DNA of 64,000 nt from an uncultured Gemmatimonadales bacterium (GTDB taxonomy: Bacteria > Gemmatimonadota > Gemmatimonadetes > Gemmatimonadales > GWC2-71-9). The translations under genes and the position numbers were made by a program. Of this stretch, positions 1 through 64,000 are shown one piece after another. The notes beneath the pieces are model-generated. The model was not told where the DNA came from, searched no databases, and saw nothing but the letters and a program-made list of their open reading frames with translations. Each line of letters opens with the position of its first letter. Within the stretch, counting starts at the first letter, position 1. The stretch lies in NCBI GenBank assembly GCA_963779755.1, contig CAVZZO010000003.1:1408001-1472000 (forward strand). The letters are read 5' to 3'.

Positions 1-1
1 T

Positions 2-50
2 GACGCCTCACGCCTCACGCCTCACGCCTCATGCCTCACCCCTCACCCCT
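2..50. repeat. Heptamer short tandem repeat (CGCCTCA)n downstream of the efflux operon
   Basis: gacgcctca cgcctca cgcctca cgcctca tgcctca cccctca cccct; the reverse complement family recurs at 16779-16807. Confidence 0.85.
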
Positions 51-59
51 CCCTACTTC

Positions 60-1502
60 TCACTTCTCACCCCACTCCCCCCCGACCGCCCGGTACAGCT
101 GTACCGCCGAGGCGAGTTGAAGCTCCTGGACCTCGGCCAGGGCCAGCTCCGCGTCGAACAGGCTGCGTTCGGAATCCAGCACCTCGAGATAGCTCGACAG
201 CCCCCCCTCGTAGCGCTCCTGCGCCAGGTGGAGGGCCCGCCGCAACGCCTCCACCTGGATCCGCTGGGCCGCCGCCTGATCGCGGGCGGTGCGGACCGCC
301 ACCAGGGCATCGTTCACCTCGCGGGTCGCCGAGAGCACCACCTGGTCATAGGACCAGCGGGCCTCGTCGATCCGGGCACGGGCCGCGGCCTGCTGGTCGC
401 GCAGGCGGCCGCCGGTGAAGAGGGGAATCGAGATCCCGCCCTGGATCTGGTAGATCTCGGTATTCGACTGGAACAGGCCCGAGATATCGGGGCTCTGCGA
501 CCCGTACTGGCCCAGCACCGTCAGCCGGGGCAGCCGCGCGGCGCCGGCCGCCGCGGCGCGGTAGTTAGCCGCCGCCAGCTCCCGCTCGGCGCGGCGGACA
601 TCGGGGCGGTTCTCCAGCAGTGTCGCCGGAACCGAGTCGGGCACGTCCACCGCCGTGACCACCCGGTCCAGCGGCAGCCCGCGGGGGATGGGGCCCTGCT
701 GCCGGCCCAGCAGGACCCGGACCCGGTTCTCCTGTTGCGCCACCAGCCGGGTGAACTCCGCGACCCGTGCGGCGGCGGCGGCGGCATCGGACTCGAACTG
801 CCGCACATCCAGCTCGGAAATCACCCCCTGGGAGAATCGGCGCCGGGCGAGCCGCAGCGTTTCGCGGCGGGAATCCAGCGTGCGGCTCGCGACATCCAGC
901 TCGGCATCATAGGCCCGCAACTGGAGGTACCCCTCCGCCACGTCGCCCACCAGCGCCAGCAGGACGGCGCGGCGGTCTTCCTGCCGCGCGGCCAGGTCGG
1001 CGCCGGCGGCCGCGGCGTTCTGGCGGATGCGTCCCCAGAGGTCGGGCTCCCAGGACACCTCGCCCTGCACCCGGTAGGCGTGATAGGCGGCGGGCGGCAC
1101 GATGCCCAGGGCGATCTGCTGCTTGACGTACACCCCGCTCACGCTGAGCTGCGGGAAGAAGTCGCTGCGGGCGACGCCGCGCAGAGCGCGGTATTCCGCC
1201 ACCCGGGCCACCGCCTGGCGCAGATCACGGTTGGAATCCACAGCCACGCCGATCAGCGAGTCCAGCACCGGATCGCGGAAGAGCCCCTGCCAGGACGGCG
1301 TCTGGAGGTCGCCCACGCCCAGCACGGTGGATACCGTGTCGGCCCGCGGGCGCTGCGCGATGCTGTCCAGCACCGGCGGGAGGGAATCGCCGGGACCGGT
1401 GGAGAGCTGGGTGCCGGCGGGGGCCACCCCGGGCGGCTGATAGCCCGCGCCGCAGGCGCTGAGCGCAGCCGTCAGCAGTGCGGCGGCAACGATCTGTTTC
1501 AT
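60..1502 (-). CDS. RND efflux outer-membrane lipoprotein (TolC/OprM/NodT family)
   Basis: Lipobox LSAC; motifs SWEPDLWGR, LLENRPDVRRAE, YEGGLSSYLEVLD, LYRAVGGEW; last gene of the RND operon. Confidence 0.95.
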   Translation of the reverse strand: MKQIVAAALLTAALSACGAGYQPPGVAPAGTQLSTGPGDSLPPVLDSIAQRPRADTVSTVLGVGDLQTPSWQGLFRDPVLDSLIGVAVDSNRDLRQAVARVAEYRALRGVARSDFFPQLSVSGVYVKQQIALGIVPPAAYHAYRVQGEVSWEPDLWGRIRQNAAAAGADLAARQEDRRAVLLALVGDVAEGYLQLRAYDAELDVASRTLDSRRETLRLARRRFSQGVISELDVRQFESDAAAAAARVAEFTRLVAQQENRVRVLLGRQQGPIPRGLPLDRVVTAVDVPDSVPATLLENRPDVRRAERELAAANYRAAAAGAARLPRLTVLGQYGSQSPDISGLFQSNTEIYQIQGGISIPLFTGGRLRDQQAAARARIDEARWSYDQVVLSATREVNDALVAVRTARDQAAAQRIQVEALRRALHLAQERYEGGLSSYLEVLDSERSLFDAELALAEVQELQLASAVQLYRAVGGEWGEK

Positions 1503-4500
1503 GCGCCCTCCCGGGCCGGCTCGCCGGCGTTGGCGGCCCGGCGGCGGAACAGGCCCCGCTCGCTGGCGCCACGGATCACGGCGAAGAAACTCGGTATGAA
1601 GAAGATCCCGATGGTGGTGGCGAACAGCATGCCGGCGAAGACGCCGGTGCCGATCGAATGCCGGCTCGCGGCGCCCGGCCCGCTGGCGATGACCAGCGGC
1701 GCCACGCCCAGGATGAAGGCGAACGAGGTCATCAGGATGGGCCGGAACCGTTCCCGAGCCGCCTCCACCGCCGCCTCGGCGATGGACCGCCCCTGGCCGC
1801 GCAGCTCGCTGGCGAACTCCACGATCAGAATCGCGTTCTTCGCAGCCAGGCCGACCACGGTGATCAGGCCCACCTGGAAGTACACGTCGATCGTCATGCC
1901 CCGCAGGTACACGCCCAGCAGCGCGCCCAGCGCGCCGAACGGGATGCCCAGCAGCACGGCAAAGGGAATGGACCAGCTCTCGTACTGCGCGGCCAGCACC
2001 AGGAACACCAGCACCAGTCCCAGGATCATGATGGTGGCGCCCTGCTCACCCGACGCCTTCTCCTGGAAGGATTGGCCCGAGTAGCCGTAGCCGATCCCCT
2101 GCCCCGCGAATCGCGAGGCGATGAGATGCTCGATGGCGCTCATCATTTCCGCCGTGCTCTTGCCCGGCGCCGGGGCCCCCGTCACCAGCGCGGAGGTGAA
2201 ACCGTTGAACCGGGTGAGGACGCCCGGGCCGGCCGTAAACTCGGTATGGGTGAGCGCCGAGAGGGGGATCATGTCGCCGGTCGTGGCGGAGCGGACGTAG
2301 AGGCGCCCGATATCGGCGGGCGTCTGCCGGAAGCGCGGCTGCGCCTCGGCCTGCACCCGGTAGGTGCGCCCGTAGAGGTTGAAGTCGTTGATGTAGACCG
2401 AGGACAGCATGGCCTGCATGGTCTGGAAGAGGGCCGACAGGTTCACGCCCCGCGCCTTGGCGGCGGCGCGGTCCACCGTGACCCGCACCTGCGGTTCGGA
2501 GGCGCTGAAGACGGTGCGGAGCCCGCCCACCTCGGGCAGCTGGTTGGCCGCCACCACGAAGGCGTTCACCTGCTGCGAAAAGGTCTGCAGGCTGCTGCCG
2601 CCGGTGTTCTCCAGATTCATCTCCAGCCCCGCCGTGGTGCCCAGGCCGGGGACCTCCGGGAAATTGAAGGAGAACGCCAGGGCGTCGCGCATGCCGAAGA
2701 GCTGGCCGTTGAGGCGGCCCAGGATGGCGCTCACCTGCAGGTTCTTCGCCCCGCGCTCGTCCCACGGCTTCAGCTTGATGAACATGGTGGCGGCGTTGCT
2801 CTTGGTAGCCTGGGTCAGGATATCCAGACCCACCAGCGTGGCCGCCTCCTGCACGCCGGGATCGTGCAACACGATCTGCTCCACCCGGCCCACCACCCGT
2901 TCCGTCCGCTGGCGCGAGGCGCCGTCGGGCAACTGCACCGCCAGGGCGATGAAGCCCTTGTCTTCCTCCGGCAGGAAGGTGTGGGGGATGTGATTCCAGA
3001 GCACCCAGGTGAGCGCCAGCAGCACGGCAAAGACGGCGAAGACCGTCTTGGGGTAGCCCAGCACCCGTCCCACGGCGCCGGTATAGCCGCGCCGGGCCCG
3101 GTGGAAGCCGCGGTTGAACCAGCCGAAGGGCCCGTGCTCCGGCTCGTCTTCCTCCCGCTTGCGGAGCAGGAGCGCGCAGAGCGCAGGCGTCAGCGTCAGG
3201 GCCACGATTCCCGAGAGCACCACCGCGATCACGATGGTGATGGCGAACTGCTTGTACAGGGCGCCGGTAATGCCGCCCACGAACGCGACCGGAATGAAGA
3301 CCGCGCAGAGGGAGATGACGATCGCGATCAGCGCCCCGGCCACCTGGCGCATGGCCCGGTCGGCCGCCACCCGCGGGCCCACCCCCTCGTCGGCCATGAT
3401 CCGTTCCACGTTTTCGATCACCACGATGGCGTCGTCCACCACGATGCCGATGGCCAGGACCAGGCCGAACAGCGTCAGCACGTTGATGGAGAAGCCCAGG
3501 AACTGCAGTCCCAGGAAGGTGCCGATCACGCTCACCGGCACGGCCAGGATGGGAATCAGGGTCGCCCGCCAGCTCTGCAGAAAGACGAACACCACCAGCG
3601 TCACCAGCAGCATCGCCTCCGCCAGCGTCTTCACCACCTCATCCACCGACGCCGAAATGAAGAGCGTGGTGTCGTACGGCAGCGACCAGGAGACCCCGCT
3701 GGGGAACTTGGCCGCCAGCTCGTCCATCCGCTCTGCCACGGCTTTCTTCACCTGCAACGCGTTCGCGCCGGCCCGCAGATAGACCAGGAAGAAGGCGGTC
3801 GGATGCCCGCTCAGCCGGCCGACCGCATCGTAGTCCTGGGAACCCAGCGTCACCGTGGCGATATCACCCAGCCGCACCAGCGAAGCATCCGGCGCGGTCC
3901 GCACGATGATGCTGTCGAACTCCGCGGGCGTGGTGAGCCGGCCCTGGGTGGTGACCGGCAGGGTGAACTGGGTGCCGGCGGGCGCGGGTTCGCGGCCCAG
4001 CCGGCCGGCCGGGTTGGTGGTGTTCTGCTCCTGCACGGCCTGGATCACGTCGCCCACCGTCAGGCCCAGCTGCGCCATCCGGTCGGGGTCGAGCCCCAGG
4101 CGCATGGCGAACTGCAGCTGCCCGAAGAACTGGGCGTTCCCCACACCGGGGAGGCGCTTGAGCTCGTCCTCGAGATACAGCTTGCCGTAGTTGCTGAGAT
4201 AGGAGGCGTCGTAGCGGGCGCTGGTCGAGGTCAGCGCCCCAACCAGCAGGATGTCGCTCTGGGCCTTCTGCACGATGATGCCCTGGCGCCGCACCTCTTC
4301 GGGGAGTTGCGGTTCCGCCAGCTTGACCGCGTTCTGCACGTCGATCGCCGCCAGATCGGGGTCGCGCGAAATATCGAACAGCAGGGACAGTGACATCGCC
4401 CCCGAGCTGGAATTGGACGACTTGTAGTAGAGCAGCCCCTGCAGGCCGGAGAGCTGTTCCTCGATCGGCGCCGCCACCGCCCTGGCCACGTCCTCCGAGC

Positions 4501-4675
4501 TGGCGCCGGGATAGAACGCCGTCACCGAGATGGTGGGCGGCGAGATGTTGGGATAACGGTTGACCGGCAGCCGCTGCAGGGCGAACAGCCCGAGCAGGGT
4601 GATGACGATGGAGATGACCATCGCCAGCACCGGCCGGCGGACGAAGAAATAGCGAATCTCCTGGCTGTCGTTCAT
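1499..4675 (-). CDS. HAE1-family RND efflux permease (AcrB/MexB-like), 1058 aa
   Basis: True start MNDSQEIRYFFVRRPVLA (ATG at 4675, ATGA overlap with the adaptor stop); GIVVDDAIVVIENVER, GLAAKNAILIVEFA, RFRPILMTS. Confidence 0.97.
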   Translation of the reverse strand: MNDSQEIRYFFVRRPVLAMVISIVITLLGLFALQRLPVNRYPNISPPTISVTAFYPGASSEDVARAVAAPIEEQLSGLQGLLYYKSSNSSSGAMSLSLLFDISRDPDLAAIDVQNAVKLAEPQLPEEVRRQGIIVQKAQSDILLVGALTSTSARYDASYLSNYGKLYLEDELKRLPGVGNAQFFGQLQFAMRLGLDPDRMAQLGLTVGDVIQAVQEQNTTNPAGRLGREPAPAGTQFTLPVTTQGRLTTPAEFDSIIVRTAPDASLVRLGDIATVTLGSQDYDAVGRLSGHPTAFFLVYLRAGANALQVKKAVAERMDELAAKFPSGVSWSLPYDTTLFISASVDEVVKTLAEAMLLVTLVVFVFLQSWRATLIPILAVPVSVIGTFLGLQFLGFSINVLTLFGLVLAIGIVVDDAIVVIENVERIMADEGVGPRVAADRAMRQVAGALIAIVISLCAVFIPVAFVGGITGALYKQFAITIVIAVVLSGIVALTLTPALCALLLRKREEDEPEHGPFGWFNRGFHRARRGYTGAVGRVLGYPKTVFAVFAVLLALTWVLWNHIPHTFLPEEDKGFIALAVQLPDGASRQRTERVVGRVEQIVLHDPGVQEAATLVGLDILTQATKSNAATMFIKLKPWDERGAKNLQVSAILGRLNGQLFGMRDALAFSFNFPEVPGLGTTAGLEMNLENTGGSSLQTFSQQVNAFVVAANQLPEVGGLRTVFSASEPQVRVTVDRAAAKARGVNLSALFQTMQAMLSSVYINDFNLYGRTYRVQAEAQPRFRQTPADIGRLYVRSATTGDMIPLSALTHTEFTAGPGVLTRFNGFTSALVTGAPAPGKSTAEMMSAIEHLIASRFAGQGIGYGYSGQSFQEKASGEQGATIMILGLVLVFLVLAAQYESWSIPFAVLLGIPFGALGALLGVYLRGMTIDVYFQVGLITVVGLAAKNAILIVEFASELRGQGRSIAEAAVEAARERFRPILMTSFAFILGVAPLVIASGPGAASRHSIGTGVFAGMLFATTIGIFFIPSFFAVIRGASERGLFRRRAANAGEPAREGA

Positions 4676-5826
4676 CGGGTGCCCCCCGGCGCGGCGGGGG
4701 GCGCCTGGGTGGAATCGGCGCTGCTGTCGGCCGGGACCGGTTTCACCACAGCCCCGGGGCCGATCTTCTGGACGTTGTCCACCACCACGCGGTCGCCCGC
4801 CTGCAGCCCGCTGTCGATCACCCAGCGCTGGCCGCTCCACTGGCCCGGCGTGACGTCCCGGGTGGACACGGTATCGCCGGGGCCGACCACGAACACGTAG
4901 GAGCGGCCGAGGTCCTGGAGCACCGCGGTGGCGGGCACGACGATGGCGCTGTCGAGCTGAAACCCGACCGGCCGTACCCGCACGAACTGGCCGGGTACCA
5001 GCACATGATCGCTGTTGCTGAAACGCGCCCGGAATGCCTGGGTGCCGCTGCCCTGGTCGACCACCGGATCGACATAATCCAGCTTGCCGGTACGCTCGAG
5101 CTGGTTGCCGTCCGGCAGGGTCACCCGAACCGCGAGGCCGCCGCCCGGCCGGGCCAACCCGCGCGACGCCGCGTTGTTGCGCCAGCGCGCCAGGACCTGC
5201 GCCGAGGGGTGGAAGGTCACGTAGACCGGATCGAGCTGGTCGATGGTGGTGAGCAGGTCGGCGGGGCCGGTGACCCGGGCCCCCAGCTCCATCCGGGTGC
5301 GCCCCACCCGTCCCTCGATCTCGGCCCGGATCACCGTGTCGTCCAGATTCTGCTTCGCTTCGGTGACGGCGGCCTGGGCCTGCTCCAGCTCGGTCCGGGC
5401 ATCGTCCACGTCGCGCCGCGCCACGGCATTGTCCTGCTGCAGCGGCTCCAGCCGCTCCAGGTTGCGTTGCGCATTGCGGTACCGGGCCATCGCGCTCCGA
5501 TAAGCCGCGGCGTAGCGGACGGTATCGAGCCGGAAGAGCACCTGGCCCGGATGCACCTCCGAGCCTTCCGTGAAGGGGCGGCTCATGATGATGCCGTCCA
5601 CGCGCGAACGCACCTCCACCCGGCGGAACGGCTCTACCTGGCCGACAAACTCGTACTCCTCGGCCACGTTCTGAGGCGACACCTGCACAATGCCCACCTC
5701 TGTGGGCGGGAACTGGGGCGGCGGGCTCTTCTTGCCGCAGGCCAGGGCCGCGGCGGCCAGCAGAACCACGAGGGCGCCGGGCAGCATCCGGCCGGGCCGT
5801 GAAACAGCGGAGAAGACTGGGCTCAC
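4672..5826 (-). CDS. RND efflux periplasmic adaptor (membrane fusion protein), lipoprotein
   Basis: Lipobox ALAC; VEVRSRVDGII, FTEGSEVHPGQVLF, LVPGQFVRV, GLQAGDRVVV; GTGA overlap with the TetR stop. Confidence 0.95.
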   Translation of the reverse strand: MSPVFSAVSRPGRMLPGALVVLLAAAALACGKKSPPPQFPPTEVGIVQVSPQNVAEEYEFVGQVEPFRRVEVRSRVDGIIMSRPFTEGSEVHPGQVLFRLDTVRYAAAYRSAMARYRNAQRNLERLEPLQQDNAVARRDVDDARTELEQAQAAVTEAKQNLDDTVIRAEIEGRVGRTRMELGARVTGPADLLTTIDQLDPVYVTFHPSAQVLARWRNNAASRGLARPGGGLAVRVTLPDGNQLERTGKLDYVDPVVDQGSGTQAFRARFSNSDHVLVPGQFVRVRPVGFQLDSAIVVPATAVLQDLGRSYVFVVGPGDTVSTRDVTPGQWSGQRWVIDSGLQAGDRVVVDNVQKIGPGAVVKPVPADSSADSTQAPPAAPGGTR

Positions 5827-6521
5827 GATGAAGATTCCGGGTTCGAAGCGGGGGAAGCCGTCTCACTGGAGCCGCTCGGCTCCCGACGGAGGTAACACTC
5901 GACCATGCCGAGGTAGCCCGACCAGATCGTGTCGGGCTGGGGCAGCCATCCATGCTTGCGCTCGATGCCGGCCATCTGTTTCGCGGCCCCCACCAGCAGG
6001 AGGAGGAAGAGGTGGGCGGTGGCCTCGGGATCGAGGGCGCGGAACTCGCCTTCACCCATCCCGGCTTCGAGCAGGGCGGAGAGCAGGCGGTGCTTCCGCT
6101 GGTATACCTGGCGCAACACCAGACGGGAGGAGTTGGGAAAGGCGGTGCCCTCGGCGTCGAGCACGCAGGCGAGGGCGGCGACTCCCGGCTCGCGCAGATG
6201 CTCCCAGATCCGGCGCAGGTGGGTCTGCAGCGCCTCGCCCACCGGCATGGAACGGCAGGCTACGATGGCGGCTTCGTCGTCCAGGAAGCAGGCCAGCCGG
6301 GCCTCGACCACCGCCTCGAAGAGGTCGGCCTTGCTGCCGAAGTAGTGGGCCACCGTGCCGGGAGAGACGCCGGCGAGCTGGGCAACCTCCCCCATGGTGC
6401 AGCGCTCGAAGCCCTGCTCGGCGAACACTCGAAAGGCCGCCTCGACGATCTCGAGGCGCCGCTCTTCAGGGCGGCGATGCCAGCGGGGACCGCATTCGGG
6501 TCCGGGCTTTGGAGGACACAT
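5823..6521 (-). CDS. TetR/AcrR-family transcriptional regulator
   Basis: N-terminal HTH IVEAAFRVFAEQGFERCTMGEVAQLAGVSPGTVAHYFGSKADLF; heads the efflux operon. Confidence 0.93.
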   Translation of the reverse strand: MCPPKPGPECGPRWHRRPEERRLEIVEAAFRVFAEQGFERCTMGEVAQLAGVSPGTVAHYFGSKADLFEAVVEARLACFLDDEAAIVACRSMPVGEALQTHLRRIWEHLREPGVAALACVLDAEGTAFPNSSRLVLRQVYQRKHRLLSALLEAGMGEGEFRALDPEATAHLFLLLLVGAAKQMAGIERKHGWLPQPDTIWSGYLGMVECYLRREPSGSSETASPASNPESSS

Positions 6522-6522
6522 G

Positions 6523-6559
6523 GCCCGGGTAAATAATCGAAGCGCTATTCAATTACAAG
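6523..6559 (-). promoter_or_regulatory. Putative promoter/TetR operator of the efflux operon
   Basis: AT-rich island on the minus strand: TTGTAA-17 nt-TATTTA, 8 nt before the ATG, with an imperfect palindrome GTAATTGAATAGCGCTTCGATTATTTAC. Confidence 0.45.
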
Positions 6560-6622
6560 GGGTAAGTCTATGGGAGGAATGGCGGTTCATGCTGAACGCC
6601 AAGCCGAACGTGGGTTCAGCAT

Positions 6623-6701
6623 GCCGGGGAAAAGGGAACCGGGAAACGGGAAGAGGAAGACCCTTTCCCCTTTCCCTGTTCCCGTTTCCCTTTTCCCCGG
6701 C
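6623..6701. terminator. Long hairpin made of inverted GGGAAAN heptamer runs; likely terminator/repeat after the kinase operon
   Basis: GCCGGGGAAAAGGGAA...TTCCCTTTTCCCCGGC (16-bp perfect outer stem) abutting the stop at 6702. Confidence 0.6.
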
Positions 6702-7924
6702 TTACAGCTCCAGCCCCTTGCCGATGGTGAAGTAGAACGTCGCCCCCTGTTCGGGCAGTCCCTCGGCCCAGACCCGGCCGCCATGGCGATAGATAATCCG
6801 CTGCACGGTGGCCAGGCCGATGCCGCTGCCGGGGTAGTCCTCGGAGCGGTGCAGCCGCTGAAAGGGGCCAAAGAGCCGGTCCGCGTAGTTCATGTCGAAT
6901 CCGGCGCCGTTGTCCCGCACGAAGAAGACCGGCTCGCCGTCGCGGACGATGCTTCCCACCTGAATCCTGGCGCCCTCGCGCCGGGCGGTGAACTTCCAGG
7001 CATTCCCCAGCAGGTTCTCCATGACCAGCTGCAGCAGCTGCGGGTCGGCCAGGACCGACATCCCCGGCCGGATCACCACCTGCACCTGCCGGCCGGGCTC
7101 CAGCTCCTCCAGCCGGGAGACGATGCTGGCCGACAGGGCGCTCAGGTCCACCTCCAGGCGCCGGGGTGAGGCCTGGCTGAACTCCGAGAGCCGCATGACG
7201 CTGACGATGAGCGACTCCATCTGGTCGATGGACTCGCAGATGCGGTCCAGGTAGTGGCCGCCCTCGCCGCCCAGATGGCCGGCGCTGGTTTCCAGCAGCG
7301 CCCGGCTGAAGTTCCGGATGCGGCGCAGGGGCGCGCGCAGGTCGTGCGAGACGGCATAGCTGAAGCTTTCCAGCTCGCGGTTCTTGCGCCGCAACTCCTC
7401 GACCAGGGCGGCGCGGGTCTCGGCCAGCTGGGTGGCCCGGCGTTCCTTTTCCTGGAGCTGGCGCGCCTGGCGGCCCAGCAGCTCGTTCTTGCGGGCCAGC
7501 TCGACGAACACCCGGACCTTGGAGCGCACGAACTCCGGGATGATGGGTTTGATCAGGTAGTCCACCGCGCCCAGCTCGTAGCCGCGCCAGGCCAGCTCGG
7601 TGCTGCGCGAGTCGGCCGTGAGGAAGATGATGGGCGTGGCGCTGCTGCGCTCGCGCTGCCGCACCAGCTCGGCGGTCTGGAAGCCGTCGAGATCGGGCAT
7701 CTTCACGTCGAGCAGAATGACGGCGCAGTCGTTCGAGAGGAGCCAGCGCAGCGCCTCGCGGCCCGAGGCCGCGCGCACCAGGTTCTCGCCCAGGTCCTGC
7801 AGCACGGCTTCCAGCGCCAGGAGGTTGGCCGGCTGATCGTCCACCAGCAGCACGTTGACCGGATCGGCCCTGGGCGCCTCGGCTTCCGCCCCGGCCGGCG
7901 CGGCGGTCTTCAGTTCGGTGCCGG

Positions 7925-7928
<4 letters not shown>
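6702..7928 (-). CDS. Hybrid sensor kinase REC-HisKA-HATPase
   Basis: Start MTGTELK (ATGA overlap at 7925-7928); [49 protein letters not shown]. Confidence 0.93.
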
Positions 7929-14071
<6,143 letters not shown>

Positions 14072-14279
14072 GAGAAGGCACTCCGGAGTGTGATGTGACG
14101 CAGGCACCACGCAACTGGACGGGTGAGATCTGATATTTTGCGGAGAAAACGGGCTCCCCAAACCCGCTACAGTAGGAGCCCGCTCACCTCTGCAATATGA
14201 CTTTTGACCCGATTCTGCGCCGTCGCCCAAAGTCCTGCATGCTTGTAGGCAAATTTCTCATTGACCCGGCGCCCTCTGT

Positions 14280-16229
14280 GTGCCGAGATTCCGCTCCTGC
14301 ATTGATCCGCCCTCCGGAGGTGTTCCACTGGCCGCCCCGACCCTGAGCCCCCCTGCCGCTGCGCCGGTCCAGATTCTGATTCTCGAAGACGAGGCCATGG
14401 ACGCCGAGCTGGTGGAGTACGAGTTGCGCAAGACCGGCCTGCCGTTCGCGCTGCACCGGGTGGATAGCCGGGAGCGCTTCACCCGGGAGCTGGTGGAGCA
14501 CCGGCCCGACCTGATTCTCTCCGACTACACCCTGCCGGCCTTCGACGGCATGGCCGCGCTGGAGCTGGCCCGCGAGCTGGCCCCCGGCGTTCCCTTCCTT
14601 ATCCTCACCGGCTCTATCAACGAGGAGACCGCGGTCCGCTGCATGAAGGCTGGCGCCACCGACTACCTGCTCAAGAACAACCTGGCGCGCATCGGGCCCG
14701 CCATTGCCCGGGCACTGGAGCGGGAGCGCTCGCGGGCGGAAAAGAAGGAGGCCCAGGCGGCGCTGCGCCGCTCGGAGGCGCGGCTGCGGGCCATTATCGA
14801 CCACAGCCTCCAGGCGTTCGTGCTGCTGGACCGGATGGGCACCATCCAGACCCTGAACCGGCGGGCTGTCGAGTGGCTCAACCGGATGGTGGATCACGGA
14901 CCGAACGAAGGCGACGACTTCTATCAGATCGACCCGTTCCGGGGAAAGGATTGGCAGAACGCTTTCGACCTCGCCTTGCAGGGAAAAATCCTGACACGGG
15001 AGCACACGCTGGCAGTCCCGGGCTCCGAGGCCCGCTGGTTCGAGACCACTCACGCCCCGGTCATGGACGAGGACGAGGTCATCGGCGTCTGCCTCAGCCT
15101 CAGCGATATCACCGAGCGGAAGCGCGCCGAAGAGGAACTGCGGGAGAGCGAGGCCCGGTTCCGCACCCTGGCCGATTCGGCTCCGGTGCTGATCTGGATG
15201 GCCAACCGCGGCGGGCGGATCACCTACGTCAACCGCCGCTGGCTCGAGTTCACCGGGCGGGAGGCGTCCGCCGAGGCAGGGAACAGCTGGCTGGAGCGGG
15301 TACATCCCGAGGACCGCGCCCGCTGCGCCGCCGAACGGAGCGAAGCCATCCACGCCGGGCGGCCGTTCACGCTGGAATTCCGGCTGCAACGAGCCGACCG
15401 GGAGTACCGCTGGATGCTCGACACCGGCACACCGCGCTGCTCTTCGGATGGTGAGCTGGCCGGCTACATCGGCTCCTGCCTGGATATTACCGACCGCAAG
15501 CAGGCCGAAGCGGAGTTGAGCGATTTTGCCCAGCGGCTGGCGCGGAGCAACCGCGAGTTGGAGCAGTTCGCCTATATCGCCTCGCACGACCTGCAGGAGC
15601 CGCTGCGGATGGTCTCCAGCTATACCGAGATGCTGGCGCGGCGCTATCGGGGCAAGCTGGACGAGCGAGCCGACGAGTACATCGGCTACACCGTGGACGG
15701 TGTGAAACGCATGCACGCCCTCATCGGCGACCTGCTGGCGCTCTCCCGGGTGGAGGTGACCCCGCGGCAGTTCCCGCCGCTGCTGCTTTCCCTGGCGGTC
15801 AAGGAGGCAATGGGGAATCTCCGGCGGGCCATCGAGGACGCCGGCGCCGAGGTCACGGTGGGCGAGCTGCCGATGGTGAAGGCCGACGGCACCCAGATGG
15901 TGCAGCTCTTCCAGAACCTGATCGGCAATGCGCTCAAGTTCCGGGGCGAGGCGCCGCCCCGGGTGCGGATCGAGGCGGCGGAAGGGGAGGAACCGGTCGT
16001 CAGCGTGGCGGACAACGGCATCGGCATCGCGGCCGAGCACCGGGAGAAGATCTTCGGCATGTTCCAGCGGCTCCATTCCCGCAGCGAATACGCCGGCACC
16101 GGGATCGGGCTGGCGGTGTGCCGCAAGATCGTGGACCGGCACGGCGGGAGGATCTGGGTGGAATCGGAGCCGGGCCAGGGATGCACGTTCTTCGTGGCGT
16201 TTCCGGCGGTGAGCGAGGAAGTCCTTTAG
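14280..16229 (+). CDS. REC-PAS-PAS histidine kinase (start uncertain; possibly CTG at 14328)
   Basis: ILILED, LILSDYTLP, PAS (ADSAPVLIWM...VHPEDR...YRWMLD), FAYIASHDLQEPLR, NLIGNALKF, GTGIGLA. Confidence 0.92.
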   Translation: MPRFRSCIDPPSGGVPLAAPTLSPPAAAPVQILILEDEAMDAELVEYELRKTGLPFALHRVDSRERFTRELVEHRPDLILSDYTLPAFDGMAALELARELAPGVPFLILTGSINEETAVRCMKAGATDYLLKNNLARIGPAIARALERERSRAEKKEAQAALRRSEARLRAIIDHSLQAFVLLDRMGTIQTLNRRAVEWLNRMVDHGPNEGDDFYQIDPFRGKDWQNAFDLALQGKILTREHTLAVPGSEARWFETTHAPVMDEDEVIGVCLSLSDITERKRAEEELRESEARFRTLADSAPVLIWMANRGGRITYVNRRWLEFTGREASAEAGNSWLERVHPEDRARCAAERSEAIHAGRPFTLEFRLQRADREYRWMLDTGTPRCSSDGELAGYIGSCLDITDRKQAEAELSDFAQRLARSNRELEQFAYIASHDLQEPLRMVSSYTEMLARRYRGKLDERADEYIGYTVDGVKRMHALIGDLLALSRVEVTPRQFPPLLLSLAVKEAMGNLRRAIEDAGAEVTVGELPMVKADGTQMVQLFQNLIGNALKFRGEAPPRVRIEAAEGEEPVVSVADNGIGIAAEHREKIFGMFQRLHSRSEYAGTGIGLAVCRKIVDRHGGRIWVESEPGQGCTFFVAFPAVSEEVL

Positions 16230-16337
16230 GGCCGCCTTGCCGCCTTCCCACCTTCTTAAGCCTCTCTTCAGGCCCCGGGCGGTACGATGCATAGGCATTC
16301 CGCCACACCGGCGGGGTGCCTGCCCAGGAGGTGTCCC

Positions 16338-16775
16338 ATGTCCGCTGGAAGCATCTGCAGCCGCATCATCGTGACCGCCATGCCGGGAGAGTCGGTCCGG
16401 ACCGCCGCCCGGCGCATGGCGGAGAATGAAGTCGGCACCGTCGTTGTACTGCACCCCGAATTTCAGGGCCGCCCCTTCGGGATCCTCACCGATCGCGACG
16501 TGGCGGTGCGCTGTCTTGCCCGCGGGCTCGATCCCGACGAGACGGCGATCTCGAAGATCATGAGCACCCCGGTGCAGTCGCTGGAGGAACACACGCCGCT
16601 GGTGGAGGCGATCAGCCGCATGGCGGCCGGAGCGGTCCGCCGCGTGATCGTGACCGGCGAAGAAGGCCGGGTGGTGGGGATCCTGAGCCTGGACGACATC
16701 CTCGATCTGCTGGTGCTCGAGGCCTCGTCGCTGGGCCGGCTGCTGGAGAAGCAGCGCCCCGCGCTCAAGGTGTAA
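16338..16775 (+). CDS. CBS-pair domain protein
   Basis: AGGAGG RBS at 16326-16331; GILTDRDV and VVGILSLDDIL CBS motifs. Confidence 0.92.
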   Translation: MSAGSICSRIIVTAMPGESVRTAARRMAENEVGTVVVLHPEFQGRPFGILTDRDVAVRCLARGLDPDETAISKIMSTPVQSLEEHTPLVEAISRMAAGAVRRVIVTGEEGRVVGILSLDDILDLLVLEASSLGRLLEKQRPALKV

Positions 16776-16778
16776 GAG

Positions 16779-16807
16779 GTGAGACGTAAGACGTGAGGCG
16801 TGAGACG
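16779..16807. repeat. Heptamer repeat (GTGAGAC/GTGAGGC) x4
   Basis: gtgagac gtaagac gtgaggc gtgagac directly after the CBS stop. Confidence 0.75.
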
Positions 16808-16859
16808 GGGGGGGCAGGTCCACTGACTCCCCCCTCTCCACCCCCTTACTATTCCCTTC

Positions 16860-17774
16860 ATGCCCGCCTCTACCAGTGCGCTCGTTGCGCTCGCCATGAT
16901 GGCCGCCCGGGCCGACGGCCAGACCGTGCCCGCCGAAGAGGACGCGATCCAGGCTTTCGTCACCCGCCTCGGCTCACCCGACATCTCGCGCCTGGCCGAA
17001 CAGGTCGCCTCCCGCCACCTGCGGGTGGCCGACCTGGCCGAGCGGATCACCGACCCCGCCGAGAAGAAGCTGGCCTATGAGACGGCGCTGGCGGTCTGCC
17101 ACGCCGACGGGGCTGCCAACCCGGCGGAGCAGCAGTTCCTGGAGGAGCTGCGCCAGGCGCTGGGGCTCAGCCCGGAGGAGGTCGCCGCCATGAGCGCGAC
17201 GGCCGACTCGCTGGCCACGGCATCGTTGGAGGTCCACCAGGCCGGCAGCGGCCCCGCGGCGGAGGGTGAAGCCGCGCTGGACCAGCTCATCCTCCAGCAG
17301 GCCATCCTCACCGGCGCGGTGGAGATCCTGCCGGATCGGCTGGCGAATATCGCGGTACTGCCGCTCCAGCTCCGGCTGGTCTATCAGATCGGCAAGCACT
17401 ACGGCCAGCAGCTGGACGGCGATCAGATCAAGGACCTGGCGGTCACCATGGGTCTGGGCACCGCGGCGCAGGCGATGGAGGGCGTGGTGCTGAAGCTGGT
17501 GGGCGGGCTGGCCGGCGGGCTCCTGGGCGGAGTGTTCGGCGGAGCCGGCCGGATCGCCGCCGGCGCCACCGTGACCTTCGCGGCCACCTACGCGCTGGGC
17601 CACGTGGCGAAGCAGTACTACGCTCAGGGCCGCCGCCTCAGCGCCGACGATCTCCGGGGTCTGTTCCAGCGGTTCAAGGACGAGGCGAATACCATCTATC
17701 CCAGGGTGGAGCAGGAGATCCGCTCCAAGGCGAGCGGGCTGGACCTGCGATCGCTGGCGGGGAAACCGACCTGA
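16860..17774 (+). CDS. TerB/DUF533-like N-domain fused to a YcjF/DUF697-like glycine-rich helical domain
   Basis: MMAARADG...EEDAI and ALAVCHADG...AEQFLEELRQALGL (TerB-like); LPLQLRLVYQIGKHYG and AATYALGHVAKQYY (DUF697-like). Confidence 0.7.
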   Translation: MPASTSALVALAMMAARADGQTVPAEEDAIQAFVTRLGSPDISRLAEQVASRHLRVADLAERITDPAEKKLAYETALAVCHADGAANPAEQQFLEELRQALGLSPEEVAAMSATADSLATASLEVHQAGSGPAAEGEAALDQLILQQAILTGAVEILPDRLANIAVLPLQLRLVYQIGKHYGQQLDGDQIKDLAVTMGLGTAAQAMEGVVLKLVGGLAGGLLGGVFGGAGRIAAGATVTFAATYALGHVAKQYYAQGRRLSADDLRGLFQRFKDEANTIYPRVEQEIRSKASGLDLRSLAGKPT

Positions 17775-17814
17775 CCCCTGTCGCCCTTCCCTCACCTTAG
17801 CCCCCTGTTCCCCC

Positions 17815-18922
17815 TCTGACCTAACCCCATGTCCCCCTTCTGACCTAACCCCCTGTCCCCTTCTGACCTAACCCCCTGTCCCCTTCTGACCTAACCCCCT
17901 GTCCCCTTCTGACCTAACCCCCTGTCCCCCTTCCCTGTTGGGAAGGGGGAACCGGAATCCCGGGCTACCGTCGTCTCGAGCGCGCCGTCTGACCCAACCC
18001 CCTGTCCCCCTTCCCTATCGGGAAGGGGGAACCGGAGTCCCGGACTACCGTCGTCTCGAGCGCGCCGTCTGACCCAACCCCCTGTCCCCCTTCCCTATCG
18101 GGAAGGGGGAACCGGAATCCCGGACTACCGTCGTCTCGAGCGCGCCGTCTGACCCAACCCCCTGTCCCCCTTCCCTATCGGGAAGGGGGAACCGGAGTCC
18201 CGGACTACCGTCGTCCCCGAGCGCGCCGTCTGACCCAACCCCCTGTCCCCCTTCCCTATCGGGAAGGGGGAACCGGAGTCCCGGACTACCGTCGTACCCG
18301 CGCGCGACGTCTCACCTGACCCCCTGTCCCCCTTCCCTGTTGGGAAGGGGGAACCGGAATCCCGGACTACCGTCGTCCCGAGCGCGCCGCCTCACCTGAC
18401 CCCCTGTCCCCCTTCCCTGTTGGGAAGGGGGAACCGGAATCCCGGACTTCTGTCGCACCCACGCGCGCCGTCTGACCTGACCCCCTGTCTCCCTTCCCTG
18501 TTGGGAAGGGGGAACCGGAATCCCGGACTACCGTCGTCCCAGCGCGCCGCCTCACCTGACCCCCTGTCCCCCTTCCCTATTGGGAAGGGGGAACCGGAAT
18601 CCCGGACTTCTGTCGTCCCCGCGCGCGCCGCCTCACCTGACCCCCTGTCCCCCTTCCCTATCGGGAAGGGGGAACCGGAATCCCGGACTACGGTCGTCCC
18701 CGCGCGCGCCGTCTGACCCAACCCCCTGTCCCCCTTCCCTGTTGGGAAGAGGAACCGGAATCCCGGACTTCTGTCGCACCCGCGCGCGCCGTCTGACCCA
18801 ACCCCCTGTCCCCCTTCCCTATCGGGAAGGGGGAACCGGAATCCCGGACTACGGTCGTCCCCACGCGCGCCGTCTGACCCAACCCCCTGTCCCCCTTCCC
18901 TATCGGGAAGGGGGAACCGGAA
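17815..18922 (+). repeat. Tandem array: about 5 x 23-bp half-unit, then 13 x ~80-bp units each holding hairpin A
   Basis: Hairpin 3' arms GGAAGGGGGA at 17941, 18021, 18101, 18181, 18262 ... 18906. Confidence 0.97.
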
Positions 18923-19964
18923 TAAGCTCCGCCTGGATGAACTGCAGCACCGTCACCTCTTCCCGCCGGAGGGCGGCGCTGGGATGCTGCGCCCGCTTGC
19001 CCTTCCGGGGCGGCGGGATGGTGCGGCCGGCAAAATAGGCCTCGAGGACGGCAGGATGGACGTAGTACTTCCGGCAGACGGCACGGGTGTTCCGCAGCCG
19101 GTGGGCCACCCGGTCGAGGGCCAGGTTGATGTTCCGCCGGGCCTGCCGCTCCGACTCGGCGGGCCCCAGCTCCCGTAACGCGCCGGCGGCCAGCATGGTG
19201 CCGCTCCAGGTGCGGAAATCCTTGGCCGTTACCTCGCGGCCGGTGATGTGGCGCAGGTACTCGTTCACATCGTCCGAGCCGATCGCCTGCCGCTTGCCGT
19301 CTTCATCCACATACTTGAAGAGCTGCTGGCCGGGGAGATCCTGGAGCTGCTGGACGATCCGCGCCAGCCGCCGGTCGGTGAGCGCCACCGAGTGCTGGAT
19401 GCCGCTCTTGCCCTTGAATTCGAACCGGATGCTGTGCCCCTTCACCTCCACGTGGTGGCGGCGCAGCGTGGTGAGGCCGTAGCTCTTGTTGGCCTTGGTG
19501 TATTCGTCGTTGCCCACCCGGATGAGCGTGCGGTCCAGCAGGCGTACGACCGTGGCGAGGAGCTTGCGGCGCGGGAGCCCGGGCAGGGCGAGGTCGCGCT
19601 CGACCTTCTCCCGTAGCCGGGGCAGCGCCTGGCTGAAGGTGAGCATGCGGCCGAACTTGGACTGGTCGCGCAGGTCGCGGAAGCGGGGGTGGTAGCGGTA
19701 CTGCTTGCGGCCCTTGGCGTCGCGGGCGGTGGCCTGAATGTGGCCGTCGGGGTCGGGACAGATCCACACGTCGGTCCAGGCCGGCGGGATGGCGAGCGAG
19801 GCGAGCCGGTTGCGCTCCGCGGCGCCGGTGATGCGGGTGCCGTCGGGCGCGTAGTAGGCGAAGCCGGTGCCTACTCTCCTGCGGGCAATGCCGCGCTCGC
19901 CGTCGGTGACATAATGAATCCCGGCGGCGGTGAGGTCCTGGAATTGAGCCTGCGGCTTCGCCAT
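18900..19964 (-). CDS. Bacterial (poxvirus-like) DNA topoisomerase IB
   Basis: AIPPAWTDVWI, GRKQYRYH, IRVGN, YGLTTL, FKGKSG, TAKDFRTW, LRNTRAVCRKYYVHP (catalytic R-K-R-N-Y). Confidence 0.95.
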   Translation of the reverse strand: MAKPQAQFQDLTAAGIHYVTDGERGIARRRVGTGFAYYAPDGTRITGAAERNRLASLAIPPAWTDVWICPDPDGHIQATARDAKGRKQYRYHPRFRDLRDQSKFGRMLTFSQALPRLREKVERDLALPGLPRRKLLATVVRLLDRTLIRVGNDEYTKANKSYGLTTLRRHHVEVKGHSIRFEFKGKSGIQHSVALTDRRLARIVQQLQDLPGQQLFKYVDEDGKRQAIGSDDVNEYLRHITGREVTAKDFRTWSGTMLAAGALRELGPAESERQARRNINLALDRVAHRLRNTRAVCRKYYVHPAVLEAYFAGRTIPPPRKGKRAQHPSAALRREEVTVLQFIQAELIPVPPSR

Positions 19965-19983
19965 GGCTCCCTGCTCCACTCGA

Positions 19984-20347
19984 GGCTAACTGCGTAACCG
20001 CGAAGACGCGAAGACGCGAAGGATCGCAAAGTGATTGTTAATGGGTGACAACTCGAGTCTTCTCACCGGCTCAAGCGCAGGATTGCTGCACCCCCAAAAT
20101 CTCTCTTCGCGTAGTTCTTCGCGCCTCCGCGTCTTCGCGGTTAGCGCCGCAGGCAAACCGTCGGGGCACGCTTGGCTAACTACGTTAACCGCGAAGGCGC
20201 GAAGAGCGCGAAGGAGCGCGAACGTGGTTGTCTGTGAATGGCGACTCGAGCCGCCTTGCCCGCTCGTGATCTGGACTGCTGTACCCCAAAAAGGTCTTCT
20301 TCGCGTACCTTCGCGTCTTCGCGTCTTCGCGGTAGCGCCGCAGGCAA
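19984..20347. repeat. Two tandem ORF-less inverted-repeat elements with (CGCGAAGA)n arms
   Basis: TAACCGCGAAGACGCGAAGACGCGAAGGA...CTTCGCGCCTCCGCGTCTTCGCGGTTA and a diverged second copy at 20174-20347; both end GCGCCGCAGGCAA. Confidence 0.9.
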
Positions 20348-20366
20348 GCTGTGCCAGTGCGTTGAG

Positions 20367-22181
20367 CTAAGGCTTGCCTACGACGGCACCGTCCGGCAGC
20401 TCCTCCCCGGGATTGACGAACCGGTCCATCTCCACCCCGTACTGCTTCTCGTACAGCCGGCGGTAGCGCCCGTTCAGGGCCAGGAGCTCGTCCTGGGTTC
20501 CCCGCTCCACCACCCGGCCGTCGTCGAGCACCAGGATCTGGTCGGCGCTGGCGATGGTGCTCAGCCGGTGGGCGATGACGAAGGTGGTGCGCCCCTGCCG
20601 CAGGTGCCGCAAGCCGTCGCGGATCAGGGCCTCGCTCTCGGAGTCGAGCGAGCTGGTCGCCTCGTCCAGGATCAGGATCTTCGGATCGGCCAGGATGGCC
20701 CGGGCGATGGCCACCCGCTGGCGCTGGCCGCCGGAGAGCTTCACCCCCCGCTCGCCCACCACGGTATCGTAGCCCTTTTCCATGCGGGAGACGAACTCGT
20801 CGCAGTGGGCCACGTGGCCGGCCGCTTCAATTTCCGCGCGGCCGGCACCCGGCGCGGAGTAGGCAATATTCTCCGCGATGGTGCCGTCGAAGAGGAAATT
20901 GTCCTGGAGCACCACGCCCAGGTTGGTACGGTAGTCGCGCAGGCGCAAGTCGCCCAGGTCGATCCCGTCCACCAGCACCCGGCCCGTGGTGGGCCGGTTG
21001 AAGGCCATGATGAGCGAGATCATGGTGCTCTTGCCCGAGCCGCTGGGGCCCACCAGCGCCGTGGTGGTCCCGGCCGGCGCGGTGAAGGTCACCTCCCGCA
21101 GGACGGGCACGCCCTTCTCGTACTCGAACGACACGTCCTGAAACATCACCTGCCCTTCCAGCTCGGGCACGGGCCGGCGGTCGCGGTCGTGCTCGTCCTC
21201 GGTGGTGAGCTCGCGGATCTCCCGGATCCGGTCCAGGCCGGCGAAGGCTTCGCTGATCTGGGTGCCGATGGACGCGACGCCGATCAACGGCGCCGCCACC
21301 AGCCCGATGAAGAAGACGTACATCACGAAGTCGCCCAGCGACATCGTGTGATCGAGAATGGCGCGGCCGCCCACCAGGATCAGCATCACCCCCACGATTC
21401 CCACCAGCAGGGTGGTGAAGCTGGAGACCGCATTCACCCCCACGATGCTCTTCGCGATGTTGCGGAAGAGCCGGTGCACGCCCCGCGCGAAGACCAGCTT
21501 CTCCCGCCGCTCGGCGGTATAGGTCTTCACCAGCCGGATACCGCCCACGGTTTCGGCCAGGCGGCCGGTGACGTCGGCGTTGATCTCGCCTCGCTCGCGG
21601 AAGATGGGCCGCAGCCGGCGAAACCCGACGAACATGACGACCCCGAAGGCGGCGATCACGGCCAGCGTCATGCTGGTGAGCCGCCAATTGAGCCAGAAGA
21701 GCACGCCCAGCGCCAGCGAGGCGGTGAAGATTCCGCCCACCAGCTGCACCAGTCCGGTGCCCACCAGGTTCCGCACACCTTCGGCATCCGTCATGATGCG
21801 GGAGATGAGGATCCCGCTCTTGGTGGAGTCGAAATAGCTTATGGGGAGGCGGAGGACATGCTCCTGCACGTCCTTTCGCATTTCGGTGATGGCGCGCTGG
21901 GCCGCGACGCTCATCACCAGCGCCAGGGCGTAGCCGGTGCCGGCCTGGACCAGCGTGGCGGCGCCGGCGGCGAGCGCCAGCGGCACCAGCAGGTGGGTGT
22001 CGCCTTTGCCGAGGACGCGGTCGATCAGGAATTTGGAGCTGCCGGGCAGCACGAAGCCGGCGAGCCGGTTCACCAGCATGAGTGCCAGGCCAAGCGAGAG
22101 CCGGCCGCGGTAGGTCCAGATCAGGGCCCGGGCTTCGCGCCACGCGCTGGCGGCGGAGATCCGGCGTTTGGGTTGGGGCAT
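20367..22181 (-). CDS. ABC transporter, fused permease/ATP-binding (MsbA/MdlB-like exporter)
   Basis: Six TM segments; GPSGSGKST, LSGGQRQR, ILILDEATSSLD, IAHRLST. Confidence 0.96.
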   Translation of the reverse strand: MPQPKRRISAASAWREARALIWTYRGRLSLGLALMLVNRLAGFVLPGSSKFLIDRVLGKGDTHLLVPLALAAGAATLVQAGTGYALALVMSVAAQRAITEMRKDVQEHVLRLPISYFDSTKSGILISRIMTDAEGVRNLVGTGLVQLVGGIFTASLALGVLFWLNWRLTSMTLAVIAAFGVVMFVGFRRLRPIFRERGEINADVTGRLAETVGGIRLVKTYTAERREKLVFARGVHRLFRNIAKSIVGVNAVSSFTTLLVGIVGVMLILVGGRAILDHTMSLGDFVMYVFFIGLVAAPLIGVASIGTQISEAFAGLDRIREIRELTTEDEHDRDRRPVPELEGQVMFQDVSFEYEKGVPVLREVTFTAPAGTTTALVGPSGSGKSTMISLIMAFNRPTTGRVLVDGIDLGDLRLRDYRTNLGVVLQDNFLFDGTIAENIAYSAPGAGRAEIEAAGHVAHCDEFVSRMEKGYDTVVGERGVKLSGGQRQRVAIARAILADPKILILDEATSSLDSESEALIRDGLRHLRQGRTTFVIAHRLSTIASADQILVLDDGRVVERGTQDELLALNGRYRRLYEKQYGVEMDRFVNPGEELPDGAVVGKP

Positions 22182-22233
22182 TCATGAAGATACTGGAGTG
22201 GGCAGAGAGGGCGGCAGGGCGGCCCCCTCTGAG

Positions 22234-22775
22234 CCTCACCCCCTGGCCCCCTCTCCACTGCGTGGAGAGGGGGAACGGCGGAAAGGGATATCGCGTGCGG
22301 TCACCCTGAGCGATAGCGAAGGGGCCGAAGCCGATCGAATGATTCCGGCGCGACCTAACCCCCTGTCCCCCTTCCCTGGCGGGAAGGGGGAACGGGGACA
22401 TTGAGCATCGCGCGCTGTCACCCTGAGCGATAGCGAAGGGGCCGAAGCCGATCGAAGGATTCCGGCGCGACCTAACCCCCTGTCCCCCTTCCCTGGCGGG
22501 AAGGGGGAACGGGGACATTGAGCATCGCGCGCTGTCACCCTGAGCGATAGCGAGGGGGCCGAAGCCGATCGAAGGATTCCGGGGCGACCTAACCCCCGTC
22601 CCCCTTCCCTGGCGGGAAGGGGGAACGGGGACATTGAGCATCGCGCGCTGTCACCCTGAGCGATAGCGAGGGGGCCGAAGCCAATCGAATGATTCCGGCC
22701 GCTTCGCTGCGCTCAGCGTGACAGTGCATTGGCAGCCGCGGCCATTGCGAGCTGGCGCCAGCGGGCGAAGCAATT
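22234..22775 (+). repeat. Composite array A'-(B-A)x3 with 117-bp period, a B inverted doublet and C
   Basis: A copies at 22354, 22471 and 22588. Confidence 0.95.
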
Positions 22776-23208
22776 TCCTCAGGTTGCGCAAGGTGTCCAG
22801 GTCCAGATCCTCTCCTCCCTGTCCCCACTGAAGCGAAGCACGGGTTCGAACCCGCAATCACGCCTCGCGCCTTACCGACCTCCGCGACGCCCACTTACGC
22901 CTCCCCCCTTACCCCGGTACCGCCCCCGTACCGCCGCGAAAATCGGCGTTCTCTGCACCCTCCGGCCGGTGCCCTCCGCGCTGCGGAATTCCGACCCCGC
23001 GCTCCCCCTTGACTCCGTATTTCACTGGTACCAGGCAACTTGAGCCCTCCTGTTCCCGGTAATCCGGGCACATGCCCGGACCGCCCCGCACAGGGCATGG
23101 ATTCTGCTCCTCAGGCCATGCCGAAATCATTCCCCATTCCCAGATCGATCGGGGCTCCCCCGCCCTGTCGGATAGCGTTTCAGTCTCTTCCTTCAAAGGA
23201 GTGGTCCC

Positions 23209-23763
23209 ATGAGACGTTCATTCGCCTCGCTCATGCTGGTGCTGTGCCTGGGCCTGTTCGCCGGCGCCGGCTCGCTCTCGGCCCAGGCGCCCGACCAGCC
23301 CTTGCCCCGCCACCGGGGGTTGTGGTTCAGCGGCGGGTTCGGCTGGGGCTCGCTGGGTTGCCAGGATTGCGGCAGTCGAACCGGCGGCCTGTCGGGCGGC
23401 CTGACGCTCGGCGGCACCATCAGCCCCAAATTCCTGCTCGGCATCGGTACCACGGGGTGGACCAAGTCGGAGAACGGCGCCACCCTCACGGTGGGGACGC
23501 TGGATGCCCGCCTCCGCTTCTATCCCAGCCTCACCAGCGGCTTCTTCCTCACCGGCGGGCTCGGGATCGGCGAGATGCGCGCCTCGGTGTCCGGCTTCGG
23601 CAGCGCGTCGGAGACCGGCGTCGGCGCCGTGCTGGGCCTCGGCTGGGACATTCCCATTTCGGGGTCGGCCAGTCTCACGCCCTTCTGGAACGGGTTCGCG
23701 GTGAACACCGCGAACGGCGACGCCAACGTGGGGCAGCTGGGAATGAGCATCACGATTCACTAA
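23209..23763 (+). CDS. Secreted outer-membrane beta-barrel protein (small 8-stranded type)
   Basis: AAGGAG RBS; signal peptide ...SLSAQ; alternating G/aromatic beta-strands; C-terminal strand QLGMSITIH. Confidence 0.75.
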   Translation: MRRSFASLMLVLCLGLFAGAGSLSAQAPDQPLPRHRGLWFSGGFGWGSLGCQDCGSRTGGLSGGLTLGGTISPKFLLGIGTTGWTKSENGATLTVGTLDARLRFYPSLTSGFFLTGGLGIGEMRASVSGFGSASETGVGAVLGLGWDIPISGSASLTPFWNGFAVNTANGDANVGQLGMSITIH

Positions 23764-23791
23764 ACCCGCACCAGAAAGTCCGGCAGGAGAG

Positions 23792-23828
23792 CGAGGCACG
23801 TCCCATGGGGCGTGCCTCGTTTTCTTTT
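23792..23828 (+). terminator. Rho-independent terminator
   Basis: CGAGGCACGTCCC-AT-GGGGCGTGCCTCG followed by TTTTCTTTT. Confidence 0.85.
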
Positions 23829-23850
23829 AGTTCAAGCGGGCGGTCGGGTC

Positions 23851-24060
23851 GCGCGCTGTCACCCTGAGCGATAGCGAAGGGGCCGAAGCTGGTCGAGTGG
23901 TTTCGACCGCTTCGCTGCGCTCAGCGTGACAGCCCGCCCCATCCGCTCTCCCCGCCTTGGCATTGCGAGACGCGCAGCGGCGAAGCAATCTCCCAGGGTG
24001 CGCACGGAGCACCCGAAACCTCACCCCTGTCCCCTCTCCACTTCGCAACCTCACCCCCTG
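23851..24060 (+). repeat. B inverted doublet, C and partial A' copies
   Basis: TGTCACCCTGAGCGATAGCGAAGGGG...CCGCTTCGCTGCGCTCAGCGTGACA; CATTGCGAG...CGAAGCAATC; CCTCACCCCTGTCCCCTCTCCAC. Confidence 0.9.
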
Positions 24061-24209
24061 GGAACGCGGTGCGGGCCCAGACCATCCTCGGCTCAAGCCG
24101 AGGCTCGGCCAGCTTTTCACTGAAGTGCAGGAGCCCCACCCGGCGGCCGGGCAGCTTACCGGTTACCGTTTTCTCCCGCCATACCGCCTTTACCACCATA
24201 TTTTACGCC

Positions 24210-25286
24210 ATGCCGCCCCTCTGGATCGTCGAGCGCACCCGCAACCGGCGGTTTCCCTATCGGGTTTCCATCGAGCAGGACGGGCGGCTGATCGCGGCAT
24301 TCCGCACCCAGGCCCGCTGGCCGGGCCCGGGGCAGCAGATCTTCTGCCTGCGGGAACAGGAGCTGGATCCCGCCGAGCCGCTGGAACCGGTCGAGCGGGT
24401 ACCGGTGGCGGGCGTCTCCCGCATCGGCCGGAAGCTGGCGCTGGTGCTGGACCGACCCAACCGGAAACGGTGTGAGTTTCTCACGGTGCAGAAGGCGCGG
24501 AAGGCAGGCGGGGGGCACTATGAGCAGATCTATTTCCGCACCGAGTCCGGCATCCGGGCGCACCGCTCCGGCGGGCGGGTGGAACTGCGAGAGGCTCCCG
24601 ATCAGATCACCGTGGTGGTGGACAGCGGCGAGCGCTACGCCTGGCGCTTTCCCGGCGCCATCCTCGAGCGCCGGAAGCTCGCGGTGGGCGATTATGCGCT
24701 GCTGCGGGACGGGCGCATCGCCGCGGTGGTCGAGCGCAAGAGTTTCGAGCACCTGCTGACGGAAGTGAGCAACGTGCAGGCGCTGCACCAGCAGCTCTCC
24801 GACCTCGCCGGCCGCCCGCATCCGGCGCTGGTCATCGAGGCCGAATACGGCGACTTTCTGAATCCCAAGCGAGTCGCAGGCCGCTGGCCGCCCAGCTTCC
24901 TGGAACGGTTCCTGGCCGAACTGAGTGCGCTGCACCCCACGTTACCGGTGATCTTTGCCGGAAACCGCAAACTGGCCAATCTCTGGACGCAGCGCTTCTT
25001 TCTGGCGGCCGCCTCGGCGCAGGCCCAGACCGAGCCGCAACTGGCGCTGGATATGGCGCGGCAGTTGGAACTGGAGCCGGGATTGCCGCGGCAGGAAGAA
25101 GAGATCCGCCGCGTCGTATTCCACGAGATGCCGGAGGCGTTCACCCTGCCTGACCTGGCTCAGCGTTTTGCCGAGGTCCCCGAAACGCGGGTCAAACGGC
25201 TGCTGGAGCGCTGGCACAAGCAGGGGGCGCTGGAAAAGGAGGGTCGGGGGAGCAGGGCAACGTGGCGGGTAAGGCGAGTGGAGTAG
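24210..25286 (+). CDS. ERCC4 (XPF/Mus81-type) nuclease-domain protein with a C-terminal winged helix
   Basis: VVVDSGERY, LAVGDYA, VVERKSFEHL, LVIEA; C-terminal FTLPDLAQRF...VKRLLERWHKQGALEKEGRGSRATW. Confidence 0.8.
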   Translation: MPPLWIVERTRNRRFPYRVSIEQDGRLIAAFRTQARWPGPGQQIFCLREQELDPAEPLEPVERVPVAGVSRIGRKLALVLDRPNRKRCEFLTVQKARKAGGGHYEQIYFRTESGIRAHRSGGRVELREAPDQITVVVDSGERYAWRFPGAILERRKLAVGDYALLRDGRIAAVVERKSFEHLLTEVSNVQALHQQLSDLAGRPHPALVIEAEYGDFLNPKRVAGRWPPSFLERFLAELSALHPTLPVIFAGNRKLANLWTQRFFLAAASAQAQTEPQLALDMARQLELEPGLPRQEEEIRRVVFHEMPEAFTLPDLAQRFAEVPETRVKRLLERWHKQGALEKEGRGSRATWRVRRVE

Positions 25287-25288
25287 GA

Positions 25289-25777
25289 CCTCACCCCGTG
25301 CCCCTCTCCACTGCTCTACCTAACCCCCTGTCCCCCTTCCCTGTTGGGAAGGGGGAACGGGGACATTGAGCATCGCGCGCTGTCACCCTGAGCGATAGCG
25401 AAGGGGCCGAAGCCGATCGAATGATTCCGGGGCGACCTAACCCCCGTCCCCCTTCCCTGGCGGGAAGGGGGAACGGGGACGTTGAGCATCGCGCGCTGTC
25501 ACCCTGAGCGATAGCGAAGGGGCCGAAGCCGATCGAAGGATTCCGGCCGACCTAACCCCCTGTCCCCCTTCCCTGCCGGGAAGGGGGAACGGTCCCTTGA
25601 GATCCGCTGTCATTGCGAGCCCGCGCCAGTGGGCGAAGCACCTAACCCCCTGTCCCCCTTCCCTGGCGGGAAGGGGGAACGGGACATTGAGCATCGCGCG
25701 CTGTCACCCTGAGCGATAGCGAAGCCGCCGAAGCTGGTCGAATGGTGTATCGGCCCCTTCGCTGCGCTCAGCGTGAT
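25289..25777 (+). repeat. Composite array (partial A', 4 x A, B, C, B doublet)
   Basis: A copies near 25319, 25436, 25551 and 25641. Confidence 0.95.
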
Positions 25778-25907
25778 ACAGTTTCGGAGAGATCTGAAGC
25801 ACCCACCTGCAGTGTTTCGCGTTTTTCTGATACCAGATCCGGCGATGGGCGGCCACAGATTGGGCCATGCTCCGCTCTTGCGCCCCGCTCGCCGAGGCAA
25901 CAATCAT

Positions 25908-26456
25908 ATGGGCATGGCATCGCCGGCATACTATACCGCAGAGATGGTCAGGGCACTGCCTGAGGACGGTAACAAATACGAAGTCGTCCACGGGGAGTTG
26001 CTGGTGACTCCGTCGCCCCGGCCCTGGCACGAAATCGTACAGGGCAGACTGTTTCTTGCGCTCGGGAATTATCTCGACCGTGAGCCCGTCGGGGTTCTGC
26101 TCGGCCCCAAAGGCGATATCTCCTGGGGGCCGGATATCCTGGTGCAGCCCGACCTTTATGTGGTCCGGTCCGACGAAGCGCGCTCATTGGACTGGAAACG
26201 GATGAAGACACTGCTGCTCGTGGCGGAGGTCCTCAGTCCTTCGACTTCCCGCTACGACCGCTTCACCAAGCGCCGGCTGTTTCAGGAGGTGGGAGTCCCA
26301 CTCTACTGGATCGTCGATCCCGATCAACGTCAGGTGGAGATCTGGACCCCCGAAGCGACCTTCCCGGTGATCGAGCGCGAGCGGCTTCGCTGGATGCCGG
26401 AGGGAGCCGAGATGCCGTGCGAGGTGGAGCTGGGGTGGGTGTTTCGGGAGGTGTGA
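25908..26456 (+). CDS. Uma2-family (DUF820) restriction-endonuclease-like protein, copy 1
   Basis: YEVVHGELLVTPSP, VQPDL, LVAEVLSPST, DRFTKRRLF, GVPLYWIVDP. Confidence 0.93.
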   Translation: MGMASPAYYTAEMVRALPEDGNKYEVVHGELLVTPSPRPWHEIVQGRLFLALGNYLDREPVGVLLGPKGDISWGPDILVQPDLYVVRSDEARSLDWKRMKTLLLVAEVLSPSTSRYDRFTKRRLFQEVGVPLYWIVDPDQRQVEIWTPEATFPVIERERLRWMPEGAEMPCEVELGWVFREV

Positions 26457-26460
26457 GGGG

Positions 26461-26585
26461 AAGGCGGCAAGGCGGCAAGGCGGCAAGGCGGCAAGGCGGC
26501 ACGAAGATGCCAGTCGTCCGAGTGAACGCGAGGGAAGCAAGCGCCGTCACCCTGAGGGAGCGCAGCGACCGAAGGGGCCGAAACC
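26461..26585 (+). repeat. Octamer run (GGCGGCAA)n and a B-type module
   Basis: aaggcggc repeated about 5 times; GTCACCCTGAGGGAGCGCAGCGACCGAAGGGG. Confidence 0.8.
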
Positions 26586-26652
26586 GTAAGCAGCGAGCTT
26601 TTCTTGGGATCACCTCCCGCCGCATCTCTCCACTCCGCCCCTACCGCCCTGC

Positions 26653-26690
26653 CGCCATTTGAGTATCTTTAGAGCGCCATTTGGCGGAGG
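26653..26690 (+). promoter_or_regulatory. Putative promoter/operator of the Xre-RES TA operon
   Basis: -10-like TATCTT (26664-26669) between CGCCATTTGAG and the palindrome CGCCATTTGGCG (26675-26686); GGAGG RBS. Confidence 0.6.
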
Positions 26691-26695
26691 CTTAC

Positions 26696-27133
26696 ATGGG
26701 CACATCGGTCCTCGAAAAACTGGGCGGCTACAGCGTCTTCCACCGGAAATCGGCCACCGGGCTCGACCTGGCCGAGCGGGTGAGAGCAGGATTGCCAGTG
26801 GAGGCGCTGGAGTACATGCTGCGCGAGATGGTGGGGGAGCAGGTCACCCAGGCCGACATCTACCGGGTGGTCGGGAGTCCCCGGACCCTGCAGCGCAAGC
26901 GCGCCCGGGGCGGCACCCTCTCGCCCGAGGAATCCGACCGGCTGGCGCGGCTGGCCCGGATCCTGGCCCGGGCGGACGAAGTCCTGGGCGGCGCCGAGCC
27001 GGCCAAACGCTGGCTGGGGAAACCCAACACCGCGTTGGGGGACACCCGGCCCCTGTCGCTGCTGGACAGCGACGCCGGCACCCTGGCGGTGGAGCAGGTG
27101 CTGGGCCGGATCGAACACGGCGTCTACGCCTGA
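26696..27133 (+). CDS. Xre/MbcA/ParS-family antitoxin
   Basis: RVRAGLP, RTLQRKR...LSPEESDRLARLARI, AKRWLGKPNTALG..PLSLLDSDAG...LGRIEHGVYA. Confidence 0.93.
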   Translation: MGTSVLEKLGGYSVFHRKSATGLDLAERVRAGLPVEALEYMLREMVGEQVTQADIYRVVGSPRTLQRKRARGGTLSPEESDRLARLARILARADEVLGGAEPAKRWLGKPNTALGDTRPLSLLDSDAGTLAVEQVLGRIEHGVYA

Positions 27134-27136
27134 GCC

Positions 27137-27619
27137 GTGCGCTGCTATCGGATCTGCGACGCGAGGTTCCGCGCGCTGGACGGCGAAGGCGCGCGCCGCT
27201 ACGGTGGCCGCTGGAATCGGCCGGGTCGCGCGGTGGTGTACACCTCCGCCTCGCGTGCGCTGGCGATTCTGGAGCTGCTGGCGCAGGTGGAGCGGGGGGA
27301 CCTGCGCCGGGGACTGCTCCTGCTGACGGTGGAGGTGCCGGAGGTCGGGGAGCTCAAGGAGCTGGTCGTTGGGTCGAGAGGGTCGAGGGGGTCGAGGTTG
27401 CCGCGGGGGTGGGATGCGTATCCCGCGCCGGCGACGTGTCAGAAGATGGGCGACGACTGGATGGAGCGTGCCGAGTCGCTGGTGCTGGCGGTGCCGTCGG
27501 CCATCGTGCCGGAGGAGCGGAACTTCCTGCTCAACCCGGCGCATCCCGCTTTCGCGTGCGTGCGGGAGGCGGGAGCGCGGGAGTTCAGGTTCGATAAGAG
27601 GCTGGGCCTCGGGCCATGA
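27137..27619 (+). CDS. RES-domain toxin (ParT/MbcT-like)
   Basis: YRI, GGRWN, VYTSASRALAILE, VPSAIVPEERNFLLNPAHP; directly downstream of the antitoxin. Confidence 0.92.
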   Translation: MRCYRICDARFRALDGEGARRYGGRWNRPGRAVVYTSASRALAILELLAQVERGDLRRGLLLLTVEVPEVGELKELVVGSRGSRGSRLPRGWDAYPAPATCQKMGDDWMERAESLVLAVPSAIVPEERNFLLNPAHPAFACVREAGAREFRFDKRLGLGP

Positions 27620-27625
27620 TCCGAT

Positions 27626-27850
27626 TGTCACCCTGAGCGATAGCGAAGGGGCCGAAGCCGATCGAAGGGTTCCGGCGCTACCTAACCCCCTGTCCCCCTT
27701 CCCTGCTGGGAAGGGGGAACGGGGACATTGAGATCCGCGGTCATTGCGAGCCCGCGCAGCGGCGAAGCACCTAACCCCCTGTCCCCCTTCCCTGTTGGGA
27801 AGGGGGAACGGGGACATTGAGCATCGCGCGCTGTCACCCTGAGCGTGACA
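27626..27850 (+). repeat. Composite array B-A-C-A-B
   Basis: A copies at 27681 and 27770; ends with the collapsed B palindrome TGTCACCCTGAGCGTGACA. Confidence 0.93.
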
Positions 27851-27884
27851 GGGCATTTGCCTCTCTTCCTGCGCCCTACCTCTA

Positions 27885-30566
27885 TTACCGCCGCAACAGT
27901 GCCTGGAACGCGGAGTCCTCCCGGATCGGATCCCACAGCGGGTCCAGCCGCAGCGTCTCGATCGAGACCCACGACGGCCTTCTCAGCGGCAACGGGAGTT
28001 CCGCCACGGCCCCCTTCGCGTCGCCCAGTTGGGCCAGGATCTGGGCATGCTGCACCATGGGATCGGGATCCTCCCGCTGCCCGCCGGGCCCGGATGCCGG
28101 CCCCTGGATCCAGCGGGCCTCCTGCAACGCGGCCTCCCGGCGGCCCAGCGCCGCCAGCGTGAGGCCGCGCGACACGTGCACCCGCCAGTCGTTGGGCAGC
28201 CGCACCAGCACCGAATCCAGCAGCGTGAGCGCGGAGTCGAACGCGGCGGCCGCCGCGGCCTCATTGCCCCGGAAGCGATGGGCCCACCCGGCATAGAGGG
28301 CGGCCGGGGTATAGGAGTCTTCACCGTCGAAGGCGGCTGCGGGGTCGCCACGCAGCGTGCGCAGCATCCCCTCCGGGTCCCGCTCCCAGAACTGCAGCAG
28401 GACCCGCTGGCCGGTGACGCCGCCGAACGACCCCGGAGCGTCCGGTGCCAGGCGGTCCAGGCCGGCCCGCAACGTGTCCAGCGTTCCCTGCCAGCGGATG
28501 TAAGTCCACCCCTTCAGGACCACAGCGTTTGGCAGGCCGGGTGACAGCGCCAGCACCCGGTCAAACGATTGTGCGGCATCGGCGTAGCGGTGCATCAGGT
28601 CGTAGGTGACCGCCAGATGCTGGAACAGATCCGGATCCCGCGGATCGAGATCGGTGGCCCGCCGGAAGGCGGCGATCGCTTCGGGCCAGTGCTTCAGCCG
28701 GCGTTGCATGAACCCCATCCGTTCCCAGAGCCGCGCGTCGTTGGGAATACCCTTGAGGGCCCCGGTGAGCGTGCTCAGGGCTCTCTGCCAGTCCTGCCGG
28801 CCCAGCCCATAGTCATAGATCATCGCGGCCTGCGCCTGCGGCAGGTCGGGCGCCAGGCGGACGGCCGTGTGCGCCGCCTCGCGCGCCAGCGCCAGCCGAG
28901 CCGGCGAGGGATCGTAGCGCAGCAGGTAGGTGAGCCCCTGCGCCTCGGCCAGATCCGCATAGGCCAGCGCAAAGGTGGAATCCTGCTCCGTCGCCCGGGT
29001 CAGGAACTGCACCGCCATCTCATAGTCCTGGCGGCTGCGGGTGGGCCGCAGCAGATACTGCCGCCCCTGGAGATAGAGCCGGTACGCCTCCGGGTCGCCG
29101 GTGGGCGCGCGGGTGAGGCCCTCCTGTTCTGCCGCGCTCAGGGTGGCGCCCACCGCCGCCACGATCCGCTGCGCCACCTCGCTCTGGATGGCAAAGGCGT
29201 CGTCCAGCGTCCGGTCGTAGCGCTCGGCCCAGAGGTTGGCATTGGTCGCCACGTCAACGAGCTGCACGTTGACCCGGAGCCGGTCGCCCACTGCCTGCAC
29301 GCTGCCCTCCACCACGCTCCCCACGCCCAGCTCGCGCGCGATCCGCTGGAGCGAAATGCTGCTGTCGGCGTATTCCGCCACCGAGGCGCGGCCGATCACC
29401 TTGAGCGCCGTCACCCGGGAGAGCTCCGTCAGCAGCTCGTCGTGCAGCCCACCGGCGAAATAGCCGTAGGGACCGGGCCCGGTCAGGTTCACGAAGGGAA
29501 GCACCGCGATCGCGGTCCGGGCATAGGCCGGGGCGGCCGGCTGCCCGGCGGAGTTCGAGCCCCGGCGGAGGAGCAGGCCGGTGGCCACCAGCGAGACCAG
29601 CAGCAGGGCAGCGGCCCAGGGCCACCACGGCCGGGGCCGCGAGACCGGCCGGACCGGTGCGGTGGCCGTCCCCTGCTCTCCCGACGCCCGTTCCGCCTGG
29701 CGCAAGGCGCCGGCGAACTGCTGGGCGGTGGCGTAGCGATCGGCCGGGACCTTGGCCATCGCACGGGCGATGGCCAGCTCGAGCGCGCGGGAGAGGGCGG
29801 GGCGCGCAGCCGTCAGACTGGGCGGCGTGTCCATCGCGTGGCGCGCCAGGATCTCCTGGGCCGTGACTCCGGTGAAGGGCGGCCGGCCCGCCAGCATCTC
29901 GTACAGCACGCACCCCAGGGCGTAGATGTCGGACCGGCCGTCCAGGGCGCTGTCGCCGGCCGACTGCTCGGGGCTCATGTAGGAGGGGGTCCCGATGGCG
30001 ATTCCGGTCTCGGTCAGGGCCTCTCCCCCGGCCGACGTCACCGCCCGCGCGATGCCGAAATCGGCCACCCGCGCGTGGCCGCCGGCCAGCAGGATGTTCT
30101 CCGGCTTGATGTCGCGGTGAACGATCCCGCGGCTGTGGGCATAGCCCAGCGCGTCCGCCACCTCGCGGGCGATCTGAAGCGCGTCTTCCAGCGGCAGCTG
30201 GCGTTCCCGCTCCAGCCGGTCGCGCAGGGATTCGCCCTCGACGTAGGGCATGACGTAGAACAGGACCTCGCCCCCTTGCCCCCTCTCCACATCGTGGAGA
30301 GGGGGAACGGGGGTGAGGCTACCGCTGTCCAGCAGCGGGAGGATATGCGGGTGATCCAGTTGGGCGGTGAGGCGGATTTCGCGGAGGAAGCGGTCGGGAC
30401 CCAGGGCGTGGGCCAGCTCCGGCTTCAGCACCTTGAGGGCGACCAGGCGCTGGTGTCGCAGGTCCTCGGCCAGGTAGACCGTGGCCATCCCGCCGCGGCC
30501 CAGCTCGCGCACGATGCGATAGCGGCCGGCCAGGGCCTGATCGAGCGCTGGGGGGAGGTCGCTCAT
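27885..30566 (-). CDS. Hanks-type Ser/Thr kinase with TM, TolB-N-like and TPR domains; carries an in-frame A' palindrome
   Basis: LGRGGMATVY, VALKVL, HRDIKPEN, DFG, GTPSYMSPEQ; IAVLPFVNL; TPRs. Confidence 0.95.
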   Translation of the reverse strand: MSDLPPALDQALAGRYRIVRELGRGGMATVYLAEDLRHQRLVALKVLKPELAHALGPDRFLREIRLTAQLDHPHILPLLDSGSLTPVPPLHDVERGQGGEVLFYVMPYVEGESLRDRLERERQLPLEDALQIAREVADALGYAHSRGIVHRDIKPENILLAGGHARVADFGIARAVTSAGGEALTETGIAIGTPSYMSPEQSAGDSALDGRSDIYALGCVLYEMLAGRPPFTGVTAQEILARHAMDTPPSLTAARPALSRALELAIARAMAKVPADRYATAQQFAGALRQAERASGEQGTATAPVRPVSRPRPWWPWAAALLLVSLVATGLLLRRGSNSAGQPAAPAYARTAIAVLPFVNLTGPGPYGYFAGGLHDELLTELSRVTALKVIGRASVAEYADSSISLQRIARELGVGSVVEGSVQAVGDRLRVNVQLVDVATNANLWAERYDRTLDDAFAIQSEVAQRIVAAVGATLSAAEQEGLTRAPTGDPEAYRLYLQGRQYLLRPTRSRQDYEMAVQFLTRATEQDSTFALAYADLAEAQGLTYLLRYDPSPARLALAREAAHTAVRLAPDLPQAQAAMIYDYGLGRQDWQRALSTLTGALKGIPNDARLWERMGFMQRRLKHWPEAIAAFRRATDLDPRDPDLFQHLAVTYDLMHRYADAAQSFDRVLALSPGLPNAVVLKGWTYIRWQGTLDTLRAGLDRLAPDAPGSFGGVTGQRVLLQFWERDPEGMLRTLRGDPAAAFDGEDSYTPAALYAGWAHRFRGNEAAAAAAFDSALTLLDSVLVRLPNDWRVHVSRGLTLAALGRREAALQEARWIQGPASGPGGQREDPDPMVQHAQILAQLGDAKGAVAELPLPLRRPSWVSIETLRLDPLWDPIREDSAFQALLRR

Positions 30567-30589
30567 AGGAGAATGCTACCAGAATGGGG

Positions 30590-31820
30590 GCAGGACGGCA
30601 GGGCGGCAAGGGAGGAAGGCGGGAAGGCGGGAAGGCGGGAAGGCGGGCCGAACATTGCTGTCATTGCGAGGCGGCGCAGCCGCCGAAGCAATCTCCCTGG
30701 GCTGCGCCAGGAGCCTCACCCCCTGGCTCTCCACTTCGTGGAGAGGGGGAACCGGCGGAAACGGCTATCGCATGCGGTCACCCTGAGCGATAGCGAAGGG
30801 GCCGAAGCCGATCGATTGATGCCGGCCGACCTAACCCCCTGTCCCCCTTCCCTGCTGGGAAGGGGGAACGGTCCCTTGAGATCCGCTGTCATCGCGAGCC
30901 CGCGCCAGCCGCCTCACCCCCTGTCCCCCTCTCCACGATGTGGAGAGGGGGAACGGGTGGGACGGATTATCACATGCTGTCACCCTGAGGCCGCGCAGCG
31001 GCCGAAAGGGCCGAAGCCGATCGAATGATTCCGGCCGACCTAACCCCCTGTCCCCCTTCCCTGCCGGGAAGGGGGAACGGTCCCTTGAGATCCGCTGTCA
31101 TTGCGAGCCCGCGCCAGCGGACGAAGCACCTAACCCCCTGTCCCCATTCCCTGTTGGGAAGGGGGAACGGGGACATTGAGCATCGCGCGCTGTCACCCTG
31201 AGCGATAGCGAAGGGGCCGAAGCCGATCGATTGATTCCGGCGCTACCTAACCCCCTGTCCCCCTTCCCTGCTGGGAAGGGGGAACGGTCCCTTGAGATCC
31301 GCTGTCATTGCGAGCCCGCGCCAGCGGACGAAGCACCTAACCCCCTGTCCCCCTTCCCTGTTGGGAAGGGGGAACGGGGACATTGAGCATCGCGCGCTGT
31401 CACCCTGAGCGATAGCGAAGGGGCCGAAGCCGATCGAATGATTCCGGCGCTACCTAGCCCCCTGTCCCCCTTCCCTGCTGGGAAGGGGGAACGGTCCCTT
31501 GAGATCCGCTGTCATTGCGAGCCCGCGCCAGCGGACGAAGCACCTAACCCCCTGTCCCCCTTCCCTGTTGGGAAGGGGGAACGGGGACATTGAGCATCGC
31601 GCGCTGTCACCCTGAGCGATAGCGAAGGGGCCGAAGCCGATCGAATGATTCCGCCGCAGTGTCATTGCGAGCCTGCGTCAGCAGGCGAAGCAATCCCCGC
31701 AGGCACAATCCGATCCGGACAGGTGGACGGGGCCGGACATCGGATCATTCCTCAGGAGATTGCTTCGGGCGCTCCGCGCCCTCGCAATGACAGCCAGGGT
31801 AGGCGCCGCTCAGCGTGACC
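30590..31820 (+). repeat. Largest composite array: octamers, C, A', B, 7 x A with 207-bp period, and a C inverted doublet
   Basis: A at 30830, 31039, 31129, 31246, 31336, 31453, 31543; C doublet at 31660-31792. Confidence 0.97.
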
Positions 31821-31840
31821 GGAGGCGAATACCTGTGGGC

Positions 31841-32227
31841 CTAGGGAACCAGCGACTCGAGGGGGATGCTGAGCAGGTCGCGGAGTCTCCTGGCCTGGGT
31901 CAAGGATAGACTGCGCTTTCCATGGAAGAATTCAGATACGCGGCTCTTCCCACCCATAGGTTCGTGCAGCGCCGTTCGGGTGAACCCTTTCTGTTCCAGC
32001 GCGAGTGCAACCACCTGCTGCGGTGTAACACCGCTGGTGTCGATCGGATCATGTTCAGACTCATACGCCTCAATCAGGACTGAGAGAAACACCATGCGAT
32101 CGTACGCCTCAGTGCGCTCGTCGGGATTGGCATAGGCCAGGGCATCGAGTTCCGCCACGGCGGCCTCGTACTCGCGCTCATCGCGGAGAACGTGGGGGTG
32201 GGAAAAATCGAGCATCGCTGTTGACAT
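31841..32227 (-). CDS. higA: HigA-family antitoxin (HTH)
   Basis: REYEAAVAELDAL...LSVLIEAYESEH, MGGKSRVSEFFHGKRSLSL; downstream of the toxin. Confidence 0.88.
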   Translation of the reverse strand: MSTAMLDFSHPHVLRDEREYEAAVAELDALAYANPDERTEAYDRMVFLSVLIEAYESEHDPIDTSGVTPQQVVALALEQKGFTRTALHEPMGGKSRVSEFFHGKRSLSLTQARRLRDLLSIPLESLVP

Positions 32228-32240
32228 GGTGTACCTCGCC

Positions 32241-32540
32241 CTAACGCTGTCGTCGTTTCACTGTCCAGGCGTCGTACCCCTTGTGGTCGAATACGCCCAG
32301 GATCAGCACTCGTCCAACAGAATACAGAATGCGAGCCACTATTCTGTACTTCTTGCCACCCAGGTTGAACACCGCCAGTCCGTCGCCCAGGAAGTCGGTC
32401 TGCCCAAACACCTTCCTGACATCGTGAGGTGAGGATAGCCGGCTCGTCTTCATCAGCCGAAACCACACCTTTAATGTTTCCTTCGCGCCGGGATGCTCTT
32501 TCCAAAAATCTCTGAGCCGTCGCTCTGTGATTACATGCAT
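32241..32540 (-). CDS. higB: HigB-family toxin (RelE-like)
   Basis: MHVITERRLRDFW, VFNLGGKKYRIVARI, VFDHKGYDAW. Confidence 0.9.
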   Translation of the reverse strand: MHVITERRLRDFWKEHPGAKETLKVWFRLMKTSRLSSPHDVRKVFGQTDFLGDGLAVFNLGGKKYRIVARILYSVGRVLILGVFDHKGYDAWTVKRRQR

Positions 32541-32547
32541 GGTGGCT

Positions 32548-32641
32548 GTTCCCAATATGGGAACCCAAAGCGAGAAAGTCAATATCGCCGAAGCTGTTTA
32601 ATCTCTTGTGTTTACAAAGTTGATGTTCCCACAAAGGGAAC
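32548..32641 (-). promoter_or_regulatory. higBA promoter (TTGACT-17-CATATT) with two 17-bp operator palindromes
   Basis: GTTCCCAATATGGGAAC (32548-32564, overlapping -10) and GTTCCCACAAAGGGAAC (32625-32641). Confidence 0.75.
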
Positions 32642-32763
32642 CAACAACAGGTCGTTGGTTCTGAGCGCGGGCTCAAGGCCGCGGGACATACCCAAATCTG
32701 GGGTCAGCGTGCGCTGATCCAGGGAGCGGAAAAACGCCACAGAGAGTGGAAAGGCGGGACGGG

Positions 32764-33311
32764 CGCGCGCTGTCACCCTGAGCGATAGCGAAGGGGCCGA
32801 AGCCGATCGAAGGGTTCCGGGGCGACCTAACCCCCTGTCCCCCTTCCCTGGCGGGAAGGGGGAACGGTCCCTTGAGATCCGCTGTCATTGCGAGCCCGCG
32901 CCAGCGGACGAAGCACCTAACCCCCTGTCCCCCTTCCCTGTTGGGAAGGGGGAACGGGGACATTGAGCATCGCGCGCTGTCACCCTGAGCGATAGCGAAG
33001 GGGCCGAAGCCGATCGATTGATTCCGGCGCGACCTAACCCCCTGTCCCCCTTCCCTGCTGGGAAGGGGGAACGGTCCCTTGAGATCCGCTGTCATTGCGA
33101 GCCCGCGCCAGCGGACGAAGCACCTAACCCCCTGTCCCCCTTCCCTGTTGGGAAGGGGGAACGGGGACATTGAGCATCGCGCGCTGTCACCCTGAGCGAT
33201 AGCGAAGGGGCCGAAGCCGATCGAAGGGTTCCGGCCGCTTCGCTGCGCTCAGCGTGACAGTGCATTTGCAGTCGCCGTCATTGCGAGCCCGCACAGCGGG
33301 GAAGCAATCTC
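32764..33311 (+). repeat. Composite array with the same 207-bp unit (B-A-C-A)x2, a B doublet and C
   Basis: A at 32826, 32916, 33033 and 33123. Confidence 0.96.
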
Positions 33312-33758
33312 CTACCCATTCTTCGAAAGCACGAACCTCCCCGTCGTCCTTACCCCGGTGATGGTGACCCAGTCCCAGGTTCCAACCAGCTTGCTGCCGT
33401 CCCATTCGCCGATCAGGCCCGCATTGTTATCGGCGTTCTGGGGATTTAGCTCGATAGTAACGCTATCGCCATGCGGCATGCCCCTGAAGAAGCCGGTGCC
33501 GATCTGGGGACCAACCTCGGCCATAGTGTCGGCGGCCGGGTACCAATGGAAATCCCAGGACCCGTTGATCTCGTTACCGGGCCCGAGGGTGGGATCGAGG
33601 GTCAGGGTACCCACCACCAGCGGGGCGCCGGCCTCCGAGGTGGCGAGATAGGCATAGGTGCCGGGCCCCATTGCCACCACATCCGGACTCAGCGGCGCCG
33701 GTTTGCCGCCGGAGCAAGCGGCGAGGGAGAGCAGGGCGAGGAGGGCGAGGTGGCGCAT
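33312..33758 (-). CDS. Hypothetical lipoprotein (beta-rich)
   Basis: MRHLALLALLSLAAC lipobox. Confidence 0.75.
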   Translation of the reverse strand: MRHLALLALLSLAACSGGKPAPLSPDVVAMGPGTYAYLATSEAGAPLVVGTLTLDPTLGPGNEINGSWDFHWYPAADTMAEVGPQIGTGFFRGMPHGDSVTIELNPQNADNNAGLIGEWDGSKLVGTWDWVTITGVRTTGRFVLSKNG

Positions 33759-33868
33759 AGGGATGAAGAGAAAAGAGAAAGGAGAAAGGAGAAAAGGTGG
33801 CCCGTGGGGCGGTTTCCTGTACCCCTGAAGACCCGGCCAGGGGCCGGGAGGTCACGAAACCGCGCGCC

Positions 33869-33950
33869 GGTCATTGCGAGGCCGCGTAGGCGGCCGAAGC
33901 AATCTCCCTGGGCTGCGCCAGGAGCATTACCCCCTGACCCCTCTCCACTG
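33869..33950 (+). repeat. C module plus partial A'
   Basis: GTCATTGCGAGGCCGCGTAGGCGGCCGAAGCAATCTCCC; CCCCTGACCCCTCTCCAC. Confidence 0.8.
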
Positions 33951-33964
33951 CCACCTGTAGCCCC

Positions 33965-34477
33965 TCAAAACCTCGTCCTCACCCCCACCTGCACCCCGCC
34001 GGCGCCGGGCGCGATAAGCATGCTGGTGCGTGGTGCGGCGTCGGCCGGGACCCAGGCATAGCGTGGAATGGCGGTGCCGATCAGCCCGCCGAGAATCGCA
34101 CCGGCCAGGGTCGAGCCTGCCACCACACGATCGGACGCGAAGTAGAAGTAGTCGCGATCGGCCGCAACCACCGTGAGGCCGGTGAGCAGTCCCACGCCGG
34201 TGCCGACGAGAAAGCCGATAGCCGTTTGGCGTCCCACCTGCCGGCGCAGGTCCACGCCGGCGATGGCACCGGAGGGGATCGCCACGGGCCCGTCGTCGGG
34301 GCCGGCGGCGGTGAGCTGGATGCCCGCGGAGTCGCGGCGGATGAAGACTCCCTCGATTGGCCTGAGTGAGCGGTTCGCCTGGCGCACGCGGATGTGATCG
34401 CCGTACTGCTGGGCGGCGCCGGCATGGGCGATGCCCAGGCAGCAGCCGAGGGCGAGCAGGAAGACGGGAGAGCGCAT
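33965..34477 (-). CDS. Hypothetical secreted/membrane protein with glycine-zipper helices
   Basis: GAGGAGG RBS; signal peptide ...AHAGAAQ; GFLVGTGVGLLTG, GAILGGLIG. Confidence 0.75.
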   Translation of the reverse strand: MRSPVFLLALGCCLGIAHAGAAQQYGDHIRVRQANRSLRPIEGVFIRRDSAGIQLTAAGPDDGPVAIPSGAIAGVDLRRQVGRQTAIGFLVGTGVGLLTGLTVVAADRDYFYFASDRVVAGSTLAGAILGGLIGTAIPRYAWVPADAAPRTSMLIAPGAGGVQVGVRTRF

Positions 34478-34588
34478 GGTGTCCTCCTCGGGTTCAGAAG
34501 GCCAGCCGCAGACCCAGGGCGGACCGGCCCTGGATGCTGGTGGCGATGGTCCAAGGAGGGATGGGAGGGTCAAGGGGGAGTCAAGGAG

Positions 34589-34980
34589 GACGGCAGGGCG
34601 GCAGGACGGCAGGACGGCAGGACGGCAGGACGGCAGGACGGCCCTAAAGGACTTCCTCGCGGCTCTCTATTGGAGGCCGCTCGGTCGCAGGACGGCAGGG
34701 CGGCAGGGCGGCCCTAAAGGACTTCCTCGCGGCTCTCTATTGGAGGCCGCTCGGTCGCAGGACGGCAGGACGGCAGGACGGCCCTAAAGGACTTCCTCGC
34801 GGCTCTCTCTTGGAGGCCGCTCGGTCGCAGGACGGCAGGGAACATTGCTGTCATTGCGAGACCGCGCTAGCGGGCGAAGCAATCCCCATAGGCCGCGCGC
34901 GGAGGCCCGCTACCTAACCCCCTGTCCCCCTTCCCTGGCGGGAAGGGGGAACGGGGACATTGAGCATCGCGAGCTGTCAC
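34589..34980 (+). repeat. (GGCAGGAC)n octamers, 3 x 70-bp unit with CGGCCCTAAAGGACTTCCTCGC, then C and A
   Basis: Units at 34639, 34709 and 34779. Confidence 0.93.
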
Positions 34981-34984
34981 CGTC

Positions 34985-36238
34985 CTACCGCCCTCGCCGG
35001 ATCTTCCTCCGGTAGCCCTCCGCCACCCTGGACTCGGCGACGCTCATGGCCAGGTGGTACTTCCGGTCCGAGGCGGACCAGCCCTCCTGTTCCTGGCGGA
35101 GCGCTTCGGTTTCCAGGTCCTCGCGCATCTCCTGCAGCGCGGCGTCACCAGGCGCGGCTTGGGCGATACGGGTCGCCATCTCCCGCAGGCAGCGTACCGC
35201 GCCATCGGCGTCACCGCGATCGGCATGGGCCACCGCCTCGGCGCGGGCACGGGCCACCTCGAAGCGCAGGAAGGTATGCTCCACCGTGGGCTCCAGGTGA
35301 TCCTCGCCATCCAGGTTTGCGGCGACGGGAAAGGTCAGCGTGGCCTGCTCGATTCCCTGTTCCGTCACCCGGTCGTAGCGGATCCTGAGGCCGGCCAGTT
35401 GGACCGGCCCCAGCTGCGATACGTCTTCCACGTGCAGCCGGAACGCGAGCGCCAAGGGCGAGGTGGCGTAGAGATCGCCCAGCAGCACCCGCCAGTCGCC
35501 GGCCGCGGTGTGCTCCACCGGATAGTCCTGCAGCAGCGTCATGCCGGATACCCGCCGGTGGGCGGGGTGGATCGTGGCCTCCACATTCTGCGCCGCCAGG
35601 GCCACCAGGCCTTCGATCTCTTCCTCGAAGATCCCGGCCATCTGGTCGGTCGTCTCCACGTACCAGGAGTTCCCCCGGCCGGCCCGGGCCATGGCGGCGA
35701 GGAGATCCTCGTTGAACTGCGGCCCGAAGCCGATGCAGGTGGTGGAGATCCGCTGCTCTGCGGCGCCTCCTGCCATGCCCTCCAGCCGAGCCGGATCGGC
35801 GATGCCGCGGTTGGCCAGCCCGTCGGTGAGCAGGACCACCCGGTTGGTGCCGTCCACCAGCCCGCTGCCGACCAGCCGCTGCCCCATGAGCCAGCCGCCG
35901 GAGAGGTTGGTGCAGCCGCCGGACTGGATGCGCTCGATCGCCTCCAGGGCGGTGGGGCTGCCGCCGGGGAGGGGGCCATAGACCACCGACACATCATCGT
36001 CGAAGGTGACGAGACTCAGGCGGTCGGCCGGGCCCAGGAAGCTCACGAACCGCCGGGCGGCCTCTTTGGCGGCGGCCAGGGGCGCGCCGTCCATGGAGCC
36101 GGAGCGGTCGAGCACCAGGGCCACGTTGATGGGCGGCCGCCGGAGCGGCGACTCGCCGGTGAGGGTGACCAGGACGCCCACCTGATGGGCGTTCTGGGTG
36201 GTGAGGACGCGGGTGGAGAGGCGGATGTCGTGTTTCAT
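34985..36238 (-). CDS. VWA-domain protein (YfbK/Ca-activated chloride channel homologue family)
   Basis: MIDAS LVLDRSGSM, GCTNLSGG, VVLLTDGLAN, GFGPQFNEDLL. Confidence 0.9.
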   Translation of the reverse strand: MKHDIRLSTRVLTTQNAHQVGVLVTLTGESPLRRPPINVALVLDRSGSMDGAPLAAAKEAARRFVSFLGPADRLSLVTFDDDVSVVYGPLPGGSPTALEAIERIQSGGCTNLSGGWLMGQRLVGSGLVDGTNRVVLLTDGLANRGIADPARLEGMAGGAAEQRISTTCIGFGPQFNEDLLAAMARAGRGNSWYVETTDQMAGIFEEEIEGLVALAAQNVEATIHPAHRRVSGMTLLQDYPVEHTAAGDWRVLLGDLYATSPLALAFRLHVEDVSQLGPVQLAGLRIRYDRVTEQGIEQATLTFPVAANLDGEDHLEPTVEHTFLRFEVARARAEAVAHADRGDADGAVRCLREMATRIAQAAPGDAALQEMREDLETEALRQEQEGWSASDRKYHLAMSVAESRVAEGYRRKIRRGR

Positions 36239-36292
36239 AGAGGCTCCCGGTGTAAGGGGAGCCATTAAGGTGTGGGAGGGGTGGGACAGTTG

Positions 36293-36500
36293 GACCTAAC
36301 CCCCTGTCCCCCTTCCCTGATGGGAAGGGGGAACCGGATCTCATCATCGACTTGTGATTGCGGGCCCGCGCAGCGGGCGAAGCAATCCCCAAGGTGGGCT
36401 GTCACCCTGGGGCCGCGCAGCGGCCGAAGGGGCCGAAGCCGATCGCATGATTCCGGCCGACCTAACCCCCTGTCCCCCTTCCCTGATGGGAAGGGGAAAC
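36293..36500 (+). repeat. Composite array A-C-B-A
   Basis: A at 36295 and 36461. Confidence 0.92.
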
Positions 36501-36545
36501 CGGGAGAACAGGCCGACGCCTTCGTGGAGACGGGAGCGGGGCGTT

Positions 36546-37169
36546 TTACAGTTCCGCGCCCCAGTGCCGCAGGATGGACCTGCCGAGCGCCTTGTAGTCA
36601 GCGTAGCACGTGAGGTAACCCTCATTGCGCATCCATCCCCTGAATTGCCGCAGGGAACTGAATATCCCATACCAGGTGGTGATCGTTCCCGGGCCCCCGC
36701 GGATGCCAAAACCCAGCACGGCTTCTCGCCCGTCGCTGCTCTGGATCGGGAGGACGGCGCAGGCAGGCACGGCATCCGAATCCATGTCGATCTCTTCCTC
36801 GAAGTAGCGTTTCGCCTGCTTATCCAGATACTCCAGGCGCTGTTGGTCGGTGATTTCCGTCCTGGACGGCAGGCCGGCTGCTTCGATGACCTCCTCATCG
36901 CTCCGCCAGTCGCACAGAAATTCGGGGCGCGACGCGTTGAAGTGCCCGGGCGGGGTCTGGCTGATCGCCTCGCCCAGGCAGTCGTGTTCGCTCTCGTGCT
37001 CTTCGTACCAGCGGGTCAGCTGCTCATACGCCGGACTGGCCTCCGGGAAGGCGGCCAGCTCCGGATCTTCCAGCAGGGTATCTATCCATACCTGGGGCTC
37101 GGCCGGCGGGCGCTGCGGCTCCAGATCCTGCTCCTCGTCATCTTCCCAGCCCGGATGCCAGCGGGACAT
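36546..37169 (-). CDS. Hypothetical acidic protein
   Basis: GGAG 7 nt before the ATG; protein-like composition; no recognised motif. Confidence 0.7.
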   Translation of the reverse strand: MSRWHPGWEDDEEQDLEPQRPPAEPQVWIDTLLEDPELAAFPEASPAYEQLTRWYEEHESEHDCLGEAISQTPPGHFNASRPEFLCDWRSDEEVIEAAGLPSRTEITDQQRLEYLDKQAKRYFEEEIDMDSDAVPACAVLPIQSSDGREAVLGFGIRGGPGTITTWYGIFSSLRQFRGWMRNEGYLTCYADYKALGRSILRHWGAEL

Positions 37170-37378
37170 CGGCGTTCTCCAATTGAAGGTCAAAGAGTGT
37201 TCAAGCACATCACCGGCCCGGATCAGTGGCTATACCCTGGTGATGCCAGGGGCGGGGCCGAATCCGTTTCCAAGGCCTGGAACAGCTCCGAGCCGCGTTT
37301 GGAACAGGTGCATGGAGAGATCCGGCATGTCCGGGAAGGGCACGAGTCAGAGACCTGGCAGGACAGCGCCGATGAAGC

Positions 37379-37443
37379 CTTCGCGCATGGTTCCGGCTAC
37401 CAGGAGTGGCTGCCGGCCGGCATTGCCACCGTGCGCTCCCCTG
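37379..37443 (+). other. Duplicated structured non-coding element, copy 1
   Basis: CTTCGCGCATGGTTCCGGC-N-GCCGGCCGGCATTGCCACCGTGCGCTCCCCTG; identical to 38447-38510 except the inner hairpin. Confidence 0.7.
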
Positions 37444-37470
37444 GGGGGCCGTGCCCGCATGGCTCGAGCC

Positions 37471-38316
37471 TCAGTACTCCCTGCTCACCAGCACATCGAG
37501 CCTGACACTTAGAATCTGCGCCGCCCGGCGGACAAGATCGCGTGGGAAGAGGGTTCGCTGGCTCATGACCCCGTGCGGAGTCATTCGGATCCAGCTGCGG
37601 ATTTCCGGGGATACCAGTCGTGAATAGCGGGCGTCGAGTGTCACCCGCCGGCAGTGGCCGCGCCCTTTGAGCCGCCAATCGCCGCCCAGTTCCTGCTCGG
37701 CCCGGACGAAGGCGACGACGACATCCGCGGTCCGCAGGCCGTGAGAGGTGTAGCCACGCTTCGGGCGGTGCCGGATGGGACGCGTCCGGCAAGCAGGCCC
37801 TCCGGCCGGAGGCCCCTGATCCGGGCGCCCGGTGCCGCGCGCAGGGGGGTATCCCGCGAGAGCCCTTCTCCCCAGCAGGCGCCGGCCGCGGGAGCGATAG
37901 AGCAGATCGAGGTTGAGCAGTGTCACCTCGTTCCAGCCGGTTCGCTCCTGCCCCGATTGCTGCTGCACGGCAAGGGAGCGGAGATAACAGGTCTCCGCGT
38001 CCTCCTGATTTCCCATACAGTGATGGGTGTAGCCGAGCCGGTCCCAGGCGAATGCAACCCGCCGCTCGGCGCCAAGGGATGAGGTATAGAGGCACATGGC
38101 GGCATGAAAGCAGCGCCGGGCCACAAAGAAGTTGGGGGAGCCGGAGCGGATTTGAGCGATGCCCACCGCCATGAGGCGCTCGGCCCGGCGGAACTCGCGC
38201 TCCCGGCCATCGCGAATCTCCCCGCCACGAGGCGGGCCGTTCCACGAGGTGATGACCTCGCCATCCGGGCGGCGGTGGGCGGGCGCAGCAAAGATTTCGG
38301 GCACCTGTTCACTCAT
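37471..38316 (-). CDS. Hypothetical protein: TPR-like N-region plus an uncharacterised C-domain
   Basis: VAFAWDRLGYTHHCMGNQEDAETCYLRSLAV is TPR-like; the C-terminal 27 aa are conserved in the remnant at 44141. Confidence 0.6.
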   Translation of the reverse strand: MSEQVPEIFAAPAHRRPDGEVITSWNGPPRGGEIRDGREREFRRAERLMAVGIAQIRSGSPNFFVARRCFHAAMCLYTSSLGAERRVAFAWDRLGYTHHCMGNQEDAETCYLRSLAVQQQSGQERTGWNEVTLLNLDLLYRSRGRRLLGRRALAGYPPARGTGRPDQGPPAGGPACRTRPIRHRPKRGYTSHGLRTADVVVAFVRAEQELGGDWRLKGRGHCRRVTLDARYSRLVSPEIRSWIRMTPHGVMSQRTLFPRDLVRRAAQILSVRLDVLVSREY

Positions 38317-38446
38317 GGTGCCACCCCTGGGCCGGCATGAGCGCGGCCACGGCATGAGACTCCCTGCCTAACGGGGCTGGTAGGGTGAACGCAGGGGAAA
38401 CGGTATCTGGATCTTCCGGCATGGCCCGACCCTTTCGAAGATGGTT

Positions 38447-38510
38447 CTTCGCGCATGGTTCCGGCCTCCCGGGAGGAGGCCGGCCGGCATTGCCACCGTG
38501 CGCTCCCCTG
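38447..38510 (+). other. Duplicated structured non-coding element, copy 2
   Basis: Same as 37379-37443; inner stem CCGGCCTCC/GGAGGCCGG. Confidence 0.7.
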
Positions 38511-38797
38511 CAGGGACCAGGGCGACGGTTGGCGGACGGGTCAGCGAGCCGGTGCTCTCGCCGTCCTCTTCATGGCTCCCGGCAGATTATGGCCGGGGTG
38601 TGACAGTTCTGCAAAGCAAAGCGGCCCGCGCATATCATCGCGGGCCGCCGGCCGCGACTTAGATGGATGTTACCGGATTGCTCCGGCCGCGCGGCCCATC
38701 AAATCGGGGAAAGCACCGCACGTGGATAAAAGGATTTAGCTCGCGGTGGACTCTGGCGCAACCCTGGGTGGCAGGACGGAGCGTCAGGCTAAGGGCT

Positions 38798-39860
38798 ATC
38801 ATTGCGAGGCGCCGCAGCGGGCGAGGCAATCTACCCGAGGTGCGCACGCTGTCACCCTGAGGCCGCGCAGCGGCCGAAGGGACCGAAGCCAATCGCATGA
38901 TTCCGGCCGACCTAACCCCCTGTCCCCCTTCCCTGCCGGGAAGGGGGAACCGGGACCGTGAGATCCGGCCTGCTCGCGCCTGCCGTCTTGCCTGACCTAA
39001 CCCCCTGTCCCCCTTCCCTGCCGGGAAGGGGGAACCGGGACCGTGAGATCCGGCCTGCTCGCGCCTGCCGTCTTGCCTGACCTAACCCCCTGTCCCCCTT
39101 CCCTGTCGGGAAGGGGGAACCGGGACCGTGAGATCCGGCCTGCTCGCGCCTGCCGTCTTGCCTGACCTAACCCCCTGTCCCCCTTCCCTGTCGGGAAGGG
39201 GGAACGGTTTCTTGAGATCCGCTGTCATCGCGAGGCGGCGCAGCCGCCGAGGCAATCTCCCGAGGTGCGCACGCTGTCACCCTGAGGCCGCGCAGCGGCC
39301 GAAGGGACCGAAGCCAATCGCATGATTCCGGCCGACCTAACCCCCTGTCCCCCTTCCCTGTCGGGAAGGGGGAACGGTTTCTTGAGATCCGCTGTCATCG
39401 CGAGGCGGCGCAGCCGCCGAGGCAATCTCCCGAGGTGCGCACGCTGTCACCCTGAGGCCGCGCAGCGGCCGAAGGGACCGAAGCCAATCGCATGATTCCG
39501 GCCGACCTAACCCCCTGTCCCCCTTCCCTGCCGGGAAGGGGGAACCGGGACCGTGAGATCCGGCCTGCTCGCGAGGCGGCGCAGCCGCCGAGGCAATCTC
39601 CCGAGGTGCGCACGCTGTCACCCTGAGGCCGCGCAGCGGCCGAAGGGGCCGAAGCCGATCGCATGATTCCGGCTGACCTAACCCCTGTCCCCCTTCCCTG
39701 ATGGGAAGGGGGAATGGTCCCTTGAGATCCGCTGTCATTGCGAGGCGGCGCCAGCGGCCGAAGCAATCCCCATGCTACCGGCTGGGAGTTACGCCACCGC
39801 TCACTGCTCACCGTCCTCCCTTTCCCCTGTCCCCGCTCCACTTGGTGGAGAAGGGGAAGG
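38798..39860 (+). repeat. Composite array with 85-bp and 170-bp periods (7 x A, B, C, A')
   Basis: A at 38911, 38996, 39081, 39166, 39336, 39506 and 39677. Confidence 0.96.
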
Positions 39861-39961
39861 ACGATTCGTCGCGCGTTTTTTTGATACCAAATTGGACAGC
39901 GGGCGGCCGCAGATTGGGCCATGGTCCACCCTTGCGCGCCTTTCGCCGAGGCATCAATCAT

Positions 39962-40510
39962 ATGGGCATGGCTTCACCGGCATATTACAGCGCGGAAATG
40001 GTCCGGGCACTGCCCGAGGACGGCAACAAGTACGAGGTCGTCCACGGGGAGTTGCTGGTGACCCCGTCGCCGCGACCACTCCACGAGCTGGTCCAGAACC
40101 GACTGCTGCTGGTGCTGGGCACCTACCTCGAGCGGGAGGACGTCGGCGTCCTCCTCGGCCCCAAAGGTGACATCTCCTGGGGGCCGGACATTCTGGTCCA
40201 GCCCGATCTGTTCGTCGTCCCCAAGCCGGAGTTCCGCACGCTCACCTGGGAGGGGATGAAGACGCTGCTCCTCGCGGTCGAGGTCCTGAGCCCTTCCACC
40301 GCACGCTATGACCGGTTCACCAAGCGCAGGCTGTTTCAGGAAGTGGGTGTGCCCCTCTACTGGATCGTGGATCCGGACGGGGGCCAGGTGGAAATCTGGA
40401 CCCCGGAGGCAACGTTCCCCGTGATCGAGCGGGAACGGCTGCGCTGGATGCCGGAGGGGGCAGAGATGCCGTGCGAGGTGGAGCTGGGATGGGTGTTTCG
40501 GGCGGTGTGA
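39962..40510 (+). CDS. Uma2-family protein, copy 2
   Basis: 182 aa; 24 substitutions against copy 1 by manual comparison. Confidence 0.93.
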   Translation: MGMASPAYYSAEMVRALPEDGNKYEVVHGELLVTPSPRPLHELVQNRLLLVLGTYLEREDVGVLLGPKGDISWGPDILVQPDLFVVPKPEFRTLTWEGMKTLLLAVEVLSPSTARYDRFTKRRLFQEVGVPLYWIVDPDGGQVEIWTPEATFPVIERERLRWMPEGAEMPCEVELGWVFRAV

Positions 40511-40546
40511 CGGCAGGCCGGGGCAGGCCGGGGCGGGACAGAATGT

Positions 40547-40920
40547 CGCGCGCTGTCACCCTGTGCGAGAGCGAAGGGGTCGAAGCCCGACCTAGCACTC
40601 TGTCATTGCGAGGCGGCCGCAGGCGCCGAAGTACCTAACCCCCTGTCCCCCTTCCCTATTGGGAAGGGGGGACCGGGCCTTGAGGTTCGATTGTCGTGGA
40701 GCCTTCCCGCGCTGTCATTGCGAGGCGGCCGCAGGCGCCGAAGTACCTAACCCCCTGTCCCCCTTCCCTATTGGGAAGGGGGGACCGGGCCTTGAGGTAT
40801 GCGGTCATTGCGAGGCAGCGCAGCCGCCGGGTGAAAGAGGTGGGGGCGAGGGAGTTCAGGTTGGGGGCTTCTCGCTGAACCGATTGTCACCCTGAGCGAT
40901 AGCGAAGGGACCGAAGCCGT
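40547..40920 (+). repeat. Composite array B-C-A-C-A-C-B
   Basis: A near 40635 and 40746. Confidence 0.9.
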
Positions 40921-40922
40921 CC

Positions 40923-42824
40923 CTAGGACAGACCACCAACCAACCGCTTCCAGTACTCCAGAATCAGCACCATGCTCAGCGTATCCAGCTTGCAGTACTG
41001 CCTGAGAAGGCGGCTCCAGCCCGCCCTGGCCGCCGGGTCCCGGCTGGACTCCCCGTACATCATCTCCTGATACCCCCGCATGGCCCCGGTGCCTTCATGG
41101 ATGTCCTGGAGGACGCCATGGATCATAACCGGCGGGAGGGCCGAGTAGGGGTCCTGCTCCGGATCCCCAACCAGACCGGTCCAGGCCTCGAACTGCTGCC
41201 GCAGGGCTTCGTCCGTCCTCCAGAGCGCGTCCAGCACGGCCTTGATTGACGCGCTCCCCCGCATGCCGGGGTGGTAGAACCCGTCCTTGCAGCAGGCGTG
41301 CATGTCCTGGATCCGGTTCTCGAAGACATCCTCCAGCCACTCGACCAGCTCCGGAACCTCCCGCCCGAACTGCTCCAGGTCCCGGACGATCTCCTTCAGC
41401 ACGCTGGCTTCGTAGTGCGACCAGGTCAGCACCGGTCCCGTGTCCCCGATGGCCGACCGCAGCGACTCGGCGAAGAGCTGGTTGGGCCATAGCTCGGAGT
41501 CGTTGAGCCATTCCTGGTGTCCGCGGTCCGCGCCCAGTCATCCGGACCGTAGTGGACGCTCCACTGGAAGGTGACCAGGCCATAGGGCCGCATCCCGGCA
41601 TGGTAGGGGAGGGCGAGCCGGGAGGTCTCGAAATCAATGAAGTAAGTGGCCCCCTGCAGGCTCTCGATCCGCGGCAGGAGGCCAGGGCCGAGCATAAATG
41701 CTGTTATCGCGGGTACAGCTGATCTGGCGGCGCTGGCGTTCGGCGATCCGCGCCCACGGTGCCGTCGGCCCGGGCCAGCCCATCCTCCGGGATGTCGAGC
41801 AGGCTGGACTTGCCATGCTGGAGCATCCAGGGCACGAGGTTGCTTCGATCCGGCGCCCTGGCGCTCCCGACCTTGTACAGTTCCAGCATGTGAGGCCGAG
41901 TGTCCGCGTAGGGGCCCCAGCAATCCCGGAAACCGTCCTTGGTCCTCGGCCGGCGCGTTGAATTCGCAGCTCTTGCACTGCGAGCCGAGCTCGCACCTGC
42001 TCCCGGTGGACGGCCAGCGGCTGCGTCCAGGAGGGATTCGTACAGGGCCGCGGCGTCTTCCACCTCGTCCCGCAGCAGATCCACTTCTTGCGAAACGTCC
42101 ACCTCCGTCACCAGGTCCAGCTGCGCGAGTTGCTCCCCGGTTCCGATGTACTGGCCGGTATGGAGCCGGCTGGACCCATCCGGCGGCACCTGGTGGACCA
42201 GCTGGAAGAGCCGTGGAGCCTGGTCCAGGGCGGTACGCTTGCTCTTGTCCACCAGAGCCAGTACCGGCTGGACGGTAACGCCCGGAAGGACCTTCTCCAG
42301 CAGGAGCGCCTGATAGGTGATGTCCTCCAGTTTTTCCCGCCATTCCGATCGAATGCTGGAGCCTTTCTTGGTACGGAAGCAGCCGGCGGCCTCTTCCAAA
42401 AGGAGCTGGTGCTCGGCGCCGTCGAATGACTTCGCCTTGACCTCAACGAGTCGGACGATATTACCGCGCCTCTCCAGGATATCCACCCGGGCGAGCCGCC
42501 TGCCGACCAGCAGCGTAGCTTCGAACAGGGTGACCTCCGGCCGCTTCAAGCAGCTCGCGGGTGCGCTCGAAGTCCGCCTGCGGATCGCGCCCGTATTCGA
42601 GTGCTATCCCTTCGGGGATACCTGGCCTTGGCCAACGCCTCGACCATGTAGCCGCCCTCGGCCAGGAGGCCGAGGTAGGGGTCGGACTCCCGGTTATCGG
42701 GGTAGCCGTTCTCCCGGTAGTAGAGCTTGGCGTCGCAGGTGCGAGCCAGCTTGAAGTCGGATTTGGAGAGGGTACGCAGCCGAACCGGCCCTTCCAGGGG
42801 TGGATCACGCGGGATAGACAGCAT
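40923..42824 (-). pseudogene. DUF2779-domain protein (N-terminal RecB-like nuclease plus RNase H-like domain), multiply frameshifted
   Basis: Fragments LSKSDFKLARTC, ARVDIL...LVEVKAKS, YFIDFETSRLALPY...FQWSVH, WSHYE, GSASIKAVL, LRQYCKLDTLSMV in different frames; AGGAGAGG RBS. Confidence 0.8.
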
Positions 42825-42899
42825 CTTTCAATCCTCTCCTGGCGGCGCCAGGTGACGGGTGCTGGCTCCCATTGGAGGCAGACAGGCTTGAACCGGCCA

Positions 42900-44057
42900 T
42901 CATCCTGACCGGCTCAAGCTGGCCCAAAGGTGTGACAATTCCACCAGCACCCCCTCGCACCCCACCCCCGCCAACCGGTTCCGCCACCCGGTCGCAGCCT
43001 TCCGGTCCACCCGCCGCTCGTGGGTGCCGGGATTGCGGACCTCCTGCACGAAGCGATCCAGAATGGCCGGATACTGGGCCGCGAACCACCTGCCGTTCTT
43101 GGACGCGCCGGTGAGGAACCTGGCTCGGGCTTCGTCGCCGCCAAGAACGCGGGGGAGCTGCCCCAGCGTCAGCCTCTGCCGCCGCAGGTCTCTGCTCACC
43201 CCCTCCAGGTTCTCCCAGGCGAGCTCCTCCGAGGCCTTCTTGAGGAGTATCCGTAAGATCCGGTTGGTCTCCAGTTCCAGCGCCTTGGCGTAGCCGCCCA
43301 TCACCGACTGGAAATCGAAGCTTTCGTCGTTCCGGTGGTCGCGGAAGACTTTCTCGGCCGTGGCCAGGAAGGCCCTGGTAGCGGGATCAAGCGCGGCCCA
43401 GACCTGTTCCCCAAACAGGTTCTCCCGCAGCTCCCGCAGCATCGCCCCTGCCCCGCCGGCCTCGGCATCGAACTCGGCCCAAAGCCGGTCGCCGATGATG
43501 GCGTCGCGACTCTCCTCATCGAAGAATCGGGTCTCGTCCTCCCGGGTCACCACCAGGGGCAGGTCCACCATGCCGCCATAGAGGGACACCGGGCGATCGT
43601 TGTAGTGCACATTCCGGAGCCGCTTCAACTCGGCGATCACCGCCAGAGTGTCGTCCTGGGCCAGCCGGCGGATGTCCAGCAGCTTGAACCAGCAATCGCA
43701 CCGCAGCGATTGGTGACGGTAGTAGTCCGGGACGTGGGCGGGGTCGGCCTGGCTCACGTCTTCAACCGTGATCCGGTCCACGTGGCCGACGTACAGGGAC
43801 CGATAGTCGGTCAGATAGAGATGAACCTCGCGATCGGGGTTCTCCGACAACTCGGCCTCGAGCTGTTGGAGGTCCTCGGGGTGCTCCAGCGGCTGCTGGC
43901 GATTGGGCGAGCGGACCTTACCCCACCAGACGTAGATCTCGTCCGGATCTTCCTGGTCTCTCGCCCTGCCGAGGAGGATGGCGAGATGCTCCTCCATGGC
44001 GTTGGTGGCGTAGGAGGGGTTCCAGACGGCGACGAGGTGGCGGGATGTGTTGGGCGT
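42900..44057 (-). CDS. HP0729-like protein: putative PUA/SRA-like N-domain plus HEPN-like C-domain (5' end uncertain)
   Basis: Frame stays open upstream of ATG 43997 (RHLVAVWNPSY); YVWWGKVRS, LYLTDYRSLY, PDYY, SLYGG; C-terminal YAKALE...RNPGTH. Confidence 0.7.
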   Translation of the reverse strand, partial: TPNTSRHLVAVWNPSYATNAMEEHLAILLGRARDQEDPDEIYVWWGKVRSPNRQQPLEHPEDLQQLEAELSENPDREVHLYLTDYRSLYVGHVDRITVEDVSQADPAHVPDYYRHQSLRCDCWFKLLDIRRLAQDDTLAVIAELKRLRNVHYNDRPVSLYGGMVDLPLVVTREDETRFFDEESRDAIIGDRLWAEFDAEAGGAGAMLRELRENLFGEQVWAALDPATRAFLATAEKVFRDHRNDESFDFQSVMGGYAKALELETNRILRILLKKASEELAWENLEGVSRDLRRQRLTLGQLPRVLGGDEARARFLTGASKNGRWFAAQYPAILDRFVQEVRNPGTHERRVDRKAATGWRNRLAGVGCEGVLVELSHLWASLSRSG

Positions 44058-44140
44058 GGATCCCTGTCCGGAAATGGGGGGCAGGGCTAACCTATCCCTG
44101 GGGCTCGGGGCCGCAAGGGGGTGCGGAGGTCATTCGAACC

Positions 44141-44270
44141 TCAGTACTCCCTGCTCACCAGGACCTCGAGTCTGACACCCAGGATCTGTGCCGCCCTGAG
44201 GACAAGGTTGCGCGGGAAGATGGTTAGACGACTTCCGACCCATTCGGAGTCCTACGGGTCCAGAAGTGGG
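44141..44270 (-). pseudogene. C-terminal remnant of a paralogue of the 37471-38316 gene
   Basis: TIFPRNLVLRAAQILGVRLEVLVSREY* versus TLFPRDLVRRAAQILSVRLDVLVSREY* (22/27 identical). Confidence 0.8.
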
Positions 44271-44290
44271 CTCAGGCCTTTCGTGAGAAG

Positions 44291-46266
44291 TCAGTCAAGC
44301 ACCGGTATGCCGAGTCCTGCGAGGTAGCAGAATGTGCTGTCATAGAACGAAGGTGCGCGCGTTGTATCGGCGGAGTCGCCATTCGGTACGCAGACAACCA
44401 TCCCCTGTCGTGCACGGGTCAGGAGAACCCGGTACGCGTTACGGAGGTACTGCTGGCGCTCAGGCTTGTTCACCCGATTCCACTTGCTCCCGCGAAATGT
44501 GTAGTAGTTCCAAGCCCCGCCCGCATACCTGAGATCTGCATCCCAGGTAACACAGGTCCAGTCCAGCTCAAGCCCCTGGACCTGGAACTCTGTTGCAGCA
44601 TCCTCCAAATAATAGGGACGAGCGCGTATCCTCGGGGCCATTCAAGAACCAGTGGATCGGATTGACCTCGACGCGAACATCTATCGCAAGAGGCTTCAGT
44701 CTCTGAGCATCGGACGACACAACTAGGCCGTAACGCTCCGATCCCCGCCCGTGCTCTCTAAGCCAGCGCCTGGCTAGGCCAAGATCTCGGGTAAGTGCTA
44801 TCGGATAGCGTCCTGCCATAGATGAGAGTATTTCCTGCGCTCCCACCTCGTCCAGATCCAATACGGTCTTCACGAATCTCGAGACATTCTCACTGCGGAA
44901 TGAACGCACGGACACGGCGAGATGGAGCCTGGCGTCTCTGACTACGTGTGGCCGGCCTTCTAACGCGTCCAGTGCCTTGCCAGCTCCATATTCGCTGTCA
45001 CGGAGTTCGGGAGAGATATCAGACTTCCCAGTCCGGAAACCCGTCGCGTACGGCCTCCAGCCAGGCCCCGATCCCTGCTTCTCCGCGATTGATCTCCTGA
45101 CCACCGCCGACCAGGCAAATAACGACGGCCCAATCGGGCTGGCGATCCATGTAGGACAGTAGGAACTCTGGCTCCGATTGACAAATTCGGGATGGCCCTT
45201 CTTTCGTTTCATGAAGTCGGCGGTCATCTTCCGATTCCAGGCGCGCTGGGCCTCATCGAAGATGACGACGTGATCTGCTGGAGGGCCGGCATTGTTCAGG
45301 CCTTCATCTCGAAAATGATGGACGTTCTGGATGAAGGACTTTACCTCTTGACCAGCCTGCCCCTTCCGCACCTTGAGTCCTTGGGCCTCGCGGCGCTTGA
45401 TCGCGTCTCTGGTCAGGGCCTCTCTCAAGACCTTTACCAACGGTCCATTCCCAGAGAGGTATACGGCATGCGTTGGCTCAGCCGGATCCTGCTTCCGAGT
45501 CGCGAATTCAGGCCAACTAATGTCTTGCCAGCTCCGGGCACTCCGGTCAACAAGACGATGGATTTCCTTCGCAGCTTCTGAGCGTGGGCAATCACCTGTT
45601 CTATGGTCCGCGTAGTCTCCTGCAGATCAAGGGGACCCGCCTCCGTCCGGGAGATTGCCTCGACGGACTGACCGGCAAAGAGGGCCTGGGCCGCCTCAAC
45701 GATTGTCGGTGTCGGGAAATATGGCGAGTCGGCCCATTCAATCGGATCCAATGGAAGACCACGCTGGTTCGCCAACCCGGCAAGAATGAGTTGCCGGAGA
45801 CCGACCGCATTGGCGCGGAGCGGTGGATACACCCAATCGTTGTATGGCTTGGAAAGATGGGGATCGGACTCTGGGGCCTCGGTGGCGATCAGAATGGGAA
45901 TGACACGGGCGCTGTGGCTCGCGAGGTGGAAGTTCTTGAGATCAAGAGCATAGTCCCACGCCTGCTCCAGGTCCGCCCGGAGAAAGCGGGTTTGAGCTAC
46001 CTTGAATTCGAGAACAAAGACCACATCCGCCGAGATGACGACGGCGTCAATGCGACTGCCCGATTCGAGGAACCACAAATTCGAGGTGAATCGCACCGTC
46101 GATTCCCCTGGAGCGCCGCCTTGAGGATCGGGATCTGCTGGCCCCATGCCCCCATCTGGGCCTGCTCGATATCGCCTTCGGACCTCTTGCCCAATATCCC
46201 AAGAATTGCGTCCGCATCGGCGGCGAGGAAGCCTTGAATAGACGCCGTGTAATAGGCCCGAGGCAT
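44291..46266 (-). pseudogene. DUF2075 (Schlafen group 3-like) nuclease-helicase, frameshifted
   Basis: [82 protein letters not shown] across several frames. Confidence 0.85.
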
Positions 46267-46316
46267 GCTGATGCTAGACTCCCTCACTGCTGGGCGATTC
46301 GGATGACCTGACCCGA

Positions 46317-48636
46317 TCATAAGGCCAGTTCCCGGAACCGGCAGAATGCGTTGGCCAGGCGCATCTGATCGGGCGTCCTGCAATCCGGCGCGAAGATTCT
46401 AGTGCCCGCCACTATCAGAGCAATACAACGTGCCCGTGACGTAGCGACGTTCAGCCGATTTCCACTATAGAGGAACCCCATGCCCCGAGGTGCATCCTCC
46501 GCGCTCGAGGTTGCTATGGAGTAGATGACGATTGGGGCTTCCTGGCCCTGGAACTTATCTACTGTCCCAACTCGTGCCCCGCCCGGAAGTGCATCAAGAA
46601 GAGCACTAACCTGCGCATTGTAAGGTGCGACGATGAGTACGTCTTCCAGCCCCAGCGGCTTCCGTCTACCGTCCTGGTCGGTCCAGGCAGAGCCGCCTGA
46701 CAACAGCTGCGCCATCATGGCTCTGATCAGATCGACCTCTTCGGGACATTCGTCTGGCCGGCCGGCATGCTCAGCCGGTACGAGCCTGAGACCGGTCTTG
46801 TCCAAGGGAAGCTGGCCGAAGACGCACTGCGCTTCAAGGCCGTCCCGCGACCGCAGTCTGCCCTGGTAGAAGACCTCAGAGGTGAAGCGGCAAACGTCCG
46901 GATGCAATCTCCACGTCTCGTTCAAGAACAGCCCACGATCAGGCGGCATCGTGCCCTGCCCCTGCAGCAGGTGCTCCAAAGCCGACATATCCGTTCCAGG
47001 AGGATGGATGCCCTGCTGCGGTTGCTCGAGCTGCCTCGGATCTCCCAACAGGATGAGATTGCGGGCGGCCGGTGCAACTGCCAGAGCATTCGCCAAAGAG
47101 AACTGGCCGGCCTCATCGACGAATAGGAGGTCGACTGAGCCTTGCATCTCCGGACGGCTCCAGAGCCAAGCGGTTCCCGCCGCCAGAGTCACCTTGCCTT
47201 CCTGGAGCGCGTCAGGCACGTCATCGTTGTTGCGGGCTACTACGATCTCCTTCGCGGCACACCTCTGTTCATCGCGTGCCTTCTGTATACCCCGAACTTC
47301 GACGCCTCTTGCCCTGGCGAGTGAACACACCTTCTCAAGCAGGTTGCCAATCACCTTGTGGCTGGTGGCGGTGATACCCACCCTCTTCCCTTCACCGAGT
47401 GCTTTCAGGATCATCAGAGCCCCGGTATGAGTCTTACCGGTTCCGGGGGGACCCTGGATAGGCAGGATGGTATCTCCGAGGGAGGACACCAGCCGTTCCG
47501 CAGCCGCCCCAGCTATCTCCCCATCCGCAGCGAGCCGTTTCCCTTCCGTGAGCCCCGCGACTCGAGGTCTCTTGGCCGTTAACATATCGAGCGCTGCGTT
47601 GTACGGTGCCTGACGCATCATTCCATTGGTAGCCACGAACTCCCCGAATGCTCAGCGAACTCCGCCGAAGCACACCGTCAGAGATGTACTCGTAAGGAAT
47701 GAGAGCCTCCGGATGCGGCACCTGACTATTCTTACCTCGCTGAAGGTCAATCGTTCGTTCCATGTCATCCACCCCCACGATCACCCCGGGGCTCGCGCCG
47801 GTAGTGGGGTCTGTGCGCACCATCGCCGGGATGGAATGAGTGGTCCTGCGGCGGGAATCGGTATCGGTGTATCGTTGACTTGCGTACATGCCCCACTTCT
47901 CCCAGGTATTGCAGGCCGCCCAGTGTCCCACTGTCTTCGGTCAGCTCGTCCAGCGTCATCTCGCACCAGTTGAAGTATCGCCACCACATGGCCTTCGCCT
48001 CGCGCCGATGAAACTCGAGTAGCTGGGCCAGTAGCCACTTCGCCCGTTGTTCCGGAGTCCACGTCCCGGGGTCTCACGGGAAGATCAAGGGTCAGCCGGT
48101 CTCGTACCTGCTGCACTTGCTCTAGTCGTTGCGCCTGGTCTTGATCTGGCTCGACGGAAGCGGGGGAGGCGCGTGGGATATCTTCCCCAGTCCTGATTCT
48201 TCAGCTGATCCCGAAGGGTCTCCAGCCAGTCTCGTAGCCGCTTGGCTGGAGAGGCAGTCATCCCGGTTATAGCCCTCGATCTCCTGGAGGAGCTCCCCGC
48301 CGTTCACGCTGTTGCCGCCAAGTTCAAGCCAGGCCTCGAAGCTGGCCAATGCGGCGCGATGCGCTAGAGATTGACCGCCCTCGTGAAGCCGTAGAACGCC
48401 TCCATTCTCTTCTTGATCGAATAGCTCTCCACCGAAGCCCGAAGACCCTGGTGTACGACGAGGTCCACAAACACCTTACCCCTCAGCAGCCGGTCGAGCT
48501 CTTCAATGCGGGTGTCATAGCGGCCGGCCAGTCGCTTGAGAGCAGTTTGTTCATAGGCGGCATAGTGATACACGTGGAGATCGGGATACTGTTCCAGACG
48601 GGCGGTTAGCAGATCCATGAACCATTCGAACACCTC
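46317..48636 (-). pseudogene. TM0106-family RecB-like nuclease/RNase H-like/SF1 helicase, 5'-truncated and frameshifted
   Basis: HVYHYAAYEQTALKRL, VESYSIK, YNRDDC, IQGPPGTGKT, FVDEAGQ, LLGDPRQL, GTVDKFQGQE, NRLNVATSRA. Confidence 0.85.
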
Positions 48637-51600
48637 CGATCGCGCGTGCAGGAGTCGCTTGCCTCCAGCTACACCCTGGAGCGGGAGCTGGGCGGCGGCG
48701 GCATGTCGCGCGTCTTCGTGGCCCAGGAACACCGGCTCGGCCGCAAGGTGGTGGTGAAGCTGCTGGCGCCCGAGCTGGCCGCGGCGCTCTCGGCCACCCG
48801 GTTCGAGCGGGAGATCCAGGTGGCCGCCTCGCTGCAACAGGCCAACATCGTCCCGGTGCTGGCGGCGGGCGAGGTGGACGGCCTTCCTTATTACACCATG
48901 CCGTTCGTGGAGGGCGAGAGTCTCCGCGCCCGGCTGGGCCGCGGCCCCCTCACCATCGCCGAGGTGGTGAGCATCCTGCGCGATGTCTCCCGCGCCCTGG
49001 CCTACGCCCACGAGCACGGCGTGGTCCACCGGGACATCAAGCCGGACAACGTCCTCCTCTCCGGCCACACGGCGGTGGTGACCGACTTCGGCATCGCCAA
49101 GGCGATCGCGGCCGCCGCCCAGGGCCCGGCCGGCGCCACGCTCACCCAGCTGGGCACCGCCGTGGGGACGCCCATGTACATGGCGCCGGAACAGGCGGCG
49201 GGCGATCCGGCGACGGACCACCGCGCCGACATCTACGCCTTCGGCTGCATGGCCTACGAGCTGATCACCGGGCAGGCACCCTTCGCCGGCCTGACGCCCC
49301 ACCGGCTGCTCGTGGCCCATATGAGCGAGAGCCCGAAGCCGGTGGCCGACCTGCGCCCCGACTGCCCGCCCGCCCTGGCGTCGCTGGTGATGCAGTGCGT
49401 CGCCAAGGAACCGGGTTCGCGCCCGGCCGGCGCCACCGAGCTGCTGCAGCGGCTCGACGCGGTCACCTCGCCGTCGGGTTCAGGGGCGGCCGTGCCGGCC
49501 ATCCTCATGGGCGGCCGGAACATGCTCTGGCGCGCGCTGGCCATCTACGCCGGCGCGTTCGTGGCGGTGGCCATCGTGGCCCGGGCCGCGATCATCGCCA
49601 TCGGCCTCCCCGACTGGGTCTTCCCCGGCGCGCTGGTGGTCATGGCGCTGGGCCTCCCGGTGGTGCTCTTCACCGCCTACACCCAGTACGTCGCCCGCCG
49701 GGCGGCCGCCGCCACGCCCACCTTCACCCCCGGCGGCTCCCGCTCGCTCACGGCCGGCGAGGGGACGATGGCCACGCTGGCGATCAAGGCGATGCCGCAC
49801 GTCTCCTGGAAGCGCACCGCCCGCGGCGGGATCATCGCGGTAGGCGCGTTCATTCTGCTCATCACGGGCTGGATGGTGACGCGCGCGCTGGGCATCGGGC
49901 CGGCGGCCTCGCTGCTCTCGTCCGGCAAGCTCTCCGCCAGCGACAGGGTGGTGGTGGCGGCATTCGATGCGCCGGGCGCCGACTCGTCGCTGGGCAGCAC
50001 CATCGCCGAGGCGGTGAAGACCAACCTGTCGCAGAGCAGCGCCGTGCACGTGATGCCCACCAGCGCGGTCGTGGCCACGCTGGAGCAGATGCAGCGGCCC
50101 GACACGGCGCGGGTGGACTATGCCACCGCGCGGGAGATCGCCCAGCGATCGGGTGCCAAGGCGGTGGTGACGGGGAGCATCGTGCCGGCGGGGAGCGGGT
50201 ACATCATCACCGCCAAGCTGGTGGAGGCGACCTCGGGCAACGATCTGGCGTCCTACACCGAGTCGGCGAAGGATGCGGGCGATCTCATCGCGGCGGTGGA
50301 CCGGGTGACCAAGTCGCTGCGCGGCAAGATCGGCGAGTCGCTCAAGTCGGTGCACGACGCGCCCCGGCTCGACCAGGTGACCACCGCGTCGCTCGGCGCG
50401 CTCAAGAGCTACACCGCCGGGCTCTTCGCCAACGACGTGCAGGGCGACTACCCGGCCGCCATCCAGCACTTCCGCGACGCCATCCGGCAGGACAGCACCT
50501 TCGCCATGGCCTGGGTGCAGCTCGTCCTACTCGCTGGCGTCGAAGGGCGGCACCGGTTCGAGCGCGGCAGCGGACGCGGCGCTGACCCAGGGTTTCCAGC
50601 TGCGCGACCGGCTGCCGGAGCGGGAGCGGGCCAATGTCGAGGGGGCGTACTACTGGCTGGTGGCGAACGACCGGAAGAAGGCGATTCCGGCGCTGCGGCG
50701 CGCGGTGGAGCTCGACTCCACCAATGTGGACGCGGTCAACAACCTCGCCATCGCCCTCTCCAATACGCGCGACTATGCCGGCGCCGAGCGGATGTACCGG
50801 CTGGCGATCGCGGGCGATCCGGGGAACGGCACGCTGATCACCAACCTGGCGACCCTGTACACCATGATGGGGCGGCATGCTTCGTTCGATTCGGTGATGG
50901 CGGCGGATGGAGCGCGACAGCATCCCCTTCCCCACCGCGCCCGCCCGTTTCACCGAGCTGCTGGCCGCGCCATCAGTACGACTCGGCCGAGGCGCTCGCC
51001 CGCGCCGGGGCCGACACGGCCAGGCCGGCGAACCGGCCGCGCGCCCAGGAAGCCGTGATCCAGTTGGCGGTGCTGCACGGCCGGCTGCGCGAGGCGGAAC
51101 GGATGTACCCCGCCTGGCTGGACGCGACGGCTCGTCTCCGCGGCGATTCGGTCAGCCCGTACCAGATCGCCTACTGGCATGCCATGGTGGACGGCGCCCT
51201 GCGGGGCAACACCGCGAGAGCCACCGCCATGCTCGACTCGACGCTGCGCGCCCATCCGGTGGCCTCGGAGCCGCTGGAGCGGGACCAGAGCCAGTACCTG
51301 GCCCTGGCCTATGCCCTCATGGGCGATGCGGCCAAGGCGCGAACGGTGATGAGCCAGCACGTGGCCCGGCTCGATTCGCTGGGCCAGACGCAGCAGTATC
51401 TCTGGCGGGTCTGGCTGCAGGGCGCCACCGCCCTGGCGGAAGGAAAGACCGACAGCGCCATCGTCTATTACCGCCAGAGCGACTTCGACGCCGACGGCCT
51501 GCCGATGAACAGACGGCACCGTGTGGCCCCCCCTCACGCTGGGCCAGGCATTCGATCGCGCGGGCAAGCCCGACTCGGCGCGGAAGTACCTCACCCAGTA

Positions 51601-51823
51601 TGCCGAGATGGCGGGGACCGGTCATTATAATGCGGACCCCTACAACATGGCGCCCACGCTCTTCCGGCTGGGCCAGCTGTACCAGGACGCGGGCGACACC
51701 GCACACGCGATGGAGTACTACGGCCGGTTCGTGGATCTGTGGAAGAACGCCGACCCCGACCTCCAGCCGCGGGTGACCGAGGCGAAGAAGGCGATGGCGG
51801 AGCTGGCGCCGGATCGGCGATAG
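48634..51823 (+). pseudogene. Ser/Thr kinase with TM, TolB-N-like and TPR domains; native start apparently clipped, 3' half frameshifted
   Basis: LRSRVQESL..YTLERELGGGGMSRVF, HRDIKPDN, DFG; TPR tail continues in frames 50660-, 50907- and 51521-51823 (FVDLWKNADPDLQPRV). Confidence 0.85.
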
Positions 51824-51840
51824 CCTCACCCCCTCCCTCT

Positions 51841-52359
51841 CTACCTCACCCCTGTCCCCTCTCCACTTGGTGGAGAGGGGGACCGAACCTCAGGATCCCA
51901 ACCAGCGCTTCGCGGGACACTTTTTCATTTGCCAGCCGGACAACCCGGTAACCGCGCCGAATGAGCCATTCGGTCCGTGCATGGTCTTTCGCGGTTTGTG
52001 CAGGATCCAGATGTATCGGCCCGTCAATCTCCATGATGAACCGCAACTCGGCACAATAGAAGTCGACAACGAAGGGACCAACGGGGTACTGGCGGCGAAA
52101 CCTGAGTCCAAACAGCTGCCGGTTGCGGACGAGCTGCCAGACCTTGTGCTCGGCAGGCGTAAGATGCTTCCGAAGCCCTCGAGCGATCTGCTTCCTCGCA
52201 ACCATGCGGCGGCGGATGGGGCGATGCATACGGACACGATAGATATAGACCGGCCTGCACGTCACACCATACGAACGCAAACAGAGCCGATGAAACGCGG
52301 GAATCCCGAGTGCCGCGTCCCCCTCTCCACGAAGTGGAGAGGGGACAGGGGTGAGGTAG
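51841..52359. mobile_element. 519-bp unit: DUF559 gene between 43-bp inverted A' repeats (putative nuclease-repeat element)
   Basis: 51841-51883 is the reverse complement of 52317-52359 at 42/43 positions, with the mismatch in the loop. Confidence 0.7.
51846..52229 (-). CDS. DUF559 (Vsr-like) endonuclease-domain protein, copy 1
   Basis: ARGLRKHLTPAEHKVW, FRRQYPVGPFVVDFYC, IMEIDGPIH, DHARTEWL..GYRVVR. Confidence 0.92.
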   Translation of the reverse strand: MHRPIRRRMVARKQIARGLRKHLTPAEHKVWQLVRNRQLFGLRFRRQYPVGPFVVDFYCAELRFIMEIDGPIHLDPAQTAKDHARTEWLIRRGYRVVRLANEKVSREALVGILRFGPPLHQVERGQG

Positions 52360-52435
52360 CAGCGGAGAGCGGACAATGGTAAGGCAGCGACAGAGGTGAG
52401 GGAGGACGCACTGGAGAGGGGGCCAAGGGGTGAGC

Positions 52436-52849
52436 CTACGGCACCATCCGGAACCGCTCTACATGTCTCGCCCGCACCACCCCGAAATGCCGCCGGTCCG
52501 TCGTGAGCACGCTGGTGATATCCAGGCGCTCGGCCATGGCCACGAGTGACGCATCCACGAAACCGAGCGGCAGGGACTGGTAGATGGAAACGAGATCGGC
52601 AACGCGGGGGAGATCCTCCTCCTCCTGCGGCTCGATCCGGAACTCGCCATCGGCCAGCGCGCGGACGAAGGCCTGCTCCGCCGCGGGGCCGATCCGGGTC
52701 TGGAGGAGATAGCAGATTTCGGGAAGGACAGGGGCCGGCACCAGGATGTCCTCTTTGCCGCGCTCCCACCAGCTCCGCACCCGGTTGTGCCAGGCATCGC
52801 TCCGGTCAATGAGCGCGTACAGGGGCCCGGTGTCGGCCAGGACGGTCAG
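52436..52849 (-). CDS. vapC: VapC PIN-domain toxin, probable CTG start
   Basis: (L)TVLADTGPLYAL, VLPEICYLL, LGFVDASLVA, LTTDRRHF; CTGA overlap with the antitoxin stop. Confidence 0.85.
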   Translation of the reverse strand: MTVLADTGPLYALIDRSDAWHNRVRSWWERGKEDILVPAPVLPEICYLLQTRIGPAAEQAFVRALADGEFRIEPQEEEDLPRVADLVSIYQSLPLGFVDASLVAMAERLDITSVLTTDRRHFGVVRARHVERFRMVP

Positions 52850-53082
52850 GCGTGCGGCTCCTGCCAGAGCAGGTCTTCCTGCCGCTCAGCCGTGTCCCCG
52901 CACCCGCTGGCGAACTGCCCGGCGATCGTGGGTACCCTCCGCCCGGACTCACCGCTCCCCCGCCCCAGATAGAACGCGACAGCCTCGCGCAGTACCGCCG
53001 CGAAGCTTTTCCCTTCGCGCCGAGCCGCCTGGCGCAGGCCCTTGAGGAGAGCTTCGTCGAGAAAGACGGTGGTGCGCTTCAT
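52846..53082 (-). CDS. vapB: CopG/ribbon-helix-helix antitoxin (VapB-like)
   Basis: MKRTTVFLDEALLKGLRQAARREGKSFAAVLREAV. Confidence 0.88.
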   Translation of the reverse strand: MKRTTVFLDEALLKGLRQAARREGKSFAAVLREAVAFYLGRGSGESGRRVPTIAGQFASGCGDTAERQEDLLWQEPHA

Positions 53083-53083
53083 C

Positions 53084-53117
53084 GCATATATATGCTATTA
53101 TGGTGACATACAGTCAA
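53084..53117 (-). promoter_or_regulatory. vapBC promoter (TTGACT-17-CATATA) with the palindrome GCATATATATGC; leaderless
   Basis: Minus strand TTGACTgtatgtcaccataatagCATATAtatgcgATG. Confidence 0.7.
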
Positions 53118-53145
53118 TGCCCGGGCGGCAAGGCGGGCCGAAGGT

Positions 53146-53350
53146 CGCTGCTTCGGTCGCTCCGCGCCCTCGCAATGACAGCCAGGGATGGCGCCACGAC
53201 GATCGAGACTCAAGTCCCGGTTCCCCCTTCCCAACAGGGAAGGGGGACAGGGGGTTAGGTCAGAAGGGGGGCAGGGGGTTAGGTCGAGAAAGCCAGAAGG
53301 GCCCGGAGCCCGGTCACGGCTTCGGCCCCTTCGCTGCGCTCAGGGTGACA
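53146..53350 (-). repeat. C, A (plus half-unit) and B modules in the minus orientation
   Basis: CTCGCAATGAC; TTCCCCCTTCCCAACAGGGAAGGGGGACAGGGGGTTAGG; CCCCTTCGCTGCGCTCAGGGTGACA. Confidence 0.9.
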
Positions 53351-53385
53351 GCATTGCCCCGCCGCGCCCATTCTGCCCACTCACC

Positions 53386-53485
53386 TGCCGTCCTGCGACC
53401 GAGCGGCCTTCAATAAGAGCCGCGAGGAAGTCCTTTAGGGCCGTCCTGCCGTCCTGCCGTCGTGCCGCCCTGCCGCCCTGCCGTC
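53386..53485 (-). repeat. Inverted copy of the 70-bp unit plus octamers, overlapping the nagB 3' end
   Basis: GCGAGGAAGTCCTTTAGGGCCG at 53422-53443. Confidence 0.85.
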
Positions 53486-55321
53486 TTCCACCACGAACGC
53501 CTCCATCGCGAAGTACTCCGCCAACCCCAGCCGGTCCAGGTCCGCCGCGGTGCCCTGGTTGCGCGCCTCCACCCGCTGCCAGAACTCCCGCTCGTCCGGC
53601 CCCGGGAAGGGCGCGGTGTCCTTCTGCGACTGGTGCTTGAAGATGGCCTGGATCTTGAGCCGCAGCTCCTCCTGGCTCATGGGCACCAGCCAGGTGGCCT
53701 CCGTCACCGGCCACTCCTGCCACGCGCCGCGATAGAGCCAGACCTCCGGCGCCGGGTGGCCCGCCTCCACATACTCCGCCAGCGCCGAGTCCACCGCCTG
53801 CCTGCACATGCGGTGGGTGCCGTGAGGGTCGGACAGATCGCCCGCCACGAAGATCATCTCCGGCCGCAGCTCCTCCAGCAGTTCGCGCACCCGGCGCACA
53901 TCACCCGGGCCGATGGGATCCTTGCGTACCCGGCCGGTCTGGTAGAACGGCAGGTTGAGGAACCGGGCGGACTCCTCGCTCAGGCCCAGCGTGCGGATGC
54001 CGGCCACGGCCTCGGATTCGCGGATCACCCGCTTGATCTCCTGCACCTCGGGGATATCCACGTCGCCCGGCTGTTTCCGCGCCAGCGCGGCCTCCACCTT
54101 GTCGGCCAGCTCGCTCGACGCCTCGGGCGCGATGTGCCGCTCGGCCGCCAGCCGCTGGAGGAAATCGAGGTGCCGGCGGACGTCGTGGTCGAACACCGCC
54201 AGGCTCCCGCTGGTGAGATACGCGACGGTGATGCGGTTTTCGTTCAGCACCAGCTTCCGGAGCGTGCCGCCCATGGAGATGACGTCGTCGTCCGGGTGAG
54301 GCGAGAAGCAGATCACTCGCTTCTCCCGGGGCAGTTTCGATTTCCCCCGGATCTTCGCCCCCAGCTGGTTGAACACCAGCCCGTTGAGCACGCCCGCCGC
54401 CCCGTACTGTGCCACCAGGCTGCTCAGCCGATGCTCGGCGTAGTGCCGCTGGGTGAGCTTGAGGATGGCGGTCTGGGTCTGGCGCGAGAGCCAGACCACC
54501 GCCCGGAGCGCCAGCTCGGGTGTCCATTCGACATAGCCCAGCAGCCAGGGTGTGGCGATGCGGGTGAGCGCGGCCGCCGCCGCGCCGTCGAGGTAGAACG
54601 TGGCGTGCGGATGTTCCTGGAGAAAGGTGGCCGCCACCTCGTGATCCACCTCGCCCTCGACCGCCCGGCGCACGATGTCGGCCTTGTGCTCGCCGGTCGC
54701 CAGCAGGACGATCTCCCGTGCCTCCAGAATGGTGCCCACGCCCATGGTGACCGCTTCACGCGGCACGTTCTCCTCGCCGAAGAAGTCGGCGGCGGCGTCC
54801 TTGCGGGTGACCAGGTCGAGCGTGATGAGCCGGGTACGGCTGTCGGCGCCGCTGCCGGGCTCGTTGAAGCCGATATGTCCGGTGCGTCCGATCCCCAGCA
54901 GCTGGAGGTCGATCCCGCCCGCGGCGCGGATCGCCTCCTCGTACCGCTCGCACTCGGCGGTCACCCGCGCGCGCGCGATGTCGCCCCGGGGGATGTGGAC
55001 GTTCTCCCGCCGGATATCGATGTGGGAGAAGAGGTTCTCCCACATGAACCGATGGTAGGAGTGGACGCTCTCCGGGTCCATCGGGTAGTACTCGTCCAGG
55101 TTGAAGGTGACCACGTCGGCGAAGCTGAAGCCGTCCTCCCGGTGCATGCGGATGAGTTCGCGGTAGACGCCGATGGGCGTGGAGCCGGTGGCGAGGCCGA
55201 GTACCGGGGCGGCGCCGGCGGCGCGCCGGTCCCGGATGACGTCGGCGATGCGCTGCGCGACGACGCGGGCAAGTTCCTCGTGGTCGTCGAAGATGAGGGC
55301 GGGGAGGCGTTCGGGCGGCAT
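53435..55321 (-). CDS. nagB: Glucosamine-6-phosphate deaminase fused to a PIG-L/LmbE-like domain
   Basis: LGLATGSTP, TFNLDEY, LLGIGRTGHIGFNEPGS; C-domain FSPHPDDDVISMGG, DPHGTH, KHQSQ. Confidence 0.95.
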   Translation of the reverse strand: MPPERLPALIFDDHEELARVVAQRIADVIRDRRAAGAAPVLGLATGSTPIGVYRELIRMHREDGFSFADVVTFNLDEYYPMDPESVHSYHRFMWENLFSHIDIRRENVHIPRGDIARARVTAECERYEEAIRAAGGIDLQLLGIGRTGHIGFNEPGSGADSRTRLITLDLVTRKDAAADFFGEENVPREAVTMGVGTILEAREIVLLATGEHKADIVRRAVEGEVDHEVAATFLQEHPHATFYLDGAAAAALTRIATPWLLGYVEWTPELALRAVVWLSRQTQTAILKLTQRHYAEHRLSSLVAQYGAAGVLNGLVFNQLGAKIRGKSKLPREKRVICFSPHPDDDVISMGGTLRKLVLNENRITVAYLTSGSLAVFDHDVRRHLDFLQRLAAERHIAPEASSELADKVEAALARKQPGDVDIPEVQEIKRVIRESEAVAGIRTLGLSEESARFLNLPFYQTGRVRKDPIGPGDVRRVRELLEELRPEMIFVAGDLSDPHGTHRMCRQAVDSALAEYVEAGHPAPEVWLYRGAWQEWPVTEATWLVPMSQEELRLKIQAIFKHQSQKDTAPFPGPDEREFWQRVEARNQGTAADLDRLGLAEYFAMEAFVVEDGRAAGRHDGRTAGRP

Positions 55322-55424
55322 GGAGGAAATGTAGGGGGAGTGGGCCGGGAAGGCGGCAGGGCGGCAGGGCGGCAGGGCGGCAGCCAAACATCGCTATCAT
55401 TGCGAGCCCGCGTAGAGCCGGTGA

Positions 55425-56060
55425 GACCTAACCCCCTGTCCCCCTTCCCGACTGGGAAGGGGAACTCGCGAGGACCTAACCCCCGTCCCCCTTCCCGACT
55501 GGGAAGGGGGAACTCGCGAGATAGGATCAGGTCGCGCTTCCGGGTACCGGCGTGCGATGATTTTGGTTTCCAGTATCAGGCAGGGCCAGGACATCTTCGG
55601 GCATGAGGAACGTCAATATCGTTCTCGGACGCCGGGTCAAGCCCGAAAAGCTCCAACAGGCAAAGCACCTTCGCGGGAGGATGACGCCCGCCGAGCGTAT
55701 GCTATGGCGTCAGCTTCGGAGAAACCAACTGGGGGTGCATTTCAGGCGTCAACAGATCATCCGGGGCTTCGTGGTCGATTTCTACTGCCATACGGCCCGG
55801 CTTATCGTCGAGGTCGACGGCGGCATTCACCAGACCCAGCTTGACTATGACCGCGCACGCGAAGATGCCCTCCGAGAGCTCGGCCTGAGAATACTCAGGG
55901 TCAGCAATGAAGATGTGCTGCGACACTGCGGAGCTACTCTGGCTCGGATCCGGAGGGTACTCAAGCTCCCGGTCCCCCCTTCCCGACAGGGAAGGGGGAC
56001 AGGGGGTTAGGTCAGGGGGGACAGGGGGTTAGGTCAAAGGGGGAACAGGGGGCTAGATCA
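55425..56060. mobile_element. DUF559 gene enclosed by inward-facing A repeats (2 left; 1 plus half-units right)
   Basis: A(+) at 55425-55465 and 55473-55513; A(-) at 55972-56013; half-units at 56015-56059. Confidence 0.65.
55603..56010 (+). CDS. DUF559 (Vsr-like) endonuclease-domain protein, copy 2
   Basis: AKHLRGRMTPAERMLW, FRRQQIIRGFVVDFYC, LIVEVDGGIH, DRAREDAL..GLRILRVSNEDV. Confidence 0.93.
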   Translation: MRNVNIVLGRRVKPEKLQQAKHLRGRMTPAERMLWRQLRRNQLGVHFRRQQIIRGFVVDFYCHTARLIVEVDGGIHQTQLDYDRAREDALRELGLRILRVSNEDVLRHCGATLARIRRVLKLPVPPSRQGRGTGG

Positions 56061-56088
56061 GCCTGAAGACGGAGGACACGGGATCAGG

Positions 56089-57382
56089 TCACCGGTACCG
56101 CTCTCCGCCCTTCCACACCGCCTCGACGTTGCGCAGAGTCGAGATGTCCTTCGTCGGATCCCCCTTCACCGCCACCAGGTCCGCCAGCAACCCCACCGCG
56201 ATGCGGCCACGGTCGTTCAGGTGGAAAATCGCGGCGTTGCCGCTGGTGGCGGCCTTCGCCGCGGCGAGCGGGGTCATGCCGTGCGCTACCATCAGCTCGG
56301 CTTCCCGCACGTTGGTGCCGTGGGTGAAGACACCGACATCGCCGCCGAAACAGATGGTGACGCCGGCATCCAGCGCCGCCCTTGAACGAGGCCCATTTGG
56401 CCTTGAGGCCTGCGGGCTCCGGCGTCCTGCCCGGCAGGTAGCCGGCGAAGTACTCGGCATAGGCCTCGCTCGCGGCCAGGGTGGGGCAGAGCGCCACGCC
56501 CTTGTTCTTCATCAGCTGAAAGACCTCGGGTGTTCCTTCGCCGCCGTGCTCGATGGTGGTGACGCTGGCCAGGATGGCCCGCTTCATGCCTTCCGGGGTG
56601 TTGGCGTGCGCCGCCACCGGCCGGCCGGCGTCGGTGGCCGTTGCCACCAGGGCGTTCAGTTCCTCCTGGGTGAAGGTGGGGCGCGACTCGCCGCGCGGCC
56701 CCCAGCCATAGTCGGCATAGACCTTGACCCAGTCGGCGCCGTGGCCGATCTGGCTCCGGGTGACACGGGTGATCTCCTCGACGCCCGAGGCCTCTTCCCC
56801 GCCCTGCGGCGGGTCGAACGAGTAGTTGGTGCGCCGGGGGCCGTAGCTGCCGGTGGCCACGATGGCACGGGTAACCGCCAGGATCCTCGGGCCGGGGACG
56901 ACCCCGTCATTGATGGCGTGCTTGAGCTGGACGTCGTAATCGAAGACGCCCTCGGTCCCCAGGTCGCGGGTGGTGGTGATGCCGGCCATGAGGGTGGCGC
57001 GGGCGTGCGCCACGGCCTCGGCCATGCGGTAGCCGGCCTTCTCCTTCAGGACCTGGTCGTCCCAGAGCGTTTCATTGTAGGGATGGAGAAAGAGATGGCT
57101 GTGGCCCTCGATCATGCCGGGAATGAGCGTGGTGCCGGGGAGGCTGATGCGTTCGGTACCGGCCGGCGCCTTGAAGCCGGCGGCCGGCCCGACAGCTTCG
57201 ATGCGGTTCCCGTGGACCAGAACCACCCAGCCTTTCTGCGGGCCGTCGGCTACCCCGTCCCACACCGCATCGGGAACCAGCAGGGTGCGTTTTACGGAGT
57301 CGGCGGCAGGCTGCTGCGCGTGGGCAACGGGCGCGGCCAGGATCAGCGCGCCAAGGATTGCCAGGTGGCTGGGACGAAGCAT
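56089..57382 (-). CDS. Secreted metal-dependent amidohydrolase with one frameshift near 56380
   Basis: Signal peptide; PGMIEGHSH, GITTTRDLG, GADWVK, VAAHA, TIEHG; continues in the other frame with GGDVG...GRIAVGLLADLV. Confidence 0.85.
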
Positions 57383-57407
57383 GGGAGTGGCTCGGGATGA
57401 TTTGAAA

Positions 57408-57958
57408 CCGCAGATTACGCAGATTACGCAGAAACGGCAACGACGCGAGGTTGATCAGTCCGCTCCCACGCAGGTGCTATTTTTTGTCAGCACAAAGCGG
57501 TAGTATCCCAGGCTCGGCGTTCCGAAATTGAGCAGGAGAGCGCGGGTCAAACGGCTGGCTTTGAGATAGTTGATAACCTGGGCTCTCTCAATGTCAGTGA
57601 CGGTGGGAAGGGCCTTGATCTCGACGACCAGGTGCTCATAGCAGACAAAGTCGGCGCGGTAGCCGGTTTTCAGGAATTGCCCATTGAAGCGGATTGGGAA
57701 CAGTACCTCCGACGCAAAAGGGATCCCGGCCGCGCTCAATGCCAGAGCCAGCGCCTCGTGGTACACAGCCTCCAGAAAACCCGCTCCCAGTTGTCGATGC
57801 ACCTGCAGAGCTGCCCCAATAACGGCATACGTTTCGCTGTCGCGCCTGGTGCGTAAGATGCTCATTAGTAAGTAGTGAAACCAACTGCCGCTACGGCGCA
57901 TCATCATTTCAGCGCACGGCAGGGCATTTTCAATCTGCGTAATCTGCGTAATCTGCGG
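57408..57958. mobile_element. 551-bp unit: GxxExxY gene between perfect 25-bp inverted repeats
   Basis: CCGCAGATTACGCAGATTACGCAGA (57408-57432) and TCTGCGTAATCTGCGTAATCTGCGG (57934-57958). Confidence 0.7.
57455..57865 (-). CDS. GxxExxY protein (PD-(D/E)XK superfamily)
   Basis: VIGAALQVHRQLGAGFLEAVY, YRADF, VVEIKA, AQVINYLK, ALLLNFG. Confidence 0.93.
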   Translation of the reverse strand: MSILRTRRDSETYAVIGAALQVHRQLGAGFLEAVYHEALALALSAAGIPFASEVLFPIRFNGQFLKTGYRADFVCYEHLVVEIKALPTVTDIERAQVINYLKASRLTRALLLNFGTPSLGYYRFVLTKNSTCVGAD

Positions 57959-57981
57959 CTCCACCCATCGGACTCCTGAAA

Positions 57982-58455
57982 ATGCTCAGAACCCTGACAC
58001 TGGCAGCTGTGGCAGCCTGCATATCCGCCTCGACCGGATTGGCTCAAGCCACCATCCCCGATTCGCTCGCCTACCGGGAGTACCGCCTCACCGACTCGAC
58101 CCTGACGAAGTTCGCCGCGGCGTCCAAGGCCATCCTGGAGGCCAACCAGCGGAACGAACTCCCGTCCATGAACCTGGACGACGTCGAAACCATCGACGGG
58201 ATGGCCGCCTTCTACGACCGCACTCCCGCCCTGCACGATGCCCTGGCCCGGGCCGGGATCAGCGCCCGCGACTTCGTCCTCTTCATGACCACCGCCTTCC
58301 AGGCCGGTGTCGGCTCCTGGATCGTGGAACGCAGCGGCTGGAAGGCTCTGCCCCACAACGTGGCGCCGGAGAACGTCCGGTTCTATCGCAAGCACGCGCC
58401 GGAGCTCGCCCGGATGAACCAGGAGCTGGCCCGGCTCCGGGAAGGGCAGCAGTGA
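57982..58455 (+). CDS. Hypothetical secreted helical protein
   Basis: Signal peptide MLRTLTLAAVAACISASTGLAQ; high-GC3 codon usage. Confidence 0.75.
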   Translation: MLRTLTLAAVAACISASTGLAQATIPDSLAYREYRLTDSTLTKFAAASKAILEANQRNELPSMNLDDVETIDGMAAFYDRTPALHDALARAGISARDFVLFMTTAFQAGVGSWIVERSGWKALPHNVAPENVRFYRKHAPELARMNQELARLREGQQ

Positions 58456-58566
58456 CCCCGCGGTTTCCGGCCGTGGCGGGCGGGCTATCGCAAAATGGGG
58501 AGCCAGCAATATCGTTGATCATCCCCAGCGCAACCTGACCGCACCTCCCTTCTCGCCGGCGAACCC

Positions 58567-61521
58567 GTGTCCGATCCTGTCGCCCATCTCCAGGCCGTGC
58601 TCGCCGGCCGGTACCGCTTCGAACAGAAACTCGGCCGCGGCGGGATGGCCACGGTCTTCCTGGCGCAGGATCTCAAGCACCAGCGGCCGGTGGCGGTCAA
58701 GGTGCTCCATCCGGAGATCTCAGCCGCCCTGGGCCCGGAGCGGTTCCTCCGCGAGATCCGCATCGCGGCCAGCCTGAACCATCCCCATATCCTGACGCTG
58801 ATCGACTCGGGGGAGGTGCCGGCCGGAGACGCCTCTCCCCGCGGAGCGCCCCTGCTCTACTACACCATGCCCTACGTGGAGGGCGAAAGCCTGCGGGACC
58901 GGCTCAACCGCGAGGGCCGGCTGCCGCCGGGGGACGCCGTCCGCATCATGCAGGACGTGCTCGATGCGCTGGCCTATGCCCACCGCCAGGGCATCGTGCA
59001 CCGCGATATCAAGCCGGAGAACATCATGCTCACCGGCCGCCACGCGCTGGTGGTGGATTTCGGGGTCGCCAAGGCCGCCAGCGACGCTGCCGGGGGGCTG
59101 GGAGGCAGCGAGGCACTGACCAGCATCGGCCTGGCCATCGGCACCCCCGCCTATATGGCGCCGGAGCAGGCGGCCGGCGACGCCGCCATCGACGGCCGCA
59201 CCGATCTCTACGCCGTCGGCGAACTCGGCTATGAAATGCTCACGGGGCAGCCCCCCTTCACCGGCCCGACGCCGCTGGCCGCGGTCGCCGCGCACCTCAC
59301 CGAGTCGCCTACCCCGATGTCGGTGCTCCGGGCCGGGCTGCCGGAGCCGCTCGCCACGGCCACCATGCGCTGCCTGGAACGGGACCCGGCCGACCGCTGG
59401 GAATCGGCGGAGGCGTTGCTGCAGGTGCTGGATTCGTTCAGCACCCCCGCGGCCGGCACGGCGGCAACGCGGTTGCCGCGCCGGCGGAGCCGGCGGGCGC
59501 TCATCGGGCTGGCGGTCTTCGCGGCGGTAGCGGGCGCCTGGATCTGGACCGGGCCGCTGTCGCGGGCACGCGGCCAGGACTGGGCCCACCGGCAGGCCAT
59601 TCCACGCCTGCTGGCGCTGGCGGAATCAGGGGACTGGGAGAAAGCCTATGCGCTGGCGAAGGAGGTGGACCGGCGGGTTCCCGGCGACTCGCTGTTCAAT
59701 GCCCTGCTCCCCAGGTTCGCCCAGCGCTATCGGGTCCATACCGTCCCCGAGGGCGCCGAGGTGTGGCGCAAGCCGTATGGCGCGCCGGACTCCGCGTGGG
59801 AGCTGCTGGGGCGGACACCGCTCGACAGCGCGCTGGTGGCCCTGTCGGGTCCCGGCGGCCGCACCTATGACGCCAACCGCATCCGGATTCGGGCCCCCGG
59901 GTACCGGACGCTGGAACTGGTGGGGCTGCCCTTCGCCGATTCGGTGATCACCCTCGACCGGGACGGCGCGATTCCCCCGGAGATGGTGCGCGTGGGCGGC
60001 GGGCGGCTCAGCCCCCAATACGCGGGCTTCGAGAACGACGAACCGATCACGCTGGCCGATTTCCTGATGGACCGCTTCGAGGTGGCCAACCGCGAGTACC
60101 AGCGGTTCGTGGACAGCGGGGGATATCGCCGGCCGGAATTCTGGACGGAGCCGTTCGAGAAGGACGGAGCGAAGATCTCCTGGCAAGCGGCCATGGCGTT
60201 GATGACCGACCGCACCGGCCGAACCGGCCCGTCCACCTGGGAAGCCGGGGAATATCCCCGGGGCAAGGAGGACGACCCGGTCGGCGGGGTGAGCTGGTAC
60301 GAGGCCATGGCGTACGCCCGGTTCGCCGGCAAGTCCCTGCCCACCCTGCTGCACTGGAGCCGGGCCGCCAGTCTGCGGAACAGCGCACTGGTGGTGCCGC
60401 GAGGCAACTTTGCCGGCCAGGGAACCGTCCCCGCAGGCAGCACCGGTGCGATGAGCGCCTTCGGGACCTACGACATGGCGGGCAACCTGCGCGAATGGGT
60501 CCAGAACGCGAACGGCGGCGACCGCTACATCCTGGGCGGCGGATGGGCCGACCCTCCCTTCCGGTTCAACGATGCCTACGCCCAGGTGCCCTTCGACCGC
60601 TCGGCACTCAACGGGATCCGCCTGGTATCCTACGACTCGTCGGACGCCAACCTGGCCCGGGCGGCCGCCCCGGTCGAACGGCGCCTGCGCGATTTCGTGC
60701 GCGCCACCCCGGTGAGCGATGCGGTCTTCGCCGCCTACCGCGAGGCGTACGCCTATGACCGGAAACCGCTCAATGCGCAGGTACTGGAGAAGGTGGATGA
60801 GGGCAGCTGGACCCGGGAACTGGTACGGCTCGACGCCGCCTACGGCGACAGTCTGCTGGCGTATCTCTTCCTCCCGAAGCAGGGCACCCGGCCCTTCCCG
60901 GCGGTGGTGTTCTTCCCGCCCGGCATCTCCTTCGTCCTGCCCGGGCTCCCGGCCGACGAAACCCGGCACTTCGATTTTCTGCTGAAGAGCGGCCGCGCGG
61001 TGCTCTATCCGATCTACAAGGGAACCTTTCAGCGGCGGGACTCGCTGCGCAGCTACGTGGCGAACGGGTCCATCGCCTATCGCGACCACGTGGTGATGTG
61101 GGCCAAGGACCTGGGGCGCGCCATCGACTACCTGGAGACGCGGCCGGAGATCTCGACCGGGCGGCTGGCTTACTATGGCGTGAGCTGGGGTGGGGCCATG
61201 GGCGGGCTGATGCCGGCGATCGAGCCGCGGATCAAGCTCTGTGTTCTCCAGGTGGCCGGGCTCCAATTCACGCCGGTGCGGCCGGAAGTCGACCCGGTGA
61301 ACTATCTGCCCCGAATCCACGTCCCCACGCTGATGATCAATGGCCGGTGGGATTTCTACTTCCCCATCGAGACGTCACAGATCCCGATGTTCCGCCTGCT
61401 GGGCACCCCGCCGGATCAGAAACGCCACGTGATCGAGGAGGGGAGCCACTTCGTGCCGCGGGTCCGGCTGATCCAGGAGACGCTGGCGTGGCTGGACCGG
61501 TACCAGCCGTCGGGCAAATAG
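58567..61521 (+). CDS. Ser/Thr kinase-TM-FGE/SUMF1-like-alpha/beta hydrolase fusion
   Basis: Kinase motifs; FLMDRFEVANREY, PVGGVSWYEAMAYA, YDMAGNLREW (FGE-like); YGVSWGG, GRWD, GSH (hydrolase triad). Confidence 0.92.
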   Translation: MSDPVAHLQAVLAGRYRFEQKLGRGGMATVFLAQDLKHQRPVAVKVLHPEISAALGPERFLREIRIAASLNHPHILTLIDSGEVPAGDASPRGAPLLYYTMPYVEGESLRDRLNREGRLPPGDAVRIMQDVLDALAYAHRQGIVHRDIKPENIMLTGRHALVVDFGVAKAASDAAGGLGGSEALTSIGLAIGTPAYMAPEQAAGDAAIDGRTDLYAVGELGYEMLTGQPPFTGPTPLAAVAAHLTESPTPMSVLRAGLPEPLATATMRCLERDPADRWESAEALLQVLDSFSTPAAGTAATRLPRRRSRRALIGLAVFAAVAGAWIWTGPLSRARGQDWAHRQAIPRLLALAESGDWEKAYALAKEVDRRVPGDSLFNALLPRFAQRYRVHTVPEGAEVWRKPYGAPDSAWELLGRTPLDSALVALSGPGGRTYDANRIRIRAPGYRTLELVGLPFADSVITLDRDGAIPPEMVRVGGGRLSPQYAGFENDEPITLADFLMDRFEVANREYQRFVDSGGYRRPEFWTEPFEKDGAKISWQAAMALMTDRTGRTGPSTWEAGEYPRGKEDDPVGGVSWYEAMAYARFAGKSLPTLLHWSRAASLRNSALVVPRGNFAGQGTVPAGSTGAMSAFGTYDMAGNLREWVQNANGGDRYILGGGWADPPFRFNDAYAQVPFDRSALNGIRLVSYDSSDANLARAAAPVERRLRDFVRATPVSDAVFAAYREAYAYDRKPLNAQVLEKVDEGSWTRELVRLDAAYGDSLLAYLFLPKQGTRPFPAVVFFPPGISFVLPGLPADETRHFDFLLKSGRAVLYPIYKGTFQRRDSLRSYVANGSIAYRDHVVMWAKDLGRAIDYLETRPEISTGRLAYYGVSWGGAMGGLMPAIEPRIKLCVLQVAGLQFTPVRPEVDPVNYLPRIHVPTLMINGRWDFYFPIETSQIPMFRLLGTPPDQKRHVIEEGSHFVPRVRLIQETLAWLDRYQPSGK

Positions 61522-61555
61522 CTCCGGCTGACAAAGGACCCGGGTGCCGGGCACC

Positions 61556-61625
61556 GGGAATCAGGAATCAGGAATCAGGAATCAGGGGCTTGTCGCCTCA
61601 CTCCCGATTCCTGGTTCCTGATCCC
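61556..61625. repeat. Inverted (GGAATCA)n heptamer hairpin between convergent genes; possible bidirectional terminator
   Basis: GGAATCA x4 ... TCCCGATTCCTGGTTCCTGATCCC. Confidence 0.75.
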
Positions 61626-63296
61626 TCAGAACACCTTGAACCCCGGCGACACCGCGTGCGGGGTGTAGGTCAGGAAGAACGGCCCGTAGGCGATCAGGAT
61701 GAACAGGATGGCCAGGATGAACCACCAGCCCAGCCGGTCGAGCCGCAGCTCCCAGCCGCTCCTGGCCGGGGCAGTGAGCGTCTGGGAGACGGGAATGTCG
61801 GCCGGCTGCTCGCCCCGCTTCCCGGCCAGGATGGTCATCAGGATCACCACGAAGAACATCATCACGCCCAGGAACATGATGGACCCGCCGATCCCGGTCA
61901 GGATTCCCGGCAGATGCCAGGAGGGGCTGTCGTAGGTGGCGGTGGCCATGAAGGTGCGGCGCGGCATGCCGTGCAGCCCGCCGGAAATCATGCCGCGGGC
62001 GAAGATCAGGATCCCGAGGGTGTAGGTCCACGACGACACCAGCGCCAGCTTGCGGCTCCAGAGCCCGCGCCCGGTGAGATAGGGCACCAGCCAGTAGGCC
62101 ACCCCCATGAGTGTCAGCGCCACCGCGGTGCCCACGGTCATGTGGAAGTGTCCCGGCACCCAGGTGGTGTTGTGGATCACCTGGTTCATGGTGTAGCTGG
62201 CGTTGATGAGGCCGGTGGCGCCGCCCAGAATGAACGTGAGCATGGCCAGCAGCTGGGCGGTGACCGATGGGTCGCCCCAGGGGAGCTTCCGGATCCAGCC
62301 CAGGAGGCCGGCCCCCCCACGCCGCCGCCCGCCGATCTCCAGCGCGGCCATCACGCTGAACGCGGTGGCCAGGCTGGGGAAGAAGATCCCGAACGTCAGC
62401 ACCCCATGGAACGCCTTGAGCTTGGTGCTGATCCCCGGGTCGGTGTACTGGTGGTGCAGCCCGGTGGGTATGGACAGCACCAGGAAGAGAATCCAGACGA
62501 TGCGGGTGTAGCTGTCGCTGATGAGCGCGCCGCCCACCTGGCGGGGAATCAGGGCATACCACGAGACGTAGGCCGGCAGCAGCCAGGCATACACGATGGC
62601 GTGGCCGGTGAACCAGAACAGCGTGCGGGTGAGCAGCGGATCGACCAGAGCGCGGATACCCAGCGACCAGGGCAGCAGGAAGACCAGAAACGACACCGCC
62701 ACCGGCAGCGACGCCAGGAACCACATCAGGTAGGAGCTGACCGAGATGTACGCCAGCAGCGGGATGCGCTCGCCCCGGTGCTCCCGCCGCCAGCCGCGCA
62801 GGTTGAGCAGCATGCTGAACAGCACCAGCCAGGTGCTCACCACCACCAGCACCAGGCCCAGGTAATAGGTCCAGTGCGCCTGCAGCGGGGCGTAGGAGGT
62901 GTAGAGCACGCTCGCCTGGTTGCTGACTACGGCATAGATGACCAGAAGATTGCCGGCCACCAGCGAGCCGAAACTGGCCCAGAGGAACTTCCCGTTGAGC
63001 GGCCGGCTCAGCGCCCGGGCGGTCATCAGCGGCAGGAAGCAGTTGGCGAACGAGAAGGTAAAGATGATGACGTTCGCCACCCCATGCGCCGTCAGGCCCT
63101 GATAGTAGGTGTGCAGGCCGGGGAAATACCCGATGATATTGATCCGGGCGTAGGAGAGCGCATTGGCGAGGCCGTGGAACACGCCGGCGGTAAGCGCCAG
63201 GTAGCCCACGTAGAGGGTCCAGCGCAGCGCCCGCCGCTGCCCTTGGGGCAGATCGTAGCCGGCCGGATCGAACACGGTGGAGGTGAGCGTCGCCAT
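61626..63296 (-). CDS. cbaA: B-family (ba3-type) heme-copper oxidase subunit I
   Basis: GLTAHG, LFWFTGHAIVY, GLHHQY, WVPGHFH, GMPRR. Confidence 0.93.
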   Translation of the reverse strand: MATLTSTVFDPAGYDLPQGQRRALRWTLYVGYLALTAGVFHGLANALSYARINIIGYFPGLHTYYQGLTAHGVANVIIFTFSFANCFLPLMTARALSRPLNGKFLWASFGSLVAGNLLVIYAVVSNQASVLYTSYAPLQAHWTYYLGLVLVVVSTWLVLFSMLLNLRGWRREHRGERIPLLAYISVSSYLMWFLASLPVAVSFLVFLLPWSLGIRALVDPLLTRTLFWFTGHAIVYAWLLPAYVSWYALIPRQVGGALISDSYTRIVWILFLVLSIPTGLHHQYTDPGISTKLKAFHGVLTFGIFFPSLATAFSVMAALEIGGRRRGGAGLLGWIRKLPWGDPSVTAQLLAMLTFILGGATGLINASYTMNQVIHNTTWVPGHFHMTVGTAVALTLMGVAYWLVPYLTGRGLWSRKLALVSSWTYTLGILIFARGMISGGLHGMPRRTFMATATYDSPSWHLPGILTGIGGSIMFLGVMMFFVVILMTILAGKRGEQPADIPVSQTLTAPARSGWELRLDRLGWWFILAILFILIAYGPFFLTYTPHAVSPGFKVF

Positions 63297-63300
63297 GGCG

Positions 63301-63810
63301 CTAGTCCTCCCTCTGTTCTTCGTGTTCGTCGTGGGCCTGCGCGGGCGTGACGATCACCTTTCCCGCCATGTTCTGGTGCCCCATGCCGCAGTATTCGTGG
63401 CAGATGAGCAGGTGGGTGCCCGGCTCCTTGAAGGTGTAGCTGTTGCGGGAGATCTGGCCCGGGATGAGCATCATGTTGATCCGGGTCCCCTCGATGTTGA
63501 ATCCGTGAATCACGTCCACCGTCGTGGCCACGAAATCCACCCGCGCGCCGGCCGGCACCCGGATCTCCGGCGGGTTGAAGGCCCAGGTCTGCGCCACCAC
63601 CACCGCTTCATAGTGCCCGGGCGCGATCTCGCGCACGCCGGGTTTGTTGAACGGCGGCGTCTGGTAGGCCTTGCGCGGGTCCACCCGCCCCGCCTTCCCC
63701 GGCAGGTGGATGCCCATCTCCACCGTGGTGTAGAGCAGCACGCCGAGGCAGGAGATCAGCACCAGAATGCCGACCGCCAGGAACCCTCGTTCGTAGGTAT
63801 GGACTTTCAT
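63301..63810 (-). CDS. cbaB: ba3-type oxidase subunit II (CuA)
   Basis: Single TM; DVIHGF, ICHEYCGMGHQNM. Confidence 0.94.
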   Translation of the reverse strand: MKVHTYERGFLAVGILVLISCLGVLLYTTVEMGIHLPGKAGRVDPRKAYQTPPFNKPGVREIAPGHYEAVVVAQTWAFNPPEIRVPAGARVDFVATTVDVIHGFNIEGTRINMMLIPGQISRNSYTFKEPGTHLLICHEYCGMGHQNMAGKVIVTPAQAHDEHEEQRED

Positions 63811-63853
63811 CGCGTCGCTCGGCCTGGGTTGAAGGGCGGCACGGCGGGAAGGC

Positions 63854-64000
63854 TCAGCGCTGGAGCAGGTCGCGGTAGATCACCACCCAGAACCCGGCGA
63901 TGATCATCAGGATGATGATGTTGAGAAAGAGCGTGCCCGGGGTGGACGGCTCTTCCTGCAGCGACAGCTCGGTGTCGGCCGGATCGTCCGACCCGGTGGC
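63854..64000 (-). CDS. cbaD: ba3-type oxidase subunit IIa (partial; start lies outside the window)
   Basis: ...EEPSTPGTLFLNIIILMIIAGFWVVIYRDLLQR*: single TM with FW..Y..R, upstream of subunit II. Confidence 0.7.
   Translation of the reverse strand, partial: ATGSDDPADTELSLQEEPSTPGTLFLNIIILMIIAGFWVVIYRDLLQR

Follow-up and report, generated by a model that had tools for sequence, protein, structure and literature searches.

A DUF559 nuclease gene enclosed by inverted copies of a dispersed, triplex-motif-like repeat in a Gemmatimonadales genome

Introduction

Repeats of the BoxC/PIT/TM class form triplexes in vitro and are present in hundreds of copies in the genomes of Enterobacter, Microcystis and other bacteria. 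They have reportedly been known in Escherichia coli since 1992, the earlier work on BoxC and PIT being attributed to Bergler (in 1992) and to Hoyne and Maher (in 2000). To our knowledge, they have not been assigned an enzyme, an origin or a way of spreading, and we know of no role given to DUF559, a protein family of more than 23,000 representative clusters, other than the description "Vsr-like". The following features are taken from excerpts of Holder 2015 (PMC4666352). In the motif (TM), one arm rich in C and one rich in G, with a loop of 3 nt, are joined by another G-rich block, a mirror of the G-rich arm. The motif is G/C-rich, multi-copy and nearly always intergenic; its copies stand alone or form inverted pairs, and it has been found in Enterobacteria, cyanobacteria and Neisseria. 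TM loci are prone to rearrangement, mobility genes are absent near TMs ("never found... transposases or integrases"), five close inverted TM pairs of strain MG1655 contain no gene, and PIT elements are stated, after work by Maher, to lack promoter and terminator activity in E. coli. The main text, as excerpted, mentions neither "ycjD" nor "endonuclease".

A dispersed repeat with a resident nuclease is represented by the REP/REPIN-RAYT system (Nunvar 2010; Bertels & Rainey 2011; Ton-Hoang 2012). As described there, the nuclease gene is enclosed, in inverted orientation, by the palindromic repeat that is dispersed in its genome, one genome can harbour distinct pairs of gene and repeat, solo copies far outnumber the gene, inheritance is partly vertical at a single locus, and the enzyme, RAYT, is an HUH/Y1 transposase. 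Among DUF559 proteins, VsrA of Caulobacter damages DNA in vivo according to excerpts of PMC12907096. Here we describe a DUF559 gene and its flanking repeats within a stretch of 64,000 nucleotides (the window) from an uncultured Gemmatimonadales bacterium, and compare this locus with DUF559 genes of other phyla.

Results

The 55-kb locus is a compact nuclease-repeat cassette of about 610-640 bp with inverted copies of repeat A at both sides (Table 1). Enclosure of the DUF559 gene by this repeat had been proposed in an initial annotation of the window, and the arms were indeed located on both flanks; their inversion also bears out the proposed outward direction of the leaders, as in the layout of the 51.8-kb unit. 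The left side consists of 2.0 copies of a 48-nt unit with a period of 48, each made of a C-rich leader, GACCTAACCCCC(T)GT, and the hairpin CCCCCTTCCC-GACT-GGGAAGGGG(G). The module GCTATCATTGCGAG... preceding them is also found 5' of A units of the 25-40 kb arrays, and its presence here indicates that the left context is that of an ordinary A array. On the right flank, the block ACAGGGGGTTAGGTC extends beyond the hairpin to 56013, and the whole right repeat is identical (39/39) to a solo unit at 39164. This repeat encodes the end of the ORF, that is, at least the last seven codons (tail PPSRQGRGTGG) and the TAG stop (56008-56010), in agreement with the placement of the ORF end within the distal repeat. 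Complementary arms were recognised at 55425-55462 and 55976-56013 (38 nt, 89%) and at 55425-55444 and 56016-56035 (20 nt, 100%). Upon folding as single-stranded DNA, the hairpins of the cassette gave -10.9 to -15 kcal/mol (z -2.2 to -3.8).

Table 1. Positions of the cassette at 55 kb, the sister cassette and a solo repeat within the window
Feature	Position	Strand	Description
Sister cassette, A'-DUF559 paralogue 2-A'	51841-52359	-	arms 43 nt, 98% complementary; Pfam E 5.2e-31
A' repeats of sister cassette	51841-51883 and 52317-52359		inverted pair
DUF559 paralogue 2	51846-52205/52250	-	TGA stop within GGTGAGG
Solo A repeat, no nuclease gene	53222-53285	-	hairpin and two leader copies
Array module GCTATCATTGCGAG...	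55392-55412	+	21 nt; matches array units u90 and u207 at 90-95%
Left repeat A, unit 1	55425-55472	+	leader (C-rich third-strand block) 55425-55439; hairpin 55441-55462, stem 9, loop GACT
Left repeat A, unit 2, tandem copy	55473-55520	+	hairpin 55486-55511, stem 11
Spacer, repeats to start codon	55521-55602	+	82 nt; no consensus promoter, no GGAGG
DUF559 (Vsr-like PD-(D/E)XK) gene	55603-56010	+	135 aa, intact; Pfam E 7.2e-32
Right repeat A, inverted	55975-56013	-	hairpin 55975-55998, loop ACA; G-rich third block GGGGGTTAGG(TC)
Two extra 22-nt leader copies, tandem	56016-56061	-	family D2; period 22, 3.0 copies
Weaker third 22-nt leader copy	56071-56092	-	period-22 array

The product of the enclosed ORF was matched in Pfam by DUF559 (PF04480; residues 17-120, 109.9 bits against a cut-off of 20.6) and MTES_1575 and by nothing else, and the start of the ORF agrees with the N-termini of its homologues (MRNVNIVLGRRV against MPxKNIIxGQRV). 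As the initial annotation had recognised, this is a second and divergent DUF559 gene of the window, 43% identical (44/102) to the copy at 51846-52250 on the minus strand. Within an alignment of 34 sequences, E70, D72, H76, D83 and R86 do not vary, and at least 90% of the sequences have D59. The protein matched 3HRL (NGO0050 of N. gonorrhoeae) by sequence (E 3.4e-20), and its AF2 model (pLDDT 84.2) matched in Foldseek 3HRL (TM 0.87), the homing endonuclease I-Bth0305I (3R3P, TM 0.66-0.73) and Vsr (1VSR, E 0.024), with which the fold and the conserved acidic/His columns are shared. Unlike Vsr, no cytosine methyltransferase partner is evident at the window locus. GC3 is 0.69 in this ORF as compared with 0.79-0.93 in the neighbouring host genes. 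In and around the gene, putatively leaderless according to the initial annotation, a consensus scan of 55300-56200 gave no sigma-70-like promoter or terminator, and an Rfam scan of 51000-57000 gave nothing near the gathering score.

Repeat A is dispersed throughout the window. The hairpin core CCCTTCCC-N3-6-GGGAAGGG occurs 47 times, and never in 100 shuffled sequences, while 53 leaders with at most one mismatch compare with a mean of 0.74 in shuffled sequences. The A variant is thus the most abundant one, as had been noted, only six hairpins being of the A' type (at 22247, 30279, 30727, 30924, 51856 and 52320). One repeat is present about every 1.2 kb, and up to 12 units are joined in tandem arrays, the 10 array sites from 17.8 to 40.8 kb all being oriented alike. 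The copies are intergenic with one exception, the A' hairpin at 30279, which lies in frame within a kinase gene. The genes between the arrays are large, ordinary and encoded on both strands, and PIN-RHH genes lie between the two DUF559 cassettes. Solo A units resemble the right end of the cassette with identities from 39/39 to 45/47, and the unit at 53222-53285 is 93% identical to it over 71 nt. An origin of the solo units as remnants of the DUF559 coding end was considered and rejected, since their homology to the cassette ends 6-9 nt past the hairpin and gives no evidence for deletion derivatives in which ORF sequence is kept.

The combination of leader and hairpin is, as judged from its sequence pattern, a predicted intrastrand-triplex motif of the BoxC/PIT/TM class, and the repeat itself is not new. 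In its three consecutive blocks, a pyrimidine arm is complemented by a purine arm, of which the purine "leader" is a mirror. Under the rule that the second purine block mirrors the first (G on G, A or T on A), hand counting gave 9 of 10 triads for repeat A (GGGAAGGGGG against GGGGGTTAGG) and nine consecutive triads for A'. For 193 hairpins with C/T arms from the window and all other loci, the mean purine-motif triad fit was 0.85 on the leader side (129 hairpins at 0.8 or above), as compared with 0.43 on the non-leader side (two at 0.8 or above) and 0.69 for cross-paired leaders. The published TMECO pattern, CCCTCNCCC-N3-6-GGGNGAGGG-N3-GGGNGAGGG, is not matched by the window stems CCCCCTTCCC and CCCCTCTCCAC, which appear to represent another variant of the same class and differ from described members also in extreme copy density and in arrays of up to 12 units; the "type A" variant of TM has TTA where the window has GGTTAGG (PMC4666352, excerpts). 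The difference between A (TTAGG/GGGAAGGG) and A' (GTGAGG/GGAGAGG) arises because the leader mirrors the purine arm. It is foremost a leader-stem covariation, which by itself is not evidence for enzyme specificity.

Pairing of DUF559 genes with such repeats is real and general, and recurs in at least six phyla including E. coli (ycjD, see below). The loci were collected with a 12-sequence alignment as query, the 34-sequence alignment being too diverse. At 79 loci of other phyla, 113 hairpins were found within 300 nt of DUF559 (98.5 kb) as compared with 22 in the remaining 573.7 kb, an approximately 30-fold difference in density; at least one proximal hairpin was present at 59 of these loci and none, at the threshold used, at 20. 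Flanking inverted repeats with a score of at least 16 were detected for 17 of 80 DUF559 copies (four copies near contig ends being dropped) and at one of 242 shifted control places. Where hairpins were found at a distance from the gene, they resembled the DUF559-flanking repeats of their own genome (8-mer sharing 0.51, against 0.11 with other loci, n=18). Across phyla, the ends of the ORFs run into the repeat, and do so in each of the three frames. Among 149 unbiased family representatives, TM-encoded peptides were found within the last 25 residues in 38 and within the first 25 in 21.

Cassettes of about 500 bp with the order repeat-DUF559-repeat were identified in operon spacers of Deinococcus and Sphingomonas plasmids. 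Inverted ends measure 56 nt (98%) between paaD and paaZ of D. psychrotolerans, 56 nt (95%) in the hpa operon of D. proteolyticus, and 35 nt (86%) in D. aetherius; the Sphingomonas cassette lies between pntAA and pntAB, and its right arm supplies GGAGG 7 nt upstream of the pntAB start codon. Both ends of each cassette are of the same variant, and the variants differ between elements. The corresponding paaD-paaZ spacer of Deinococcus sp. QL22 is an empty site, in which absence of the cassette is clear but the junctions are not fixed, the spacers being diverged and the coding flanks 77% identical. Target-site duplications were not recognisable at four well-bounded cassettes. Insertion sites are diverse (paa, three different spacers of hpa, pnt, downstream of acnB, and fabI-sapF), and the gene is situated in intergenic spacers, unlike a homing endonuclease gene in an intron, an intein or one conserved target; an interpretation as a homing endonuclease gene at a fixed target was rejected on the difference between sites.

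The repeats are located 20-150 nt upstream of DUF559 genes and at the stop codon. Outward-pointing leaders are found in the window, in Deinococcus and in L049, L061, L050 and L015, and inward-pointing ones in L042, L048, L054 and L078. Doublets are placed upstream of the gene in Anaerolineales and on both sides in Nostocales. The conserved block upstream of cyanobacterial copies is acnB, and no rRNA was found there by Rfam and only one tRNA (in L074); acnB is the neighbour of 7 of 13 cyanobacterial copies, which points to long vertical residence rather than hopping. Chloroflexota loci carry several copies, and at one locus (L029) seven DUF559 copies or fragments were found within 8.4 kb together with toxin-antitoxin genes.

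The initial annotation had placed each window paralogue between copies of its own repeat variant, and this holds for both sides of both genes (Table 1). When the DUF559 tree was compared with the flanking repeat type, the type was non-random with respect to clade: the CCCTTCCC stem accompanies 55 of 83 copies in the clade of paralogue 1 (the gene at 55 kb) and none of 13 across the split (98% SH-aLRT), and the tree requires 18 changes of repeat type against a mean of 31.4 and a minimum of 25 in 300 shuffles. Protein tails of metagenomic relatives exhibited the same clade bias. Much of this signal comes from a single deep split and from kinship, and joint transfer of a gene and its repeats as a cassette would produce an identical pattern even if no specificity existed. 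Two differing stem types flank many single DUF559 genes, for instance in Nostocales and Anaerolineales, which indicates that one enzyme per variant is not the rule. The proposal of co-evolving enzyme-site pairs is thus upheld in part, in that type tracks clade and flanks are homotypic; against it stand the two types at single genes, the contribution of ancestry, and the repeats kept by E. coli genomes without the DUF559 gene.

YcjD (b1289), the DUF559 protein of E. coli K-12, is about 39% identical to window paralogue 2. It resembles the window gene in being a variable gene of the same family whose ORF (..RRSPSP*) stops inside a decayed hairpin of the repeat type. A duplicated 3' fragment and then a TM follow ycjD, TMECO no. 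9 (Table 1 of Holder 2015) being located 168 nt downstream; the repeat is found on the 3' side only, and an unrelated perfect palindrome of 19 nt is present on the 5' side. The gene is present in 3378 of 5426 complete E. coli genomes and absent from 2048. One ST131 genome carried TetR/RND genes adjoining fabI, with no clean empty site and no cassette boundaries. In a spread sample of 60 genomes, 2-6 TM-like places were counted in 22 ycjD-less genomes and 3-6 in 37 ycjD-bearing genomes (the remaining row matched only 41 nt), a comparison that is weak because megablast counts only near-identical type-A copies.

Discussion

These observations altogether suggest, by analogy with REP-RAYT, that the DUF559 nuclease and its repeat are candidate functional partners, a reading to which we assign a probability of about 0.5. 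The partnership, unlike the repeat itself, appears to be new; no published link between DUF559 and these repeats was found in the titles, abstracts and passages surveyed. The likeness to REP-RAYT, as described in the literature cited above, includes the nuclease gene between inverted copies of the genome's own dispersed repeat, distinct gene-repeat pairs within one genome, the excess of solo copies over the gene, and partly vertical inheritance at a single locus (here the acnB synteny). The two systems differ in the enzyme, which here is a Vsr-like PD-(D/E)XK hydrolase of about 120 aa, in the third, mirror block of the repeat, and in the many DUF559 copies carried by some genomes. No Y1 transposase was detected among the 43 window ORFs scanned. 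Small IS elements and MITEs share with the cassettes the inverted ends of 35-56 nt, a length of about 500 bp, insertion between genes and the existence of derivatives without a gene, and differ in that a DDE transposase is absent here and the solo units are single, unpaired ends in direct tandem.

Within the proposed partnership, the DUF559 protein would recognise the repeat, as a duplex or in a folded state (hairpin or triplex), both in solo copies and where it borders the gene itself, and would introduce nicks there. Host repair or recombination could then copy, convert, duplicate or delete repeat units, by which cassette ends would be held as a matched pair while units standing alone or in tandem arrays increase in number (47 A and 6 A' in the window). 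Nicking followed by repair might also lead to the instability reported around such motifs, and A and A' may represent two gene-plus-site lineages that travelled and diverged together. Several points count against the partnership: a hydrolytic PD-(D/E)XK nuclease alone cannot perform strand transfer; A repeats of the window also adjoin ordinary genes and two genes of Uma2 nucleases; the direction of the leaders varies between loci; 20 of the 79 loci gave no proximal hairpin; the acnB synteny speaks for long vertical residence; TM-like places are about as numerous in E. coli with ycjD as in those lacking it; TMs are described as having no mobility genes nearby and no promoter or terminator activity; and the agreement of type with clade is confounded by kinship and by hitch-hiking of gene and repeat. 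The most extended form, in which DUF559 would be the missing enzyme of the BoxC/PIT/TM repeats, reading folded three-block DNA in many phyla, with co-diverged specificities for A and A' and with repair as the cause of instability, is tentative and must be regarded as doubtful.

Rather unlikely, though the best of the alternatives, is that the repeats are fragile or recombinogenic sites or insertion targets spread by other means, and that DUF559 is a selfish homing-type mini-gene, or simply a frequent horizontally moving cargo, which comes to lie within or next to them. In that case an inverted repeat pair would have been present first and provided the two "inverted ends", and the nuclease would have a different target. 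Gene-less close inverted pairs in MG1655 and the proneness of TM loci to rearrangement (both from PMC4666352, excerpts) are in line with this, as are the fold near that of a homing endonuclease, the position of DUF559 in junk-rich toxin-antitoxin islands (L029, and PIN-RHH in the window), and the persistence of TMs in ycjD-less E. coli. It is opposed by the concentration of hairpins at DUF559 where they are otherwise sparse, by the identity of the variant at both ends of a cassette and its difference between related elements, by fusion of ORF and repeat in all three frames across phyla, and by the tracking of DUF559 clade by repeat type.

Control of the gene by its own repeats, through silencing, insulation, protection of the mRNA end of a potentially toxic nuclease or autoregulatory sites, with solo copies elsewhere arising independently, is improbable. 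The constant position of the repeats relative to the gene, their retention beside syntenic cyanobacterial copies and the GGAGG sequence given to pntAB by the Sphingomonas right arm would agree with such a function. This idea leaves unexplained why identical solo copies and arrays of 12 tandem units occur at a great distance from the gene and why there are inverted ends of 56 nt, and the absence of promoter and terminator activity of PIT in E. coli (Maher, via excerpts of PMC4666352) also argues against it.

A gene cassette of a small ORF and a hairpin moved by an integron integrase is hardly credible and was rejected: the leader ACCTAAC/GTTAGGT does fit the attC core consensus (RYYYAAC/GTTRRRY), the stop codon is often within ACC-TAA-CC (30 of 120 relatives end in T) and L029 has small co-oriented ORFs with toxin-antitoxin genes, but no integrase (IntI) or tyrosine recombinase was found among the 43 window ORFs scanned, the cores stand 580 bp apart around the gene, far above the attC length of about 57-141 bp, a GTT partner is lacking from the solo units, the doublets of cyanobacteria have GAGAGGTC rather than GTT at their end, and the genes between the window arrays are large, ordinary and on both strands.

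The physical link between DUF559 and the repeat provides a candidate partner for the BoxC/PIT/TM repeats and for DUF559 alike, and is directly testable in E. coli K-12, where there are 23 TMECO sites and a single ycjD gene. Should the link prove functional, DUF559 would be a second, mechanistically different resident nuclease maintaining an extragenic repeat population, and one recognising an unusual structure of DNA; otherwise, the cassette is still a widespread unit of about 500 bp inserting between operon genes. The genes of these cassettes are missed or mis-extended by gene callers; in the protein collection, the ORF at 55603-56010 is missing and paralogue 2 is entered as a protein of 119 aa (P0121).

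DUF559 gene at 55.6 kb and its flanking repeats

The DUF559 gene at 55.6 kb (paralogue 1) was found to be enclosed, as the initial annotation had proposed, by repeats of variant A, each composed of a C-rich leader and a G/C hairpin. The 38-nt arms at 55425-55462 and 55976-56013 are inverted and 89% complementary, and the hairpins of this cassette fold well as single strands. A spacer of 82 nt separates the left repeats from the ATG, and two or three additional 22-nt leader copies lie beyond the right repeat at 56013. The proposed ending of the ORF within the distal repeat was also confirmed: repeat sequence makes up its final seven codons and its TAG. The layout is that of the sister cassette at 51.8 kb (paralogue 2), in which the inverted arms of variant A' measure 43 nt with 98% complementarity and the stop lies inside GGTGAGG. 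No consensus promoter was detected around the gene by a consensus scan of 55300-56200.

Table. Positions of the 55.6-kb cassette and of other nuclease-type genes in the window
Feature	Position	Strand	Description
Left repeat A, tandem 48-nt units	55425-55472 and 55473-55520	+	leader, then 9-11-bp G/C hairpin
DUF559 gene, 135 aa	55603-56010	+	Pfam DUF559 E 7.2e-32, residues 17-120
Right repeat A, inverted	hairpin 55975-55998, then ACAGGGGGTTAGGTC to 56013	-	one inverted unit
PDDEXK_3 (GxxExxY-type) nuclease gene, downstream of the DUF559 cassettes	57455-57964	-	Pfam E 8e-35; GC3 0.68
Uma2-family (PF05685) putative endonuclease genes	25773-26456 and 39701-40510	both +	directly after A-repeat arrays

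The N-terminus of the product is in register with those of its homologues in the alignment, in which E70, D72 and H76 are invariant. The product matched structure 3HRL by sequence (E 3.4e-20); its AF2 model (pLDDT 84.2) retrieved with Foldseek 3HRL (TM-score 0.87), the homing endonuclease 3R3P (TM-score 0.66-0.73) and Vsr (E 0.024). The ORF is thus predicted to encode an intact Vsr-like nuclease. It is divergent, as had been noted, from the 51.8-kb copy (51846-52250, minus strand), with 43% identity between the two products, and the nearest relatives of both proteins are only 58-59% identical. Paralogue 2 is present among the predicted proteins of the searched collection, while paralogue 1 is absent. 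GC3 is 0.67-0.69 in both genes versus 0.79-0.93 in neighbouring host genes.

Three-block architecture of the repeat

Rather than an independent tag, the leader is a mirror of the hairpin's purine arm, forming the third block in both A (GGGAAGGGGG-ACA-GGGGGTTAGG) and A' (GTGGAGAGGGG-ACA-GGGGTGAGG). With purine-motif triads defined as G on G and A or T on A, hand counts gave 9/10 triads for A and 9 consecutive triads for A', which fell to 7/10 and 6/11 when leaders were swapped between the two. Among 193 C/T-arm hairpins, drawn from the window and every retrieved locus, triad fit was 0.85 on the leader side, 0.43 on the opposite side and 0.69 after cross-pairing. The annotated contrast between CCTAACC/CTTCCC and CCTCACC/CTCTCC is therefore first of all internal covariation of stem and leader.

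As judged from sequence, A and A' share the architecture of the intrastrand triplex motifs known as BoxC, PIT or 'TM' (PMC4666352). According to the main text of that paper (Holder et al. 2015), E. coli MG1655 carries 23 TM copies, and thousands are present in proteobacteria and cyanobacteria; they invariably lie between genes, belong to types A (TTA) and B (CCG) with inverted pairs among them, and are associated with genomic instability, with no mobility genes nearby and no known function assigned. The window stems do not fit the pattern published there for the E. coli copies (TMECO), and A and A' are therefore further variants of the TM class. One A' repeat (30279-30305) departs from the intergenic rule: it lies in frame within the Ser/Thr kinase domain of ORF 27885-30566 (minus strand; ..LLDSGSLTPVPPLHDVERGQGGEVLFYVMPYVEGESL...) and codes PPLH.VERGQG, the tail peptide of DUF559 paralogue 2.

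A and A' across the window

The core motif of A occurs 47 times in the window versus 0 in 100 shuffles. The hairpin census gave 47 A and 6 A', making A, as first described, the most abundant variant. Solo A units, which lack a nuclease gene, are identical to the right cassette end at 39/39 to 45/47 positions, the homology to the cassette stopping 6-9 nt past the hairpin. At 17768-18923, tandem copies of the leader alone (23 nt x 6.8) are followed without a break by 12.6 tandem copies of an 81-nt unit made up of leader, hairpin and tail; other arrays, with periods of 85, 117, 170 and 207 nt, combine A and A' with another module (GTCACCCTGAGCGATAGCGAAGGGGCC...). At ten separate intergenic sites between 17768 and 40782, every A or A' copy has its C-rich leader on the plus strand, independent of the strand of neighbouring genes, and the only reversed copies are those at 53.2 and 56.0 kb. 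This bias suggests a link to replication or a single-strand mechanism.

Association of DUF559 with repeats in other genomes

A scan of species genomes matched at least 613 stretches; 558 of these could be confirmed, and retaining the 80 best gave 79 loci, mostly from Chloroflexota and Cyanobacteria, with Binatota, Bipolaricaulota, one Bacillota MAG and 'delta proteobacterium' MAGs. Within 300 nt of DUF559, 113 C/T-arm G/C hairpins (stem of at least 8) were counted in 98.5 kb versus 22 in the remaining 573.7 kb, and among these best matches 59/79 loci had at least one proximal hairpin. Flanking inverted repeats scoring at least 16 accompanied 17/80 DUF559 copies versus 1/242 shifted controls. 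The window leader GACCTAACCCC and stem CCCCTTCCC were found again in Nostocales, Anaerolineales, Binataceae and 'delta' MAGs. The few distal repeats in other genomes were similar to the DUF559-flanking repeats of their own locus (shared 8-mers 0.51 versus 0.11, n = 18). Many DUF559 ORFs either end at the TAA within ACC-TAA-CC or continue across the repeat, in one or another of the three frames; in the 149 closest representative clusters of an index-free search, repeat-coded tripeptides occurred in the last 25 residues of 38 and the first 25 of 21.

The DUF559 gene is thus physically tied to a structure-forming repeat, and the locus is filed as a nuclease gene bracketed by extragenic palindromes of its own genome. 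Repeat class and protein family are each already known; full-text literature searches found no printed precedent for their association, and the main text of PMC4666352 contains neither 'ycjD' nor 'endonuclease'.

Repeat type and DUF559 clade

A tree of 96 DUF559 copies, built from the domain part only, was divided by a split of 98% SH-aLRT into 83 copies including paralogue 1 and 13 copies, namely paralogue 2 and 12 plasmid copies. The CCCTTCCC stem accompanied 55/83 copies on the paralogue-1 side versus 0/13 opposite, and the CCTA[AT]CCC leader 52/83 versus 1/13. Protein tails, an independent source, agree with this match: of the 120 relatives listed for paralogue 1, 7 had tails with A-only codes and 4 had tails with GEG/ERG codes, versus 5 and 24, respectively, of the 76 listed for paralogue 2. 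As A' makes up 6/53 window repeats, drawing both flanks independently would yield A' twice with a probability of about 0.01 by our own arithmetic.

The suggestion of co-evolving enzyme-site pairs is partly supported, in that repeat type is non-random by clade (18 state changes on the tree versus 31.4 in shuffles, minimum 25), but not for the single DUF559 genes of Nostocales and Anaerolineales that have a doublet of two stem types, resembling the A + B pairs of E. coli TMs. The caveats are substantial, the signal being mostly one deep split with labels common to kin, and gene and repeats moving as one piece give an equal picture.

Plasmid cassettes, E. coli ycjD and mobility

Searching plasmids by tblastn with paralogue 2 yielded 38 records, and flanks were compared in 12 (L080-L083, L085-L092). 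In the Deinococcus cassettes, the inverted ends measure 35-56 nt and, like those of the window, turn their leaders outward; these cassettes occupy the paaD-paaZ spacer or, in three species, three different hpa operon spacers. One Sphingomonas cassette lies between pntAA and pntAB, filling the spacer. Both ends of one element are of the same variant, whereas sister Deinococcus elements differ (CCTCCCCC, CCCTCTCCC, TCCCCCC). In the Sphingomonas plasmid L081 (2860-2885), the right arm (GGGGAGGAATAAGATG) gives GGAGG 7 nt upstream of the pntAB start, and the insertion may have taken over the pntAB ribosome-binding site. Three Deinococcus plasmids (L087, L090, L092) conserve TTTAGGCTG between left repeat and start, 10-15 nt upstream of DUF559. 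TANNNT this near a start codon is leaderless-promoter geometry, and a leaderless transcript would fit there; no such motif stands 10-15 nt before the 55.6-kb gene.

The variety of operon spacers, together with one empty site (the paaD-paaZ spacer of Deinococcus sp. QL22), argues for mobility, as do the position of several loci at contig ends and the variable presence of ycjD, found in only 3378/5426 complete E. coli genomes. Also on this side is an Anaerolineales MAG contig (L029, JACZJC010000062.1) with seven DUF559 copies or fragments at 600-8264, on one strand within 8.4 kb and interleaved with small toxin-antitoxin-type genes, several being cut off by another repeat coding ..GLRTCAEPVEALS... 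For residence, acnB upstream is common to 7/13 cyanobacterial loci across genera. Both patterns are known for RAYTs too.

The stop codon of ycjD in E. coli K-12 falls inside a decayed hairpin. TMECO no. 9 of Table 1 in PMC4666352 (1 351 239-1 351 204) is located 168 nt downstream of ycjD and adjoins fabI, the place where BoxC was first seen according to the reference to Bergler 1992 in the main text of PMC4666352. A copied ycjD 3'-end fragment lies between ycjD and this TM (L095, 2300-2370), and in one ST131 genome TetR/RND genes adjoin fabI in place of ycjD-sapF.

Candidate partnership of nuclease and repeat

The pairing is a candidate functional partnership, to which we assign a probability of about 0.5. 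The nuclease would recognise the repeat, folded or duplex, and nick at it, and repair would then copy or reshuffle repeat units; such nicking and repair would fit the tandem arrays, both those of leaders only and those of whole units, as well as the instability that the main text of Holder et al. (PMC4666352) describes near TMs. Against the partnership, gene-repeat layouts vary between loci, window A repeats also stand beside ordinary genes and Uma2 genes, and in a 60-genome spread sample of E. coli the TM-like counts were similar in 22 ycjD-less (2-6) and 37 ycjD-bearing genomes (3-6). A landing-pad relation between repeats and DUF559 is less probable, and cis-regulation by the repeats appears doubtful. 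The 43 window ORFs scanned yielded no transposase, integrase or Y1 enzyme, and an integron-type reading is highly improbable.

Other genes in the window

The window belongs to a Gemmatimonadota genome; its COX1 shares 85% identity with proteins named Gemmatimonadales. A PIN-RHH toxin-antitoxin pair lies between the two DUF559 cassettes. The PDDEXK_3 gene, whose own inverted repeats are tandem 9-mers GCAGATTAC that bracket it at 57410-57433 and 57932-57960, represents another type of small PD-(D/E)XK gene and likewise has low GC3. Past the second Uma2 gene, A copies are direct, not inverted, and lie within ~120 nt; past the first, the next A copies are ~1.2 kb downstream (27.7 kb). The segment 44291-47636 (minus strand; low GC of 0.59-0.60) contains split Schlafen-group-3-like helicase ORFs, seemingly one gene broken into two, and an SF1 helicase (AAA_11/AAA_12), and is possibly a defence island.
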